From the IMG/VR virus record IMGVR_UViG_3300034375_010007, positions 1 to 64,000 of that record: a stretch of DNA of 64,000 nt. One strand, given 5' to 3'. Origin of the DNA: a virus. This document shows positions 1-64,000 of this stretch, piece after piece; positions within the stretch are counted from its first letter, which is position 1, and each line of letters opens with the position of its first letter. Under the pieces are notes generated by a model, which had not been told where the DNA came from, made no database searches, and saw nothing but the letters and a program-made list of their open reading frames with translations. The translations under genes were made by a program, and so were the position numbers.

Positions 1-681
1 AAAGCGCGGAAAACTGGGAAGCCAAAAACAAAGTATGCAGCAATCAAAATGTTTCTGATTGACTTGGTAGAAAAAGGCAAAGCCAAAAAGTTAGGTTCAG
101 GCGCTTTCCGCACTGTATATCAATTCAATGAAAATCCGAATGTTGTTCTGAAATATGCTCGTGGTGGTTACGACGACGCTATGAGAATGAACAAAGAAGA
201 TTTCGAAATAGCAAGAAAGTACCCTTCAATTTCCCCGCGCGTGTATGCGCACGACGACGAATGGACTTGGGTTTACATGGACTACGTAGAGCCGGCTTTT
301 ATCGGTGAAGATGGCCGCTATTACGAAGCGGTTCGAAACACATTCCCAGCCGTGACAAAATACATAATGGCTAACGTAAACGATTATCTTCCTATCAATC
401 CTTATGATCCCGATGAATTAATGCTTGTTCTTTCAACTGCTGCCGCAAAGCTTTCCCGTAAAGACCGGCGATCGCCACGGACGCGTCGAGGTAGAGGCAT
501 CGAAGATTGGGTCGACCGCCATAAAGAAGGTCTTCTAAAAGTTGCTGGACCAACTTTTATCCAACTATCCAAAGCAATGGTAGAATACGATATTTCGCCC
601 CAAGAACTTCGGCAAGCAAATGTCGGGTATGGAAAAGACGACAAGTTAATCATTATTGACTCATCTATCTTCGAAGACTAG
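1..681 (+). CDS. Protein-kinase-like protein (5' partial; frame is open from base 1)
   Basis: Gly-rich loop LGSGAFRTVY, VLKYA lysine, catalytic-loop-like ELRQANVG and IIIDS. No stop upstream of ATG 49 in this frame. Confidence 0.65.
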   Translation, partial: KARKTGKPKTKYAAIKMFLIDLVEKGKAKKLGSGAFRTVYQFNENPNVVLKYARGGYDDAMRMNKEDFEIARKYPSISPRVYAHDDEWTWVYMDYVEPAFIGEDGRYYEAVRNTFPAVTKYIMANVNDYLPINPYDPDELMLVLSTAAAKLSRKDRRSPRTRRGRGIEDWVDRHKEGLLKVAGPTFIQLSKAMVEYDISPQELRQANVGYGKDDKLIIIDSSIFED

Positions 682-684
682 TTA
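677..684 (+). promoter_or_regulatory. ACTANTTA motif (ACTAGTTA), putative phage late promoter
   Basis: 18 nt upstream of ATG 703, followed by GGAG SD. Confidence 0.4.
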
Positions 685-702
685 CCTATAGGAGAGTAAC
701 TT

Positions 703-1209
703 ATGAGTTTCTTTGTAATTGTCCATAGCATAATGGTTGTCTGCTACGCTGGTATGACTTACTATATCTGGCGTGGCTGGAAACGAAATGCCCTTGAAAG
801 AAAATTCAACACTGCACTCCGTAATTCTGCTATTGCGCTTGTCGAAGATATGCAAGACGAGATAGCTAGAAATGAAAAATTAGTCGCGGAAGCTAAATCG
901 CAAATTGCCATGGCGATGACTGCTATGGAAGCCGATATGGCGTCGGCTGCTTATAACCCTCCCCAAGATGTTGACGATATGCTTAATGATCCCGGGATGC
1001 TCGGGTCAATCATTAACGCGATTATTGTAAAGTATGGCGATATGAGAATTGGAATGAGCGATATGATGCAATTAGATGAAGATCAAAGTATCTCTATCTA
1101 TATCGACACAGCATCAAAAGAAATGGTTCTATCCACACAACACGATCTAGGAGACAAAATCTCGTTCATCAATTTCTCTAATCCCAAAGATGACGAGACT
1201 TACCATTAA
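703..1209 (+). CDS. Hypothetical protein, N-terminal TM helix plus coiled coil
   Basis: 168 aa ORF with GGAG SD and a hydrophobic N-terminus. Confidence 0.7.
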   Translation: MSFFVIVHSIMVVCYAGMTYYIWRGWKRNALERKFNTALRNSAIALVEDMQDEIARNEKLVAEAKSQIAMAMTAMEADMASAAYNPPQDVDDMLNDPGMLGSIINAIIVKYGDMRIGMSDMMQLDEDQSISIYIDTASKEMVLSTQHDLGDKISFINFSNPKDDETYH

Positions 1210-1421
1210 TGAAGGTTGGTGATTTAGTCCGCTGGGCCAAAACAGATCAAATCGGAATTGTTCTTGATATCTTTGGAGATCTGGACCCCCAAGACCCTTG
1301 GATTCGCGTTGTATTCCAAAAAGGTGATCAACAAACTTTTCAGTGGTGCAAAATATCAAGCTTGGCACCAATAAAAAAGAAGGGGCCGAAACCGACCCCT
1401 TCTCATAGGCGCACTGATTAG
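1209..1421 (+). CDS. Small SH3/KOW-like phage protein
   Basis: MKVGDLVRW...IGIVL pattern; start overlaps the previous stop (TAATG). Confidence 0.6.
   Translation: MKVGDLVRWAKTDQIGIVLDIFGDLDPQDPWIRVVFQKGDQQTFQWCKISSLAPIKKKGPKPTPSHRRTD
1373..1403 (-). terminator. Intrinsic terminator of the yeaH-spoVR-prkA operon
   Basis: Minus strand reads AGAAGGGGTCG-GTTT-CGGCCCCTTCT-TTTTT: a GC stem plus U tract, ~30 nt after the prkA stop. Confidence 0.85.
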
Positions 1422-1434
1422 TGGAAGTGGGAGT

Positions 1435-3369
1435 TTATGAGTCGCGCCATAGATTGTTTGAAGCAAACTTAATTACTTCTTCTGCTGAATCCTCGTTATA
1501 ACCGTAGTCATCGATTAGAGTCTGGACCATTGCGTTAAACTTCTTTTGCTGCTTAACATCTCTGGACTTGGACTTTGTCACGATACGAGAAATATCTCTT
1601 ACAGAAGCAACCAACTTGGATTCAATTGCCTCACGGAGCGGACCGTAAGAACGCCAGTCGATTACCTCACCTCTACGAAGCTTCGCAAACATGTAAGAAG
1701 TAATATCGGCACGGAAGTTGTTCTTTGCAGAACCCTTGATACCAATCTGCTCCTCAATAGAGGAAAGGAACTTCTCATCTGCTTCCATCTCTTCGTTTGT
1801 AACACGATCCTTGACTTTGGTGCTATTGACGTAAGCCTCGGCGTGGTCAAGGTAGTTGTTGAATAGGGACTCAGCCTGCTCTTCGTAAGCTGTAACGAAA
1901 GCCTTCGTGATTTCCTTCTCAAGGATAGAAAGATACTCTTCGTGAAGAACCTTTTGAAGGAAAGCCAAGCAACGGCTACGCTCATCAGGGTTTACGATTT
2001 GCTCTTTTACTTGCTTGATAAGAGACTCGCGAATAGAGATTGGAGTAATCATATTCTTTGTGGAGTCGGCTAGTGCAGCATCGATCGCCTTCATGATAAA
2101 GCGAGTAGAGATACCAGTCATACCCTCGTCCTCTACCTCTTCGCGAAGATCCTTGATATCAACCTTCTTGATGAGACCCTTCTCAACAATCTCCTCACCG
2201 TTGTAGATCTTCATCTTGGTTAGGGCATCAACCTTGTTGGAAGGCTTGAGGCGAGAAAGAACGGAGAACATTGCAGCAACCCGTAGTGTGTGCGGAGCAA
2301 TGTGACTATCAAAGTCAGAACGACCGATCAACTTCTCATAGATTCTTACTTCCTGATCAACCTCAAGGCAGTAAGGAACATTGACACGAACGATACGGTC
2401 AAGGATAGCCTCGTTTGTGTGCTCAGCCTTGAACTTGTTCCACTCTGCTTCGTTACAGTGAGCAAGAATAACACCATCAAAGTAAATCATTGCTTGCTTG
2501 CCTGGAGAAGGAACTGACTTCTCCTGGGTTGCTGTGATCATTGTGTGAAGGAACTCAATCTCATTCTTGAAAACCTCAACGAACTCAACGATGCCTCGGT
2601 TGCCGACGTTGAACGCTCCGTTAAGAGACAGAACACGCGGATCGTCCTCTGGGTATAAGTCAAGCTTTGAAATGTCCTCAGAGCCGATTAGAAGGCTTGT
2701 ATCCTGTGTGTTTGGATCCATTGGAGGAACAACACCGACACCCTTGCGCCCACGAACAGAGAAAGAAGACTCTGTGATTGGGAACTTTGTAAAGTCACCA
2801 CCGTACTCCTCTAGAAGTCGGTGACGGCATACAGGGCAAAGGTCGCCTTCAATCTTGATGCCGTATGTCTCGGCAAACTCATCACGCAAAGAACGCGGGA
2901 TAAGGTGAAGAGGCTCCTCACGGATTGGACAGCCATCCAAAGCATAGATTGGATCACACTGCTCAAGTGCTCCCTTGATGTGCTCTACAAGAGCAGACTT
3001 GCCTGCGCCTACCGGACCGAGAAGAAGAAGAACCTGACGGCTCTCCTCGCCCTTCATCGCAGCAGAGTGAAGGAAACGAACAACCTTCTCCAAAGGACGC
3101 TCCATACCAAAGAACTGACCTGAGAAGTAATCGTAAGTCTTTACTGTCTCGCCATTGAAAAGTTTATTACAGCGCGGGTCAGTCTCGTCTAAAACTGTAA
3201 CCCCCTCACCGATAATCTTCTCGTAAAGTCTTTTGTGAGCAAGAGCAGGAATGTTGCGATCTTCCTCAATAAGTTTTAGGTAATCTTCCAGTACCCCGGA
3301 GAACTTCTCTCTCTTCTTACTCTCACGGTGTTCTCTAACCGATTCGAGAAACTTGCTTGTTGTGGTCAT
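1435..3369 (-). CDS. prkA: PrkA/YeaG AAA+ serine protein kinase
   Basis: Walker A GPVGAGKS, LNGAFNVGNRGIVEFVEVFK, NEAEW, EAILDRIV.V.VPYCL, HIAPHTL, EGMTGISTRF, YGYNEDSA. Likely start ATG 3369 (GGAG SD); the ORF track starts at 3390. Confidence 0.93.
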   Translation of the reverse strand: MTTTSKFLESVREHRESKKREKFSGVLEDYLKLIEEDRNIPALAHKRLYEKIIGEGVTVLDETDPRCNKLFNGETVKTYDYFSGQFFGMERPLEKVVRFLHSAAMKGEESRQVLLLLGPVGAGKSALVEHIKGALEQCDPIYALDGCPIREEPLHLIPRSLRDEFAETYGIKIEGDLCPVCRHRLLEEYGGDFTKFPITESSFSVRGRKGVGVVPPMDPNTQDTSLLIGSEDISKLDLYPEDDPRVLSLNGAFNVGNRGIVEFVEVFKNEIEFLHTMITATQEKSVPSPGKQAMIYFDGVILAHCNEAEWNKFKAEHTNEAILDRIVRVNVPYCLEVDQEVRIYEKLIGRSDFDSHIAPHTLRVAAMFSVLSRLKPSNKVDALTKMKIYNGEEIVEKGLIKKVDIKDLREEVEDEGMTGISTRFIMKAIDAALADSTKNMITPISIRESLIKQVKEQIVNPDERSRCLAFLQKVLHEEYLSILEKEITKAFVTAYEEQAESLFNNYLDHAEAYVNSTKVKDRVTNEEMEADEKFLSSIEEQIGIKGSAKNNFRADITSYMFAKLRRGEVIDWRSYGPLREAIESKLVASVRDISRIVTKSKSRDVKQQKKFNAMVQTLIDDYGYNEDSAEEVIKFASNNLWRDS

Positions 3370-3370
3370 G

Positions 3371-4678
3371 CTAAAACTCCCATATTTCATCTTCCACTAT
3401 GGTGATTAATTTCACCTCACCACGCCAAAGGGCTTTAATGTGATCAAACACTTTACGCGCGTAATTCATTTCTAAATCTCTACCATCGTGCTCGTGAACG
3501 AGAGAAAGTGTTCCATCTTTCTCAATCTCTTCTACGAATACGACCGGTATTCTGTTGAGACCTACATTCGTAATCATCGCATCACGAACTTTCTCCCAAC
3601 CTTCTACATCCGATATATCATCTACTATACTAGATTGTTGCTTCCTATTAAAGGAATAAGAGAAATAATTATGCTCTCTCATAAATTCTTCATCAGTATA
3701 AAAACGTAGGAATGTTATATCGTTATGAACTTCTCGGATTGTCTTTGCTTCCTCGAAACCTTTCTCTTCAATAATCTTCTGGAAGAGAGTGTATCCTAAA
3801 TGATAAGGATTGATTTGTCCAAGGTGCGGACGAATAACTTGATTGTGTAGCTTTACAAAAGGCAAATAAAGACCATCAGGAAGATTTAGTTCGTTGATAA
3901 TCTTTTGATGGATTGTGCAAGCCCATCCTTCGTTCATTACCTTTGTAAGAGCCTGCGGAATAAAGTATTTTGAAGATTCTTCAACAATAAGAATAAGATT
4001 TCTCTCCCACTCCTCAAGATTTTTGCTGTGCTCGGCAATAAAACGAAGAAGATTGTACTCAGGACGTATAGGAACCTTGCTTAGATTTGGATTGTAGTCC
4101 GGATTTTCCATCATCTTCTCTTTTTCAGACTCAATAATCTCAGCACGGGTCTTATATTTGATGCCTGGGTATCTTGGAACCTGATATTTGATTGAGTGAG
4201 CGGCATCTAGGATGTTTTCAACTTTATCAATACCGATTGAAGGATCCTCAATCAACTGACGAACGTATTTCGCAGCAGATTTGAAGCTTGAAATAATGTT
4301 TGAAGGGTCTGTGTGAGCAAACATTCGGTTCTGTTTGAAGAAATCCGAGTGTCCAACACAGTGAGCCATCGTTAGAATGTGAATGTAAAGAGCATTTTCT
4401 CTCATCAAGTAAGCGATTGACGGATTTGAGTTGATAATCATCTCATATGGAAGCCCAGTTTGCCCCATATTGTAAAGAGTGTGAGTTCTTTCATACTCTT
4501 TTCCGTAAGACCAGTGTCGATAATGCGTTGGAAGACCTGTGTAAGCCATCGCTCCAAGCATTTCAGCGTAATCAATGATCTCGTAATCGATTGGAAACCA
4601 ATCTAATCCTAAATCTTCGCCTACACGACAGATTTTGTCGTCCCATTTTTGTAGATCTGCGACTGTCCAGTCACTCAT
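3371..4678 (-). CDS. spoVR: SpoVR/YcgB family protein
   Basis: GLPTHYRHWSYGK, LPYEMIINSNPSIAYL, AHCVGHSDFFKQN, TKVMNEGWA, NPYHLG, L.HEHDGRDL. Confidence 0.93.
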   Translation of the reverse strand: MSDWTVADLQKWDDKICRVGEDLGLDWFPIDYEIIDYAEMLGAMAYTGLPTHYRHWSYGKEYERTHTLYNMGQTGLPYEMIINSNPSIAYLMRENALYIHILTMAHCVGHSDFFKQNRMFAHTDPSNIISSFKSAAKYVRQLIEDPSIGIDKVENILDAAHSIKYQVPRYPGIKYKTRAEIIESEKEKMMENPDYNPNLSKVPIRPEYNLLRFIAEHSKNLEEWERNLILIVEESSKYFIPQALTKVMNEGWACTIHQKIINELNLPDGLYLPFVKLHNQVIRPHLGQINPYHLGYTLFQKIIEEKGFEEAKTIREVHNDITFLRFYTDEEFMREHNYFSYSFNRKQQSSIVDDISDVEGWEKVRDAMITNVGLNRIPVVFVEEIEKDGTLSLVHEHDGRDLEMNYARKVFDHIKALWRGEVKLITIVEDEIWEF

Positions 4679-5919
4679 TTTGTTTTACTCCCACCAAAAA
4701 GAGATTTGAAAGCCATCCAGATGTGCTCTGTCTGTCCAATCATCACTCTCTTGAACTTTTTATCAGTAATCGGTCTCAATCTTGCCCATAGATTATCTAA
4801 CTCTTCGTTCTTCCACGCCGAAAAGTTTGCCCATGGGCTGTTTTTGACTCCACTATCTTCCAAAGAATCGTCATCCAAGCCTTCGTAACTCTCATTTATC
4901 TCACAATAAGCTGTCAGTTGACTAATATCTTTGATTTCTTTGAACAAATCTATACATTTTTCGTTGTCGGAAGCCCAGTTTTCACCATCGCCACAATAAA
5001 ATGTATAAATATTCCAAGCATTTGGATGATATTCTTTCTCAACTATCTCCATTTGCATTTTCAAAGCAGATGAAATGATCGTTCCACCAAAAGTTCCAAC
5101 TTTAAAGAAGTCATCTTCGCTTACACGCTCGGCATTGGTCGAGTGAGAGATAAAAACAACCTCAACTTTCTCATATCGGTGGTTCAAGAACTGATAAAGC
5201 AGGAAAAAGAAGGATCTTGCAAGGTATTTGCGGTCCTGAGACATTGATCCAGACACATCCATCAGAAAAAAGATGACTGCTGACGAGTTTTCTTTCGCTT
5301 TTGGCTTAATGTGATGGTATTTGAGGTCATCTTTGTGAAAAGGAAAGCGCTCATCGGACTCTGGGTCGTAAGCACCGGTCTTTTCAGCCATTTTTTGACG
5401 ACGGATCTTTCTTTTTAGTGTTTCTTTCTTTGAAAGTCTCGGTCGGATGCCCTGAAAGCGATATCCTTTACGTTTTACGGTCTCTTGTGTGATAAAACGG
5501 AACTGCTTCTTCTCTAAATCTGGAAGTTCAAGGTCTGCAAACAGATATTCAGCCAACTCTTCAAGCGAAACCTCTACGTCGTAGTATTGATCACCTTTTT
5601 TATCGGATGCTTTGCCTGTTCCTTGTCCAGAACCCTTTTGGGCACGTTGTTTTCCGATTTTTTGGCCTCTTTTTAGAGAATGCTCGCCACCAGATCCAAC
5701 AGTTTTGTTTTGCTGTCCAGATCCGTAGACAAATCGGTACTCCTTGAGCCCTCTAACAGGAACTCTAATCTTTTTCTTGCCGTTTTGACCGATGATTGAC
5801 TCCTCAGCAATCACATCCTTGATAGATTCTTTGATTGCTTTTTCAATCTTCTTTTTATGCCGCGATCGATCGCTTGCGGCGCGGTCTACAATAGACTCGT
5901 GTTTACGAAATACGCTCAT
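4675..5919 (-). CDS. yeaH: YeaH/YhbH (DUF444) vWA-domain protein
   Basis: DRSRHKKK, LFADLELPDL, AVIFFLMDVSGSM (MIDAS), GGTIISSAL, WNIYTFYCGDGENW. Confidence 0.92.
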   Translation of the reverse strand: MSVFRKHESIVDRAASDRSRHKKKIEKAIKESIKDVIAEESIIGQNGKKKIRVPVRGLKEYRFVYGSGQQNKTVGSGGEHSLKRGQKIGKQRAQKGSGQGTGKASDKKGDQYYDVEVSLEELAEYLFADLELPDLEKKQFRFITQETVKRKGYRFQGIRPRLSKKETLKRKIRRQKMAEKTGAYDPESDERFPFHKDDLKYHHIKPKAKENSSAVIFFLMDVSGSMSQDRKYLARSFFFLLYQFLNHRYEKVEVVFISHSTNAERVSEDDFFKVGTFGGTIISSALKMQMEIVEKEYHPNAWNIYTFYCGDGENWASDNEKCIDLFKEIKDISQLTAYCEINESYEGLDDDSLEDSGVKNSPWANFSAWKNEELDNLWARLRPITDKKFKRVMIGQTEHIWMAFKSLFGGSKTK

Positions 5920-5976
5920 ATCCTAAATACTTTACCACCCACTCTAAAAACATTTTAGTTTTGCTGTTATTAGCAG

Positions 5977-5982
5977 TATAAT
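5977..5982 (+). promoter_or_regulatory. Sigma70-type -10 box (TATAAT), probable leaderless start
   Basis: Perfect TATAAT ends 6 nt before ATG 5989; no SD. Confidence 0.5.
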
Positions 5983-5988
5983 ACATAA

Positions 5989-6438
5989 ATGCTAATACTT
6001 CAAGTCTTATTTCTTCTTATTATCGGTCATTTCACAGCGGCACTCTTAGTATACCTGAACCATCGCTTCGTTTTTCACGGAAAGTTAGGTACAAAAGGTC
6101 CCTTAAAATTTATTCGTAGATATCATACACTACACCACGCGCACCCGAAAGGTGAAAGAGTATACGATCACATTTATATGCCCGTATGGGCGCGTGTGAT
6201 GTTTGTAGCCATTTATGTAGGCATCTCTTTTGTCTCGCTAGCGTTTGCTCTCGGGATGCTAACATTTTCTATATATTATGGCTACAATCACTTGGCGATT
6301 CACGAAAAAAAGCACAGAAATCATTCTTATTTTCATCACACGCTACATCACAAGGATCCGACTGTTAATTTTTCCGGAATGTATCCCTTTATAGACAAAC
6401 TATTCTCTACTTATAAAGAGAGTAGACCGATACTATGA
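5989..6438 (+). CDS. Sterol desaturase / fatty acid hydroxylase family protein
   Basis: His boxes HRFVFH, HTLHH, NHLAIH and HHTLHH; NFSG..PFIDKLFSTY; TM helices. Confidence 0.85.
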   Translation: MLILQVLFLLIIGHFTAALLVYLNHRFVFHGKLGTKGPLKFIRRYHTLHHAHPKGERVYDHIYMPVWARVMFVAIYVGISFVSLAFALGMLTFSIYYGYNHLAIHEKKHRNHSYFHHTLHHKDPTVNFSGMYPFIDKLFSTYKESRPIL

Positions 6439-6442
6439 TTTT

Positions 6443-6943
6443 ATGGACAATGTAAACGTTCTAAAACTTGACTCTTCATTCAAACCTGTCGAAGTTATCT
6501 CTTGGCAAGAGGCTGTCGTTCTAACTTGGCTAAACAAAGCGTGGGCAGCTGAATACACGGATAAATGGGTTCGATCAGCCAAAGAAGCCTTTCAAATACC
6601 TTCTGTTATCGTTTTATTTCGTTATATTGACGAAAAGTTCTTTGAAGTTCCTTGTGTAAGGAGAAACATACTTCTTCGTGATGATTTTCACTGTCAGTAT
6701 TGCGGAAATCGTTTTAAAGAACAAGATTTGACGATTGACCACGTTCATCCTCGCTCTAAGGGCGGAAAAAACGATTGGGACAACGTTGCGACTGCTTGTA
6801 GAGACTGTAATCAGAAAAAAGGCGACCATATGCCCGAGAATGCGCCAGTTAAGATAATAAAGAAACCAACGGCTCCCTCATATCGTTCTCTAATCAAAAA
6901 AAGGATTGGGAATGCGAATAACAAATGGAAAGAGTATTTATAA
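6443..6943 (+). CDS. HNH endonuclease (McrA-like)
   Basis: RRNILLRDDFHCQYCG, LTIDHVHPRSKGG...WDNVATACRDCNQKK. Confidence 0.92.
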   Translation: MDNVNVLKLDSSFKPVEVISWQEAVVLTWLNKAWAAEYTDKWVRSAKEAFQIPSVIVLFRYIDEKFFEVPCVRRNILLRDDFHCQYCGNRFKEQDLTIDHVHPRSKGGKNDWDNVATACRDCNQKKGDHMPENAPVKIIKKPTAPSYRSLIKKRIGNANNKWKEYL

Positions 6944-6959
6944 CTGGGAGATTTTGTAA

Positions 6960-7577
6960 ATGTCGCGATATACTTGGTTGCTGGACCCTGGACACGGTGG
7001 GATGATAGACGGTGTCTATCAAACAAAAGGAAAAAGATCTCCTTTATTTGATGACGGCGTTGTTTTATACGAAGGTGAGTTCAACAGAGCCGTTACTAAA
7101 CAAATTTTAGAGTATTGTGATAAATCCAATATTGATGCTATCGATATTGTTGATTCTGAAAAAGATATTCCTCTTAGAGAGCGCGTCCTAAAAGCAAACA
7201 AACTTCACGCTCAAAAAAGAAACTGTATTTATGTTTCTATCCACGCAAATGCTTTTGGTAATGGTCGCGATTTCAACAGCGCAAGAGGCGCCTCCACTTT
7301 CCATCACGTAAACAGCAAGAAAGGTAGAGTATTGGCTGAGTCGCTTCAAAGATGGCTTGTCAAGCTTACGCCGTTCAGAGATCGTGGCGTCAAGGCAAAT
7401 GATAGTTGGGCAAACTTTTATGTTCTCCGCAAAACAAATATGCCGGCAATACTTTCAGAGAATGGTTTTATGACCAATAAAGAAGACGCAACACTTCTTC
7501 TTAGTCCTACCATTCGTACAACAATCGCCGCAGCACACTTTGCGATGATACAGGAAATAGAAGAAAATGGACTCTGA
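6960..7577 (+). CDS. N-acetylmuramoyl-L-alanine amidase (Amidase_3), possible endolysin
   Basis: LDPGHGG, E..FN, VSIHANA, FYVLRKTNMPAILSENGFMTN. Confidence 0.92.
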   Translation: MSRYTWLLDPGHGGMIDGVYQTKGKRSPLFDDGVVLYEGEFNRAVTKQILEYCDKSNIDAIDIVDSEKDIPLRERVLKANKLHAQKRNCIYVSIHANAFGNGRDFNSARGASTFHHVNSKKGRVLAESLQRWLVKLTPFRDRGVKANDSWANFYVLRKTNMPAILSENGFMTNKEDATLLLSPTIRTTIAAAHFAMIQEIEENGL

Positions 7578-7776
7578 TCAAGGAGAGATCCGACAAATCA
7601 GTTCTGCTATTAATGAATTGTTTGAAAAGGTTGATAGACTTAAATCAAAACTTGATAGTCTTTGTAACGAAACCGGCGGTTGCGAGCATATAAAGAAAGT
7701 CAATCGCGAAATACTAAAAAAGAAAGATAGCATCTTAAATGGAACTCATATCAACGCACTTCGTAAAGAAGAATGA
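7567..7776 (+). CDS. Small coiled-coil hypothetical protein
   Basis: 69 aa ORF overlapping both neighbours. Confidence 0.5.
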   Translation: MDSDQGEIRQISSAINELFEKVDRLKSKLDSLCNETGGCEHIKKVNREILKKKDSILNGTHINALRKEE

Positions 7777-8139
7777 TGTAGGCTACCACGGCAACCTTTT
7801 CGGAGGCATTATGCTAGCGTGGTTAGATGAAGCCGCAGCAGCATTTGCTGCCCAAGTTGCCGACACCCCAAGAATGGTCACAAGACACATATCCAGTCTG
7901 ACCTTCCAGAAGCCCGCCAGACCGGGTCAAATCATCAAGATATATGGAGAGGTGGCTAAGGTAGGAAAACCTCTCTAACGCTGAATATGGAGGCGAGAAG
8001 GCACTCTGTGTATAACGGCACCCAACGAGCAATCGTCAGCACTCAAATGGTCTTCGTTCGCATTGACGGAGATGGTGAAGCAATCCCGATTTCTGAAAAG
8101 GTTCGTCAGAAATACAGAGATCCCAAAGATTTCACTTAA
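7739..8139 (+). pseudogene. Acyl-CoA thioesterase (hotdog fold) with a frameshift at 7966-7969 (probable homopolymer error)
   Basis: N-half has HGNLFGGIMLAWLDEAA. Adding one A gives ...VGKTSLTLNMEARR...MVFVRIDGDGEAIPI...DFT* with stop at 8137-8139. Confidence 0.8.
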
Positions 8140-8144
8140 ATAAC

Positions 8145-8152
8145 ACTATTTA
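8145..8152 (+). promoter_or_regulatory. ACTANTTA motif (ACTATTTA), putative late promoter
   Basis: Intergenic, 7 nt before ATG 8160; no SD. Confidence 0.55.
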
Positions 8153-8159
8153 TTACGCT

Positions 8160-9224
8160 ATGAAAAAACTACTTGAATCCTGGGATCGATTTCTCAACGA
8201 AGAGAGCCTCAACGAAAAAGATGACCGATGCACACGTATCGCCAAGCGCAAATATGATGTTTGGCCATCAGCATATGCGTCTGGTGCCGTCGTCAAATGC
8301 CGTCAAGGAAAGATTTGGAAGGGCGTCAAAGAAGACGTTGAAGCCTCTGAACTTCTTGAGAACACAGAATATGAAGATCTCTTAGAGGAAGCAAAGAAAA
8401 AGAAAGCAGGCACCGAGTCAAGCAAAGAAAAAAGCTTAGCCGATTGGTTTGGACGCAAAGGCGCCAAAGGTAAGACCGGTGGTTGGGTTGATTGTAATGC
8501 TCCCGATGGAAAGGGTGGGTACAAGCCATGTGGTCGTCAGGAAGGCGAGAAGCGCTCTAAATACCCTGCTTGCCGTCCAACTCCGGGTGCTTGTAAGGAA
8601 AAAGGCAAAGGCAAGTCTTGGGGCAAGAAAGCCGCAAAGAAAGAGTCGCTTGAACGACGCATCGAAAAGATGGTTATCAAGGAGTTGCAGGAACAACTTT
8701 TCAAGCCTGGATTGAAGCATCACGTTAAAAACAACATCCCTCTAACTGAAAACATTTACCGCATTGGTTCTCCTTGCTACTTCAACGTAATCAAACAAGG
8801 TCGCGAATACTACAAGATGGGTCTTTACGAGACAACAAACCCAGATGAGATTGATTTGTTTGAGAATACCGATCTTGGTGAGTGGGCAATGTTTGAAGGT
8901 GAAGAAGTTCCTTTGGATTTCCCAATGTATGTGGAAGAGATCAACGAAAAGAAAGATCCACCAATCGGAAAGCCAACAAAGAACACTGGTGGCGGCAAGA
9001 AATATAAAGTTTATGTTCGCAACCCAAAAACAGGCAACGTCAAGAAGATTACTTACGGTGATTCCAAAGGTGGTCTGAAAGGAAACTGGAACAACGCCGA
9101 GGCACGCGCATCTTTCGCAGCACGTCACAAGTGTGCTGAAAAGAAAGATCGCACGTCGCCTGGATACTGGGCTTGTAGAGCACACAAAGACTTCGGCAAG
9201 AACGTTCCTGGCCGCTTCTGGTAA
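8160..9224 (+). CDS. Multi-module basic/Cys-rich phage protein with leader MKKLLESWDRFLNEE
   Basis: Modules: KYDVWPSAYASGAVVKCR; WF...WVDC...KPCGR...YPACRP; KKYKVYVRNPKTG...SFAARHKC...GYWAC. Confidence 0.8.
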   Translation: MKKLLESWDRFLNEESLNEKDDRCTRIAKRKYDVWPSAYASGAVVKCRQGKIWKGVKEDVEASELLENTEYEDLLEEAKKKKAGTESSKEKSLADWFGRKGAKGKTGGWVDCNAPDGKGGYKPCGRQEGEKRSKYPACRPTPGACKEKGKGKSWGKKAAKKESLERRIEKMVIKELQEQLFKPGLKHHVKNNIPLTENIYRIGSPCYFNVIKQGREYYKMGLYETTNPDEIDLFENTDLGEWAMFEGEEVPLDFPMYVEEINEKKDPPIGKPTKNTGGGKKYKVYVRNPKTGNVKKITYGDSKGGLKGNWNNAEARASFAARHKCAEKKDRTSPGYWACRAHKDFGKNVPGRFW

Positions 9225-9225
9225 G

Positions 9226-9513
9226 GTGGAAGATTTCCCATTTGACGAAAAACATTTAATTGAGAACCTCTTTTTAAGAGAGTTCAAAGATACTGTTGAT
9301 GGCGAAGAACTAATCTGGCATCAAGACCGGGAAGATCGGATCATAACTGTATTAGAATCAAATAACTGGAAACTTCAAATGGATAACCAACTACCTATTA
9401 TGTTGGAAACAGGAAAGAAATATTCTATTCCTGCTATGTCTTTTCATCGCGTGATAAAAGGCGATGGCGCTCTAAGGATTATTGTGGAGAAGAAAAATGA
9501 AACTTATTCTTGA
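9226..9513 (+). CDS. Cupin-like small protein
   Basis: WHQDREDR...YSIPAMSFHRVIKG. Likely GTG start directly after the upstream stop. Confidence 0.7.
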   Translation: MEDFPFDEKHLIENLFLREFKDTVDGEELIWHQDREDRIITVLESNNWKLQMDNQLPIMLETGKKYSIPAMSFHRVIKGDGALRIIVEKKNETYS

Positions 9514-9724
9514 AAACTGGCGAAAGCTATTGGAAGGAGACGTAATAAACTTTCCTTCTAAACCAACCGCCTCAGAAGACGACATCAAAAAAGTTATCAG
9601 TCTTGAAGACGACATTGGAAATCTTTTAGCATCCATATACGGCAACCAATCTGAGATCCCCATTGCTGTAATCGAGATAATGGATTCGCTTGTAGATGCC
9701 GTTGAGGAATCTCTCAAAAAATGA
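9497..9724 (+). CDS. Small acidic protein with MKLILENW leader
   Basis: ATG 9497 preceded by GGAG; MKLILENWRKLLE. Confidence 0.75.
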   Translation: MKLILENWRKLLEGDVINFPSKPTASEDDIKKVISLEDDIGNLLASIYGNQSEIPIAVIEIMDSLVDAVEESLKK

Positions 9725-10158
9725 AACTTATTCTTGAAAACTGGAAAAGATTCCTAACAGAGGCAAAAAAGTATATTTGCCCTCCTGCCACACAGGATCT
9801 TGAATTAAACACAAAGAACCGTGACTCTGCCATCAAAGCAGAGCACATCCAGTATGGTCCACTTAATCTTGCGGACGAAGAGTATTATGATAGATTGGCA
9901 GATCATTGGAACACAACCATTGATGTGGCCAAAGAATCCAACTGCGGCAACTGTGCTGCGTTTGATATCTCTCCTAGAATGGATGAATGCATGCCAGGAC
10001 CAGTTGAAGACGAAGAAGGTCGTTTAGGTTACTGCTGGATGCACAGCTTTAAGTGCCACTCCGCGCGTACATGTTATACATGGGCTGCCGGCGGTCCCAT
10101 CGACACAGATGAAACATCCCACGACTGGCAGGATAGAAGCCCTATCGAGGAGAAGTAA
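9721..10158 (+). CDS. Cys-rich (metal/FeS-binding-like) protein with MKLILENW leader
   Basis: CGNCAAF...C...GYC...FKC...RTCYTW. Confidence 0.8.
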   Translation: MKLILENWKRFLTEAKKYICPPATQDLELNTKNRDSAIKAEHIQYGPLNLADEEYYDRLADHWNTTIDVAKESNCGNCAAFDISPRMDECMPGPVEDEEGRLGYCWMHSFKCHSARTCYTWAAGGPIDTDETSHDWQDRSPIEEK

Positions 10159-10826
10159 TGAAACTTCTACTTGAAAACTGGAATAAGTTCCTAAACGAAG
10201 AAAAGAAAGGCGCTTACTCGTTTGATTATGACGAGACCCTTATCAAATACAAGCCAGATCCAGAGGATCCGCAGTTCAGTGTTTTATATGATAAGCCTCA
10301 CGAAGAAAACATTGCAAAACTAAGAGAACTCGCTGCTGCTGGTGAGACTGTTTATATTGTTACTTCCCGATCAAAGCGCACAGGAGACAAGTTTCCTTGG
10401 GATACAGCACCAGACCCAGAGGATTTGGTTGCTGATCTAAATCTTCCAGTCAAGTCTATTCATTACACCAATGGAAACTTGAAGGCTGAGACACTTTTAT
10501 CTCTTGGTGTTATCGAACATTGGGACGATGATGAAGATGAGATTGCGGCAGCACAAGAAGCAGGCATCAAAGCAAATCTTGTTTCGGGGGATGTTGAACT
10601 TCGCGAGACAATGTTGTCTATGTGGGCTTATTGTCTTCACGAAGGTGGTGTTGAAGTTGCTCCAAAGATGAAAAAGTATCTTGACAAGCATCCTTATATG
10701 GAGCCAGACGGTCTTCAAGAGAAATGGTCCGAGAAATATAAAAGATCTATTGACTGTAATAATCCCAAAGGTTTCTCACAGAAAGCACATTGTGCAGGAC
10801 GAAAGAAAAGAAAAAAGACTAATTAA
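10158..10826 (+). CDS. HAD-family phosphatase domain with MKLLLENW leader and basic C-terminal module
   Basis: FDYDETL (DxDxT), VTSR, K, WDDD; tail EKWSEKYKRSIDCNNPKGFSQKAHC. Confidence 0.75.
   Translation: MKLLLENWNKFLNEEKKGAYSFDYDETLIKYKPDPEDPQFSVLYDKPHEENIAKLRELAAAGETVYIVTSRSKRTGDKFPWDTAPDPEDLVADLNLPVKSIHYTNGNLKAETLLSLGVIEHWDDDEDEIAAAQEAGIKANLVSGDVELRETMLSMWAYCLHEGGVEVAPKMKKYLDKHPYMEPDGLQEKWSEKYKRSIDCNNPKGFSQKAHCAGRKKRKKTN
10818..10825 (+). promoter_or_regulatory. ACTANTTA motif (ACTAATTA)
   Basis: Ends 4 nt before ATG 10830 and overlaps the upstream stop. Confidence 0.35.
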
Positions 10827-10829
10827 AAT

Positions 10830-11294
10830 ATGATCCGTAAGAAGGGCGACGAGTATTGTCTTTATTCCAAGAAAAAAGGAAAAGACGGTAAAAGAAAGAA
10901 TCTCGGTTGTTATTCGTCAAGAGCGGGCGCAGAAAAAAGAGAGCGTGAAGTTCAATATTTCAAGCATATGGGAGAATCTGAAATGTCTTTGTTAGATACA
11001 ATCCGAGAAATGGTGAAAGAAGAGTTGGAAGAAGCAATGGGAAAGAAGTCCCGAGCAACAAAACAACCACCAGATGCCACCAAGGCCGAAAAGAAGGCTG
11101 CTAACAAAAGAGTTAGAAAAGCCGGCAAGAAGGAAGCAGAAGAGCAGTCTTTGGACGAAAAAGAAATGACGAAGCCAGAGATTGAAAAAAGAGACGACAT
11201 CTATAAGGCTCTAGACAAAGAAGATATTGTTGATCGCTATGGAAAAGATATTCGTGGCGCTATCGCTACCTCCAAAGCGATGAAGGGCAAATAA
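10830..11294 (+). CDS. Basic multi-module hypothetical protein
   Basis: IRKKGDEYCLYSKK...NLGCYSSRAGA; internal IREMVKEELEE. Confidence 0.75.
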   Translation: MIRKKGDEYCLYSKKKGKDGKRKNLGCYSSRAGAEKREREVQYFKHMGESEMSLLDTIREMVKEELEEAMGKKSRATKQPPDATKAEKKAANKRVRKAGKKEAEEQSLDEKEMTKPEIEKRDDIYKALDKEDIVDRYGKDIRGAIATSKAMKGK

Positions 11295-11295
11295 A

Positions 11296-11853
11296 ATGAA
11301 TATTGATTACAAACAACTTGAAGCTCTCGTTAGAGAAGCAATGTTTACAGGCGGCGGCATCAACGAACCTTCTGCTCCCGAAGGTGTTCCGCATCGAATG
11401 CCAGCTGCGGATACAGATACTCCTGAGCAGGATAAGGGCGATCCAGAAGCAAACCATTTATATGATGTTGCTCTCGCAGCCAGAGAGGCCGCTGAGAAGC
11501 TCGTAGAGGCTCTTGACGCGCCAATCTATGACGATGCCTACGAGCACGCCTTCAAAGCGTCTGCGTGCCTTAGAAAGGCTCTGAACAGCCTTGAAGGTTC
11601 TGGCGCACATCCAATGCCTGATCAGCGTGTTGTAGCTCCGGACAAAGAGCAGCAGCCTTACGGAATGGGTGGTGGAATGGATTACAGCGGAGCAGCGTAC
11701 CCGGATGTTGGTATTGGCGTTGGTTTAGAAGAGCAAGTCGCGGCTGAGATGTCTTCGAATGTAAAAAGCGCAGTTGAAGCCGTAGACAGATTAACCGACG
11801 AAGAGAAAAGACAGTTCACAGCTTACATGCTTGGATTGGCACAAGAGGATTAA
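11296..11853 (+). CDS. Hypothetical protein (leader QLEALVRE)
   Basis: 185 aa ORF in a tight operon. Confidence 0.75.
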   Translation: MNIDYKQLEALVREAMFTGGGINEPSAPEGVPHRMPAADTDTPEQDKGDPEANHLYDVALAAREAAEKLVEALDAPIYDDAYEHAFKASACLRKALNSLEGSGAHPMPDQRVVAPDKEQQPYGMGGGMDYSGAAYPDVGIGVGLEEQVAAEMSSNVKSAVEAVDRLTDEEKRQFTAYMLGLAQED

Positions 11854-11856
11854 AAA

Positions 11857-12183
11857 ATGAAGATTTCAAAAAAAGAACTTAAAAGATTGATTACCGAGGA
11901 ACTAACCAATACTTCTTCTGTTCTGCTAGAGATGCCGCAGATGAATATGTTGGACCCAGCCTCCAACAACTACGAGAAGGACCCTGATGGCTATGAAGGC
12001 GAAATGGCAAAGAGATCTCTTTATCATATGGCTGCTCAAGCTCAGCAGCTTCACGATATGCTTCATGATGATGAAAACCTTGAGCCTTGGGTTGCGGCCA
12101 AAATCACAAAAGCAGCCGACTATCTTGAAAAAGCATTTAAAGCTATCTCATATGAAAAAGGCCCAGGTAGAGGAAAGATGTAA
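11857..12183 (+). CDS. Hypothetical protein (leader MKISKKELKRLITEE)
   Basis: EGEMAKRSL...LEPWVAAKITKAADYL module; GAGG SD. Confidence 0.75.
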   Translation: MKISKKELKRLITEELTNTSSVLLEMPQMNMLDPASNNYEKDPDGYEGEMAKRSLYHMAAQAQQLHDMLHDDENLEPWVAAKITKAADYLEKAFKAISYEKGPGRGKM

Positions 12184-12377
12184 TGAGTTGGGATTGGGCA
12201 CACCTTAAAGTTGAAAGTTGGTGGACACACACAAAGCGCGCTTCCAAACTTTCTGGATTATTGTTGTTGTCTGGTTTGGCTATGTTGTTGCATATGATTA
12301 TTCCTTTCTGGCAGCAGCCAAAATGGCTACAAGCTCAGGCCATCAAAGATGGTCTGGAAAAGTCTATAAGAAAGTAA
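12183..12377 (+). CDS. Small membrane protein
   Basis: HL...H...A + TM + H.IIPF; translationally coupled. Confidence 0.6.
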   Translation: MSWDWAHLKVESWWTHTKRASKLSGLLLLSGLAMLLHMIIPFWQQPKWLQAQAIKDGLEKSIRK

Positions 12378-12698
12378 ATGCTACGACGAATAGTTCGATT
12401 AGTTTATTTTCTGGCTGTTCTAATCGTTATTGACCTCACGGCAACTTTATTTTGGGTAAAAAGAGGCTTAGCCACCGAAGCAAACCCAATAATGGATTTC
12501 TTTTTACAACATTCTCCAATGTTGTTTGTTCTCGCAAAGTTAGGTTTAAGCGGTGTGGGAATATACATTCTTTATCATTTCAGAAAAAGATTTAAGCGCA
12601 GAGTTTTTTACATTCTTTTGATTTTGAACTTAATATATCTATGTGTTTTTAGTTATCATTTATGGGCTGCTCTTTTTCTTCTTTTTTCAACTATTTAG
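12378..12698 (+). CDS. Membrane protein (DUF5658-like)
   Basis: D..T...G..EANP motif; three hydrophobic helices. Confidence 0.65.
   Translation: MLRRIVRLVYFLAVLIVIDLTATLFWVKRGLATEANPIMDFFLQHSPMLFVLAKLGLSGVGIYILYHFRKRFKRRVFYILLILNLIYLCVFSYHLWAALFLLFSTI
12690..12697 (+). promoter_or_regulatory. ACTANTTA motif (ACTATTTA)
   Basis: 7 nt before ATG 12705; no SD. Confidence 0.5.
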
Positions 12699-12704
12699 TG
12701 AATA

Positions 12705-13460
12705 ATGCATAAGTGCGTCAACAATACTGTTGGTAACGTTTATCATCTTGAACAGATGGTTGATAACTTTTTTCCTTATTCTCAAAAGCAACTAGGCTTT
12801 GATAAGGGAGCAACGATTGTTTTCCAAAGTGATGAAGACAATGCTGGAAGGATGCTAGGTAAAACTGCTTACTATGATCCCGAGAACTTTCAGGTTGTTC
12901 TTTACACAGACGGTAGGCACCCAAAAGATATCTTAAGGTCTTTATCTCACGAGTTAGTGCATCACGCGCAGAACTGTCGAGGAGATTTTACAAGAGATAA
13001 CCCTACTTATGAAGGATATGCCCAGAAAGATCCGCACCTTAGAGAAATGGAGCGAGAAGCATACGAAAAAGGAAATTTAATATTTAGGGACTTTGAAGAC
13101 CTAATTAAAACAGGAAAAATTGATGTGGAGATTGATTTTTCAGAAACAGGAGAACCAAAAATGTCACTTAAAGAGTGGAAAAACAACGAGATCAACACAA
13201 AGTTGATGAAAAAGTGGGGACTTCTTAGTGAAGCCGCCAAGCCAGACTTCCTTGATTTAGACAAGGATGGCGACAAAGAAGAGCCAATGAAGGACGCCGC
13301 TAAGGACGCCAAGGAAAAGGATCTTGATGAGGCACAGCTATCCGAGGAAGAGATCGAGGAAACTGTTGAGGAAACAACAGCACCAAAGATGATCTCTGTC
13401 CACGAGGCAAAGCAAATCACCCGCAGAATCTTAGAAAGAGTTAGAAAGGAGTCTAAGTAA
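12705..13460 (+). CDS. Zincin-like metallopeptidase domain plus EF-hand-like module
   Basis: SHELVHHAQ (HExxH) ... EREAY; KPDFLDLDKDGDKEEPM. Confidence 0.75.
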   Translation: MHKCVNNTVGNVYHLEQMVDNFFPYSQKQLGFDKGATIVFQSDEDNAGRMLGKTAYYDPENFQVVLYTDGRHPKDILRSLSHELVHHAQNCRGDFTRDNPTYEGYAQKDPHLREMEREAYEKGNLIFRDFEDLIKTGKIDVEIDFSETGEPKMSLKEWKNNEINTKLMKKWGLLSEAAKPDFLDLDKDGDKEEPMKDAAKDAKEKDLDEAQLSEEEIEETVEETTAPKMISVHEAKQITRRILERVRKESK

Positions 13461-13461
13461 A

Positions 13462-13812
13462 ATGGTAGCACCACACGTAAAAAGAAAGAGACTTGCCCGT
13501 GCAGCAGCGGCAGCAGCTAAAAAGGCTGCAGAGGCAGCAAAGAAAGCAGCCGCAGAGGCAGCAAAGGCCGCACCAGCACCAGTTGTTGAGCCAGAGCCGG
13601 CACCTGTTGTAGAAGAGGTTGTTGAGGAAGTCGTAGAAGAAGTTGTAGAAGAGGTAGTTGAAGAGCCCGCTGCAGCTGAGGAAGTTGCTGAGGAACCAGC
13701 ACAAGACCTTGGTTCACTTCGTAAGTGGGAACTTGTTGAGCTTGCAGAAGCTGCAGGGCACGACGTTGCAGGTCTTACAAAAAGAGAACTTGTAGAGCTT
13801 CTAAGTCAGTAA
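13462..13812 (+). CDS. Low-complexity protein with C-terminal Rho-N/HeH-like domain
   Basis: Ala/Lys-rich stretch, (VVEE)5, LRKWELVELAE...LTKRELVELL. Confidence 0.7.
   Translation: MVAPHVKRKRLARAAAAAAKKAAEAAKKAAAEAAKAAPAPVVEPEPAPVVEEVVEEVVEEVVEEVVEEPAAAEEVAEEPAQDLGSLRKWELVELAEAAGHDVAGLTKRELVELLSQ
13606..13665 (+). repeat. Degenerate 12-bp tandem repeat encoding (VVEE)x5
   Basis: GTTGTAGAAGAG GTTGTTGAGGAA GTCGTAGAAGAA GTTGTAGAAGAG GTAGTTGAAGAG. Confidence 0.8.
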
Positions 13813-13813
13813 C

Positions 13814-14062
13814 ATGGACTTTCGTCGTTTAACACGCCAGTTCATTCAGAACGAAGGCAAAGGACCTAGTGTATCTAGCTATCTTCAGTCTATCTCTGAG
13901 GTTCTCCAGAACATCTCTCCACGATCTCGTACAGACGAACGTAGAATTGAGATGGCTAGACAAAGCTTGAAAGAAGTTAGACGACATATGCGACGACTTC
14001 AAGAGCGTGTTAGCGTTCTTGAAGAACAGGTTTCAATATTAGAAGAAAATAAGGAGAAGTGA
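13814..14062 (+). CDS. Coiled-coil hypothetical protein
   Basis: 82 aa; MDFRRLTRQFIQNE N-terminus. Confidence 0.7.
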   Translation: MDFRRLTRQFIQNEGKGPSVSSYLQSISEVLQNISPRSRTDERRIEMARQSLKEVRRHMRRLQERVSVLEEQVSILEENKEK

Positions 14063-14069
14063 AAGCACA

Positions 14070-16229
14070 ATGTCTCTTCTGGATGAAGGCAAAGCAAACA
14101 CTCACTTAACTCACCTTGAAGAACTTGTTCTAACACAAGGTCCAAAAGGTTATGATATGGCTCGGGCTTTTTTGCTTGAGTTATTGGAAGAGTTAAAGGG
14201 TAATGTTGATTCAAAAGTAAAGACCTCCGTTAAATGGGACGGAGCGCCTGCTATTTTTGCTGGTATCAATCCAGAGAATGGCAAGTTCTTTGTTGGCACA
14301 AAATCTATCTTCAACAAAGTACCAAAGATAAACTACACCCCCGAAGATGTTCAGAGAAATCACGGACACGCTCCGGGTTTGGTTGATAAACTTACAAAAG
14401 CACTTCAATACTTGCCTCCCCTAGGAATTCAAAAGATCCTTCAGGGAGACTTTATGTTTGATGACGAAATGATTAGCACCATCGATGTTGATGGCGAACC
14501 TCATTATGCTTTCAAGCCAAATACAATTACTTATGCTGCACCAGTTAATTCCAAACTTGGACAAGAGATCGCTGAATCAAAGTTCGGTATTGTATTCCAC
14601 ACAACTTATGATAGTTTGGATAGTGGCGCTTCTTTCGGCGCTGATGTAAGCGGTCTAAATAAGGTTCCCGGCGTATGGGTTGATGATGCTTACTTCACAG
14701 ATGATACAGGAACTGTTACTTTAACTGAAGATGAAGAGACGAAGGTTAAAGAGTTAGTTGCGGCTGCAGATCAGATCAACGAAAAGATCGATTATGACGA
14801 CCTTCCAATGGACCTTCTAAACATTTACATCAACTCTGAAATCAAAGGTGGTCAGTTCCTTGAAGATCCCGAGAAATCTTACTTGGGCTTCAAGCGTTGG
14901 TATTCAGGTCGTTTGGAGAAAAGAATTGATAAACTAAAATCTGAAAAGGGAAAGATGCGAGCAACCGAAAAAGGTCAAGAAATGCTTGCAGCCTTTGACG
15001 ATAAACAAGAAGATATTCTAAATCTTTTCAGAGTTTCCCGACTTCTATTTGAAGCAAAAAACATCTTTATCAGCAAATACAACAACGCTGTATATAACAC
15101 AAAACACTTTATTGATGATGGTTCAGGCGATTTGGTCGCAAGCAACCCAGAAGGTTATGTTGCGGTTGACCACATCGGTAACGGCGTCAAGTTTGTTGAT
15201 CGTTTAGAGTTCAGCAAAGCTAACTTTGCTGTAGATAAGGGCGCCAAGTTTCAGCAAACTGAAAGTCTTACAGTATACTGGGGATCTGATGGCTTCTCTG
15301 TAACAAAGACGCTGCTAGAGTGGTCTCGCAACCTTCCTTTTGTTGAGAATAAAAATCAAGAGCTTTACGAAAACCTTCTTGGTGGTGCTCCAATCACTTC
15401 CTTAGTTCGTGAAGCAAGTAAGGTAAAGGTTGCTTTGGCCGAAGCAGTCAACTGGGCTTTGAACGAGCAAGATGAAAAAAGAGTTATCGCTATTTACCCC
15501 GGACGGTTCCAGCCAATGGGTCGCCACCACTATGCAACTTACAAAGCACTTGCTGATCAATTTGGTCCCGAGAATACTTTCATCGCAACTTCAAACAAAA
15601 TGGGACCAAAGTCTCCTCTAGACTTCGAAGAGAAGAAAAAGATTATGGTTGCCCACGGTGTTCCAGCCGATAAGATTGTAATGACCAGAAATCCTTATCA
15701 GGCTCTTGAGATAACCAAAGACTTTGATCCAGACGCAACTTCTGTTGTATTTGCTGTTGGCGGCAAGGATATGCGTGAGAGCCCCAGATTTGCGAATCTA
15801 GACGGTTTCACAAAGAAAGGCACTCCTGCTTACTACAAAACTTATAAGCCAGGAGAAGAGCTTGTAGGGCTTGGTAAGCACGGCTACATCACAGTCGCCC
15901 CTCACGTTGAGATAGATGTTCCTGGGTTCGGTGAAATGTCGGGCACAACTTTAAGACAAGCTCTCAAAGGCGCAACCCCAGAAGACTTTGAAGCCATTAT
16001 GGGATTTTATAATCAAGAGATTTATGATATACTTCAAGGGAAACTTGAAGAGATGTCCGCTATGGGTGGTGGTGCCGTTGCTGGTTACTCTATGCCACTT
16101 GGAATGCGAGCCCCTGATGTTGTAGGCTCCGAGAAGAAAAAGAAGAGACATCCCAAGAACTTCATTAAAGAAGAACAAGAGATTGTTACTGAGGTAATGG
16201 ACTATTTATTAGGAATATCGGTGGGCTAA
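14070..16229 (+). CDS. Fusion: ligase-like nucleotidyltransferase (DUF6267-like) plus cytidylyltransferase/NMNAT-like domain
   Basis: VKWDGAP (KxDG), LQGDFMF, PEGYV, VKFVDR. C-terminal AIYPGRFQPMGRHH ... MSGTTLR. Confidence 0.7.
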   Translation: MSLLDEGKANTHLTHLEELVLTQGPKGYDMARAFLLELLEELKGNVDSKVKTSVKWDGAPAIFAGINPENGKFFVGTKSIFNKVPKINYTPEDVQRNHGHAPGLVDKLTKALQYLPPLGIQKILQGDFMFDDEMISTIDVDGEPHYAFKPNTITYAAPVNSKLGQEIAESKFGIVFHTTYDSLDSGASFGADVSGLNKVPGVWVDDAYFTDDTGTVTLTEDEETKVKELVAAADQINEKIDYDDLPMDLLNIYINSEIKGGQFLEDPEKSYLGFKRWYSGRLEKRIDKLKSEKGKMRATEKGQEMLAAFDDKQEDILNLFRVSRLLFEAKNIFISKYNNAVYNTKHFIDDGSGDLVASNPEGYVAVDHIGNGVKFVDRLEFSKANFAVDKGAKFQQTESLTVYWGSDGFSVTKTLLEWSRNLPFVENKNQELYENLLGGAPITSLVREASKVKVALAEAVNWALNEQDEKRVIAIYPGRFQPMGRHHYATYKALADQFGPENTFIATSNKMGPKSPLDFEEKKKIMVAHGVPADKIVMTRNPYQALEITKDFDPDATSVVFAVGGKDMRESPRFANLDGFTKKGTPAYYKTYKPGEELVGLGKHGYITVAPHVEIDVPGFGEMSGTTLRQALKGATPEDFEAIMGFYNQEIYDILQGKLEEMSAMGGGAVAGYSMPLGMRAPDVVGSEKKKKRHPKNFIKEEQEIVTEVMDYLLGISVG
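16201..16208 (+). promoter_or_regulatory. ACTANTTA motif (ACTATTTA)
   Basis: In the last codons of the upstream CDS, 23 nt before ATG 16232. Confidence 0.4.
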
Positions 16230-16231
16230 CA

Positions 16232-17068
16232 ATGATTGATCGTAAAGAATTTGCTGAAGAGTTAATGCTCCGTGAGAATGTGCGCAAAGCAATTCGCCAC
16301 GTTTTGAATAAAAGAGAAACAAAAAGATTGAATGAAGAAAAGGAACTTCGTTCTATTGTTCGTTCTCTGTTAGCTGAGAAGAGTAATGTCGCGACTGTTG
16401 CTAAACACGAAAGCACTGGTATCAACACTCTAGAGGATCTTCTTAAGAATTCTAACTTGTTATCCGTTTTAGAGACTGGATACAAGTCTCTTACCACTGA
16501 TAAGCAACAGAGAGATTCATACAGAGCACACATTCTCAATGCTGTTGATAAATCACTTGCCCCAGAAGAGTCCCGCAAAGAAGCTGGCGCGGATGGAGAA
16601 CTTGAAGCAGTAGAAGAGGAAATTGATATCACCATCTCTGATAAGCCAGAAGATGATCCGGCATTTATCGATATTGAAGATAAAGAAGAAGAGCCAACTG
16701 AAGAGCCAGACGAGCGAGAAGATTTTGGCATTGAGGGTGAAGACAAGACCGGTCGTAACAGAGCATACGACGATTTCCAAAACATTGAGAAAAACATTCT
16801 TGTAGCATACGATAACCTTGATAATCCCAAGGATATTGATATGTTTGAAGAGTATCTTCTGAAAAATCTTGCTTTGTACTTTGATAAGTTCGAGGGTGAG
16901 TTATCTACAACTCCGGAAGAACCCCAAGCAGCCCAAGACGCACAGGCTGATGAGCCTGCTGCAGCACCTGAAGAAGGCGAACCTGACACTGACATTCCTG
17001 ACTTTGAGTTGGAAGAAGGAATGGAAATCAATCTTGAAAGCCTTATTGATAAACTATTAGAACAGTAA
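16232..17068 (+). CDS. Acidic hypothetical protein (possible head-associated)
   Basis: 278 aa, very Glu/Asp-rich; LRSIVRSLLAE helix. Confidence 0.75.
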   Translation: MIDRKEFAEELMLRENVRKAIRHVLNKRETKRLNEEKELRSIVRSLLAEKSNVATVAKHESTGINTLEDLLKNSNLLSVLETGYKSLTTDKQQRDSYRAHILNAVDKSLAPEESRKEAGADGELEAVEEEIDITISDKPEDDPAFIDIEDKEEEPTEEPDEREDFGIEGEDKTGRNRAYDDFQNIEKNILVAYDNLDNPKDIDMFEEYLLKNLALYFDKFEGELSTTPEEPQAAQDAQADEPAAAPEEGEPDTDIPDFELEEGMEINLESLIDKLLEQ

Positions 17069-17071
17069 AAT

Positions 17072-17410
17072 ATGACAAACCCTAACATAGAAAAGGGTTT
17101 TAGTAGAAACAAATCACTATCAAATACATTACGCAAAGAAGGCAAGTCTTCTGAAGCGTTTGAAATAATGTTATCTGCTTTAACTCTTGAAGAAGTTATA
17201 GGACTAAAGTTAGAATGCTCTATGAAACTTACAAATGGTAAGCTGTATGGTTTCAATCTTTGGTCAAAAATAGTTGATATTTCTAAAGAAGCACTGTATA
17301 ATGCAGTTATTAGTGTTACTGACACTAATGCAGAGATAAGAAGAATATTGGGCGTTAACCCAAGTTCGTGGGTAGATATAAAGAGAAAGTTCGACATAGA
17401 CAGAGAATAA
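17072..17410 (+). CDS. Hypothetical protein, possible C-terminal Fis-like HTH
   Basis: NAEIRRILGVNPSSW pattern. Confidence 0.65.
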   Translation: MTNPNIEKGFSRNKSLSNTLRKEGKSSEAFEIMLSALTLEEVIGLKLECSMKLTNGKLYGFNLWSKIVDISKEALYNAVISVTDTNAEIRRILGVNPSSWVDIKRKFDIDRE

Positions 17411-17444
17411 AGAATTTTTCTGATCTTGTCAACAACAAAATAAG

Positions 17445-17758
17445 GGGGGTGACAGGTTTCGACAGGGTAAGGAAGATGGATAGTGCAGGTTGTGACAGCT
17501 AACTCAATCACATAAATCTTTAGTTAGAAACATATAACTGCAAACGACGCAAATTACGGTTTAGCACTAGCTGCTTAATCCCCGGTTGTTCTTCACCGGG
17601 TGTCCAAGAAGAACAAACAAAAACAAAACGCTTTTGCTTTTTTGAGCGTATCGAATCAAATTTGATACTTTGTTTATTTAGAGAAATAAACTAAACCTGT
17701 GAATGACTTGAAGTTGGATATACTTTGGACGCGCGTTCGAATCGCGCCACCTCCACCA
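17445..17758 (+). ncRNA. ssrA: tmRNA; tag reading frame 17540-17578 encodes (A)ANDANYGLALAA*
   Basis: 5' GGGGGTGACAGGTTTCGAC pairs with 3' CACCTCC-ACCA and includes G3:U70. T-arm GCGCG-TTCGAAT-CGCGC. ATAACT precedes resume codon GCA; tag ends in LAA. Confidence 0.95.
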
Positions 17759-17794
17759 AATTATTAGGCGTTTCCACCAAAATATAAATTTTAT

Positions 17795-17823
17795 TTGACA
17801 TATACAAATATCTGTTGTATTAT
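17795..17823 (+). promoter_or_regulatory. Sigma70 promoter TTGACA-N17-TATTAT
   Basis: -35 at 17795-17800, -10 at 17818-17823. Predicted start coincides with ATG 17830. Confidence 0.75.
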
Positions 17824-17829
17824 GTCTCT

Positions 17830-18357
17830 ATGAGAACTGAGACTAGAAGACAAAGATATGATAAGAAAATTAAAACTAATGTTACTAAAACTTACCCGAT
17901 TAGCTTATGTGCTATTAATTTCCGGGTGGATGATAACCTCGCTCACCTTGTGCGCTCTGCTGCCTGTTTTGGCGCTGAAACTGTTTATGTTATTGGTTCC
18001 GTACCTGAGCGGAGCACTATAAAGTCAGCATCAGGAAGTTTGATAGATTATGTTAATATTGTTCAATTCTCTACTCCCCAAGCGTTTTTGGAGCATTGTA
18101 GGAAAGAGAAAATTAAAGTTGTGGCTGCAGAACTGGTGGAAGGAGCAAGACCACTTTCTTCTTACGATTTCAATTTTGATGGCCATACTTGCTTGGTTGT
18201 TGGCAACGAATCAACTGGAGTTCCCACAGAGATAATCAGTTCTTCTGATGTGGTATACGTTGAAATGCCCGGTGTAGGCTATTGTCTAAACACCGCTCAA
18301 ACAGCAAATATACTTCTTTACGAGGCTGTGAAACAATACGAAGGGAACCAGAGGTAA
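17830..18357 (+). CDS. SpoU/TrmH-family RNA 2'-O-methyltransferase
   Basis: NLAHLVRSAACFG, LVVGNESTGV, VEMPGVGYCLNTAQTANILLYE (SPOUT motifs). Confidence 0.9.
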   Translation: MRTETRRQRYDKKIKTNVTKTYPISLCAINFRVDDNLAHLVRSAACFGAETVYVIGSVPERSTIKSASGSLIDYVNIVQFSTPQAFLEHCRKEKIKVVAAELVEGARPLSSYDFNFDGHTCLVVGNESTGVPTEIISSSDVVYVEMPGVGYCLNTAQTANILLYEAVKQYEGNQR

Positions 18358-18369
18358 TACCAAACTTAG

Positions 18370-18377
18370 ACTACTTA
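18370..18377 (+). promoter_or_regulatory. ACTANTTA motif (ACTACTTA)
   Basis: Intergenic, upstream of AGGAGG SD and GTG 18400. Confidence 0.45.
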
Positions 18378-18399
18378 TAACATAACAGGAGGACACAGT

Positions 18400-18600
18400 G
18401 TGTCTGAGCAAAAGGAAATAAAGACACCGTCTTTTCTAAAAACGGTTTATCTCTCAAATCGAGAAATCCGTCTTATTCTGGCAGGTTTGTATTCTTTGAA
18501 TATGTCGGAAGAAGAAATAGAAGGAACACTTTGGAAAAAGCTATTGTTTGAAAAACTTCATAAGAAAACCAGACGAAAAAAGAACAGTGGTAAAGAGTAA
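18400..18600 (+). CDS. Hypothetical protein
   Basis: Strong AGGAGG SD, GTG start. Confidence 0.65.
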   Translation: MSEQKEIKTPSFLKTVYLSNREIRLILAGLYSLNMSEEEIEGTLWKKLLFEKLHKKTRRKKNSGKE

Positions 18601-18829
18601 AAAGTTATCAAGACATCAAAAAGATGTATTGTTGGTGAAAGCATCAGCACAGTTTGGCAACAGAGCCTTGTATTCAATAGAGCAAAAAACACAAGGATTA
18701 GCTTTATACGCTTACGCTGATTCAAAGCAAGACGCCGAGATCCTAAGAAAAACCATTCCTCTTCGGTGGAATGGTTTATTTACTGTTGTTATTTATATTG
18801 ATTTACCTGACGAAGAAGACGAGGATTAA
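18587..18829 (+). CDS. Hypothetical protein
   Basis: ORF fills the gap; likely GTG start overlapping the upstream gene end. Confidence 0.55.
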   Translation: MVKSKKLSRHQKDVLLVKASAQFGNRALYSIEQKTQGLALYAYADSKQDAEILRKTIPLRWNGLFTVVIYIDLPDEEDED

Positions 18830-18831
18830 TA

Positions 18832-19443
18832 ATGTTAACCGCCATTGGGGATGTGATGAGAGAATGCTATCGACGTGGTTGGATTACAACTCGCGACGGT
18901 AACTGCTCTGTCCGTAAAACAAAAGATAATAAGATCTTTATCACCCCATCAGGCGTTAGAAAAAACCTTATACACCCTGAATATATTGAGAGAATAAAGA
19001 TTCTAGAGGGTGGAGAATTTTTAAAGATTGAAGAGGACGAGAACCCATCCGGTGAGTTAGAGATGCACTGGCAACTTCTAAGAAATGCTAGATCTACAAG
19101 ATGCGTTCTTCACGTTCATCCAACAAATATTATTGCCGCTATGTATGCTGGCTGGGACTTAGAGAAACTATCCAAGCAGTTTCCAGAAGTCCACAGATAC
19201 ACAAGAGTAGGACCCAATGTTCCAGTCCTTCCGGCAGTATCCAGAGAACTAGCAGACGCAACATCAAAAAGCTTTGGATTGGTCGGAGGCAGAGTTGTTT
19301 ATGACGTTGTCGGTCAAGGAAATCATGGCGCTTGTGCTGTCGCAGCAAATCCTTGGGATGCATTTGAACACATAGAAAGATTAGAACATATTTGTCAGAT
19401 TGTCTTGACATCTGGCGTAAGACCCTGTAATATGTTTGTATGA
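18832..19443 (+). CDS. Class II aldolase/adducin family protein (FucA/MtnB-like)
   Basis: DGNCSVR, ITPSG, PSGELEMH, VLHVHP, NHG, ERLEH. Confidence 0.9.
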   Translation: MLTAIGDVMRECYRRGWITTRDGNCSVRKTKDNKIFITPSGVRKNLIHPEYIERIKILEGGEFLKIEEDENPSGELEMHWQLLRNARSTRCVLHVHPTNIIAAMYAGWDLEKLSKQFPEVHRYTRVGPNVPVLPAVSRELADATSKSFGLVGGRVVYDVVGQGNHGACAVAANPWDAFEHIERLEHICQIVLTSGVRPCNMFV

Positions 19444-19652
19444 TAGTTAAAAAAGGAACAACAGTTTATCCTTCCATAAAAGGAGAATATAATTTTCATT
19501 ATCCTCAGATCGAGGATCCATATGTTTTACTGATGGACATAGAAGTTGACAGGCTTCATTGGGCAGAAAGAGATAATAAAGTTGCTGTAAAAGTTTGTAG
19601 TCCTGAAAACTATCTACCTTATAGTGTACTATGGTTAGAGACGCCGGTATAG
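19440..19652 (+). CDS. Hypothetical protein
   Basis: ATGA coupling to the aldolase; stop lies inside tRNA-Thr. Confidence 0.55.
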   Translation: MIVKKGTTVYPSIKGEYNFHYPQIEDPYVLLMDIEVDRLHWAERDNKVAVKVCSPENYLPYSVLWLETPV

Positions 19653-19718
19653 CTCAGTTGGTAGAGCACCATTCTTGTAAAGTGGATGTCCACAGTTCGA
19701 ATCTGTGTGCCGGCACCA
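19643..19718 (+). tRNA. tRNA-Thr(TGT)
   Basis: GCCGGTA/TGCCGGC acceptor, loop CTTGTAA, TTCGAAT, encoded CCA. Confidence 0.95.
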
Positions 19719-19737
19719 TAAAACTAAATATTTCCTT

Positions 19738-19813
19738 GGGGATGTAGCTCAGTTGGGAGAGCATCAGTTTTGCATACTGAGGGTCGTAGGTTCGATTCCT
19801 ATCATCTCCACCA
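19738..19813 (+). tRNA. tRNA-Ala(TGC)
   Basis: GGGGATG/CATCTCC with G3:U70, loop TTTGCAT, CCA. Confidence 0.95.
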
Positions 19814-19818
19814 TTTTA

Positions 19819-19895
19819 GGGCGGCTAGCTCAGTTGGTTAGAGCAGTTGTTTTACACGCATCAGGTCGGGAGTTCGAATCTCTCGCCGCCCACCA
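19819..19895 (+). tRNA. tRNA-Val(TAC)
   Basis: GGGCGGC/GCCGCCC, loop TTTACAC, CCA; one U-U mismatch in the anticodon stem. Confidence 0.92.
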
Positions 19896-19899
19896 TAAT

Positions 19900-19975
19900 C
19901 AGGGCGTAGGGCAGGGGATGTCCCGCTGGTTTTGGGAACCAGAACACGTTGGTTCGATTCCAACCGCCCTGACCA
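19900..19975 (+). tRNA. tRNA-Pro(TGG)
   Basis: CAGGGCG/CGCCCTG, CTGGT-TTTGGGA-ACCAG, CCA. Confidence 0.92.
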
Positions 19976-19980
19976 TTTTT

Positions 19981-20071
19981 AGAGAGGTGTCCGAGTGGCC
20001 GAAGGAGCAGCATTGGAAATGCTGTGTAGGTTCAAAGCCTACCGGGGGTTCGAATCCCCCCCTCTCTGCCA
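19981..20071 (+). tRNA. tRNA-Ser(GGA)
   Basis: AGAGAGG/CCTCTCT, CAGCA-TTGGAAA-TGCTG, long variable arm, GCCA end. Confidence 0.95.
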
Positions 20072-20080
20072 CTTAATATT

Positions 20081-20416
20081 ATGAAACCATACTTTTACAA
20101 AGCAAAAATAATCTCTGTTTATGATGGTGACACTGTAACAGCTGTTATAGATTTGGGATTTAACATTACAAATAAGATCAAGATTAGACTTTACGGTATT
20201 AATGCTCCCGAAATAAGAGGTAAGCAAAGACCAGAAGGTCTAAAAAGTAGAGATTATTTAAGATCTTTAATCCTTGACAAAGATGTAATCATACAAACAT
20301 TAAAAGATAAGAAAGGCAAATACGGTCGTTATATTGGAATTATCCACTTAGAGGATAAAAATATTAACGAACTTCTTGTAGAGTCAGGACATGCCGTAAA
20401 AAGGAGTATTAAATGA
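20081..20416 (+). CDS. Thermonuclease (SNase-like)
   Basis: VYDGDT...DLGF, IRLYGINAPE, KGKYGRYIG, INELLVESGHA. Confidence 0.9.
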   Translation: MKPYFYKAKIISVYDGDTVTAVIDLGFNITNKIKIRLYGINAPEIRGKQRPEGLKSRDYLRSLILDKDVIIQTLKDKKGKYGRYIGIIHLEDKNINELLVESGHAVKRSIK

Positions 20417-20652
20417 GTAACATGATGGCTGAACAGTTAGTACGAGCAGCGCTAGCTCGATTTGAGGCAGATAGACAAGAGGCTATCGCCGTTATTGAGT
20501 TGTATTTGAACAACCCCGCTGGTGTTGCAGAGCACCCCAGTGTTGTAAATGAAATTGCCACAGCAATTGGAAATCTAGCAGACGCCGAAGAGGCGATTGG
20601 CGCTATTGAGAGGAACTTTCTTTCACGTCCGGAAACAGATGAAGATGAGTGA
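20413..20652 (+). CDS. Small helical hypothetical phage protein
   Basis: YLNNPAGVAEHP; AAGGAG SD. Confidence 0.75.
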   Translation: MSNMMAEQLVRAALARFEADRQEAIAVIELYLNNPAGVAEHPSVVNEIATAIGNLADAEEAIGAIERNFLSRPETDEDE

Positions 20653-21163
20653 TGGTCCCAGACCAACTCCTTACACAACTGTTTGTGTATCAGGAGGTTT
20701 TGATCCTGTTCATATTGGACATCTTCGCATGATTCAAGAAGCAGCAGAATACGGTCATGTTGTTGTTATTGTAAATTCTGATGATTGGTTGATGCGTAAG
20801 AAGGGTTATATTTTCATGCCCTTTGAAGAACGTTGCGAAATTCTTAGAGGCTTTGCAACAACAGGCGAAACGACTTTTGTAGATGATACAGACGGAACAG
20901 TTTGCGAGGCTCTCCGAAGAATTGAGCCAGATTATTTTGCCAATGGCGGCGATCGCAAAACCAATAACACTCCCGAGATGGATGTGTGCGAAGAGCTAGG
21001 CATTGAAATGCTTTGGGGCGTAGGTGGAGGCAAGATTCAAAGTTCTTCCACATTGGTCTCTGATGCAGGAATGAACCCGGACCTCCCAAGCGACGATGAG
21101 TTACAGCCGTCTAAAGTTGAGATTGTTCAGTCGGGCGATGTGGCAAAAATAGGAAACTATTAA
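20645..21163 (+). CDS. Cytidylyltransferase-like protein (TagD/RfaE domain II family)
   Basis: SGGFDPVHIGH, VNSD.WL.RKKG, FANGGDR, KIQSSS; likely ATG 20645. Confidence 0.88.
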   Translation: MSDGPRPTPYTTVCVSGGFDPVHIGHLRMIQEAAEYGHVVVIVNSDDWLMRKKGYIFMPFEERCEILRGFATTGETTFVDDTDGTVCEALRRIEPDYFANGGDRKTNNTPEMDVCEELGIEMLWGVGGGKIQSSSTLVSDAGMNPDLPSDDELQPSKVEIVQSGDVAKIGNY

Positions 21164-21171
21164 AAGAGGGC

Positions 21172-21179
21172 GCTATTTA
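21172..21179 (+). promoter_or_regulatory. ACTANTTA-like motif (GCTATTTA)
   Basis: Intergenic, upstream of phoH. Confidence 0.4.
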
Positions 21180-21197
21180 GTATAGAACGGGGTCTTA

Positions 21198-22517
21198 ATG
21201 AGCCGCAAGAAGATTTATGTGTTAGATACCAGCGTTTATCTAACAAATGCAGACGCAATATACGCTTTTAAAAACCACGATATTTATGTTCCTCTGAAAG
21301 TATTTGAGGAGATCGATAAACACAAGAAACGCCAAGATCTTGTTGGAGCACAGGCACGAAAGATTATTCGTATCTGGGATGAACTTCGCTCCAAAGGATG
21401 CCTTAAAAAGGGTGTTCGCATTCGTCAAGGTCTTGGTATCATCAAATCTGTATCTGCATCTGATATAGAACAGAACTATCTACCACACGATCTGGATATC
21501 AAGATCCCAGATCATCTTATTATCGCCACAGCAAGAACCGTTGAGAGAGAATCAGCAAGAAAAGTTATTCTTGTTTCTCGCGACATCAATATGCGCGTTA
21601 TTGCTGACGCGATTGGATTGCCTTGCGAGGACTTCCAAAACCAACAGATTGTTGACGACAGCGACAGCATTTACACTGGCTTTACAGAGGTTCTTGTAGA
21701 TGATGAGATTATTGATCAGTTTTATGAAAAGAAAGATGTTTATCTTGATGGTCTCAATCTCAAAACAAACGAATACGTAATGCTTATCTCCAACGCAAAC
21801 GAAAAGAAAACAGCGTTGGGCAGATACATAAACGAGCACACTCCTATTCGTCAGCTTTACAAGGATAAAAAAGGCGTGTGGGGCATCAAACCAAGAAACA
21901 AAGAACAATCTTTCTTGATTGACGCTCTTATGGACCCGAACATCGAGGTTGTTACGGCCATCGGCAAAGCAGGTAGTGGTAAGACGCTCTGTGCGATCGC
22001 TGCGGCGCTTGAACAGACCCTAGACGACAGATCATCCATCTACACCCGTCTAATCGTTTCTAGGCCCGTGCAGCCGCTTGGAAAGGACATAGGTTTCTTG
22101 CCGGGAACAATGGAAGAGAAAATGTCTCCTTGGTTGATGCCTATTCAGGATAACCTTCAAACTCTTATGGGTAACGATAAGGTTACGCTCGATATGTATA
22201 TGGAACAAGGCACTATTGAGATTGAAGCAATCACTTATATTCGTGGTCGCTCTATCGGAAAAGCCTTTATTATTATTGATGAAGCACAAAACTTGACAAC
22301 TCACGAACTAAAGACTATCATTACAAGAGTTGGTGAAGGAACAAAGATTGTGCTAACAGGCGATGTAGAACAGATTGATAACGTCTACATAGATGCTACA
22401 ACAAATGGTCTCACTCACGCTGTTGAGAAGTTCAAAGACTTTGAGTTAGCCGCTCACGTAACCTTGTTAAAGGGTGAGCGTTCAAGAGTTGCTACCTTCG
22501 CTGCTGAAAATCTGTGA
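21198..22517 (+). CDS. phoH: PIN-domain PhoH family ATPase
   Basis: YVLDTSV (PIN), GKAGSGKT, IGFLPG, YIRGRS, IIDEAQN, GDVEQID. Confidence 0.93.
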   Translation: MSRKKIYVLDTSVYLTNADAIYAFKNHDIYVPLKVFEEIDKHKKRQDLVGAQARKIIRIWDELRSKGCLKKGVRIRQGLGIIKSVSASDIEQNYLPHDLDIKIPDHLIIATARTVERESARKVILVSRDINMRVIADAIGLPCEDFQNQQIVDDSDSIYTGFTEVLVDDEIIDQFYEKKDVYLDGLNLKTNEYVMLISNANEKKTALGRYINEHTPIRQLYKDKKGVWGIKPRNKEQSFLIDALMDPNIEVVTAIGKAGSGKTLCAIAAALEQTLDDRSSIYTRLIVSRPVQPLGKDIGFLPGTMEEKMSPWLMPIQDNLQTLMGNDKVTLDMYMEQGTIEIEAITYIRGRSIGKAFIIIDEAQNLTTHELKTIITRVGEGTKIVLTGDVEQIDNVYIDATTNGLTHAVEKFKDFELAAHVTLLKGERSRVATFAAENL

Positions 22518-22524
22518 GGTTAAA

Positions 22525-22761
22525 ATGGAAAACGAGACTTTAAATGAGAGTGTGAGCACCGATACAGGACTCAAAGAGTTGGTTGTTAATTATATTGGCG
22601 AGAGATTAGCTCGGTCCGAAGAGGTGACTGTCGATATGGCAGTTGAAGTTTTCGCAGCCGAATTCCCAGAGTTTCTATTGGCAGTAGCGGAAGAGAACTT
22701 TCTTCGTGGATACGAGCAAGCTCTAATTGATGTTGCAGCGACGGAAACAAAAAATGTTTAA
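22525..22761 (+). CDS. Hypothetical protein
   Basis: GAGG SD before ATG 22525; EFPEFLLAVAEENFLRGY. Confidence 0.7.
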   Translation: MENETLNESVSTDTGLKELVVNYIGERLARSEEVTVDMAVEVFAAEFPEFLLAVAEENFLRGYEQALIDVAATETKNV

Positions 22762-23383
22762 TAGAGAATATTATATTCATAGCATCCCAGTATTTGTGTT
22801 TGGGGAAACTGAACCATTGGTGGACATTCCTCTATTTTGCTATCAGGTAGAACAGATGTTGCCAAGAACCGCTTTAACAAATGTTGAAGTTTGTTATATT
22901 TCAGACAATCCTGAATTAGACGGGCGCAATGCAGCTTACAATGATGGTGCCATCTATATGAAGCTTGATGAGCCAACAAACGATGATATGATCGAGAACT
23001 TTGTTCATGAAGTTGCTCATGCTGTGGAAACAACAGATCCTTATTCAATTTACGATGAGAGATTGCAAACAGAGTTCTTGGGCAAAAGAAGAAAGTTGTA
23101 TCATCTTCTACAAGCGGAAGGGTACAACCAAGTGCCTTTGGTTCGATATGAGATGATGGAATACAACAAGATGTTTGATGACTTTCTAGCTAACGTAGTC
23201 GGCTATCCAACACTGCTATCTTTGACAATGGGTCTGTTTTGCTCTCCATACGGTGCTACTTCTATCCAAGAATATTTTGCAAATGGCTTCGAAAAGTTCT
23301 TTACAGAGAACCCTGGGTATGTTAAAAGTGTAAGTCCGGTCTTGTACCAGAAAGTTGTAGCAGCCCTGAATGACGACAAGTAA
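22754..23383 (+). CDS. Zincin-like metallopeptidase
   Basis: VHEVAHAVE (HExxH) ... YGATSIQEYFANGF. Confidence 0.75.
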   Translation: MFNREYYIHSIPVFVFGETEPLVDIPLFCYQVEQMLPRTALTNVEVCYISDNPELDGRNAAYNDGAIYMKLDEPTNDDMIENFVHEVAHAVETTDPYSIYDERLQTEFLGKRRKLYHLLQAEGYNQVPLVRYEMMEYNKMFDDFLANVVGYPTLLSLTMGLFCSPYGATSIQEYFANGFEKFFTENPGYVKSVSPVLYQKVVAALNDDK

Positions 23384-24155
23384 GAAAACACACATATCAT
23401 ATTCCGAACTAAAAGATTGGGCTCACTGCCCGCATTACCACAAGAAGAACTGGATCGAGAAGGTTGCTTCATTTGAAGGCAATGAGTATACTGCGTTTGG
23501 AACTGCTATCCACGATGTCTGCGAGAAGAAGCTTCTGCGCGAGAATATCGATGAAGCGAAGGTATTCCAGATTGGATTCGACAAGGAACTGGAAAAACTT
23601 GCGGAAAAAAATATTGAAGTAAATCAGAAGAATGTTGAGCAAATGCGAACAGCAGGACCAGAGGTCTTAGCTGAGGTTGAGGACGCTCTAGAGGATTACT
23701 TTGGAGATTATGAGGTATACTCTTCCGAGGAGCTTCTATACGAAGAAATTGAAAACTTTGGATATAACTTTAAAGGTTTTGTTGATGCCGTCGTTAAGGT
23801 AGGTAACAAGTATCACATCTTTGACTGGAAGACCTGTTCGTGGGGCTGGGATTCCCGCAAAAAGGCTGAAAAGATGGTTACTTACCAGCTAACCTTATAC
23901 AAGCACTTTTTCTGTCAGAAGCATAATCTAGACCCCAAAGATGTGGAAACTCACTTTGCTTTGCTAAAAAGAACTGCCAAGAAGAATAGAGTAGAAATAT
24001 TTAGAGTAACAAGCGGTCCTAGAAAAACTGAGAACGCTCTTAAACTTTTATATCAAGCAATATACAATATCCAAAAAGGTGTCGCATTTAAGAACCGACT
24101 TAAGTGCTTGAAGCCCTACCCCTGTTCATTGCGCAATACCGAACACTGTAGATAG
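23370..24155 (+). CDS. PD-(D/E)XK exonuclease, Cas4/RecB-like with FeS cysteines
   Basis: HISYS..CP, FGTAIH, GFVD, DWKT, QLTLY, terminal C...C...C. Confidence 0.88.
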   Translation: MTTSKKTHISYSELKDWAHCPHYHKKNWIEKVASFEGNEYTAFGTAIHDVCEKKLLRENIDEAKVFQIGFDKELEKLAEKNIEVNQKNVEQMRTAGPEVLAEVEDALEDYFGDYEVYSSEELLYEEIENFGYNFKGFVDAVVKVGNKYHIFDWKTCSWGWDSRKKAEKMVTYQLTLYKHFFCQKHNLDPKDVETHFALLKRTAKKNRVEIFRVTSGPRKTENALKLLYQAIYNIQKGVAFKNRLKCLKPYPCSLRNTEHCR

Positions 24156-24163
24156 GAAACTAA

Positions 24164-25414
24164 ATGTCAGACAAGATAAAGATCTTTACCATCAGCGATC
24201 ACCCGCTGTCTCCGAGTGGTGTCGGAACACAAACAAAGTACATTATTGAAGGAATGTTAAAGACTGGTAAGTACCAGTTTGTTTCTTTTGGCGGTGCGAT
24301 TAAGCACCCAAACCACGATCCGCAGAGAACCGAAGAGTGGGGCGAGGATTGGATTATTTGGCCTGTTGATGGTTATGGCAATCAAGATATGGTCCGAGCA
24401 ATGATCCGTCAGCAAAAGCCGGATATTCTTTGGTTTATGACAGATCCACGTTTTTATGAGTGGCTTTGGTCAATTGAAAATGAAATTCGAGCGCATGTTC
24501 CAATGGTTTATTATCATGTTTGGGACAATTATCCATATCCAAGTTTCAATCGTAAGTTTTACCTATCAAACGATCACGTTGCTTGTATTTCAAAGCTAAC
24601 ACATGACATTGTACAGACAGTGGCACCAGAGGTAGAGTCCTCCTATGTTCCCCATGCGGTAAATCCAGATATCTTCAAGCCTCATACTGCTCAAAAGATA
24701 AAGAGTTGGAGAATGTCCAAGAACTTAGATGATAAATTCGTCTGTTTCTGGAACAGTCGCAATGCTAGACGCAAGCAATCGGGCACATTAATTTGGTGGT
24801 TTAAAGAGTTCTTGGACAAGGTCGGTCATGATAACGCATGCCTTATCATGCACACAGACGTAAAGGACCAACATGGACAGGATTTGGAAGCAATTATCCA
24901 TGAATTAGGGCTTACCAATGGAGAAGTTCTTTTCTCAAGAGAGAAGGTCAATGCAGCAGACCTAGCTGGCATGTATAACATGGCTGATCTTACAATTTGT
25001 ATCTCGGATGCAGAAGGTTTTGGACTTTCTACCTTAGAGTCTCTATCTTGCGGCACACCAATTTTGGTAAACATGACCGGAGGTCTTCAAGATCAAGTAA
25101 CGGACGGAGAGAAGTTCTTTGGTATCGGATTACAACCGGCATCAAAAGCAATTATTGGATCACAGCAGGTTCCATACATTTACGAAGATCGTCTAAATAA
25201 GGATGATTTTATTAATGCTTTGGTTGAACTTTATGAGATGACACCAGAAGCTAGAAGAGAATTAGGAATGGCTGGTCGTGCTTGGTCCGAAGATCGCTTT
25301 GGATTTGATAAGTTCATCCAAACATGGGATGATTTATTTACGTCAATTTACGAAGAAAAAGGCTCTTGGGAAGACCGCAAGGGTTACAACTCATACGAAG
25401 TAAAGGTATACTAA
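24164..25414 (+). CDS. Glycosyltransferase family 4
   Basis: SRNARRK, YNMAD, EGFGLSTLESLSCGTP. Confidence 0.9.
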   Translation: MSDKIKIFTISDHPLSPSGVGTQTKYIIEGMLKTGKYQFVSFGGAIKHPNHDPQRTEEWGEDWIIWPVDGYGNQDMVRAMIRQQKPDILWFMTDPRFYEWLWSIENEIRAHVPMVYYHVWDNYPYPSFNRKFYLSNDHVACISKLTHDIVQTVAPEVESSYVPHAVNPDIFKPHTAQKIKSWRMSKNLDDKFVCFWNSRNARRKQSGTLIWWFKEFLDKVGHDNACLIMHTDVKDQHGQDLEAIIHELGLTNGEVLFSREKVNAADLAGMYNMADLTICISDAEGFGLSTLESLSCGTPILVNMTGGLQDQVTDGEKFFGIGLQPASKAIIGSQQVPYIYEDRLNKDDFINALVELYEMTPEARRELGMAGRAWSEDRFGFDKFIQTWDDLFTSIYEEKGSWEDRKGYNSYEVKVY

Positions 25415-26658
25415 TGTTAAAGAAGGTTTTAATCAAAGGTCCAGTGCTATCGCGCTCAGGATATGGCGAGCAAGCTCGGTTTGCTCTCAGGGCGCTGCAG
25501 TCGCGACCGGATCTGTTCGACATTTATATTGTTAATATCCCATGGGGACGGACAGGACAAATCTCAGAGGTAGATGAAGAAGCAAATCTGATTCATGAGA
25601 TTCTCATGAAGACCCAGGCATATGTGCAACAAAAAGGACAATTCGATGTTTCCTTGCAGGTTACGATTCCAAATGAATTTGAGAAGATTGCTCCTATTAA
25701 CATTGGTTACACTGCAGGTATTGAAACAACAAAGGTATCTCCACAATGGATTGCGAAATCTAATGAAACGGTAGACAAGATAATTGTTGTTTCCAATCAT
25801 TCTAAGAAGGTATTTGAGCAGACTAAGTACGACGTTAAAGACCAAGCTGGCTATGAACATAAGGGTTGGGGACTTCAAGTGCCTGTAGAAGCCGTTAACT
25901 ACCCTGTCAGGATGTTTGAGCCGGAAGAACTAAATATTGAATTTAGGACCAACAAGAACTTTCTCACCGTTGCTCAATGGGGACCGAGAAAGAATCTAGA
26001 AAATACGATTAAGTGGTTTGTGGAGGCTTTTGCCGATGATGAAGATGTCGGACTGGTAGTAAAGACTAGTACCGCATCCGATTCTGTAATGGACAGAGAG
26101 GTTACACAGAAGCGCCTAGAAGCTCTTCTAAACGCTTGTGGTCCTCGTAAGTGCTCTGTGTACCTAATTCACGGTGAAGTATCTCCTGGGAACCTAGCGT
26201 GGCTCTATGGGCACCCCACTATGAAGGCAATGATTAACATTGGTCACGGAGAAGGTTACGGACTTCCTTTATTTGAGGCTGCTTATCACGGATTGCCGCT
26301 TATTACAACAGCTTGGTCTGGACAAATGGATTTTATTTGTAAGCCAAATAAGAAAGGCAAGCAGGTTCCAAGAGTCATTAAGGTTGATTATGATATTAAG
26401 GAAGTGCAGAAGCATGCTGTATGGAATGGAGTAATTCAAGCAGACTCTAAATGGGCATATGCCAAGGAAAAGTATTATAAGAGCGCTTTAAAGGATTCTC
26501 TAGAGAAGGAAGGGCACTATCGTAAAGAAGCGTTGGCTCTACAAAAGTACATCATTGATAAATTTACGGATGAAAATATGTATGCTGCTTTTGTCGACAG
26601 CATGTGCACAGGACAAGAGGAAGACAACACCCTCGATGAGGGTGTCTTTATATTATGA
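25414..26658 (+). CDS. Glycosyltransferase family 4
   Basis: SGYG, QWGPRKN, GEGYGLPLFEAA; ATG 25414 coupled to the upstream stop. Confidence 0.9.
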   Translation: MLKKVLIKGPVLSRSGYGEQARFALRALQSRPDLFDIYIVNIPWGRTGQISEVDEEANLIHEILMKTQAYVQQKGQFDVSLQVTIPNEFEKIAPINIGYTAGIETTKVSPQWIAKSNETVDKIIVVSNHSKKVFEQTKYDVKDQAGYEHKGWGLQVPVEAVNYPVRMFEPEELNIEFRTNKNFLTVAQWGPRKNLENTIKWFVEAFADDEDVGLVVKTSTASDSVMDREVTQKRLEALLNACGPRKCSVYLIHGEVSPGNLAWLYGHPTMKAMINIGHGEGYGLPLFEAAYHGLPLITTAWSGQMDFICKPNKKGKQVPRVIKVDYDIKEVQKHAVWNGVIQADSKWAYAKEKYYKSALKDSLEKEGHYRKEALALQKYIIDKFTDENMYAAFVDSMCTGQEEDNTLDEGVFIL

Positions 26659-27932
26659 AAACTGTAGTATTAGTAGGACAACTAACTGATATATCAGGAT
26701 ACGGGCATGGAGCACGTAGCTATTTCAGCAATCTTCTAGATTTGGACAGAAGGGGCCTAATAGAGTTAAAATTAATAAACTTGTCATTTGAATCGGTTAT
26801 TTATAAGGATAAAAAATTAGACAAAGATTATAATGAGAAGTTGATTGCTTCTGTTCTCCCTGATGGCCGTGGCAAGCGTAGTTTTGGAATAGTAGATAAC
26901 AAATTTTTTGATGAAATATCAAATGGTAATAAAAAATATTCTGTTGTTTTTTTTCTTACCAACGATTGGCTTAATACTTTCACCGAAAAAGCATTTCCTG
27001 GGGTGAATTTAGAACCTATTGCCTCTTTTCTAAAAAACGCAGAAGAAATATATCCTTGCGTAGTTTGGGAAACTGATAAGCCACCATCCTCGTGGCTAGC
27101 AGGATATAAACGATATGAAGATAAGATAAGCAAGCTAATTTGTGCATGTGATTGGAACAAGGAACAGTTTTCTAAACACACAAATTTTGAAACAGTCAAA
27201 ATACCGTATACTATTAATGAAAAGTTATTAGTTGATGACGATTTCATTAGTGAACGCCTGTCGGGTTTAGAAAATAAATTTAATTTTGTAACTGTTGGTC
27301 AGTGGGGAAACAGAAAGGGGTTTGATAAGCTTATCAAAGCTTTCCTGCTTGAATTTAAAGATGACAAAGATGTTAACTTGATAATCAAAAGTTATCGTAA
27401 TGCAACCTTTCAGCCAAATGTTAGCGAAAGACAATTCTTCAAAGATGAGATAGAAAAAATTAAAGATCAAGTAAAAATGTATGGACGCCAAATTAAAAGT
27501 GATGCAAAAATAGTTATAATTTCTAGTATATTGAGTGCTGAGCAGATCAACTCTTTATATCATGTAAGTGACTGCTATGTTACTACTACAAGAGGCGAGG
27601 GATTTTGTTATCCAATAGCAGAATATTCTTGGTTTGGCAAACCGATAATATCTCCGTCCAAGGGAGGGCACACTGATCTTCTTCCGGAAGGAAGTATGAT
27701 GATTGATTCATCCTACGAACCAGTTGAAAATCAACCATCTTTATATTCATCAGACATGAATTATGTTGAGTGTTCAATCAATTCAACCAGAAATAAAATG
27801 AGAACCATCTACAATTTAAAAATAAATAACTCTGATGATTATGATAAACTTGGCAAACAGCACCTTAGCCATATAAAACAATATTTAAACCACGAAAGAA
27901 TAACAAGCTTATTTGAAGAAGCTTTACGGTAA
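26655..27932 (+). CDS. Glycosyltransferase family 4
   Basis: SGYG, WETD, QWGNRKG, RGEGFCYPIAE. Confidence 0.88.
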   Translation: MKTVVLVGQLTDISGYGHGARSYFSNLLDLDRRGLIELKLINLSFESVIYKDKKLDKDYNEKLIASVLPDGRGKRSFGIVDNKFFDEISNGNKKYSVVFFLTNDWLNTFTEKAFPGVNLEPIASFLKNAEEIYPCVVWETDKPPSSWLAGYKRYEDKISKLICACDWNKEQFSKHTNFETVKIPYTINEKLLVDDDFISERLSGLENKFNFVTVGQWGNRKGFDKLIKAFLLEFKDDKDVNLIIKSYRNATFQPNVSERQFFKDEIEKIKDQVKMYGRQIKSDAKIVIISSILSAEQINSLYHVSDCYVTTTRGEGFCYPIAEYSWFGKPIISPSKGGHTDLLPEGSMMIDSSYEPVENQPSLYSSDMNYVECSINSTRNKMRTIYNLKINNSDDYDKLGKQHLSHIKQYLNHERITSLFEEALR

Positions 27933-27937
27933 TTGAA

Positions 27938-28915
27938 ATGAAAAAAACTGCAATAATAACTGGGATTACCGGGCAAGATGGGTCTTATTTAGCTGACTTA
28001 TTGCTAAGTAAGGATTACAACGTTGTAGGTACTCTTAGAAGAACAGTAGTTTCTGAGAAAGAAAAGCTGGCCAACTTAAGTAATATAGACGATAATCGTC
28101 TTACTCTTATAGACGTTGATATTACGGATTCCGCTTCCGTATATAGGATGGTCAAAGAGCACCAACCAGATGAGTATTATAATTTAGCTGCCCAATCTCA
28201 TGTCGGCACATCATTTAGAACTCCTGCTTCTACTTTTGATATTAATGCAACAAGCGTTATTTACGCTTTAGAAGCTATTAGACTTGAGAGGCCAGAGTGT
28301 AAATTCTATCAAGCTTCAACATCAGAGATGTTTGGAGATAATGTTACAAACCCTCAAGGGGAAGATACATTCTTTTCTCCGGTTTCTCCATATGCTTGTG
28401 CAAAGCTAGCTGCTCACCATATGACGCAGACATATAGAAAATCTTATGATTTATTTGCCTGCTCTGGAATACTTTTCAATCATGAATCACCTAGAAGAGG
28501 TGAAAATTTCGTTACTAGAAAGATTACCAAGGCAGCTGCAAGAATCAAGCTTGGGTTACAAGACGAGCTAAGACTCGGCAATCTAGAGGCTCTCAGAGAT
28601 TGGGGGCACGCCAAGGACTATGTACGCGGGATGTGGTTGATGCTCCAACAGGATACCCCGGATGATTATATCTTAGCCACAGGCGAAGCTAACTCGGTAG
28701 AACAATTTCTAGAATATGTTTTTGACTATGCGGGGCTAAGCATCGATGATCGAGTTGTGATAGATCCTAAATTCTATCGACCCTGTGAGGTCCCAGAGTT
28801 GCGAGGAGATCCTTCAAAAGCTGAGAGAGTTTTGGGGTGGAATCGAGAATATGACTTTAGATCTTTAGCTATTGAGATGTTTGAAGAAGATTATAGGAGA
28901 GAAGAAAAATTATGA
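27938..28915 (+). CDS. gmd: GDP-mannose 4,6-dehydratase
   Basis: ITGITGQDGSYLA, NLAAQSHV, FYQASTSEMFG, PVSPYACAK, GILFNHESPRRGENFVTRKI, RDWGHAKDYV. Confidence 0.95.
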   Translation: MKKTAIITGITGQDGSYLADLLLSKDYNVVGTLRRTVVSEKEKLANLSNIDDNRLTLIDVDITDSASVYRMVKEHQPDEYYNLAAQSHVGTSFRTPASTFDINATSVIYALEAIRLERPECKFYQASTSEMFGDNVTNPQGEDTFFSPVSPYACAKLAAHHMTQTYRKSYDLFACSGILFNHESPRRGENFVTRKITKAAARIKLGLQDELRLGNLEALRDWGHAKDYVRGMWLMLQQDTPDDYILATGEANSVEQFLEYVFDYAGLSIDDRVVIDPKFYRPCEVPELRGDPSKAERVLGWNREYDFRSLAIEMFEEDYRREEKL

Positions 28916-29568
28916 ATTATTATGGCCAACTGGCAATAGACTTTATATTGCATTCTAGATATTTTAAAAACAAAAAAAATGGATTATTTGTAGAGTGTGG
29001 TGCTTTTAATGGAGTAGCCGATTCGAATACTCTGTTTTTTTATAAAAATCTAAATTGGAGAGGTTTTAATTTTGAGCCAATTCCAAGCATTTATCAGCAA
29101 CTAATCAAAAACAGACCAGAAGACATTAATTTAAACTTAGCTTTATCTAATAAAGACGGCACTTCGGTTTTTACTAGAGTTATAGAACAATCTCGTTTCC
29201 CGCAGTGGGGTGGAGACTTCGCAAATGGTTCACTAAAACATACTAAAAGTCATAAAAAACAAATTGAAAAAAATTTTCCTGGCTCCGAATATATCGATAT
29301 AGAAGTAAAAACCATTTCATTAAAATCTTTTTTTGAACAAAAAATTACAAAAAAACCAGAGTTATTTATTCTAGACATAGAGGGCTATGAGAATATCGTG
29401 CTGGAACAACTAAAAGAAATTCCAGAAAAAAAACATCCAGATGTGTGGTGTATCGAGTGGGGTCATGATGATGTTGAATTAACAAAAAGCATAATGAAAG
29501 AAAATAATTATGTACTAGATTACACAGATTCAATAAATCTTATTTTTACAAAAAGCTTTAATAAATGA
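28912..29568 (+). CDS. FkbM family methyltransferase
   Basis: FVECGAFNG..SNT, WRG..FEP, LDIEGYE. Confidence 0.88.
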   Translation: MNYYGQLAIDFILHSRYFKNKKNGLFVECGAFNGVADSNTLFFYKNLNWRGFNFEPIPSIYQQLIKNRPEDINLNLALSNKDGTSVFTRVIEQSRFPQWGGDFANGSLKHTKSHKKQIEKNFPGSEYIDIEVKTISLKSFFEQKITKKPELFILDIEGYENIVLEQLKEIPEKKHPDVWCIEWGHDDVELTKSIMKENNYVLDYTDSINLIFTKSFNK

Positions 29569-30329
29569 CAAAAAGTGAAATAAAAAAAATAATTAAAACT
29601 ACAAAAAATTTCAAAACCTATCAAAATAAATTGGATTTTTTACATAATAGATTTGAAGGAGAAACTTGTTACATTTTAGGCTGTGGGCCTTCTTTACTAG
29701 AAGCTAACAAGGATAATCTTAAAAAGGAATTACAAAATAATTTGTGTTTATCAATAAAAATTGCTTATTTTTCTTTTTTGGAGTTAGTTGATTTTCATTT
29801 TTTTAATTCTAATAATTTTATGAAATACCCCTACAGTGATGAGACGCTTATTGTTTCATCATCAGATTTTCAATCTGAGCAACAAGCTAAATCAGGTATT
29901 TGGCAGTTTCAAGAAAATGATATAAATTTTACGATTGCTAATAAATCTAAAAATGAAATGCTATCGAGGACAAAGCAAATAGAAAAATGGCTTATTTGCA
30001 ATTCTGGAACGAAAAGACCTTGGGGCCCCGGCATAATATATGAATCTGTATTATTTTTTGCTTACCATTTAGGTTGTAATAAAATAAAAACAATCGGTTG
30101 GGATTATATAGATCCTAATGATAAAAAAATATGTCACTTCTATAAAGAAGACTGGAGAATGTCACAACTTATAAACCCCGCAGCCCAACCGTATAGTGGA
30201 GAGATTAAAGAATCAATCGAACTATCAGGCGATTTTTATTCTTGGCTTTCCCAAAGAGACGTTGAAGTTTCAGCCTATGAATCAGAATTATGTTTTTTAT
30301 CAGATAAAATAAAAAGATATAAGTTATGA
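29565..30329 (+). CDS. Maf/DUF115/CstII-like nucleotide-sugar transferase
   Basis: GETCYILGCGPSL ... AYHLGCNKIKTIGWD. Confidence 0.7.
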   Translation: MTKSEIKKIIKTTKNFKTYQNKLDFLHNRFEGETCYILGCGPSLLEANKDNLKKELQNNLCLSIKIAYFSFLELVDFHFFNSNNFMKYPYSDETLIVSSSDFQSEQQAKSGIWQFQENDINFTIANKSKNEMLSRTKQIEKWLICNSGTKRPWGPGIIYESVLFFAYHLGCNKIKTIGWDYIDPNDKKICHFYKEDWRMSQLINPAAQPYSGEIKESIELSGDFYSWLSQRDVEVSAYESELCFLSDKIKRYKL

Positions 30330-30991
30330 AAATTAATATAATAATTCCCGCTAAAGGAAATAGCGAAAGAATAAAAAACAAAAACCTGTATGAAGTTGGG
30401 GGTAAAAGTCTAATATATCATGCATGCGAGAAAGTTCTTGATTGTAAACATATTGATAACGTGTACTTGGACACAGAAAGTAGAGATGTTATTGCAAGTG
30501 TGACACCACTATTCTCAAAAGGACTAAAACTAATCAAAAGACATCCAAGTCTGGCCACAAACGATATTGGTGCCAATGAGATGATGATTTATGGGCTACA
30601 CAGTATTGAAGAGTGCGATGTGTTATTGCAGACATTTTGTACATCACCATTGCTGACATCAGAAACAATTGATAGGTGCATCGAGACATTTATAAACCAC
30701 GGCATGACTAAGCACGATTCCTTTTTTACAGTTGTTGATGTGCAAGAGTATTTTTGGAAAAATGGTAAAGCATATAATTTTTCAACTAAAGAATTACCAA
30801 ATAGTTTTGAACTTGACATATTGAAAATGGAAACTCATGGACTATACGGCATAACAGTAGACTCTTTGCTAAAAAATAAAACTAGAGTTGGCAACAACCC
30901 AATGATGATTAATATTACAAAAATGGAATCACTTGATATCAATGTAGAAGAAGATTTACAACTAATAGAGAGGATAATGAATGCTTCCTGA
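30326..30991 (+). CDS. neuA: Acylneuraminate cytidylyltransferase (CMP-NulO synthetase)
   Basis: IIPAKGNSERIKNKN, CTSPLL, SLDINVEED. Confidence 0.85.
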   Translation: MKINIIIPAKGNSERIKNKNLYEVGGKSLIYHACEKVLDCKHIDNVYLDTESRDVIASVTPLFSKGLKLIKRHPSLATNDIGANEMMIYGLHSIEECDVLLQTFCTSPLLTSETIDRCIETFINHGMTKHDSFFTVVDVQEYFWKNGKAYNFSTKELPNSFELDILKMETHGLYGITVDSLLKNKTRVGNNPMMINITKMESLDINVEEDLQLIERIMNAS

Positions 30992-31631
30992 CGACATATA
31001 CATGGGAATAGTTTACGATTCTTTAAGAATTATGGGCGAAAAATATAAAAATTTCTATATTAACATTAAACCAAAATGCGGCTATGATTCGATCATACAA
31101 GGAAATTGTTTCACAACTTATGGAGAGGTTGTTGAAGATTGGGATGTAGATTACACCGAAGTAGACAACATACGTCTTGAGATGTATAAGTTAGATGTAT
31201 TTTCGGACAATCCGATTGTGTTCCTTCAAGCTAATGACGATAAAGTAGCCCACAGTGGCGATATAACTTCTTTGATATATAAAAAGCTTGGAGCGAAGGG
31301 GTTTGTAACAGATGGAATAGTTAGGGACATTGATATCATAGATAAACTACAATTTCCCGTATTCTGCAGAGATGAGAACCCAATTGATGCTATTGATTAT
31401 TGGGCCCTAACAAAATTTCAAAATACTATTGAAATTGATGGAGTCGTAATAACACCAAATGATTATTCATTCGCTAGTAGAGATGGTGTAATAATTGTCA
31501 GATCTGATCTGAAAGAAAAGTTTAAGAAAATCGCACTTGAACAGCTAGAGAGAGAGAAAAAAGTACGTTTTTTGATTAATGAGAAAACAAAAACGTTTGA
31601 GCAAATAGTAGAGGAAATGGGAAGATGGTAA
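30981..31631 (+). CDS. RraA-family HMG/CHA-type aldolase
   Basis: AHSGDIT...GAKGFVTDGIVRD..I...FPVF, IDGVVITPND...RDGVIIV. Confidence 0.8.
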   Translation: MLPDDIYMGIVYDSLRIMGEKYKNFYINIKPKCGYDSIIQGNCFTTYGEVVEDWDVDYTEVDNIRLEMYKLDVFSDNPIVFLQANDDKVAHSGDITSLIYKKLGAKGFVTDGIVRDIDIIDKLQFPVFCRDENPIDAIDYWALTKFQNTIEIDGVVITPNDYSFASRDGVIIVRSDLKEKFKKIALEQLEREKKVRFLINEKTKTFEQIVEEMGRW

Positions 31632-32467
31632 TAGAGAAGCCAATCATGGTGGCTGAGCTAAGCATTAACCATCTGGGGATGGTCAAAATAGCTCAAAAAA
31701 TGATAGATGAAGCTATTGGCGGCGGCGCGGATCTTATCAAACTTAAATTCAAGAATGTTGAAAAGTATTATAAAGATGACGGCAAGAAATGGAGAAATTT
31801 TAATTTCAAAACTTATCGAGGATCTCTAGAGCTAAGTAAGGAAGATTTTGGATATTTAGCCGAATACTGTAATTCTAAGGGGATTAAGTGGTTCTGCACA
31901 GTACACGATGAAGAGGGGCTAAATTTTATAAAGACGTTTGATCCTCCATTCTATAAGGTTGCTAGTATGGACGCTGGCAAAACTGAATTAGTCAAAAAGG
32001 TTATGAGTCTGTGCGCATCAGAAGATAAGCCTCTTATTATTAGTTTGGGTGGAAAATCTAATGAATTTGTTACTACATTAGTAGATAAAATCAACGCACA
32101 TAAGCTAAAAGCTTTCTTATTACATACTGTTTCTATTTATCCAACACCAGATGGCAAGTCTAATATATCTTACATTACTAATCTTCGTAAGAAATTTGAA
32201 AGTGATAACATTAAAATTGGATATTCGGGCCATGAAGTGGGGTATGCTCCTTCTATCTTGGCAACCCTTCAAGGAGCTAGAATGATAGAGAGACACTTTA
32301 CGTTGTCTTTAGATTGGAATATACACCATTTGGGGTGTGCTTTGACCCCAGAAAAATATAGAGAAATGAACGAAACAATAGATAAGTTAATTTTAGAAAA
32401 CAATGCTGGATTAACTGAGTTTCACAAAGAGGAATTAGATTTCCTTAAAGATATGAAGTACGCATGA
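31625..32467 (+). CDS. neuB: NeuB-family nonulosonic acid synthase (no C-terminal SAF domain)
   Basis: AELSINHLG, GADLIK, KVAS, HTVSIYP, GYSGHE, IERHFTL. Confidence 0.85.
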   Translation: MVIEKPIMVAELSINHLGMVKIAQKMIDEAIGGGADLIKLKFKNVEKYYKDDGKKWRNFNFKTYRGSLELSKEDFGYLAEYCNSKGIKWFCTVHDEEGLNFIKTFDPPFYKVASMDAGKTELVKKVMSLCASEDKPLIISLGGKSNEFVTTLVDKINAHKLKAFLLHTVSIYPTPDGKSNISYITNLRKKFESDNIKIGYSGHEVGYAPSILATLQGARMIERHFTLSLDWNIHHLGCALTPEKYREMNETIDKLILENNAGLTEFHKEELDFLKDMKYA

Positions 32468-33054
32468 TTTATATTGTTAGACATGGACAAACAGCCTGGA
32501 ATTTACAAGGCAGAAAACAGGGGAGAAAAGATTCTCCCTTAACTTTGAAAGGAGTTGAACAAGCAAAAGAAGTCTCTAAAATTTTGAATGATTCCATCAA
32601 AGATTATACTAAGTTCAAGATAGTAGTATCTCCCCAGTGGAGATGTCAGCAATTTGCTAGTATCATATGCGAACTTGCTGGTATTGATTTTTCTGCATGT
32701 ATATTTGAAGAGAATTTAAGAGAGCATTGTTTTGGATTGTGGGAAGGCAAAACAGAAGAAGAGATAGAGGAAGAATTTCCCGGGTTTTTAGCAAAAAGAT
32801 ATATCCCAGAAAATTACTGGAGTTATGTGGTTCCGATGGGTGAGAGCTATGAGTTGCTGTATTCCAGAATTAAAAAAGTTTTAGATAAGTACGAAGGACA
32901 AAAAGTTGTATATATTTGCCATGAAATGGTGTCAAAAGTTATAAGAGGTAAAACTCTGAACTTATCCCCAGAGCAGATACTTCCTCTTAGGCACCCACAA
33001 GACTGTGTGTATAAAGTAGAGAACAATACATTGACGGAGTTGCGAAGTGTTTGA
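32464..33054 (+). CDS. Histidine phosphatase (phosphoglycerate mutase family)
   Basis: VRHGQTAWN, DSPLT..G, LREH.FG.WEG, GES, ICH. Confidence 0.88.
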   Translation: MIYIVRHGQTAWNLQGRKQGRKDSPLTLKGVEQAKEVSKILNDSIKDYTKFKIVVSPQWRCQQFASIICELAGIDFSACIFEENLREHCFGLWEGKTEEEIEEEFPGFLAKRYIPENYWSYVVPMGESYELLYSRIKKVLDKYEGQKVVYICHEMVSKVIRGKTLNLSPEQILPLRHPQDCVYKVENNTLTELRSV

Positions 33055-33157
33055 AAATTGGACATTTAAAGAACCTACAAGTGAATTTGTAGAACAAAGG
33101 AGTTGCTTAGATATTGGTGCTAGAAAAAACATGTCTGATTTCCCACTAAAATACTAA
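33047..33157 (+). pseudogene. Truncated SAM-methyltransferase remnant (36 aa)
   Basis: GGAG SD, GTG start, MFENWTFKEPTSEFVEQRSCLDIGARKNMSDFPLKY*; LDIGA resembles motif I. Confidence 0.4.
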
Positions 33158-33171
33158 AAAGGAGTAGAAAA

Positions 33172-33369
33172 ATGAAACTATCAAACCAAGCAGTAGGGGC
33201 TCTAATGATGGCCCTTCAAAGATCTCTAATGGAGCAGTCGGACATTGTTCCTGTTCTACAAGGGATGGATTTTCAGGTAAATCCAGAAGATTCGTCACAT
33301 TCGGAGTTGGTTGTCACGAACCCACCAACAATTAATTTTGACAATGTCGAACTAAACGAGGAAGGATAA
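33172..33369 (+). CDS. Hypothetical protein
   Basis: AAGGAG SD; 65 aa. Confidence 0.75.
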   Translation: MKLSNQAVGALMMALQRSLMEQSDIVPVLQGMDFQVNPEDSSHSELVVTNPPTINFDNVELNEEG

Positions 33370-33373
33370 TAAA

Positions 33374-33532
33374 ATGTTTAAGAAGACACAGGAAACTCGA
33401 TACATCACCGAGGGTCAGGCCCGAGAATTAGCAGATGAGCTTGTTCGTACAGCACTTAGAGAGCAAGCTAGAGAGCTTGAGAAGCACCTTGCCGATATAG
33501 ACAAACGACTTAAAACTCTAGAGAGAAGGTAA
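33374..33532 (+). CDS. Small coiled-coil protein (52 aa, not in the ORF track)
   Basis: AAGGA SD; MFKKTQETRYITEGQARELADELVRTALREQARELEKHLADIDKRLKTLERR* fills the gap exactly. Confidence 0.75.
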   Translation: MFKKTQETRYITEGQARELADELVRTALREQARELEKHLADIDKRLKTLERR

Positions 33533-33534
33533 TA

Positions 33535-33783
33535 ATGCCCAGATATGTCTATCGTTGTACGGAATGCGAAGAGCTTTCAACTATCAATCACTCATCCGAT
33601 GAGGTAGAAACAAAGTGCCCTAAGTGCGCCACCGATAGAGGACTAGTGAAATTACTTACCAATTTTACTACGAGAAAAAATGGAACAAAACTTAACAAGG
33701 TTGGTCAAGTAACAGAGCAATTTATAGAAGATTCGCGTCAAGAGTTGGAACAACAAAAAGAGCAACTAAATAAAAACAAATAA
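33535..33783 (+). CDS. FmdB-type zinc ribbon protein
   Basis: MPRYVYRCTECE ... CPKC. Confidence 0.8.
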   Translation: MPRYVYRCTECEELSTINHSSDEVETKCPKCATDRGLVKLLTNFTTRKNGTKLNKVGQVTEQFIEDSRQELEQQKEQLNKNK

Positions 33784-34151
33784 TGTTCATTCATATTGTA
33801 TTAATCATATCCCTTGCAATAAACGTACTTTTGGGTTGGTATATATCAAGGATGTTACAAAAGTTTATATTTATCTCAGACAATATGTCTGATTTGTTTT
33901 TGACCACAAAAGCTTTTCAAGTGTTTGTAAAGGATATGTATAGCATGGATTCTTTTCACGGGGAGCCGATCATCCAAGAATTGGTGCTTCGTATAAGAGA
34001 AGTAAATGAAGAAATGTCTAATTTTAAAGAGATATTTGAATATACAATAGACGCTGAATTGGAACAAGAACTAGAGGAAGCGCTAAATGCCGAGGAAGAA
34101 GAGCAAGAAAAATTATTACTTTACGCAGGCACACGAAGACGCAATAGTTAA
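33783..34151 (+). CDS. Membrane-anchored hypothetical protein
   Basis: N-terminal TM helix. Confidence 0.7.
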   Translation: MFIHIVLIISLAINVLLGWYISRMLQKFIFISDNMSDLFLTTKAFQVFVKDMYSMDSFHGEPIIQELVLRIREVNEEMSNFKEIFEYTIDAELEQELEEALNAEEEEQEKLLLYAGTRRRNS

Positions 34152-34773
34152 GTATGCCCTGACAAATGACAGGGAATTGCGATCTAAGTTATACGAAGAG
34201 TACATACAGCCTGCGTTTGACGATATGGTAGACAAGATAATCTACACTTATCGTTTTACCACACTGCCAAACATTGACTATCTCAGAGCAGATTGTAAGG
34301 TTTGGTTAACGACCATCCTAAACAAATACGATCCGAACAAAGGCTCCAAAGCCTTTTCATATTTCTCGGTTGTAACAAAGAACTGGTTTATCCATAAGGT
34401 AAAGAGAACCAAAAAGCGTCTACAAACAGAAGTCTTTATGGAGGATGTTCTGAATGAGATGGATGAAAACCTAATATCGGAGGATCCCAGTTATTTCGAC
34501 AAAAGATCGGAGATGGAATTTTGGATGTCTCTCAATAATGAGATAGATACTTGGGATTCATTTATGATAAAAGAAAACGAGAAGAAGGTTCTTATGGCTG
34601 TTCGTATTCTTTTAGACTCCGCTGATCAAATAGAAATTTTTAATAAGAAGGCAATCTATCTATATTTGAGAGAAATTACAGGACTTAATACAAAACAGGT
34701 TGTCAATAATCTTAATAAGCTTCGCAAGAGGTACAGGACGTTTAAGACAAAATGGGAAAACAGCGAGATCTAG
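34087..34773 (+). CDS. Phage RNA polymerase sigma factor (gp55-like late sigma)
   Basis: Region-2-like KYDPNKGSKAFSYFSVVTKNWFI; NYYFT N-terminus; sits just before the structural genes. Confidence 0.75.
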   Translation: MPRKKSKKNYYFTQAHEDAIVKYALTNDRELRSKLYEEYIQPAFDDMVDKIIYTYRFTTLPNIDYLRADCKVWLTTILNKYDPNKGSKAFSYFSVVTKNWFIHKVKRTKKRLQTEVFMEDVLNEMDENLISEDPSYFDKRSEMEFWMSLNNEIDTWDSFMIKENEKKVLMAVRILLDSADQIEIFNKKAIYLYLREITGLNTKQVVNNLNKLRKRYRTFKTKWENSEI

Positions 34774-34873
34774 TATTTTTCGCCTTTTTGTGGAATAAAA
34801 ACTATAAAGATTCTACCTACTAATGCTGACAAAGAGGGTATTTAAAGAAAAATGGGAAAACAGCGAGATTTAA
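34735..34873 (+). repeat. Diverged 39-bp direct repeat of the sigma gene 3' end, offset by 100 bp
   Basis: 34735-34773 vs 34835-34873; 21-bp identical core AAAATGGGAAAACAGCGAGAT. Confidence 0.85.
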
Positions 34874-35160
34874 GTTTAGAGCATTACATAGAAGAAACCA
34901 CGACAAACATCAAAGAAGATCGTGCGATGGCCAAGTCTTTACTAATGGATGTAATGGCCGATATGAAAGCCTCTCCCGCCGATAGAAGAGAGATGGGCCC
35001 AATCGCGGCCAAGTATGTAGAAAACCTTCAAAGATCCAATGAGCAGATGGTGAAGCTTGCTGCGATCCTTCAACGCCAAAAGACAGGCCAAGTAGGTCTC
35101 ACAGCCGACGACAAAGAGCAGTTGTTTGATTTGTTGAACGAGAGCAAAGAAGATGGCTAA
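34852..35160 (+). CDS. Helical hypothetical protein
   Basis: 102 aa ORF; LQRSNEQMVKLA. Confidence 0.75.
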   Translation: MGKQRDLSLEHYIEETTTNIKEDRAMAKSLLMDVMADMKASPADRREMGPIAAKYVENLQRSNEQMVKLAAILQRQKTGQVGLTADDKEQLFDLLNESKEDG

Positions 35161-36490
35161 CGAAATAACACCCCAACAGATATTTAGCCAATACGGTATC
35201 CTGAATGATCTTAGACCAGCTGACGGTCTTTCTGGTGATAGAAGATCCTTAACTACAACCGATGCTATATCTACTGTTCTGGAGCAAGCATTTACTCCTG
35301 ATGCTATTGGAAATAAAACGGTTTTCGGTGGTATTGTTTTTGGTACTTATTATGGGGACCAACCAGTAATATCCAATCCGGTGGAAAATTTGGAGTACGT
35401 CTCTAAACAGCTTGCGCTAGCAGATAGTCCAGAATTAACTGGCGAAGCAGTATATTACAAATATAAGGTTTATGTCCATGAAGGTGATCCTAGAGTTCTC
35501 ATAGATATTGATGAGCTTCTAAAAGACAATGCAACCGGGAAGTTGAATCTTCCAGGCATGTCTTTGGCTGATCGAGTTGATTCGTTACCTGACGCGTCGT
35601 TATCGCTTGATGCTAGTGTACCCAACGGTCAGTTGGCTATTTTGCCTGGAACACTGGTTAGTATAATATACGCCGACGAAAAGTTCCAAAAACCTCAAAT
35701 TATAAAAGTAGGACCTAAAATATTTGATATTAATCTTCAAAATTCATCAATAAAGATGGATTTCAAAGATAAAAAATCTATGCTTATGGGTCCTAGGGGT
35801 ACAGTTTCCAAGGATGATCCGGGCATCTTTAGTTGGTCTAATAGAGCTAAACAAGAAACAGCGATTTATATTCCAACAGGCGAACCCATCAATAATGGAG
35901 AGCTAGAGGAAGCCGGTTTGTTGTATACTGATCCAGCCTCTGGTGCTCAATTAATAAAAGATGCTAAAGATGATTGGCTTAAATTAACGGCTGCATATAA
36001 GCGAAAATTTGGCAAACAACTAAAAGGTAGTGGCTATCGAACTTATGATAGTCAAGTTAATGTGCGTATGATTAGGGTTGGTGGCGATGAGGCAGGATGC
36101 CCCGGACCGCATCGTAATGGTATAAAAGGCGAGGGCGCAGGACAGTACAATAAAAATTGTAAATTTGTTGGGTATGCAGCAATTCCTGGCACATCCAATC
36201 ACGGATGGGGATCTGCTGTAGATATAGATAGACCAGCTAGTGGATGGACCGGAGATCAAGCGGGGAACTCACCAGAATTTAAGTGGTTGAATAAATTTGC
36301 CCCCGACAAATTTAACTTTAATTTTGGTGTATCAAACGAACATTGGCACTTGGATTGGATCGGACTTAACAAAGTAGTTAAAGGGGTCTCGGTAAACACT
36401 AAACGTTGGACTCAAGAGGGGCTTGAAGATACACAGGTAACATTTGGGGCAGATCCGCCCGCCACAGCAGGACCTAGTGCGTTATCTTAG
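35153..36490 (+). CDS. Baseplate-associated protein with M15 (VanY-like) peptidase domain
   Basis: SGYRTYDSQ, PGTSNHGWGSAVDI, EHWHL. Confidence 0.8.
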   Translation: MANEITPQQIFSQYGILNDLRPADGLSGDRRSLTTTDAISTVLEQAFTPDAIGNKTVFGGIVFGTYYGDQPVISNPVENLEYVSKQLALADSPELTGEAVYYKYKVYVHEGDPRVLIDIDELLKDNATGKLNLPGMSLADRVDSLPDASLSLDASVPNGQLAILPGTLVSIIYADEKFQKPQIIKVGPKIFDINLQNSSIKMDFKDKKSMLMGPRGTVSKDDPGIFSWSNRAKQETAIYIPTGEPINNGELEEAGLLYTDPASGAQLIKDAKDDWLKLTAAYKRKFGKQLKGSGYRTYDSQVNVRMIRVGGDEAGCPGPHRNGIKGEGAGQYNKNCKFVGYAAIPGTSNHGWGSAVDIDRPASGWTGDQAGNSPEFKWLNKFAPDKFNFNFGVSNEHWHLDWIGLNKVVKGVSVNTKRWTQEGLEDTQVTFGADPPATAGPSALS

Positions 36491-36499
36491 GAGAAAAAA

Positions 36500-37474
36500 G
36501 TGTCTAAAGTAAAAACAATATCAGCCATACAAAAACCAACAGACCCAATTGAAAAAAGAAAGTTGGACAACGCATCCCCAGCCGAAGAGGCTGATATACG
36601 CGGAGTTGGCTCAAAAGAGACAGAGAACTATGACACGCCAGATTTAATCCTGACCTCTAATGAGAAAGTTATAAGAAAAGGCAACGCATCTATTAAATTA
36701 GGAAAAGATAGAAACTCTAACAGACTCTCTGGCACCGGAGGTAAAGGACAGTCTCATTGCGCTGCAATAGATATTGTTGCTGGAACTTTGGGACATAGCG
36801 CGCGCAGTAGAGACCGAAAGGGTAACAAACTTTATGCAGATCCCAACTTTGTTCTGGACTCGGCAAGAATCTATGTCAGTCAAAAGGCAGATATCGATGG
36901 GTACTTTAGACTCAAAAAGCCAAAGGGCGCAGGATCTACTTCCTCGGTAACACCCAGATCTAGTATCGCCCTCAAGGCAGATAACATTAGAGTTATTGGT
37001 CGCGAAAACATTCGACTTATTACCCGCACAGACTCTATCAACTCACAGGGCGGGGAATTGTCAAACGCTGATAAGAGTGGATACGGAATTGATTTGATTG
37101 CAATGAATGACCCAGAAGATCTTCAGCCGATGGTAAAAGGTGAAAATCTTAAGGATTGCCTGAACGCTATGCTTCAGGTTATAGAAAATGTAAGCACAAT
37201 ATTGGACAACTTTATATCGTATCAGCAAAGCTTTAATAGATCTGTCCAAAACCACACTCATATGTCACCTTTTTATGGAACTGAAACAGCGCCTGATTTC
37301 AAGCAGGTTATGAGTGCGGGAATAGAAAATATGATTAATGTTACTTTAAATTGTCAAGTACCAATGATTGCGGACATACCTTTAAGTAATGTTGCTATTG
37401 TAAATGATTACTTGGACAACTCCGGGGTCGCCGGCGATAAGTATATCCTAAGCTTATATAACAGGACAAACTAA
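36500..37474 (+). CDS. Putative baseplate spike / gp5 C-terminal-like protein
   Basis: Beta-rich; ALKADNIRVIGRENIRL, QPMVKGENL, HTH (HxH) near the C-terminus; position before gp25. Confidence 0.55.
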   Translation: MSKVKTISAIQKPTDPIEKRKLDNASPAEEADIRGVGSKETENYDTPDLILTSNEKVIRKGNASIKLGKDRNSNRLSGTGGKGQSHCAAIDIVAGTLGHSARSRDRKGNKLYADPNFVLDSARIYVSQKADIDGYFRLKKPKGAGSTSSVTPRSSIALKADNIRVIGRENIRLITRTDSINSQGGELSNADKSGYGIDLIAMNDPEDLQPMVKGENLKDCLNAMLQVIENVSTILDNFISYQQSFNRSVQNHTHMSPFYGTETAPDFKQVMSAGIENMINVTLNCQVPMIADIPLSNVAIVNDYLDNSGVAGDKYILSLYNRTN

Positions 37475-40400
37475 TGGCAATACCAGAAATACAAGCTATA
37501 TCTCTACAAACTTTAATCTCCAAAACTTTACCGGGTATACCATTTGTCAATAAAGTAGACAACATAATGAACTTTTATGTTAATGTCACGAGTCGTGGAT
37601 CCAAAGAGACCCAAGAGCGCTTGTGTACAGACTATTTTATTGAACACTATTTTCCAGAGTATTATCCTTTAGTAGTTGACAGAGATAATGCTGAGTTCGC
37701 TAGTTTTGGTGGCTTCTATGACGAGCTTCGTAATACAATTTCAGATTCGCTTTTTTTGGAAAAAGTTGGTCCATTTAACGTCAAAGATACATTTAAGTTA
37801 TCCCTACAGGAAGGGAATATCTATGACCTTAAAGAAGCTTATGAAGAAGAAGAAAAGTTACCTGATTTCTTAGATGCTCTAGCATTCTTTAACGCTGAAA
37901 GAGGCGCAGGGGCTGAGACAGGTGCAACAAGCTTTGAGTTTACAAATGTACCAAATTCTTTAGACAAATTAACAGGAACGATTAGTGACTTTTCCACCGC
38001 TATCTCGTTGTTCAAGGGAATAGTGCCTTTATCTTTGGATGCCAATAGTCTTGGAACCTTTACCAACAGGATTGTTAACGCGCTGCTAAGAGTTATCTAC
38101 GAGAGCTTAGATTTTAAGCTCCAAGAAAGTAACTTCTTCGACTCCGATTATTTGACAATGTATTTTGATAGTGATTCAAACATAGTCCGAGTTGATTACT
38201 TTGTTTTGAATGTAACTCGTGGAGAAACCAAGCAAGCTAAGATCGGGTTTATCACAAACTCTAAATACAATCCAATTTTTAGTGATCCCCTAGCCCTAAA
38301 GACAGTTGAAAATTACAAAGAAATTATTGAATCATCGGAGCAACAGTCAAACTTAACAAAGCAGCAGTCAATAACAGGCTTTTTCTCGACGCTTGGAATT
38401 GAAGGCTCTTTCACTGCACCACAGATAGGAGACATTCCTGGCTCCATCACTCCCGGTAATAATATCTTTGGGAACAGATCATCAGACGATCTGATTGATG
38501 TAAGTAATATGCAACAGCTTGAGGACACGTTCAGTAAGCTTAAAACCAAAGAAGAGTTGCTAAAAGAGATTGAAGAGGCCGAAAATGAAGAAACGAAAAA
38601 GAACATCCTTCAGGCAGAAAAAGCTAAGAAACTCAACGCCGCAGTCCAAATTGTAGATACAATAGATGCCGTTCTAAATTTTAACGTTCCAATATTTGGA
38701 CCCAACGCCACAAAAGAACAAAAAATTGTAAATCAAATCCTAAACCAGTTCGGAATTCAAGCTCTTGCAAAAGAGGCAATTATCTGCTTAACATTGGGAC
38801 TTGGGGCAACAGCTTCTAGAATTACGCAGTCAGTTAGAAACTCAATCATTCAACAGGCTAGTTCGCTTCAATCAGAACCAACACCTCCATCTAAAGAAAT
38901 AAACATAAAAAGACCGAACTTAGGAGAACTGTTTTCAGACCAGTTTAAGCCGTTCTCTGTTAACGGCGATATCAAAGATCAAATAAAAGACATTATTCTA
39001 GGCGCTATCGCCAATGCTGCATTTGAAGTTATTAAGTCCCTAGTGGAATTGATACAATTTAATTGTGGCTCTATTTTAAGAGGCAATACGGGTGCCATTG
39101 ATGTAGGAAGTAGGATAAGGGACGAGAACCAGAGGGCAGCTGTTAGCTTCCCAAACCTTGAGGAGCTTTTGGAGGCTGAATTTGCCCAGGATGGTTTGGC
39201 TCTAGATCAGGTTTATACTTATTTCTCAGATGTATCAAGCGTGTTGAATCCCATAGAAGTATGTCGTTTACTCAACTCTCAGAGAGAAGTTGAGCCGTTT
39301 ACATATGCAAAAATTCTTGATTTTAATTCAGACTATTCTTCACCACAGATCAGAAATAATATCAATACAATTGGCTCCATTAACAGTTACTTTTCGAGAA
39401 TCTCCCAATATGTTGACACAGTGACATTCTGCAACGATATTATCAATAATAATATCTTACAGGTCGTAGAAAACTGTAATATATGTCTAGACGAAGATTT
39501 CTTCGATTCAACACCAGCGCTGGACGAATTAATAAGGATTGCCGAAGACGGAATTCAAATCGCCCCGCCGCCACTTGATTTCTTGTGCCCGGATTCCCCA
39601 AACTATCTTGAAAATCCTATCGCAACAACAATTTTACCTAATTTGTTCAACAACATCTTAGATACAACAAAGACTTATATGGCAGGGTCCCTTGAAGCTG
39701 CGCGCACGTCCTTGCTTGAACCTACAGTGTCAAACGATATAAATCCAGATGTTGCCGGGGCGTTCGGTGCTCTAGGAATTCAGCCTCCAACTGCCTCCTT
39801 GGATCCAGCAGTTTTAAACTTTATCACGGACATGTTTGAATTTTTTGACAATATAAATGAAGAAGTTGTTGCTGCAGCCCAAAGTGGTGTATGTCAAGAA
39901 ATCGATAGTGCCAAAATACAAAATATTATTGATAATGCTGGGATTGTGGCCACTGCCATACGAGCCGGATTAAGTGAAGTCCCGGGCGTTATAGAGGAGG
40001 TTGATAACAAGATTACTTCCATTCAGGATCAGGCGACTGGCACTGGACCCGCACACACGAAATATGTATTCCCGGAGGCATTCCGTAAACGGTTTGCAGA
40101 AGCTGTACAGCCTCTTAATTATGTTTCTCCCGTCGGGGGCCTGCTGCGGGGGCGACGCGTCGACGAGGCCATTTACCAGACAAACTATAATTCGTCTGGC
40201 CAAGAACAATTAACTTTAAATTTTGTGTTCTCTAGAAATCAGCAATTTTCTGTTCAATATCCGGAATGGTCTCAAAACGTAGAGAGTTTTATAAATCTTT
40301 CCTATAACCTACAGAATGTGGATCCATCTTTAGCTGGTGAGCTTAGCAACTTAGTTCCGCCTGAAAACTCACAACTTCCTATTAGTGAGGCTTACCAAGA

Positions 40401-42321
40401 TTTACAATTAAATCCATATATTTATCGCTTTGTAGAGCCCATCTCTATAGCAGAGAACGAGTCGTTAGGCGACTCATCTTTTATTCAAGAAGTGGTAGGA
40501 GAAAAATACACTTCGGTGTATGGCTCATTGTATAGAAAGCTTTACAATTACATTTTAGATAATGGTGCTTTTAGTGCTTTTAAGGTAAATAATCTAAAAT
40601 TCTTTAAAAATAATGATTTGTGCGACCCCTCTAACGTTGGAGATTTGTTCGATGCAGAGGGTATTTTAGATCAAATGAAGAAAGAGTTTGCCGCAGCTGC
40701 TTGTTACGACGATGGATCAGCCAAAGACAAAACTAGAAACACTCTTTATTACGGTTTAATCCTAATGTTAATCCAGTCAATAATAGATGAGTTTGTGATT
40801 AAGAACATTGTTGTGTTCTCAGCATTTAAGATGGATTCCCTACTCGATCTACCTGTTATGAGAGAGTACATGGTCAACCGACTAGTGGCATCATTTAATG
40901 AAATTAAATCTGATGGGAATTCAATCCTAGAGCGTGAACTCTTTAATTACTTCGATAGAGTATCTCGCAGAGAGTCAACCATCAATAATGGGGGAATTGC
41001 CCACACTTATCCTCCTTTCCAAATTCCTCAAGGATTTGAACTAAATGACGACGGAACGGCAGCTAATTTTCCTTTAAATGATGAAAGTGCTCTTATTCGC
41101 TTCTTGGTTGAGGAAAGATTATATTATACTTGGGATAATGGACAAAGAAGTACCTTGGGCGCAATAAACAACATTATTGATCCAAAGGGTGAAAACAAAT
41201 CATTTGACGATGTGTTTTTAGAGGATGTGATAACTGTTAATACTATTAATGCGCAACAAGAAGCGTCAGTAGATTTTGATAATGCTGCTTACATCACAAA
41301 TATAGTGAACGATAGCTTTGACATTAATGGTGTGTACTTCACAGATGGTGTAACAATATCAAATGACGTGCAAAATTCAACAGGCCTCTCGATTCAGAGA
41401 GACGCTAATATCTTAAGCTTAAATTTATACTCTTCTCACAACAGCGACAGTACGCTGTTTTCAGTTACGCCTCTTTTCTCGATACCGATAGACTCTAACA
41501 ACACAAGACAGGAAAACCTTGCCCTAATCAAGCAAGACCCACAGTATCAGCTTTTTAAGAACCAAGTATTCAATCAAGATGCGATTATCCTTGGTCCTAT
41601 ATTACACAATTTTTATTTAACAGAGTTGTTCTTCTCGGACATTACAGACGCATTCAGAGGAACAAAGCGAGCAATCATAAACTTTATGAATATGACTGAT
41701 GCTTCAACAAGACCTCCACTTCCAGATACGCCAAATAATAATTTCCAAAATACTTTGGCAAACAATGGACAGCAGGATATGGGCTCCCTCGCAAGAGAGA
41801 TTTTCTTAAAGTTCTTGAGAGAAACACCTATCCAAATTCTTAAGGGATTGGTGGAGCTAATTGATCCTCACGTCGCCATATCAAAGATTGTAAAAGATGT
41901 CACAGGGCAAGCTTTCATAGCGGTTTCGCAGGCCATACAGACTGGGCTTGATGCCGCCGCTCCCTCCGACTCCGAAGCGCCCAATCCATTAGCAGGCATC
42001 ACGGGTGAAGATATATTGGCTCTTATGTTCTGCATTTACGACACAACTAATGAAGTAACAAGCGGAACTCTTGGTACTGGCGCTACAGGCGAAGATAGTC
42101 CATTAGCTTCAAATGCTGAAGCGGAGCCTCTATTCGGACCTAGAATTACTCTTGACGGAGTTGATTTTAAGGGAACAGTCGCTGGCATGTTTATGGCTCC
42201 TCCGTCTCCCTTGGGAATTCTGTATCTGTTGATCGAGCTTCTAAAAATCAAGATAGATGAGGAACTATCGGAAGAAGATGTTGGCGATGCAACTGAGCCT
42301 CCCCCACCAGAGGAGTGCTAA
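37474..42321 (+). CDS. Large hypothetical virion protein (1615 aa)
   Basis: Long ORF within the baseplate cluster. Confidence 0.7.
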   Translation: MAIPEIQAISLQTLISKTLPGIPFVNKVDNIMNFYVNVTSRGSKETQERLCTDYFIEHYFPEYYPLVVDRDNAEFASFGGFYDELRNTISDSLFLEKVGPFNVKDTFKLSLQEGNIYDLKEAYEEEEKLPDFLDALAFFNAERGAGAETGATSFEFTNVPNSLDKLTGTISDFSTAISLFKGIVPLSLDANSLGTFTNRIVNALLRVIYESLDFKLQESNFFDSDYLTMYFDSDSNIVRVDYFVLNVTRGETKQAKIGFITNSKYNPIFSDPLALKTVENYKEIIESSEQQSNLTKQQSITGFFSTLGIEGSFTAPQIGDIPGSITPGNNIFGNRSSDDLIDVSNMQQLEDTFSKLKTKEELLKEIEEAENEETKKNILQAEKAKKLNAAVQIVDTIDAVLNFNVPIFGPNATKEQKIVNQILNQFGIQALAKEAIICLTLGLGATASRITQSVRNSIIQQASSLQSEPTPPSKEINIKRPNLGELFSDQFKPFSVNGDIKDQIKDIILGAIANAAFEVIKSLVELIQFNCGSILRGNTGAIDVGSRIRDENQRAAVSFPNLEELLEAEFAQDGLALDQVYTYFSDVSSVLNPIEVCRLLNSQREVEPFTYAKILDFNSDYSSPQIRNNINTIGSINSYFSRISQYVDTVTFCNDIINNNILQVVENCNICLDEDFFDSTPALDELIRIAEDGIQIAPPPLDFLCPDSPNYLENPIATTILPNLFNNILDTTKTYMAGSLEAARTSLLEPTVSNDINPDVAGAFGALGIQPPTASLDPAVLNFITDMFEFFDNINEEVVAAAQSGVCQEIDSAKIQNIIDNAGIVATAIRAGLSEVPGVIEEVDNKITSIQDQATGTGPAHTKYVFPEAFRKRFAEAVQPLNYVSPVGGLLRGRRVDEAIYQTNYNSSGQEQLTLNFVFSRNQQFSVQYPEWSQNVESFINLSYNLQNVDPSLAGELSNLVPPENSQLPISEAYQDLQLNPYIYRFVEPISIAENESLGDSSFIQEVVGEKYTSVYGSLYRKLYNYILDNGAFSAFKVNNLKFFKNNDLCDPSNVGDLFDAEGILDQMKKEFAAAACYDDGSAKDKTRNTLYYGLILMLIQSIIDEFVIKNIVVFSAFKMDSLLDLPVMREYMVNRLVASFNEIKSDGNSILERELFNYFDRVSRRESTINNGGIAHTYPPFQIPQGFELNDDGTAANFPLNDESALIRFLVEERLYYTWDNGQRSTLGAINNIIDPKGENKSFDDVFLEDVITVNTINAQQEASVDFDNAAYITNIVNDSFDINGVYFTDGVTISNDVQNSTGLSIQRDANILSLNLYSSHNSDSTLFSVTPLFSIPIDSNNTRQENLALIKQDPQYQLFKNQVFNQDAIILGPILHNFYLTELFFSDITDAFRGTKRAIINFMNMTDASTRPPLPDTPNNNFQNTLANNGQQDMGSLAREIFLKFLRETPIQILKGLVELIDPHVAISKIVKDVTGQAFIAVSQAIQTGLDAAAPSDSEAPNPLAGITGEDILALMFCIYDTTNEVTSGTLGTGATGEDSPLASNAEAEPLFGPRITLDGVDFKGTVAGMFMAPPSPLGILYLLIELLKIKIDEELSEEDVGDATEPPPPEEC

Positions 42322-42334
42322 AATAAATAAATCA

Positions 42335-42342
42335 ACTATTTA
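42335..42342 (+). promoter_or_regulatory. ACTANTTA motif (ACTATTTA)
   Basis: Intergenic, directly before AGGAGG SD of the gp25-like gene. Confidence 0.55.
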
Positions 42343-42358
42343 AGGAGGAGGGCAGCAC

Positions 42359-42760
42359 ATGGCTTCTGGATTGGCACCAAGATTACCGCTGGTTTTTGAT
42401 GATGTATATGGTCCGTATGGGCTGATCACTGATTTTAGTTCTCTCGCAAAGCAAAACTTAAAAATGCTTATTTTGACAACTCCTGGCGAGAGGATGATGG
42501 ATACCGACTTTGGAGTCGGCTTGAAGAAATATTTATTTGAACAGAACACGGCGTCTACTTATTCTGAGATTGACAGCAATATCAGACAACAGGTACAGAG
42601 ATATTTGCCTTATATTGGCATTGATAGAATCGACTTTACTGTCCCCGAAAACAACCCGGATCTTTTTCCTAACAATATATCAGTTTCTATATTGTTTACG
42701 ATATTGCCACTTCAAACCAATGCGATTCTAAATGTAGAAGTTAATAATAACACTAACTAA
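42359..42760 (+). CDS. Baseplate wedge subunit, gp25/GPW-like
   Basis: QNLKMLILTTPGERMMDTDFGVGLKKYLFE...YLPYI. Confidence 0.88.
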   Translation: MASGLAPRLPLVFDDVYGPYGLITDFSSLAKQNLKMLILTTPGERMMDTDFGVGLKKYLFEQNTASTYSEIDSNIRQQVQRYLPYIGIDRIDFTVPENNPDLFPNNISVSILFTILPLQTNAILNVEVNNNTN

Positions 42761-42763
42761 TTA
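42756..42763 (+). promoter_or_regulatory. ACTANTTA motif (ACTAATTA)
   Basis: 18 nt before ATG 42782. Confidence 0.45.
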
Positions 42764-42781
42764 TAAAAGGTGCAGAAATAG

Positions 42782-44575
42782 ATGTCCAAAAAGAACGTTG
42801 CAATCAATTATACAAGTAGAGATTTTGAATCTATCCGTCGCGATTTAGAGGAGTTTGCCAAAAGATACTATCCAAACACCTATAAAGATTTCAATAGAGC
42901 TTCATTTGGATCCTTGATGCTTGATTCTGTCTCTTATATCGGAGACATTTTATCATTCTATCTTGATTATCAAATGAATGAGACATTCTTGGATAGTGCC
43001 GTCGAATACAACAATGTTGTAAAGCTAGCCAGACAACTCGGATACAAACTTCAAACAAGCCCATCATCATATGGGAAAATGACATTTTTTATTGAGGTCC
43101 CCGCCGGTAGCTCGGGCTTAGGACCTGACCCGACACTTATCCCTGTTTTGCAGGCTGGTTCTACATTTACATCGACTGGTGGTGGATTCTACACTCTTTT
43201 AGAAGACGTTGACTTTGATAAAGAGGGCAATCAGGTGGTCGTTGGTTCTGCCGATTCCACAACAGGCGCTCCACTTACATATGTGATCAGAGCGATAGGA
43301 ACCGCCGTTTCGGGGAGATCCGGAACTGAAAGCTTTACAATCGGAGGCTTTGAGAGATTTAGAAAAGTTCCTTTAGGGGTAACAAACGTATCCAATATCG
43401 TTAGCGTGACAGATTCCGAAGGCAATGAGTATTTTGAGGTTGACCATCTCTCACAGAACGTCATATACAAAGCAATAAGAAACACTACAACAACGCGGTC
43501 GACAGTGCCCAATTTACTGAAGGCTACACCGGTAGCTAGAAGGTTTGTTGTCGAGACAGTTGACAACCAGACATTTATACAATTTGGATATGGATCAGAT
43601 AGTAACAAGCTCACCAATCCTGTTGTAGATCCAACAGAGGTTGTATTAAATTTAAACGGTAGAAGCTACACTACTGATGTAGACTTTGACCCCACTAAGC
43701 TTATTGACACAGACAAATTTGGCATTGGACCATCGAACACTACATTAACAGTCCGGTACCGTTTTAATACGACATCAGACGTTAACGCTGCCGTGGATAC
43801 AATTACGGGCATAGCATCGTCCAACTTTAAATTCGGTAACCAAGGGGCCATATCCTTGACCAACAGAAATGCAGTTATCAACTCTTTGGAGGTGACAAAT
43901 GAAGAGCAATTTGTTGGAAGTGTGTCTCTACCTTCATCCGAAGAGATACGACAAAGAGCGTTCAGTTACTTTGCGACACAGAATAGAGCGGTTACAGCAC
44001 AAGATTATCAAGCTATTTGCTACGGCATGCCAGCAAAGTTTGGAATGATTAAGAGAGTTGCCATTCTAAAAGACCCAGATGAATTTAAGAGAAATGTCAA
44101 CATTTATGTAATGTCAGAGAACAGCTCCGGAAAGCTGGTTGTCGCCAACACAACACTTAAAAATAATTTAAAAAATTGGATTACCCAATATAAAATGATA
44201 TCTGATACGGTTGATATTTTAGATGCTGAGATTGTTAATTTTGACATTAGTTATGAAATACTAATCGATATTAATGCGAATCGATTTGATGTTATTAGCA
44301 CTTGCAACCAAAGATTGGCGAATAAATTCGCTATGAAGCAGGATATCGGAGAGCCAATAAAAATCACGGATGTCTACAAAGAACTGCAAAAAGTGGATGG
44401 TGTTGTAGACGTCACGTCTGTTGATGTTGGGCTGAAGTCAGGCGGGATATATTCTGAATCCAACTACGATTTTGATGCATCCTTATCGTCGGATGGTAGG
44501 ATGATTGAAGCACAGCCAAATGTCATTTTTGAACTGAAGTATCCAAATATAGATATTAAGGGATCTATTAGATAA
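42782..44575 (+). CDS. Baseplate wedge subunit, T4 gp6-like
   Basis: YTSRDFESI, YIGDILSFYLD...NETFLDSA, LGYK, QFG.G, FATQNRAVTAQDY. Confidence 0.88.
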   Translation: MSKKNVAINYTSRDFESIRRDLEEFAKRYYPNTYKDFNRASFGSLMLDSVSYIGDILSFYLDYQMNETFLDSAVEYNNVVKLARQLGYKLQTSPSSYGKMTFFIEVPAGSSGLGPDPTLIPVLQAGSTFTSTGGGFYTLLEDVDFDKEGNQVVVGSADSTTGAPLTYVIRAIGTAVSGRSGTESFTIGGFERFRKVPLGVTNVSNIVSVTDSEGNEYFEVDHLSQNVIYKAIRNTTTTRSTVPNLLKATPVARRFVVETVDNQTFIQFGYGSDSNKLTNPVVDPTEVVLNLNGRSYTTDVDFDPTKLIDTDKFGIGPSNTTLTVRYRFNTTSDVNAAVDTITGIASSNFKFGNQGAISLTNRNAVINSLEVTNEEQFVGSVSLPSSEEIRQRAFSYFATQNRAVTAQDYQAICYGMPAKFGMIKRVAILKDPDEFKRNVNIYVMSENSSGKLVVANTTLKNNLKNWITQYKMISDTVDILDAEIVNFDISYEILIDINANRFDVISTCNQRLANKFAMKQDIGEPIKITDVYKELQKVDGVVDVTSVDVGLKSGGIYSESNYDFDASLSSDGRMIEAQPNVIFELKYPNIDIKGSIR

Positions 44576-46104
44576 TGGCTATTTTAAGATATACGGCAAG
44601 TGCTGACAATACGATCACAAACGCTTATGAAGCCAACTTGGTGACAAGAGGTACAGGCTCCAATATGGGCTATGCAGATTCTCTTGAAGTCTTCTCAATC
44701 TATGCACAAGAGTCGGGCTCTAATGGGCAGTCTCAAGAACTTTCTAGAATTCTAATTCAATTTCCTGTGTCTTCTATCTCTGCAGACAGAACTGCCGGCA
44801 CAATCCCAGCATCTGGCTCGGTATCGTTTTATCTTAAGATGTTCAACGCAGAACATCCCTTTACACTTCCGCAAGATTTTAATTTAATTGTTGCTCCCGT
44901 CTCACGCTCTTGGACAGAAGGAGCGGGACTGGACATGGATGAATATCAGGACCTTGGAGAGTCTAATTGGATGAAATCCGATTCAAGCACATCTTGGTCT
45001 AGCGTCGGAGGCGACTACTTAGCTCAAGACAATTATAACGTTAGTTTTCCACAGGGGTACGAAAATCTAGAAGTTGATGTTACAACCGTTGTAGAAAATT
45101 GGATTACCGGCGCAGCGGGAGGAGGATATAACAACTACGGCTTCGGCATTCGCCTAACTGCCTCACAGGAAGCTTATTTTTCATCATCTCTCGGTACAGA
45201 CTCGGGCTCTGTAATTCAGAATACTGGAGGCGCAACCCAATCATATTACACAAAGAAATTCTTTGCTCGCTCAAGTGAGTTCTTTTTTAAGCGTCCTGTT
45301 ATCGAAGCTCGCTGGGACTCTCGCACAATGGATGATAGAGAGAACTTTTTCTTCTCCTCATCACGAGCACCAGCAGCAGACAACCTGAATACTTTACAAT
45401 TCTACAACTATGGAAGACGTGGTCTTAATAATGTTCCAGCTGTTGGAACAAGCGACATACTTGTTTCTTTCTACTCAAGCTCTAATGGATCCCCCACCGG
45501 CTCGAAGCTCTCCCTTCAGGGTGGTGGTAGCGTCGTCTCTACCGGCGATACAAACGCTACAGGAAGTTACGTGAGTCCTGGCATCTATTCGTGCGAAGTC
45601 GCGCTTACAGCGGCTTCTACGCCCTTACAGGAGATACACGACGTATGGCACTCTGGAGGAGTTGAATACTTTACTGGCTCATTTTTCCCAGAGCTAATGC
45701 CAACTTATGACAGCGCACCGACATTCAATAGAATCACATCTTGCAAGAATCTTAAAAAGAAATACTCAAGACAAGATACAGCAAGGTTTAGATTCTTTGT
45801 TCGTGATAGAAACTGGTCTCCAACGATTTACACAGTCGCGACTGCCAATAATCCAACGGATATTATTGAGAGCGCATCATTTAGTATTCATCGCGTAACA
45901 GACAACTTGGCCGCAATTCCATACGGTACCGGATCAGACCTTAGCACTTATTTATCATACGATAAGGAAGGAAATTTCTTTGATTTAGATATGTCTCTGT
46001 TAGAGGCTGATTATATGTATGAGATAAGGTTGTCTTATTACAACGACAGCATTGGGGACTGGCAAGAACAACCTCAGACGTTCAAATTTAGAGTTGAAGA
46101 ATAA
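44575..46104 (+). CDS. Virion structural protein (DNRLRE-like beta domain)
   Basis: ADNTI, SRILIQF, W.EG.G, W...GGDY, DVT..V..W, NYGF.I, F.ARSSE...RP.IE..W. Confidence 0.65.
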   Translation: MAILRYTASADNTITNAYEANLVTRGTGSNMGYADSLEVFSIYAQESGSNGQSQELSRILIQFPVSSISADRTAGTIPASGSVSFYLKMFNAEHPFTLPQDFNLIVAPVSRSWTEGAGLDMDEYQDLGESNWMKSDSSTSWSSVGGDYLAQDNYNVSFPQGYENLEVDVTTVVENWITGAAGGGYNNYGFGIRLTASQEAYFSSSLGTDSGSVIQNTGGATQSYYTKKFFARSSEFFFKRPVIEARWDSRTMDDRENFFFSSSRAPAADNLNTLQFYNYGRRGLNNVPAVGTSDILVSFYSSSNGSPTGSKLSLQGGGSVVSTGDTNATGSYVSPGIYSCEVALTAASTPLQEIHDVWHSGGVEYFTGSFFPELMPTYDSAPTFNRITSCKNLKKKYSRQDTARFRFFVRDRNWSPTIYTVATANNPTDIIESASFSIHRVTDNLAAIPYGTGSDLSTYLSYDKEGNFFDLDMSLLEADYMYEIRLSYYNDSIGDWQEQPQTFKFRVEE

Positions 46105-46111
46105 TTAAAGT

Positions 46112-49100
46112 ATGAGTTTTAAAACTTTATTCGATAAAGCCAAGAAAGTAAGCTCCCTCTCAAACAAATCATCAAAAGATATTGGTGCTGAAGTTGAGTC
46201 GGTTGGCTACCATAAAGAAGACATCATTCATGAAAAGCGTTACATTCCAAATGTAGACTTTTCAGATCCGTCTAGTTTCGCCCGTTATGGTTCTGCCGAA
46301 GAATATTACGTTCAGTCTATAGATAGAGTTAGCGAAACTTATCCTTATGATGGTTCTCTAAAAGAGAGGCTTGAATGGGAGAATGAATCGACTTACATCG
46401 ATCTGCATATTCTGGATAATTTATACCCTAGAACAAACGGGTATGCAATATTCTCGGCAGATGGCTGGGGATCTTCATCAGTAACGGAAACTTACGGTCT
46501 TTCTGATGACTTAGAGTATGTGTATTTTGAGGGAGGTCCGCATCCAAACCCCAATGGGATGACCCCATATTCATTGCAGTTCACGGGGTCCAATTACTAC
46601 GATGCAAGCACAAACCGCGAAAGCAATCTTAAATACGATCTTCAAGGCAATGGCGTAACAGTAGAATTTTGGCTGAATAAGAGTGAGTTCCTGACTTCCC
46701 TTACAGAGAAAGAAATAATTTTTGATCTTTGGAATGGTGAGACATACAATACCCCAACCTATGGTCGCTTAACGATTGAGCTTACTGGTGCTGCTGATGG
46801 GCAAAATCCATTTTTGATTACTGCTTTATCTGGTACAACTGGCATCACAAGGCAGACATTAACAAACGATTCTACTTTCACAACGGCATCTGTTGCTGAT
46901 GGATCTTGGCACCATTATGCTGTTAGTCTTATGTCAGCCTCGGCTGGTATCGAAACAAAATTTTATATTGATGGTTCACTAAGGAGTACAATAACGCAAG
47001 GGTCGTCTGGTATTAATGAAGTTACCGGCGCCTTGCGAGCAAACCTAGCAGCTGCTGTTACGAGTCCCGCAGCGACATCTGCGCCGGCGTATTCGGGTAA
47101 ATTATCTGGCTCGTTAGACGAATTTAGATACTGGAAGACCCAAAGAAGCTCCAAAGACGTAGGTAGATACTTTATCAGCCAAGTCGGAGGTGGTACAAAC
47201 TCTGACCCAGAGCCCTTCACGGACACACGGGAAGATGTTAACACAAAGCTGGGTGTTTATTACAAGTTCAATGAAGGAATTACTGGGATAGCTGCGACAG
47301 ACAGCGTAGTTTTGGATTACGCAGGTCGCGTCACAAATGGTGCTTGGACTGGATATGGAACAAATTCAAGAAACACGGGGTCCGCGATAGTTCTTTCCAA
47401 CGCGGCAACAAAAGAATTTTTAGATCCAATTATTAGATCAAATCACCCCGATGTTGTAGCGCTTAGGGCAGGATTGGCTAGTTCTGGCTCGGTATACGAT
47501 GTCAACAACAATGCTTCCATATATAATTCAATACCTGCTTGGATCACAGAAGAAGATTCAGAGGGCGAAAAGCAAGTAAAATACTTAACCCAAATCATCT
47601 CTAGCTATTTTGATACCCTCCATATTCAGACTTCTGAATTAAACAATCTAAAGAATGTTGAATATGTAAGCGGCAGTGATAAGCCATTTCCCTATTCTTA
47701 TAAGAAGCTTAACGCACATGGCTTTGTATCTCCGGAGATTTTTCTTGATGCCGATGTGTTGGAAAAGTTGGCCGATAGAAGTGAAGACAGGATCTATGAC
47801 AAATCTTTAAATGATATTAAAAACATCATTTACCAGAACATTTACAACAACTTAACTTACATTTACAAATCTAAGGGAACTGAGAAATCCTTTAGAAACC
47901 TGATTCGCTCATTCGGAATCGATGATGAGTTGATAAAACTCAACATGTATGCTCAGAACACTGAGTACGAATTCCGAGAGAATAGAAGAAATATTCTTGT
48001 TAACGATAAACTTGTTAACTTTAACAGCGAGACTAACAAGAGTGCTGTTGTATACTCGTTTTCATCGTCTGTAAATCCAAATTCAACTGGAGTTATCCCC
48101 GAGGCGACACAACTTACAGGTGGCTATGCTATAACGTTGGAGGCGGATGTCACTTTCCCAACAAAGCCGCTTGAATCTCAGGATGCAAATTACTTCTTTA
48201 CGAATGCTATAAGTTCCTCTGTATTTGGTATTCACGGCGCCGTCGCTGACCAGACAGACACAACTTGGAACAGCACCGATGCTGTGAACTTCCAAGTGCT
48301 TTCGATTCGCGACGAGCTAAACTCTGATAATGCATACTTTATGCTTACCGGAACAGTCGGCGGATATGTACCGCAATTAACCTCATCTCTTTATGAAGAC
48401 CTTTACACCGATTCCACTTGGAACCTATCAGTCAGAATAAAGCCAGAAAATTATCCTTTATCCAATTTTGTTGATGGCGCAGACACCGGGAATTACACTG
48501 TTGTGTTTGGTGGTGTTGAAGTTAGATCCGGCGAAGTTGTAAACACCTTTACAGTTTCTGGAACAGTTAACTCCCCACCAGACTCGTTTATAAGTGGCTC
48601 TAGAAGAGTTTTCCTCGGCGCCCACAGAACAAATGTCACCGGAGCAATCTTACAAACTTCTGATGTAAAGATTAACTCTTGTAGGTTCTGGCTGGATTAC
48701 GTTGAGGACAAGGCTCTACGCGAGCACGCACTTGACACAGAAAACCACGGTGCGCTACGCCCAAGCTTGTATGCTTTCCCATGGGATACTGATGCGACGT
48801 ATGGCGAAGTATCCAAATTAGATACGCTGGCATTTAACTGGGAGTTCAGTGAGAACACGGGCTCAAATGCATCTGGTGAGTTCACAGTACAAGATGAGTC
48901 TTCAGGATCAGCAACTTTGGCTTCAACAAGATTCGGTTGGATTGGCGATGTAGTTAATCAGCAGGTAACTGCAAAAGCATTTGGATTTGAACCATCATCT
49001 ACATCAGCCATCAAAAAGGACTTTATTGTTGCGGCCCGACTGAACGAACTGGAGACAATTGCGCCGTCCGAAACAGTGCAAGTTCTAAGTGCTCAAGATC

Positions 49101-52100
49101 AAAAGGAATTCAAGATTGATTCCCGACCAATAAACTACTTCTTTGCTTTCGAAAAGAGCATGAGCAAAGTTATTTCCGAAGAGATGATTAATGCATTCGG
49201 AAGCCTTAAAGACTTTAATAACTTAATTGGCGAGGGAGTCAACAGATACCGTGATGAATATAAAGCTCTTAAGTTTGTAAGACAGAAGTTCTTTGAGAAG
49301 GTTGGAAATGATGAGATTGATTTTGATCGTTTCTACGAGTTCTATAAATGGTTTGATTCATCACTATCGTTTATGTTGGGGCAGCTTGTCCCAGCATCGG
49401 CAGAGTTTGCCGACAATGTTCGAACAGTTGTAGAAAGCCATGCTTTAGAGAGAAGCAAGTACAGAAATGTTTTCCCGTTTATTGATAGTGAAAAGTCGGT
49501 TTTCGAAGCAACAGCATCATCAAATGTAGATTACGGAGAAGCTATTTCATCACCAGATGATGATCCGCAGGGAACGGGCTTCTATCCTGCTCATGCGCCT
49601 AGAAGAAGAGCGGTGGGATTGACACCACGGGATTTGGTGAAAAAGTGGAAGTACGTTCACGCACCCGAAGATGGAGATCAAAAGAAAAACTATCTTTGGT
49701 GGAAGAACAAAGCCGAAAGAGACAATCCTACAATTACCGAAAACAGCGCTGTAGACAACTCCAGAGGAGCAATACTGTCTGTTATCGAGCAAGTATCCAT
49801 TAGAGAGAATAACAGACCATATCGCTTCTCTGTCGGAGGAACGAAAGTCTTAGGCGGCGTCGGACAACATCAAAACAAGGATGTTAATTTTGTTTTCCAA
49901 GCAACCCAGCCGTATGGTCCAACCATCACGGCGACTAATATTCCAATTAACATCATGCTGTCGTTCGATACAGAAGTGGAAAGGCTGCTAGATACAGAAG
50001 ACGAATTCTTCCCAACATATAAGCAAAGATTGGGATTTGGGTTAGACCCCGATATCAACAGAAGTAACAATAGTAAACTGAAGATGAATGGTAATAAGTT
50101 GGCTCCGTTCAGCTTATATGAGACATCAGAGCAAACAACTTTTAATGCTACAATTTCTAGTTCCTATAAGCCGGGTGTTACTGTCACCAACCTACACCAT
50201 GATTTTGTTGTGGACACTGATATAACCGCCCAGAGTCCATTCACAGAGAAGTTTGTTGGTGGTAGATATTACCGACATACGGAAATCAACGATGGCACCG
50301 ACACAAGAGAAACTAGGGCAGAAGGTTTTCGTTTAGCACTTGGTCTCAACTCAGCAAGCTCTAACATCCCTGTAGGCGCTTCTGGTGCTCTTGGTATTAT
50401 TCCTCCAAACTACCCGTTCCTTGATTCGCCATCAGGCTCAGCGCCACATGGATGGCTTCCAGAACTTCCTACAGCACAGCGCTTCCGCGATGAAACAGCA
50501 AAGCGTCCTGTGAACATAAAGAACATTTTGATGACGACTGCTTCGGTTGGAACACGCCTTTCGGGAACAATTGTTCACAACCAAATCGGTAACTATCAAA
50601 AGAATTATCAAGTTGTACAGACATCTGGCCGTTCTATTAACGACCCATTCTTCCAAGATCAGTCATTTAGTTTCGCACCAAATCCAGAAACACTTGCGAC
50701 AAGAGGACGTTTTCCTCTTGTGGAAGACTCAACAGAAAATACTGGTGGTGATTTGGATTACCAGTTACCTAATCGAGTTGGCGCGAATTCTAACAAGACA
50801 GTATTTGTTAACTTATTTTCGTCCCCCGGATCGTATGAAGTTATGTCTAGGGGCTACAGAGATCCCGCACACGAAGAGCTATCTGTCTATAATGCTTTGC
50901 CATATCGTAATCTTGGCATTATTAATAGAGGGCTATCAGGCTCCAATACAGATAATACTCTAACAGGATCAATTAGAGTTGATGATCATATCGGAAAGCC
51001 CCGAGGTTTAAATCAGTTAGCGACTTTGCACGCCGGCGCTTTTGGTCATGACCCTGTTTTTGGTTCGGTGCCTGAATTAACATATATAACAACGCCTTCT
51101 TGGCACAAGACAAATAGAAATGCAAAGACAAGAGTTGTAGAAGGTGGATTAAACGAGTCGGTGTTCGATAACTTATTTGTGCAGCATGCAATCCCGCGCT
51201 CTACGCAGCAGTATTCCTGGGTTACGGCGTCATTAGATTACGGATTGACAATCTACGGACTCCAGGCGCCAACCTGCTATAGCGCTAGCGCACTGTCGGA
51301 ATTAATTATAACTGGCTCTGATTATGAAGATCTTACTTTTGTTGGTCTTAACACGGCTATTGTTGATCCTTTGACAGCTTCATCACATATTCTAGGGTTT
51401 CCTCTGGCGGCTAATGCTAGTGCTTCTTACAACAATGATGATTATTGGGAGCCTCCTTCACTAGACACAGGCGCAGATTACTTTAATTTTGTAATTACAA
51501 CCAGAAATGGTCCATGGGGCTACCCAACTTGGAAGCAAATTAGAACCGGTGAAACAAAGGTTGCGAGAAAGCTTCGCGAAACAAATCAGATTGGATTGGT
51601 TACAACACCTCCACAAGTTCCTGTTTTGGCGGCGGGGGGAGCAGCATATCAATATGTTCAACCATTAAGACCTAATAGTTTTGTTGATTATACGGAGCAA
51701 CCAATTAGCTCTCGTTATTCGCCAACGTCAGTTTTGTTGGAAGACAACTCAGAGGACTCTGATCCACTAAACGATATTTCTTTGAAAGTAACTTATGGTA
51801 ATGAGTTGGATTTATTTTCCAATGAATCTTTAAACAATAGATTAAACATCCCAGTTCCTGATTTAACAAATAATACATTAAACAGAGTATTTGATTATGT
51901 GGTTGGAAGTAACCTAAGCACCATCATTGATTACGAAGAGAGAATATATCCAGCAGAAATAAATGCTTATAAGAACTCTGTTAGAAGAAGAACAGAATTT
52001 TCTATCACAAATATATGGGATAATGATCGCACAAATCGCTCTACTACATACGGCGGTAATGATAACTCGCAGGGTGTGAATATTGAAAGTTCTTCTATAT

Positions 52101-54616
52101 GGCCTCTAGACGGGCACCTTGACTTTGCTACTACGCAATCTGTAGAGGTAAGGGATGGCGCTGGTGAATTGCTGAACTCATACTCAAGGTTTGCTCAGAC
52201 TTCTGCAAATATAAGACCGGCTGTTACATACGCACAGAGAGTGCCGGCTGGATCCTCTTCTGCGGGGGGAGATAAGGTTTTTGCCGGAGATGCTTTGTGG
52301 GAAGCCGGAACTCAGTCGGGCAAAACTCCTTACGAGAGTTATGACTCTTATTCACAATACATTGCATTAGTAGGTAAGGATTATTCTATTGTTCCAGAAT
52401 TTAGGATTAGCGAGTTGTTTGAAACTTATATTGAGGACAACGGTGGCGACTTCCTAGCAGAAATTAATAATACTTTTAACTTAACTGGAGCATCTATTAC
52501 AGATTCAAGCGTTGATGATTTTTATAGAGTATATTCTAATTCAGATTTTATGAAGTATTTCTCTGTTGTAGATGATAGTTTAAACGATCAAAGGTCAGGA
52601 GACCTAAAAATTCAGAGAGATAAAGCAGCAATCCGCTGTAATGCCATCACTAAATTCTTGCCATATAAGGGATTCTATCCTGCCGAAAGAGTTGTGGAAT
52701 TGGGAACATTATTCTCTCAATCCTACGGACCGCAAATTCTTGCAAAGCTGGGTGGCACCGTCACGCAACAGCAGGCTTATAGAGTTCTGCTGGAGCCAAT
52801 GATGTCTCCGGGAATTTTATGTAATACAATTAAATCTGGTATTGCTGTTAGTTACCCTGTTCTAGTCAACACTGCCTCAAATGCCGACGATGCGGCTGGT
52901 AATGCTAGTTTGTTAGCTGACAGGCGAGTTGATGGTACAAATACAACGCTATTCGAAGGCGTGGTTAAATACCCGAAAGTTCTAATACAATATGCTTTAA
53001 GCAACGGAGAAATGACTAGGCCAGAGGCTAGTGGTTCAACTAACGAAGTCCTACCATTTGAAACAATATACCGCCCTGAAAATTACTTAACTCCAGAGTA
53101 TTTAACCGGCTCCGGTGCTATTTTTGATAGCGGGGTTGATAATAATTCACTGCTTGATACGAGCGCCGGCCCATTATACGTTAAGTTTGTGGATGGCAAG
53201 AAGCTTTATCGTCATGCGATTGATAACTTTTTATGTGCCACAACAGAGTTTTTCACAAACTCGCCAGCTGCTTTTGTGTCTAATCGCGAGGATCAGTTTA
53301 ATCATGTAACAAGCGGTTCTACATATGACATGGAAGTTGAACTTTATAGAACTCGACGCGCCCACAACGGAGAAATCGTTGTTGATACCTCCTCTTTTGA
53401 CATGTACGTTCGAGAGTCCGCATTCGGTAACCCGCTATCTCCGTCCGGAGTCTATGCCGGTCAAGCTACATTTGATCATGTGACGCCTCCTTATTTCTCT
53501 GGCTCTGCAAAGGCAACAATAACATACACTCCGACCACTACAGGAAAGCCAACACTAGATGACATTCTAGCAAACTCAACCTTTGCATATAGTCGTGATG
53601 TGAGTGGATCATCTCCATCGGACTTTAGAATGAATGTGGATTCATGCTTAAATCTCACAGACTATTTTGCATCTGTTCCGGCTGGAACAAATTCGCAATC
53701 TAAATCATGGCTAATTCAAAGCAAGTTTGAAACACCAGTCCTGAACTTTGCTGGCATTGTGCCAACTAACACAACATCTAGTTTGGTTGATTCGGGCGTC
53801 TCTACGGCAGAACAATTGAAAACCGGAGGAATGTGGCACCTGTATGGAAACCTGCCAAATAATTCTAGAGAAGGAATTTTCATTACCCTGAAGGATACAA
53901 AGTCTAATCTTTCATTAGCAGACGTTTGTGGGTTTGACACAGGAGTCCCACAAAGAGTGGGAGAAGTAAGAGAAGCTGGTTTGCTGGAAGAGGCAGTTGT
54001 GGCTGTGCCATTCATAGAGACAAGCAACAGAAGAAAATTCTTCACAATGTCCAAAGAAGAGTCACAACATAGAGTTGTCGCATCAGGACTACAAAAGTAT
54101 GTTTTCCCGCCAAGGTTTGATTTTGTTACCAACAAATCAGTTAAGCCAATATTGATGTACATGTTTGAATTTAGTGCCAAGGTAACCAAACAAGACATAG
54201 CGGATATGTGGCAGAACCTACCTCCAGATATTAGTGAAAAGTTTGAACAAAAAGAAGCTATAATTGATGATGACAGAATTCTAGAACTTCTAGCCACAAA
54301 GTCAAACGAAATTAAATGGATGGTATTCAAAGTCAAGAAGCGCGCCAGCAAGTCTTACGAGAAGTTTAGAAGATCTCTCGTCACAGACGATACAAGCGCC
54401 ATTCCGGATAGCATTGGTAATTACTCATACAACTGGCCATACGATTACTTCTCTCTTGTAGAACTAGTTAAGATTGATGAAACAATAAGGTATTCCTCTG
54501 TAGACCTAACAGATAAGCCAGACAGCAAGGTTGAGATAGTAGGAAATGTTAATGTCCAGGGTGTTCCGGGTAGCCCACCTCCCGTGATCACACTGCCAGA
54601 GGGATCTGAAGGATAA
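46112..54616 (+). CDS. Giant baseplate/tail protein with LamG/ConA-like domains (2834 aa)
   Basis: TVEFWL, DGSWHHYAVS, SGSLDEFRYW, YYKFNEG; YIYKSKGTEKS (wedge-like). Confidence 0.75.
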   Translation: MSFKTLFDKAKKVSSLSNKSSKDIGAEVESVGYHKEDIIHEKRYIPNVDFSDPSSFARYGSAEEYYVQSIDRVSETYPYDGSLKERLEWENESTYIDLHILDNLYPRTNGYAIFSADGWGSSSVTETYGLSDDLEYVYFEGGPHPNPNGMTPYSLQFTGSNYYDASTNRESNLKYDLQGNGVTVEFWLNKSEFLTSLTEKEIIFDLWNGETYNTPTYGRLTIELTGAADGQNPFLITALSGTTGITRQTLTNDSTFTTASVADGSWHHYAVSLMSASAGIETKFYIDGSLRSTITQGSSGINEVTGALRANLAAAVTSPAATSAPAYSGKLSGSLDEFRYWKTQRSSKDVGRYFISQVGGGTNSDPEPFTDTREDVNTKLGVYYKFNEGITGIAATDSVVLDYAGRVTNGAWTGYGTNSRNTGSAIVLSNAATKEFLDPIIRSNHPDVVALRAGLASSGSVYDVNNNASIYNSIPAWITEEDSEGEKQVKYLTQIISSYFDTLHIQTSELNNLKNVEYVSGSDKPFPYSYKKLNAHGFVSPEIFLDADVLEKLADRSEDRIYDKSLNDIKNIIYQNIYNNLTYIYKSKGTEKSFRNLIRSFGIDDELIKLNMYAQNTEYEFRENRRNILVNDKLVNFNSETNKSAVVYSFSSSVNPNSTGVIPEATQLTGGYAITLEADVTFPTKPLESQDANYFFTNAISSSVFGIHGAVADQTDTTWNSTDAVNFQVLSIRDELNSDNAYFMLTGTVGGYVPQLTSSLYEDLYTDSTWNLSVRIKPENYPLSNFVDGADTGNYTVVFGGVEVRSGEVVNTFTVSGTVNSPPDSFISGSRRVFLGAHRTNVTGAILQTSDVKINSCRFWLDYVEDKALREHALDTENHGALRPSLYAFPWDTDATYGEVSKLDTLAFNWEFSENTGSNASGEFTVQDESSGSATLASTRFGWIGDVVNQQVTAKAFGFEPSSTSAIKKDFIVAARLNELETIAPSETVQVLSAQDQKEFKIDSRPINYFFAFEKSMSKVISEEMINAFGSLKDFNNLIGEGVNRYRDEYKALKFVRQKFFEKVGNDEIDFDRFYEFYKWFDSSLSFMLGQLVPASAEFADNVRTVVESHALERSKYRNVFPFIDSEKSVFEATASSNVDYGEAISSPDDDPQGTGFYPAHAPRRRAVGLTPRDLVKKWKYVHAPEDGDQKKNYLWWKNKAERDNPTITENSAVDNSRGAILSVIEQVSIRENNRPYRFSVGGTKVLGGVGQHQNKDVNFVFQATQPYGPTITATNIPINIMLSFDTEVERLLDTEDEFFPTYKQRLGFGLDPDINRSNNSKLKMNGNKLAPFSLYETSEQTTFNATISSSYKPGVTVTNLHHDFVVDTDITAQSPFTEKFVGGRYYRHTEINDGTDTRETRAEGFRLALGLNSASSNIPVGASGALGIIPPNYPFLDSPSGSAPHGWLPELPTAQRFRDETAKRPVNIKNILMTTASVGTRLSGTIVHNQIGNYQKNYQVVQTSGRSINDPFFQDQSFSFAPNPETLATRGRFPLVEDSTENTGGDLDYQLPNRVGANSNKTVFVNLFSSPGSYEVMSRGYRDPAHEELSVYNALPYRNLGIINRGLSGSNTDNTLTGSIRVDDHIGKPRGLNQLATLHAGAFGHDPVFGSVPELTYITTPSWHKTNRNAKTRVVEGGLNESVFDNLFVQHAIPRSTQQYSWVTASLDYGLTIYGLQAPTCYSASALSELIITGSDYEDLTFVGLNTAIVDPLTASSHILGFPLAANASASYNNDDYWEPPSLDTGADYFNFVITTRNGPWGYPTWKQIRTGETKVARKLRETNQIGLVTTPPQVPVLAAGGAAYQYVQPLRPNSFVDYTEQPISSRYSPTSVLLEDNSEDSDPLNDISLKVTYGNELDLFSNESLNNRLNIPVPDLTNNTLNRVFDYVVGSNLSTIIDYEERIYPAEINAYKNSVRRRTEFSITNIWDNDRTNRSTTYGGNDNSQGVNIESSSIWPLDGHLDFATTQSVEVRDGAGELLNSYSRFAQTSANIRPAVTYAQRVPAGSSSAGGDKVFAGDALWEAGTQSGKTPYESYDSYSQYIALVGKDYSIVPEFRISELFETYIEDNGGDFLAEINNTFNLTGASITDSSVDDFYRVYSNSDFMKYFSVVDDSLNDQRSGDLKIQRDKAAIRCNAITKFLPYKGFYPAERVVELGTLFSQSYGPQILAKLGGTVTQQQAYRVLLEPMMSPGILCNTIKSGIAVSYPVLVNTASNADDAAGNASLLADRRVDGTNTTLFEGVVKYPKVLIQYALSNGEMTRPEASGSTNEVLPFETIYRPENYLTPEYLTGSGAIFDSGVDNNSLLDTSAGPLYVKFVDGKKLYRHAIDNFLCATTEFFTNSPAAFVSNREDQFNHVTSGSTYDMEVELYRTRRAHNGEIVVDTSSFDMYVRESAFGNPLSPSGVYAGQATFDHVTPPYFSGSAKATITYTPTTTGKPTLDDILANSTFAYSRDVSGSSPSDFRMNVDSCLNLTDYFASVPAGTNSQSKSWLIQSKFETPVLNFAGIVPTNTTSSLVDSGVSTAEQLKTGGMWHLYGNLPNNSREGIFITLKDTKSNLSLADVCGFDTGVPQRVGEVREAGLLEEAVVAVPFIETSNRRKFFTMSKEESQHRVVASGLQKYVFPPRFDFVTNKSVKPILMYMFEFSAKVTKQDIADMWQNLPPDISEKFEQKEAIIDDDRILELLATKSNEIKWMVFKVKKRASKSYEKFRRSLVTDDTSAIPDSIGNYSYNWPYDYFSLVELVKIDETIRYSSVDLTDKPDSKVEIVGNVNVQGVPGSPPPVITLPEGSEG

Positions 54617-54619
54617 TAA

Positions 54620-55603
54620 ATGAGCTTTTTTGACAAAAAAGAAGAAGTCATAGAAATGAAGTTGACTGAGTATGGTAAAAGAAAGCTTGAGCTTGGTCGC
54701 CTAAATCCAACTTTTTACGCGTTCTTTGACGATGATATTCTGTACAATACAGAAGCAGCCGGATTCACGGAGGCGCAGAATGATGCAGACAGAAGAATTC
54801 GTTTTGATACGCCTTCTCTTAGGGTCCAAAAAAGCACGACAGGTGCAGAAACAAGAGTTAACCAGTTTTTGGATGATGTTTCTGATCAACTACAAGAGAA
54901 GACTGGTAGTGCCGGGCAATATCTTATTTCTGAAAATTCTGTTGCATTTGTTAATGCTTTTCAAGACACGCCACAGTTTGCGCAAAAGTTTTTCTTAGGA
55001 TCGGATCCCCTCGGAACAAGTGATTTAAAAACTCAGTATGCTCCAGCATGGCATATTAACGCCCTAGCAGGAGAGATAAGCTCTAGCCAGTATTATCAAA
55101 CCGTCAACCTTACATCAAGCAATACGAGTCTTGCAAATGGAATTGTTAGAAACATTCCACAATTAGATATTACAATTGACTATAAAACTTTCTATTCATC
55201 AGACAATGAAATAGATGATCTTACGGGCGAAGCAGCAGAAAAAATTGTTAGGCTGACTCAAGATAATGATGCTGGTGTAGCATTATACATGCAAGAAAAT
55301 TATTTAGTTTTAGATATTGTTGAAAGAAACTCGGACAACTTAAAAGAGAATTTTGAAATAGAAGTGTTTCTCTCGGGCTCGGATGGAACTTATTCCAAAA
55401 AGACTTTCTTAACAGAGCAAGATTTAGCTGTTGGTATGGACGACCAAAAAGTTGAATATTATGCAAACATACTTGTTGATACTGAGATGCCAAACGAGGC
55501 TATCAGCAGGCTAAATATACAAGAAAGCACACTTAAGGGTACAATCGCCAGAACACAGCTTTCTAGAAACCTATATACTTCTGATAATGAGGAGCCTTGC
55601 TAA
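54620..55603 (+). CDS. Virion structural protein (N-terminus paralogous to 62561)
   Basis: LTEYGKRKL..G.....YAFFDDDILY. Confidence 0.65.
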   Translation: MSFFDKKEEVIEMKLTEYGKRKLELGRLNPTFYAFFDDDILYNTEAAGFTEAQNDADRRIRFDTPSLRVQKSTTGAETRVNQFLDDVSDQLQEKTGSAGQYLISENSVAFVNAFQDTPQFAQKFFLGSDPLGTSDLKTQYAPAWHINALAGEISSSQYYQTVNLTSSNTSLANGIVRNIPQLDITIDYKTFYSSDNEIDDLTGEAAEKIVRLTQDNDAGVALYMQENYLVLDIVERNSDNLKENFEIEVFLSGSDGTYSKKTFLTEQDLAVGMDDQKVEYYANILVDTEMPNEAISRLNIQESTLKGTIARTQLSRNLYTSDNEEPC

Positions 55604-58422
55604 TGTTGAATGTATCACCCGCGGTCTTCAATTCTAGGTTACCGGTACCGCTTATTAAAGAAATAAGAATTATCCCTGTGGAGCAAGAGCAGATAAAGCA
55701 GTTTAACTTTATTGTTGATGTAGTTGTTAGTACAACAAACGATAGTTATGATAATGCTTTTAATTTAAATGTTAGCGCTATAACATCTAGGAGGGAGGAA
55801 GACCGCCTTAAGATACCACAGATCTTGATAGGCTATGCTAAAGCTTCCTCCCCATTAATTAAAAATGTTAAAGTTGATAACTTAGTCAAGAATATCTCGC
55901 GACAGTATTTTAATAAAGACGCAGATTCAACTTTATATTCAAAAGTTGTTAGTGTTCCCTTCAGCTTGGAAACGGTAAATGATATAAGGCATCTTTCAAT
56001 TTTGTGCTTTACAAACAGCATAAGTAAAAGGCAAGATTCTAACGTCCCATACAATATGGCGGCTCAAACAGTAAGCACCAGTCGACCAATTCTGGAAAAA
56101 GTATTTAGGCGAGGTTCAATTAGCAGACAATCAGCTGTATATAAAATGCTTAATACAGTAGCAGATTATGGGAAGGAAGGAGATGTATGGGTTGGTCCGG
56201 TTCATTTTCATCCAGGCAGTGGTTTAATGGCAGAGGCACAACATGTTGATCGTCCTCATCCTCGTCTCAGCATGATTATGCTGCCAAACCAGAAGATAAA
56301 AGACTATAGAACTAGAGTAGTTAATGACTTTATAAATTTGCGCCGCCCCATGGAGGCATCAGGGGATTATCTTTCAAAAGTATACTACTCTAGATCCAAA
56401 GATGGTTCTGTAAAAATACACACAAATTTTAGTCTTCTTAGATATTTGAGGCACAATGCCCAACTATCTCACTTGCTAGACAATAACGAGAGTCTTTTAT
56501 CTACCGCTGAATTATTAGATATTAAGGTTTACAGAACCTCTGTAGGTAAAACAAATTATGGTAATTTTTTAACACCTGACAAGATTAGCGATTCTGACTG
56601 TGTTGATGAAACCGCGTCGAAGAGGTTGATTGGTACCTTGGCAGATGGAGCAGTACAAATTATCAAACCAAATCCTACTACAACAGACAATAATCATTTG
56701 TCTTTGCTAATAGTTGATAGTCAAATGACTAACGAGTCGGAGGGCTTATATCATTACGACATTGAAATAGAGATTAATGATAACTCCGCGAAGGTCATTT
56801 CAGAGTTAACAGAGCAACTAAGAAATGCTCTGGTCGAAGCACAATACTATGACTTGAAAGTCAACAACTATGATAAAAAAGTTAAGGATTATGATTTTAA
56901 TACGCTAGCTAGAGAGCAGCAACTTAAAACAGACAAATCTTGGAAAAAGTCTTTAGAACTATACATCTCGGCCTTACGATTTATGTTTGGTAATTCGGTA
57001 GGCAATATTCCAACTACCTTGGTAGCGAGAAACATGCTGGCGTTTGCAAATCCTTACTCGGTAACACCAGAGTCGCTGAGTGAATTTAGCAATATTTTAA
57101 ATGGCTTTATAGAAATATTAGATAAAAATATTCAAAAATCTACTGGCAACATACACAAAAACCAAAACTTTAATTCTAAGATTGCTGGTTCCAATCCTTT
57201 GGTTAAGAAGCTAAAATTTGTTTCCGATATAAAAGAAACCTATCTTAATCAGTTGACAAAAAACAATGGCTTTGATTATTTTGGAGAGTTTATTGCGTCG
57301 TCTAATGCAGGATTAGGTCAAATAAGTTTCCGACAATATGAATTAAGAATTGACAAAGAAGTTCAAAAATATGACGTTTCATCTCCCAATCAAATAGGCA
57401 TTAACAAGTATGGCTTTTTATCACCTAGAATTATCTCAACAAATACAGTATCGATAGAGACTGCAAAAAACATGGATTTTAATCAGTCCTTGGACCTTTT
57501 GAGTGCAAACGAAAATAAGTCTACAATGTCTAAGAACTTTAAAGCCAATCCTACAATAGAAACGGCAAAACTTGATTCAATGAATTTTCTTCTGGGACAG
57601 TCAGGGCTTCAGTTTGAGCCCAAGTTAACAAGTCTTAAAAAGATTCGTAACAGTGTTCCTGGCAAAACAGCTGAAGTTATAGACTCCTCGGAGTATTTGT
57701 CTGATTCAAGTCCGTTTGTTAAAACGGGACGAGATGCAAGGACGGCAGTATCAGGAAGTGAGCTTATAAAGTTCAAGAATAGTATTAGAGAAAATACAAA
57801 GTTTGCGGATAATCCTTTGCTTAGGAGAATATTGGAAGCTAAAGCAACGTCGTTTAGAGCCGTCCAAGCGTCGGATATTGAATTAATATCTGGTTCTTTA
57901 GCAGCTACTCAATTACAAAGTGTTCCTGAGAGTATACAAGAGCTTAACAGCCTGGAGCAAAACATCAATTTTAATTCAGTTGTAAGAGTGGAATATTCAA
58001 CGGGCATAGGCGACCAGTGGCTTCCACTGAATAATCAGAGCTACCAAACAATTAAAAATGCAAATGGCGCCATAGTATGTCGGATATCACAACAGAATAA
58101 AGTTCTTAATGTCGAGAACAGATTTTATTTAGAGGGTTATGATCAGCTGTTTATTCTGGGTGATACCGCTGGGCAAGCAGCAAATAGTCGTCCTACATCT
58201 GATCAGCTAATAGATTCTATCAAGAAAGATGTTAAAAAACTATTTACTGAAACTCTTAACTATAAGAGCGCTGGCGGTGGAGTAATGTCAGAATATCTTT
58301 CAAGTCCAGTAACATCCAGGGATTTAGCTGCGAGGGCACCCCGCCGCTCCAGTCGTAGACAGAGGACAACCACGACAGCACGAACTACAGGCGGAACAAC
58401 TAGTGGAGGGGGCAGTTACTAA
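55603..58422 (+). CDS. Large hypothetical virion protein
   Basis: Long ORF; WVGPVHFH...H.D.PH His motif; low-complexity tail ending GGGSY. Confidence 0.7.
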   Translation: MLNVSPAVFNSRLPVPLIKEIRIIPVEQEQIKQFNFIVDVVVSTTNDSYDNAFNLNVSAITSRREEDRLKIPQILIGYAKASSPLIKNVKVDNLVKNISRQYFNKDADSTLYSKVVSVPFSLETVNDIRHLSILCFTNSISKRQDSNVPYNMAAQTVSTSRPILEKVFRRGSISRQSAVYKMLNTVADYGKEGDVWVGPVHFHPGSGLMAEAQHVDRPHPRLSMIMLPNQKIKDYRTRVVNDFINLRRPMEASGDYLSKVYYSRSKDGSVKIHTNFSLLRYLRHNAQLSHLLDNNESLLSTAELLDIKVYRTSVGKTNYGNFLTPDKISDSDCVDETASKRLIGTLADGAVQIIKPNPTTTDNNHLSLLIVDSQMTNESEGLYHYDIEIEINDNSAKVISELTEQLRNALVEAQYYDLKVNNYDKKVKDYDFNTLAREQQLKTDKSWKKSLELYISALRFMFGNSVGNIPTTLVARNMLAFANPYSVTPESLSEFSNILNGFIEILDKNIQKSTGNIHKNQNFNSKIAGSNPLVKKLKFVSDIKETYLNQLTKNNGFDYFGEFIASSNAGLGQISFRQYELRIDKEVQKYDVSSPNQIGINKYGFLSPRIISTNTVSIETAKNMDFNQSLDLLSANENKSTMSKNFKANPTIETAKLDSMNFLLGQSGLQFEPKLTSLKKIRNSVPGKTAEVIDSSEYLSDSSPFVKTGRDARTAVSGSELIKFKNSIRENTKFADNPLLRRILEAKATSFRAVQASDIELISGSLAATQLQSVPESIQELNSLEQNINFNSVVRVEYSTGIGDQWLPLNNQSYQTIKNANGAIVCRISQQNKVLNVENRFYLEGYDQLFILGDTAGQAANSRPTSDQLIDSIKKDVKKLFTETLNYKSAGGGVMSEYLSSPVTSRDLAARAPRRSSRRQRTTTTARTTGGTTSGGGSY

Positions 58423-58424
58423 AA

Positions 58425-61250
58425 ATGTCAATAGGTTTTAAAGTATATGAAGCTGTAAATGCAAATTTGCTCGGTCTAAATAAAGACGAGCGAAAATCTG
58501 GAGATTATCAGTTACATCCCTTAATCAGAGATGACTGGAGGTCAGTTGATAAATATAGAGATCTGCAGGGCAACGTTCCGGCTTTTACAACCAATCAAGA
58601 TGGTGATTTAATAGTTGAAGAACGTGTGGCTGTTGTAGGATCGACGTTCTTTAGACCTTTCGGAGGCCCGAACAGTGCTTATACCCAGATCGACGGGTCG
58701 AGCCCTAGTGAGACAATAACCATAAAACTGAGAGCAGAAAACTATTTTGCGAATACGGATTGGAATGAGGGGAACATTAATGGAATCCAAGATCTGAATG
58801 ATCTTTTGGAGCAAAATAACCCCGGTGGCGACTTTGCAGGCATTCCCTATTTTGAAAAGTTCTTTCATGTTAACAACCCTAATCTCTCGGAACCTTATGG
58901 GCTGCTGACAACAGACCCGAGAATGGCTGGCGCCACCAGAAATATTAAGCCCATAATGCAGCAAGATTGGACAGCTGGCTTGAGTGCTAGTAATCCTATT
59001 TTTAATCATAAGTTTAATTATCGCTATTATGATCGAACAATGCAGGGTTCCACGTACGATATAGAAGTGGAGTCTACATATAATCTATTTTTAGATACGG
59101 ATCCTGACTATGAGGCTGCTATAGCTGATGTGCCAGAAGCCACAATACCCAACTTCTACCATATTGAGATCTCTACTGGCATTGTTCAGAATAATCCAAA
59201 CGGACTGGTTCCGCCGGCATACAAACTGTTTGATATTAATAATGAAGATTACAGTCAGCTATTAGCAGGAAGCTTAAGCGGGTCGGATATAACCGAAGAC
59301 CAAACCAATTCACAAGGATTTCTACAATTTTACGCAAATAACGTAAGTAACATATCTGAAGATTATAAGACTGATTTTGGAAACGTTGCAGTTTTATCAC
59401 ACGATGTGGCCGATGGAATTCTAAGTGCCATCAATGGCACAATAAGAGATGACAGAGGCACCACCACTGAGCAGGACGATTTCTATGCTATTGAAACCTA
59501 TCCGTTTTACAACAAGATAACAATCCCGTATGCAAATCAATGGGACACGGGCAATAATATAATAGAGACGCTAATTGGCGCCCCCGGCCTCGACCTTGAA
59601 TGGACTCAGAATTTCATTACTTTATTAGAATTATTAATTATTGAGAAATACAAAGGGTCTAATACGCCCTCTACTTCTCTACCTTTTGTGATATACGATA
59701 CCGATGATGGAAATAAAGTTGTTTCTCAAAGTCAAAATGTTGACTTGGCGATAAGAGTGGAAGATGTGTTAAATGCTTTGATTGCTTTGATAAATCAAGA
59801 TACAAGCAACAGCCTTTACCAAGATATAGACGATATTTTTTCAACTGAAAACGGAATCGGAATCGAGAATTATCTTACTGGCGAAGTTCCTCCTCGTGGC
59901 GCTCGTAGCGGCGCCTCGTTTATACAGAATTACGGCGATCCAAGTGCAGCTGATAGCTTTTTTAATAGCTTTTCTAACTGGTATACTAATCTCGATCTTG
60001 ATCAATTGAATGCCGCTAAAAACATCTTTGGCTCATTTAGACTCGGCGGAAACGGAACAACAGGAGAATTCCGAAGAATTTATCAATCCAGACCGGCGAC
60101 ATCAAACCACTCAGATACACCCATTATGTATATGGTTGAGAAAAGGGTGATACCAGTGGGACAGTTATCAGTTGATGCAAATGATTCTAGCACAGTGGTG
60201 CAACGGTTCTTCTTTGGTAGAGACATAGCATCTGCCCCGGGTCAAGAAAAAGGAATTACTTACTACGACACTCAGATCAAGTATGGTGTTCGGTACCAAT
60301 ACGATATCAAGCAAATTAGATTGGTTGTTGGAGAGCGATACTACTATCATGACTATGCATCGATCACCAACTCTGGCTCTGTCCATCAGGGTCGTGCCAT
60401 AGGCAATGCTCTAGGGTTCTATGCGGAAGAGAGCATTGGTATTACTTCAACCCAAACATTCCAAATTGCTAACAATTTGGAAGGATTTAGTTACTTACCT
60501 GAGAATGAGGAGACTCCGTTCATTCCAGTGACCGGTGCCCATCAAGGATATTACGTCTATAAAATCCCAGTACTTGCCGAGATTGGTAGCACCGTTGCCG
60601 ACATAAATGATATCTTTTTTGATGGATTAAGCCCGAATTTGTTTAACGAGACCGTCAGCCCAACTTGGGGTATATCCCCAGACGCATTTGACTTGAACTT
60701 GCTTTTAATACAGATCAGAGGTGGCGACGGTTTTGATGGAAACTTTTCCGGCGGCGCGATTGGTGTGGCAGATGTTGGGGAGCTTCCTCAGTCCACCACG
60801 GACCAGCTATCGGGAGAAAACCCCGTTGCCCTCACCCTGCCTGATGGCGACGACATTCCAGTTCAACAAATGACCGGACAAGCAGCCCAAACAGTACAAC
60901 AACAGGCGACATCCGCAATGGAAGCTGTGATAGCATCACAAATATCATCCGGTCAGATACAGACAGGTCAGGTGAGTATCCCTGGACTCACCAACCTCCC
61001 GGGGAATCCTGGCGGCCCATCTGCTTCTGGTGGATTTGGGGGCAATATACCGAATATCAGCAACTTATCACTTAATCCATCAGATCCGTTGAGTAGTAAT
61101 GTCACTAGCTTGCCTCCGGGAGCAGGGCTACAACAGGATGTTCTTCAAAATGCTGGTATTAATACGGAGCAGAGTGTTGATCAGGGTGTTGCTAGTAATA
61201 TTCAAGACCGGATAATCAATTTCAGAAATAATGGTTATTTAGGTCGATAG
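58425..61250 (+). CDS. Large hypothetical virion protein
   Basis: 941 aa; FN3-like YYDTQIKYGVRYQY; Gly/Pro/Gln-rich tail. Confidence 0.7.
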   Translation: MSIGFKVYEAVNANLLGLNKDERKSGDYQLHPLIRDDWRSVDKYRDLQGNVPAFTTNQDGDLIVEERVAVVGSTFFRPFGGPNSAYTQIDGSSPSETITIKLRAENYFANTDWNEGNINGIQDLNDLLEQNNPGGDFAGIPYFEKFFHVNNPNLSEPYGLLTTDPRMAGATRNIKPIMQQDWTAGLSASNPIFNHKFNYRYYDRTMQGSTYDIEVESTYNLFLDTDPDYEAAIADVPEATIPNFYHIEISTGIVQNNPNGLVPPAYKLFDINNEDYSQLLAGSLSGSDITEDQTNSQGFLQFYANNVSNISEDYKTDFGNVAVLSHDVADGILSAINGTIRDDRGTTTEQDDFYAIETYPFYNKITIPYANQWDTGNNIIETLIGAPGLDLEWTQNFITLLELLIIEKYKGSNTPSTSLPFVIYDTDDGNKVVSQSQNVDLAIRVEDVLNALIALINQDTSNSLYQDIDDIFSTENGIGIENYLTGEVPPRGARSGASFIQNYGDPSAADSFFNSFSNWYTNLDLDQLNAAKNIFGSFRLGGNGTTGEFRRIYQSRPATSNHSDTPIMYMVEKRVIPVGQLSVDANDSSTVVQRFFFGRDIASAPGQEKGITYYDTQIKYGVRYQYDIKQIRLVVGERYYYHDYASITNSGSVHQGRAIGNALGFYAEESIGITSTQTFQIANNLEGFSYLPENEETPFIPVTGAHQGYYVYKIPVLAEIGSTVADINDIFFDGLSPNLFNETVSPTWGISPDAFDLNLLLIQIRGGDGFDGNFSGGAIGVADVGELPQSTTDQLSGENPVALTLPDGDDIPVQQMTGQAAQTVQQQATSAMEAVIASQISSGQIQTGQVSIPGLTNLPGNPGGPSASGGFGGNIPNISNLSLNPSDPLSSNVTSLPPGAGLQQDVLQNAGINTEQSVDQGVASNIQDRIINFRNNGYLGR

Positions 61251-61263
61251 AGAGTAATAAATT

Positions 61264-62514
61264 ATGACTACGTTAACAAACTGGTGGCTTGACTTTGATG
61301 AGGTGTACAATAATGGAAGTACGGTCCAATATTCTTATGGTCCATTTGAATATGACTTAAATGGAGATATCAGCGTTCAGCAGTTTTTGGACGACATTAA
61401 TAATAGATTTGTAGGCCGCGCGCTTACTGGGTTCCTCGACTGGCCAACATATGAAATAAGTGCTCAAATTTTAGGAGGGTATTACAACAATGACGCTCCA
61501 AAAAACAACTTCGCGGTAAAATACACGATCACTGCTGCTGACCCTGGAAATCAGTTTGGTGGACTAAGTGAATATAAGATAGCGTTCAGAAGTGGACCAC
61601 ACGGTTCGAACGTTCCTGTTTATATAAATGATGCCCCTGTTCCTCGCGGCGAGATTACCATCAAGTCAGACATGGATACAAGAGCGGCAGTTATCCCATA
61701 TTCAACACATATTAATACTATTTTAGATAACCCGCCTGTTCCGCCAGACTTCAGAATTGTTCCGTTCAGTGGCGTAAGTAATCGTTTGCTATTGTTGCTC
61801 AATTCTAGCACTGGTGAATTTGATGCAACTCCGGTTTTGATTAAAGAAAACGATCTAGAGGCGGTTGTAAATCAGTATGTTGCACAGACAAACAACCCCA
61901 TTACTCTTGAGGATGCTCGGGAACAGATTAACAATAGAACTTTAAAAATAACCTACAAGAACGATGACCCGATCGACAGATACGAAATTTTTAGAACAAC
62001 GACAAAACCAGAGTCATATGCAGACTTTGCGTTATCGGCTGCACCATACAAAACAATTAGCGGCAGAATAACAATGGATAAAAGAGCATCCGGTGCTCAC
62101 TTGATTGATGATATTCAACCTAATACAAAATATTATTATTGTGTTCGAGCAATAGACGTTCATAATAATTTCTCAAACCCAACGCACGTTTTTGAGGCTG
62201 AGTTGGTTGACAACGAAGGACAAGTCTATTTGATTCTAAAGACTATTTATTTTGAAGAAAAAATAGAAAGAACTGAAACAAAGCCCGGAAGAAGGTATAT
62301 TTATATTGAGCCTTCGTTACGTAACTTGGTCTACGATGATTCGATTAGTTCGGATCAAGCATCCAACCAAGCGCCCTCTAGTAACATTCTTGGACCCGCT
62401 GGGGACGCCGATTGTTGGGATAAAACATTGAAAATTAGAGTAACAAGTAAAAAGACAGGCAAGAAAGTAGACTTAAACGTTACATTCAAAAATACTGGAG
62501 TTGTAACTCCATAG
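61264..62514 (+). CDS. Fibronectin type III-like virion protein
   Basis: PPVPP, YEIFR, DDIQPNTKYYYCVRAIDVHNNFSNP. Confidence 0.7.
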   Translation: MTTLTNWWLDFDEVYNNGSTVQYSYGPFEYDLNGDISVQQFLDDINNRFVGRALTGFLDWPTYEISAQILGGYYNNDAPKNNFAVKYTITAADPGNQFGGLSEYKIAFRSGPHGSNVPVYINDAPVPRGEITIKSDMDTRAAVIPYSTHINTILDNPPVPPDFRIVPFSGVSNRLLLLLNSSTGEFDATPVLIKENDLEAVVNQYVAQTNNPITLEDAREQINNRTLKITYKNDDPIDRYEIFRTTTKPESYADFALSAAPYKTISGRITMDKRASGAHLIDDIQPNTKYYYCVRAIDVHNNFSNPTHVFEAELVDNEGQVYLILKTIYFEEKIERTETKPGRRYIYIEPSLRNLVYDDSISSDQASNQAPSSNILGPAGDADCWDKTLKIRVTSKKTGKKVDLNVTFKNTGVVTP

Positions 62515-62533
62515 GATTTATTTAAAACAAACA

Positions 62534-62541
62534 ACTATTTA
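62534..62541 (+). promoter_or_regulatory. ACTANTTA motif (ACTATTTA)
   Basis: Intergenic, before GAGG SD and ATG 62561. Confidence 0.55.
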
Positions 62542-62560
62542 AATAACGAGAGGTAAACAC

Positions 62561-63520
62561 ATGGGATTTCTAGACAATTCAGGCGACATTATATTGGACG
62601 CCGTACTAACAGACACAGGCAGGATGCGCTTGGCAAAGGGCGATGGCACCTTTAGGATTTCGAAATTTGCTTTAGGCGATGACGAAATCGATTACGGACT
62701 ATACGATAAGAACAACGCTAGCGGATCTGCATATTATGACATCACAATTCTTCAGTCTCCGGTTTTAGAAGCTTTTACCAACAACACCTCTCTGATGAAG
62801 TCAAAGCTTTTAACTGTTAACAGAAACGATTTACTTTACCTACCGGTAGTTAAGTTATTCACAACAGCAGGACAGGGCTCAGCGAAGCACTCTTCTGGAA
62901 CGTTCGTCATCCCGGTAGATAAAACTACAATTGACAACCTAGGGACTCTGTCAGAGGGTATTCTAAATGGCTATAAGCCAAACGACGACGTTTCGCACAT
63001 CGCCACCGATCAGGGACTAGACACCACGGAGGTTTCTAACGAAGAGACACTAGCGAGAGATTTGATTGAAACACAGTACATTGTAGAGTTGGACAATCGA
63101 TTGGGACAAATTTTCCCACCTCCATCAGCGCCGGGTTCTACCAACACAAGACTAACTACTGATACAGCGATTCCGGGAGCTACACCATCCTTTATCGATG
63201 ATGACAATATTGCTTCATACTTCTTTAATCTGACTGCTGGAACAGGCTATGTAACAAACTTAGGTGGAACAACCGAATCTTCTGTCGCCGGTCCAAGAGG
63301 AACCAGATTCCAGTTTAGAATTGGCTCGTCTTTGGATTTGAGAACCAGTGATTTTCTTTTCACCCAGATTGGAACATTGGCTACCACAAATCTCTCCAAC
63401 CCATCAGGGAACGACTTGTCGGCAAATCAGTGGAGATTTATTGACTCAACTGTTCGCGTAACAGGTGTTAACACAGGGTATCGTGTAGATGTCCCAATTA
63501 GATTTGTTAAATCGGTATAG
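62561..63520 (+). CDS. Virion structural (baseplate/tail-associated) protein
   Basis: MGFLDNSGDIILDAVLTDTGR.RLAKG...KFALGDDEIDY...PVLEAFT. Confidence 0.7.
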   Translation: MGFLDNSGDIILDAVLTDTGRMRLAKGDGTFRISKFALGDDEIDYGLYDKNNASGSAYYDITILQSPVLEAFTNNTSLMKSKLLTVNRNDLLYLPVVKLFTTAGQGSAKHSSGTFVIPVDKTTIDNLGTLSEGILNGYKPNDDVSHIATDQGLDTTEVSNEETLARDLIETQYIVELDNRLGQIFPPPSAPGSTNTRLTTDTAIPGATPSFIDDDNIASYFFNLTAGTGYVTNLGGTTESSVAGPRGTRFQFRIGSSLDLRTSDFLFTQIGTLATTNLSNPSGNDLSANQWRFIDSTVRVTGVNTGYRVDVPIRFVKSV

Positions 63521-63529
63521 GAATAAAAA

Positions 63530-64000
63530 ATGGCTACTACTTTCAAAACTTTAAATGCAAAAGACGTAATTTCTACGAGGAATCTTCTTCATGAGGCCAT
63601 TCCTATTACCGGACAGATTGTGTCTGGAACTTACAGTGATCTAAATATTAAAAACTTTTCTCACGGGATCTTCCAGTCAGTTTACGATTATCCTTACCTT
63701 AGCTCCTCAGCGAACCATATTTTTGATCTAACGGCTGGCTATGCAGCCACTTCTTCTTTGGCCGGCGCCGGCAATGTGCAGAATGCCAAAAAGATTAACA
63801 TTTATAATCAGATGGCTCAAGTATTGGTCGGGTTTGATGAGAACAATGATATTAGACGATTCGATGAAGATGGAAACCTAACAGATGGCGGTACAAAAAT
63901 TGATGAAGCTTACTTCTTTAACTTTACTCGACTTCTCACAAAGGATGAGGTAAAGAAAGGATCGTTCACACTTGAGCTTGGAGTTAATGCGACATACGGC
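63530..64000 (+). CDS. Virion structural protein (3' partial, not in the ORF track)
   Basis: AGGA SD; MATTFKTLNAKDVISTRNLLHEAIPITGQIVSGTY... open to the window end. Confidence 0.75.
   Translation, partial: MATTFKTLNAKDVISTRNLLHEAIPITGQIVSGTYSDLNIKNFSHGIFQSVYDYPYLSSSANHIFDLTAGYAATSSLAGAGNVQNAKKINIYNQMAQVLVGFDENNDIRRFDEDGNLTDGGTKIDEAYFFNFTRLLTKDEVKKGSFTLELGVNATYG

What the first reader, a model, noticed from the sequence alone, without database searches (positions are those of the whole stretch)
29565..33054. Non-canonical nonulosonic-acid pathway: NeuB + NeuA + Maf-like transferase + RraA aldolase + histidine phosphatase
Seen: five overlapping, translationally coupled genes. NeuB is short (no SAF domain) and has KLKF where the family usually has KFQ. 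No NeuC or Pse/Leg precursor genes are present in the window. Known: NeuB condenses PEP with a sugar, NeuA CMP-activates it, and Maf/CstII-type enzymes transfer it; 9-phosphate routes normally use a HAD phosphatase; RraA-family proteins can be pyruvate aldolases. Inference: a self-contained make-activate-transfer route to an unusual ulosonic acid, possibly methylated by the adjacent FkbM, for decorating the virion or host surface.
Basis: partly seen in the sequence, partly recalled or inferred. Interest (0 to 1): 0.75.

Follow-up and report, generated by a model that had tools for sequence, protein, structure and literature searches.

The report
Phage sugar-acid pathway with RraA-type enzyme
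A marine phage carries a compact, widely conserved but never-tested gene set that most likely builds, activates and transfers an unusual acidic surface sugar, using an aldolase-like enzyme that no textbook pathway for such sugars contains.

Summary
Five overlapping same-strand genes encode a Maf/CstII-fold transferase, a cytidylyltransferase, an RraA-like protein with intact aldolase-type residues, a 280-aa NeuB and a histidine phosphatase.

The genes co-occur elsewhere. NeuBs linked to an RraA gene form one clade (one branch, SH-aLRT 100: 50 linked, 6 undecidable, 0 unlinked, against 51 unlinked). In 30 de-duplicated loci with enough flank:
- RraA-like: 30/30.
- Cytidylyltransferase: 30/30.
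- Phosphatase: 16/30.
- Sialyltransferase-like gene within 6 kb: 25/30.

A Bdellovibrionales MAG has the four-gene core in a capsule-type locus.

NeuB residues K41, R57 and H94 track with the phosphatase, which suggests a phosphorylated substrate.

The cytidylyltransferase belongs to a subfamily that is elsewhere fused to RraA-like domains (CroV crov266, jumbo phages). There it sits beside Maf-like and FkbM genes in genomes that carry genuine KDO8P synthase and a KdsB-like enzyme.

Most likely reading: PEP plus a sugar phosphate gives a ulosonate phosphate, which is dephosphorylated, passes an RraA-type step, is CMP-activated and then transferred. The sugar's identity and the RraA reaction are unknown.

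The lack of a SAF domain is not special among phage NeuBs.

It is a new variant of a known kind. The scan had already noted this cassette and the fusions on other DNA.

The parts
24164..25414 (+). GT4 glycosyltransferase (island backbone, 'GT4a')
   Evidence: Pfam Glycos_transf_1 49.2 bits. Homologues at 300-600 bits head the same island in related phage loci that carry other NeuB modules.
25411..26658 (+). GT4-like glycosyltransferase ('GT4b'); ATG at 25411 assumed
   Evidence: Pfam Glycos_transf_1 25.7 bits, just under the 26.4 cut-off. Conserved next to GT4a in related loci. The ORF listing gives an upstream TTG at 25366 as an alternative start.
26655..27932 (+). GT4 glycosyltransferase ('GT4c')
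   Evidence: Pfam Glycos_transf_1 39.3 bits.
27938..28915 (+). GDP-mannose 4,6-dehydratase
   Evidence: Pfam GDP_Man_Dehyd 402.9 bits. TIGR01472 399.3 bits against a cut-off of 415.
28912..29568 (+). FkbM-family methyltransferase
   Evidence: Pfam Methyltransf_21 69.3 bits. TIGR01444 54.8 bits. Overlaps the next gene by 4 nt.
29565..30329 (+). Maf / CstI-II / GT29-fold (sialyltransferase-like) transferase, MptE-like/DUF115 superfamily
   Evidence: AF2 model pLDDT 93.5, pTM 0.92. VIA Z 12.8 to Maf 5mu5, 11.2 to MptE 8sd5, 10.6 and 10.3 to CstI and CstII, 7.3-9.2 to GT29, then a drop to 4.5. Pfam MptE-like 32.6 bits is under the cut-off.
30326..30991 (+). CMP-ulosonic-acid-type cytidylyltransferase of the RraA-associated subfamily
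   Evidence: Pfam CTP_transf_3 63.3 bits. Far under the PseF and KdsB cut-offs. 33% identity, 110 bits, E 9e-33 to the N-half of a CTP_transf_3+RraA fusion. Only 19.6 bits to a phage KdsB-like enzyme.
30981..31631 (+). RraA-like (HMG/CHA-aldolase fold) protein with intact catalytic-type residues and an invariant C-terminal G-R-W
   Evidence: Pfam RraA-like 63.9 bits. D94, R115, D116 and E192 align with D102, R123, D124 and E199 of 3noj. They are invariant or nearly so in 39 family members.
31625..32467 (+). NeuB-family PEP-condensing synthase of the RraA-linked clade, no SAF domain
   Evidence: Pfam NeuB 154.8 bits. TIGR03569 139.5 bits against 399.65, and TIGR03586 126.5 bits against 340.25. 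Clade split at SH-aLRT 100. Clade-specific residues.
32464..33054 (+). Histidine phosphatase (branch 1), presumed ulosonate-phosphate phosphatase
   Evidence: Pfam His_Phos_1 124.4 bits. R-H-G at residues 6-8. R60, E87 and H153 are at least 95% conserved in 24 cassette homologues.

Best explanation
The five genes are the sugar-acid module of a phage glycosylation island. The core is cytidylyltransferase, RraA-like enzyme, NeuB-type synthase and histidine phosphatase, plus a sialyltransferase-fold transferase.

Proposed order of events:
1. The NeuB-type enzyme condenses PEP with a phosphorylated aldose from central metabolism, giving a 3-deoxy-2-ulosonic acid phosphate.
2. The histidine phosphatase removes the phosphate. 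It does the job that HAD phosphatases (KdsC, NANP) do in known routes.
3. The RraA-like enzyme is a metal-dependent enzyme of the pyruvate-enolate type. It acts on the free 2-oxo-3-deoxy-4-hydroxy head group. My best guess is C4 epimerisation by reversible retro-aldol and aldol reaction; dehydration-type chemistry is the alternative.
4. Its dedicated partner cytidylyltransferase makes the CMP-sugar.
5. The Maf/CstII-fold enzyme transfers the sugar onto a glycan that the three GT4 enzymes help to build. That glycan may also carry a 6-deoxyhexose derived from GDP-mannose and an O-methyl group.

Shown: the gene families, their conservation as a unit, clade-specific residues, the transferase fold, and the link to the fusion form.

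Inferred: every substrate, the order of the steps, the RraA reaction and the acceptor.
For: (1) Domains and overlaps.

(2) Conserved unit.
- A tree of 119 distinct NeuBs has one branch (SH-aLRT 100). It splits 56 rows (50 RraA-linked, 6 with too little flank, 0 unlinked) from 63 rows (51 unlinked, 12 undecidable, 0 linked).
- Among 30 de-duplicated clade loci with at least 1.5 kb on both sides: RraA 30/30 (directly upstream of NeuB 28/30), cytidylyltransferase 30/30, phosphatase 16/30, MptE-like or GT29-like gene within 6 kb 25/30.
- Among canonical-like NeuB loci, with duplicates not removed: RraA 3/66 and phosphatase 0/66.

(3) Cellular occurrence.
- A Bdellovibrionales MAG has the same four genes in order. 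They lie between a Bac_transf gene and a Capsule_synth (KpsS/C-type) gene, GT2 and GT4.
- A 62%-identical NeuB is in Vibrio amylolyticus ZSDE26.

(4) Transfer step.
- The transferase fold.
- Alternative neighbours are Glyco_transf_29-like and MptE-like proteins.

(5) Phosphorylated substrate. K41, W56-R57 and H94 occur in 26-27 of 29 phosphatase-linked NeuBs. They occur in 1-4 of 14 RraA-linked NeuBs without a phosphatase, and in 0-2 of 51 unlinked ones.

(6) Altered sugar site. All 43 RraA-linked NeuBs have H234-H235 where 51/51 unlinked ones have (S/T/P)-D.

(7) RraA-like protein is probably catalytic. The residues that bind pyruvate and Mg in HMG/CHA aldolase are conserved (their roles as stated in the passages read).

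(8) RraA and cytidylyltransferase are a functional pair.
- A fusion family exists: 65 cluster representatives at E <= 1e-30, about 40 of them full length.
- The window's cytidylyltransferase matches the fusion's N-half at 110 bits.
- The fusion sits beside MptE-like genes (22/32 loci) and FkbM-family genes (19/32 loci). This is the same order as in the window.

(9) The module pairs with either synthase type.
- Fusion records: KdsA-type 4/5, NeuB 0/5.
- NeuB-cassette records including this one: KdsA-type 0/6.
Against: - No biochemical datum exists for any member.
- Chain length and substrate are unknown.
- The phosphatase is missing from 14 of 30 evaluable clade loci. A phospho-intermediate is therefore not universal.
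- RraA is absent from its usual slot in L090 and L129, where a second cytidylyltransferase sits instead. The NeuB, phosphatase and cytidylyltransferase steps can therefore stand without an adjacent RraA gene.
- In the fusion phage examined, genuine KDO8P synthase and a KdsB-like enzyme lie together 12 kb from the fusion. The RraA step could therefore belong to a side branch rather than lie on the main line.
- A reversible aldolase next to an irreversible synthase would be wasteful unless tightly coupled.
- The only RraA-family enzyme known to act on a 2-keto-3-deoxy sugar acid is degradative.
- The virus records are fragments (8-72% complete), so the absence counts are weak.
- The roles I assign to NeuB positions 41 and 235 rest on my recall of the N. 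meningitidis NeuB structure. No call supports them.
Confidence: 0.55

Rival explanations
1. The cassette makes an ordinary, known sugar acid with non-orthologous parts. The product would be Kdo from arabinose-5-phosphate or KDN from mannose-6-phosphate. The NeuB-type synthase would stand in for KdsA or KDN-9-P synthase, and the histidine phosphatase for the HAD enzyme. The RraA-like protein would be an accessory or regulator that does not change the product.
For: - The same RraA-associated cytidylyltransferase subfamily occurs in genomes with genuine KDO8P synthase and in CroV's predicted Kdo cluster (passages read).
- NeuB-cassette records lack a KdsA-type gene (0/6). That fits functional replacement.
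- The Bdellovibrionales locus has a KpsS/C-type Capsule_synth gene next to the cassette. From my own knowledge, this family includes Kdo transferases.
- The phosphatase-linked basic residues fit any sugar phosphate.
Against: - Gram-negative hosts already make Kdo.
- The fusion phage has its own KdsB-like enzyme as well as the fusion. The RraA-associated activator is therefore unlikely to be just another CMP-Kdo synthetase.
- The window enzyme shares only 19.6 bits with that KdsB-like protein.
- Strict RraA linkage (30/30) and conserved catalytic-type residues argue for a chemical role.
Confidence: 0.2
2. The RraA-like enzyme works before the synthase. It would be a retro-aldolase or decarboxylase that supplies the aldehyde substrate from a host 2-keto-3-deoxy acid, or that recycles pyruvate. 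It would not modify the finished sugar acid.
For: - The aldolase-type residues are conserved.
- The RraA gene lies directly upstream of NeuB in 28/30 loci.
- RraA-family enzymes cleave or decarboxylate 2-oxo acids.
Against: - The Rosetta-stone fusion joins RraA to the cytidylyltransferase, not to a synthase.
- The fusion occurs about 12 kb from the synthase in phages.
- The likely aldehyde products (glyceraldehyde-3-P, arabinose-5-P and the like) are already available in cells; this point is inference.
Confidence: 0.1
3. The RraA-like protein is a non-catalytic subunit. It would cap or regulate the SAF-less NeuB, or chaperone the cytidylyltransferase.
For: - Tight adjacency and overlapping reading frames.
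- E. coli-type RraA is a protein-binding regulator (family knowledge).
- An invariant C-terminal G-R-W could be a docking element.
Against: - Most RraA-unlinked phage NeuBs are equally short (median 293 aa) and manage without RraA.
- The metal and pyruvate-binding residues would not need to stay invariant in a pure scaffold.
- The E. coli-type RraA model scores only 18.3 bits against a cut-off of 241.
Confidence: 0.08
4. The genes are not one glycan pathway. They would be unrelated auxiliary genes, for example an RNase E regulator and a general phosphatase, that merely sit together.
For: The promoter scan gives no operon evidence either way (42 sites found against 40.7 expected).
Against: The same set recurs in order across phage and bacterial loci whose NeuBs are only 30-60% identical to the window's. 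It comes with sialyltransferase-like genes in 25/30 loci.
Confidence: 0.02

Closest known systems
CroV crov265-267 predicted Kdo cluster; crov266 is a cytidylyltransferase fused to a 'demethylmenaquinone methyltransferase' (RraA-like) domain. Source: Chem Rev 2022, PMC9614988, passages read.
   Same: - Pairing of a NeuA-like cytidylyltransferase with an RraA-like domain.
- A PEP-condensing synthase, a phosphatase and a sugar methyltransferase in the same cluster.
- Viral origin.
- None of it validated.
   Different: - CroV uses a KdsA-type synthase, a HAD-type Kdo-8-P phosphatase and an arabinose-5-P isomerase, and the two domains are fused.
- Here the synthase is NeuB-type, the phosphatase is of the histidine type, no isomerase is present, and the cytidylyltransferase and RraA are separate overlapping genes.
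Phosphate-dependent sialic acid and KDN routes: Neu5Ac-9-P or KDN-9-P synthase, a HAD phosphatase and a CMP-synthetase, as in animals and Bacteroides thetaiotaomicron. This comparison comes from my own knowledge, not from a call.
   Same: A NeuB-family synthase presumed to use a sugar phosphate, then dephosphorylation, then CMP activation.
   Different: - The phosphatase family differs (His_Phos_1, not HAD).
- There is an extra RraA-like enzyme.
- The NeuB lacks SAF and scores far under the NeuB and PseI equivalog cut-offs.
- The cytidylyltransferase is of a separate subfamily.
HMG/CHA aldolase LigK/PcmE (PDB 3noj), and FlDet, an RraA-family 2-keto-3-deoxy-hexarate dehydratase/decarboxylase (PMC8563752, passages read).
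   Same: - RraA-like fold family.
- D102, R123, D124 and E199 equivalents are conserved.
- The substrates are 2-oxo-3-deoxy-4-hydroxy acids, which is the head group of every ulosonic acid.
   Different: - Those enzymes are catabolic.
- This one is locked into a biosynthetic CMP-sugar cassette.
- It scores 34.8 bits against the LigK cut-off of 304.5.
- It has its own invariant C-terminal G-R-W.
Maf flagellin glycosyltransferases and CstI/CstII (GT42) sialyltransferases.
   Same: - Fold: Z 12.8 and 10.3-10.6.
- An N-terminal G-x-G-P-S-type motif.
- Genomic coupling to a CMP-ulosonic-acid synthetase.
   Different: - Sequence identity is only 12-15%.
- Pfam MptE-like is under the cut-off.
- At 254 aa the protein has none of Maf's extra domains.
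- Donor and acceptor are unknown.

Membership tests
NeuB family (PF03102), PEP-dependent ulosonic acid synthases | Match to the family model over the TIM-barrel catalytic domain | tested here: met
   154.8 bits against a cut-off of 22.1, residues 26-255. Profile hits to SpsE, PseI and NeuB structures at E 1e-37 to 1e-26.
N-acetylneuraminate synthase (TIGR03569) / pseudaminic acid synthase (TIGR03586) equivalogs | Score above the curated equivalog cut-off | tested here: not met
   139.5 bits against 399.65, and 126.5 bits against 340.25.
Canonical NeuB/PseI/LegI synthases | C-terminal SAF (antifreeze-like) domain | tested here: not met
   The protein is 280 aa and Pfam finds only the NeuB domain. 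However, most RraA-unlinked NeuB ORFs in the fetched loci are also about 290 aa.
Canonical NeuB/PseI/LegI synthases | K-F-Q motif glutamine and the (S/T)-D aspartate of the sugar site (roles recalled, not from a call) | tested here: not met
   K41 and H234-H235 in the window and its clade. Q41 is found in 51/51 and D235 in 51/51 RraA-unlinked NeuBs.
CMP-ulosonic acid synthetases (CTP_transf_3, PF02348) | Match to the family model | tested here: met
   63.3 bits against a cut-off of 22.6.
KdsB / PseF equivalogs | Score above the curated cut-off | tested here: not met
   PseF 51.4 bits against 205.7. kdsB TIGR00466 26.1 bits against 155.2.
RraA-like / HMG-CHA aldolase superfamily (PF03737) | Family model match, plus conservation of the Mg/pyruvate-site residues (D102, R123, D124, E199 of 3noj) | tested here: met
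   63.9 bits against a cut-off of 24.5. D94, R115, D116 and E192 align with these residues. R115, D116 and E192 are invariant and D94 at least 90% conserved in 39 sequences.
LigK/PcmE aldolase and E. coli-type RraA equivalogs | Score above the curated cut-off | tested here: not met
   TIGR02798 34.8 bits against 304.5. TIGR02998 18.3 bits against 241.25.
Histidine phosphatase superfamily, branch 1 (PF00300) | Family model match and the catalytic R-H-G ... R ... E ... H residues | tested here: met
   124.4 bits against a cut-off of 21.7. R-H-G at residues 6-8 of the window protein. R60, E87 and H153 are at least 95% conserved in 24 cassette homologues. No equivalog cut-off is reached: CobC scores 90.5 against 162.9.
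MptE-like/DUF115 (Maf) and GT42/GT29 sialyltransferase-fold enzymes | Sequence model above the gathering score | tested here: inconclusive
   32.6 bits against a cut-off of 34.6, N-terminal 50 residues only. Relatives beside other cassettes reach 44.8 and 35.6 bits.
MptE-like/DUF115 (Maf) and GT42/GT29 sialyltransferase-fold enzymes | Shared three-dimensional fold | tested here: met
   Model pLDDT 93.5. Z 12.8 to Maf (188 residues aligned, rmsd 3.8), 11.2 to MptE, 10.6 and 10.3 to CstI and CstII, 7.3-9.2 to GT29, and the next unrelated hit at 4.5.
MptE-like/DUF115 (Maf) and GT42/GT29 sialyltransferase-fold enzymes | Catalytic base and CMP-binding residues in register with CstII | not tested
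   No residue-level superposition is available from the tools. H191 is invariant in 12 homologues, but its equivalence to the CstII catalytic His was not checked.
Kdo pathway (KdsD, KdsA, KdsC, KdsB) | KdsA-type (DAHP_synth_1) synthase present | tested here: not met
   0 hits in the own 81.5-kb record and in 5 related cassette records. All records are fragments.

The most novel reading that the evidence does not exclude
The RraA-linked NeuB clade, its dedicated cytidylyltransferase subfamily and the RraA-like enzyme together make a sugar acid that has not been described. The RraA-family enzyme would perform a new biosynthetic step on a free ulosonic acid, for example C4 inversion through reversible aldol cleavage, immediately before CMP activation. 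The same RraA/cytidylyltransferase pair would have been recruited at least twice: onto a NeuB-type synthase with a histidine phosphatase in these marine phages and bacteria, and onto the Kdo route in jumbo phages and giant viruses. That would make it a widespread, overlooked way of diversifying acidic surface sugars.
Probability: 0.35. Interest if true: 0.8.

Novelty: new variant of a known kind. Interest (0 to 1): 0.65.

Why it matters
Ulosonic acids (Kdo, sialic, legionaminic and pseudaminic acids) are key surface sugars for recognition by phages and immune systems. Their known biosynthetic routes contain no RraA-type enzyme and no histidine phosphatase.

Here a complete, compact cassette is conserved across many phage and some bacterial loci. 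It has a clade-specific synthase and a dedicated activating enzyme. That points to either a new sugar or a new enzymatic step.

It also gives a first testable context for two things:
- a large group of 'RraA-like' proteins of unknown function;
- the unexplained second domain of CroV crov266.

The cassette is only four or five genes and also occurs in a cultured Vibrio, so the question can be tested directly by expression and mass spectrometry.

For phage biology, the island shows that one phage lineage swaps alternative acidic-sugar modules behind the same pair of glycosyltransferases.

Tried and rejected
- Complex prediction, NeuB alignment plus RraA-like alignment: the verdict was 'no answer' (score 0.00 in two runs, controls not run). 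I draw nothing from it about binding.
Neighbourhoods therefore came from the search for related loci, the genome search and the fetch from genomes. The Vibrio amylolyticus locus could not be fetched.
- INPHARED searches: blastn with 33100-41000 gave no match. tblastn with NeuB gave only 3 distant hits at 27-31% identity. The phage has no close annotated relative there.
- PHROGs: only the phosphatase matched, to phrog_12933 of unknown function.
- Literature searches that found no paper: RraA + NeuB + cytidylyltransferase; 'RraA-like' + 'sialic acid synthase'; 'demethylmenaquinone methyltransferase' + 'N-acetylneuraminate synthase'; RraA + nonulosonic.
  - 'crov266' found only the Chem Rev review.
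  - The phage/NeuB search listing and the passages of the SugarBase preprint held nothing on this cassette.
  - Subscription journals and supplements were not searchable.
- A sequence search of the Maf-like protein and its profile against the PDB gave only insignificant hits. The fold search was needed.
- The ESM Atlas search for the RraA-like protein returned only generic RraA and HMG-aldolase clusters.
- The promoter and terminator scan gave no usable operon boundary.
- A single-protein scan for the fusion in viral contigs found nothing. A 21-row alignment was too diverse to scan with. A 9-row alignment worked.
- Considered and rejected: that the missing SAF domain is the special feature, and that RraA replaces SAF. 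Equally short NeuBs without RraA are the majority in the fetched loci, mostly viral.
- Considered and rejected: that the window's FkbM is part of the conserved NeuB cassette (0 of 162 loci).

Full report
**What is there.** The window is part of an 81.5-kb viral record, linear and estimated 49% complete. It has no nucleotide relative among annotated phages.

From 24164 to 33054, ten + strand genes follow one another with overlaps or gaps of a few bases:
- three GT4-type glycosyltransferases;
- a GDP-mannose 4,6-dehydratase;
- an FkbM methyltransferase;
- the five genes of the finding.

- CTP_transf_3, 63.3 bits;
- RraA-like, 63.9 bits;
- NeuB, 154.8 bits, 280 aa, no SAF hit;
- His_Phos_1, 124.4 bits;
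- a sub-threshold MptE-like hit, 32.6 against 34.6 bits.

None of the five reaches an equivalog cut-off (NeuB, PseI, KdsB, PseF, LigK, RraA, CobC). The overlaps are 4, 11, 7 and 4 nt.

The whole record has no NeuC-type epimerase, no DegT aminotransferase and no PseB/LegB-type dehydratase. It also has no KdsA-type synthase.

**The transferase.** An AlphaFold2 model built on 12 homologues is confident: pLDDT 93.5, pTM 0.92.

Foldseek's significant hits are archaeal MptE/HPPK, the Maf flagellin glycosyltransferase, CstI, CstII and GT29 sialyltransferases.

VIA-align gives these Z-scores:
- 12.8 for Maf (188 residues aligned, rmsd 3.8);
- 11.2 for MptE;
- 10.6 and 10.3 for CstI and CstII;
- 7.3-9.2 for GT29;
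- 10.2 for one unrelated-looking entry, SteA;
- then a fall to 4.5.

The 'Maf/CstII-like' reading holds at the level of fold. Catalytic residues were not checked.

**Do the genes co-occur?** The 280-aa NeuB has 360 database relatives, most of them about 280 aa. They include one from Vibrio amylolyticus ZSDE26 (62% identity) and one from a Bdellovibrionales MAG.

I fetched 162 loci around NeuB relatives. I then searched their six-frame ORFs with the window's ten proteins.

Results for loci with a full-length NeuB and at least 1.5 kb on both sides, duplicates not removed:

| NeuB score against the window's NeuB | RraA-like | Cytidylyltransferase | Phosphatase |
|---|---|---|---|
| at least 135 bits | 35 of 35 | 35 of 35 | not pooled for this class |
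| under 135 bits | 3 of 66 | 32 of 66 | 0 of 66 |

A maximum-likelihood tree of 119 distinct NeuBs has one branch with SH-aLRT 100.
- On one side are 56 rows: 50 RraA-linked, 6 with too little flank, none unlinked.
- On the other side are 63 rows: 51 unlinked, 12 undecidable, none linked.

After removing identical NeuBs, the clade has 55 non-window members. Thirty of them have adequate flanks:
- RraA-like 30/30, directly upstream of NeuB in 28;
- cytidylyltransferase 30/30;
- phosphatase 16/30;
- an MptE-like or GT29-like gene within 6 kb 25/30 (18/20 with 5-kb flanks).

The two exceptions with 5-kb flanks are L125 and the Bdellovibrionales locus. In that locus the four genes sit in the same order between a Bac_transf gene and a KpsS/C-type Capsule_synth gene.

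Counter-examples: in L090 and L129 a second CTP_transf_3 gene occupies the RraA slot.

**What distinguishes this NeuB.** All 43 evaluable RraA-linked NeuBs share K43, Y64-R65, T92, G143 and H234-H235. Of the 51 unlinked ones, 50 have R43, 43 K65, 48 S92 and 46 M143, and all 51 have (S/T/P)234-D235.

A second set of residues tracks with the phosphatase: K41 (the 'KLK for KFQ' change), W56-R57 and H94.
- 26-27 of 29 phosphatase-linked NeuBs have them.
- 1-4 of 14 RraA-linked NeuBs without a phosphatase have them.
- 0-2 of 51 unlinked NeuBs have them.

Extra basic residues that appear together with a phosphatase gene are what a phosphorylated substrate would predict. This is inference. My assignment of positions 41 and 235 to the sugar site is recalled from the N. 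meningitidis NeuB structure and comes from no call.

The lack of SAF is not distinctive. The unlinked NeuB ORFs have a median length of 293 aa.

**The RraA-like protein.** In 39 cassette homologues R115, D116 and E192 are invariant and D94 is nearly so. So is a C-terminal G-R-W.

These four residues align with D102, R123, D124 and E199 of the solved HMG/CHA aldolase 3noj. Passages of the HLB5 preprint state that pyruvate contacts Mg2+ and Arg123, and that Mg2+ contacts Asp124.

The protein is therefore probably an active enzyme of the pyruvate-enolate type, not an RNase E regulator (TIGR02998 scores 18.3 against 241).

One characterised family member, FlDet, dehydrates and decarboxylates a 2-keto-3-deoxy-hexarate (passages of PMC8563752). 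The family does act on 2-oxo-3-deoxy sugar acids, and aldol cleavage is not its only chemistry.

**The link to the cytidylyltransferase.** A search for longer forms found a CTP_transf_3+RraA fusion.

Earlier notes of this scan pointed to such fusions and to CroV crov266. I checked that lead as follows.
- The Chem Rev review says crov266 joins a cytidylyltransferase, phylogenetically nearer to CMP-NeuAc synthetases, to a 'demethylmenaquinone methyltransferase' domain. As I recall it, that is the old label for this family. The gene lies in an unvalidated Kdo cluster with a KdoPS-methyltransferase fusion and a KdoPase-isomerase fusion.
- The fusion family has 65 cluster representatives at E <= 1e-30, about 40 of them full length.
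- The window's cytidylyltransferase matches the fusion's N-half over its whole length: 33% identity, 110 bits.
- It shares only 19.6 bits with a KdsB-like enzyme from a fusion-bearing phage.
- In 32 viral fusion loci (duplicates not removed), an MptE-like gene is present in 22 and an FkbM-family gene in 19. Pfam was checked on one representative. In the loci mapped the order is FkbM, MptE-like, cytidylyltransferase-RraA, the same as in the window.
- None of the 32 loci had a NeuB or phosphatase hit.
- Of five fusion-bearing records, four carry a KdsA-type gene and none a NeuB.
- In one of them the gene passes the KDO8P-synthase equivalog cut-off (317.7 against 314). It lies next to a KdsB-like gene, about 12 kb from the fusion.
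- The six NeuB-cassette records, this one included, have no KdsA-type gene.
- All these records are fragments, so the complementary pattern is suggestive only.

**Reading.** The RraA/cytidylyltransferase pair, often with a Maf-like transferase and a methyltransferase, is a module that acts on the common head group of 3-deoxy-2-ulosonic acids. It is fed by a Kdo route in jumbo phages and CroV. Here it is fed by a dedicated NeuB-type synthase with a histidine phosphatase.

The RraA link holds across NeuB subclades with and without the phosphatase, that is, across presumably different substrates. This fits an enzyme that works on the invariant C1-C4 part of the sugar.

I rank the candidate reactions as follows:
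1. Reversible aldol cleavage and re-addition, which inverts C4. This is my first guess.
2. Dehydration-type chemistry.

I put only about one chance in four on the first.

The product could be eight or nine carbons long, so 'nonulosonic' is not established. The acceptor (virion, host envelope or capsule) was not testable.

**Context.** Homologues of the first two GT4 genes (300-600 bits) head the same island in related phage loci. Those loci carry either this cassette (L003, L092, L095, L103, L133) or canonical-like NeuB genes with other partners (L018, L023, L025, L029-L035, L064, L069). The lineage therefore swaps sugar-acid modules behind a constant pair of transferases.

Methyltransferases of other families, a sulfotransferase, a GT10-like enzyme and a B12-radical-SAM enzyme accompany the cassette in other loci.

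**Novelty and limits.** Four text searches combining RraA terms with NeuB or sialic-acid terms found no paper. Only the CroV annotation touches the RraA/cytidylyltransferase pairing. Subscription journals and supplements could not be searched.

The scan itself had noted the same four-gene cassette on another genome and the fusions on several others.

I class the finding as a new variant of a known kind: a CMP-ulosonic-acid pathway. It has a real chance of hiding a new sugar or a new enzymatic step. Everything beyond gene content, conservation, residue patterns and fold is inference.

Noticed in passing
L003:13789-14979 (related phage, IMG/VR record; NeuB 91% identical to the window's): A RuBisCO large-chain-like protein (396 aa, Pfam RuBisCO_large 116.6 bits) follows an NTP_transferase gene and two genes with no Pfam hit. 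They lie directly downstream of the same cassette. The window lacks these genes. A RuBisCO-like enolase-type enzyme in a phage sugar island is unusual.
   Followed up: no
L029-L035, L023-L025, L064, L069, L018 (viral contigs): Related phages have close homologues of the window's first two GT4 genes. Behind them sit canonical-like NeuB genes (two copies in L023, L029, L030, L033-L035 and L069) plus, in most, a cytidylyltransferase and, in some, an MptE-like gene, instead of the RraA cassette. The island is modular.
   Followed up: partly
L090:998-3805 and L129:2253-4139 (metagenome contigs): Two close relatives (NeuB 84% and 75% identical) have a second CTP_transf_3 gene where the RraA-like gene normally sits. 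NeuB follows in both, and the phosphatase follows in L090; L129 ends inside NeuB. It is the only clear loss of RraA from the cassette.
   Followed up: partly
L197:5484-6891 (record G001, 256 kb jumbo-phage-like contig): A genuine KDO8P synthase (TIGR01362 317.7 bits, above the cut-off) lies next to a KdsB-like cytidylyltransferase. They are about 12 kb from a cytidylyltransferase-RraA fusion that sits among other sugar genes (GDP-mannose dehydratase, cupin/mannose-6-phosphate-isomerase-type); MptE-like and FkbM genes flank the fusion in related loci. This phage therefore has two CMP-activating enzymes.
   Followed up: partly
L013:3662-7327 (viral contig): In a distant cassette variant (RraA-NeuB-cytidylyltransferase, no phosphatase), the upstream genes are a B12-binding radical-SAM enzyme (535 aa), a SPASM-domain protein and a GT29-like transferase. 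This hints at C-methylation or other radical chemistry on the sugar.
   Followed up: no
window 30981-31631, and fusion family alignments A4/A5: The stand-alone RraA-like proteins all end in G-R-W (39 of 39). The fusion family ends in an invariant G-x-F (21 of 21). A conserved aromatic C-terminus may reach a neighbouring subunit's active site, as the C-terminal tail does in HMG/CHA aldolase.
   Followed up: no
window 17445-20071: A tmRNA gene (tag ANDANYGLALAA) is followed by five tRNA genes (Thr, Ala, Val, Pro, Ser).
   Followed up: no
L008:8214-8957; L014:8860-9991; L017:9971-10555; L011:9626-10546: Other cassette loci carry a sulfotransferase, pairs of Methyltransf_24/TylF-type methyltransferases, or a GT10 (fucosyltransferase-like) gene. 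The sugar acid or its glycan is decorated differently in different lineages.
   Followed up: no
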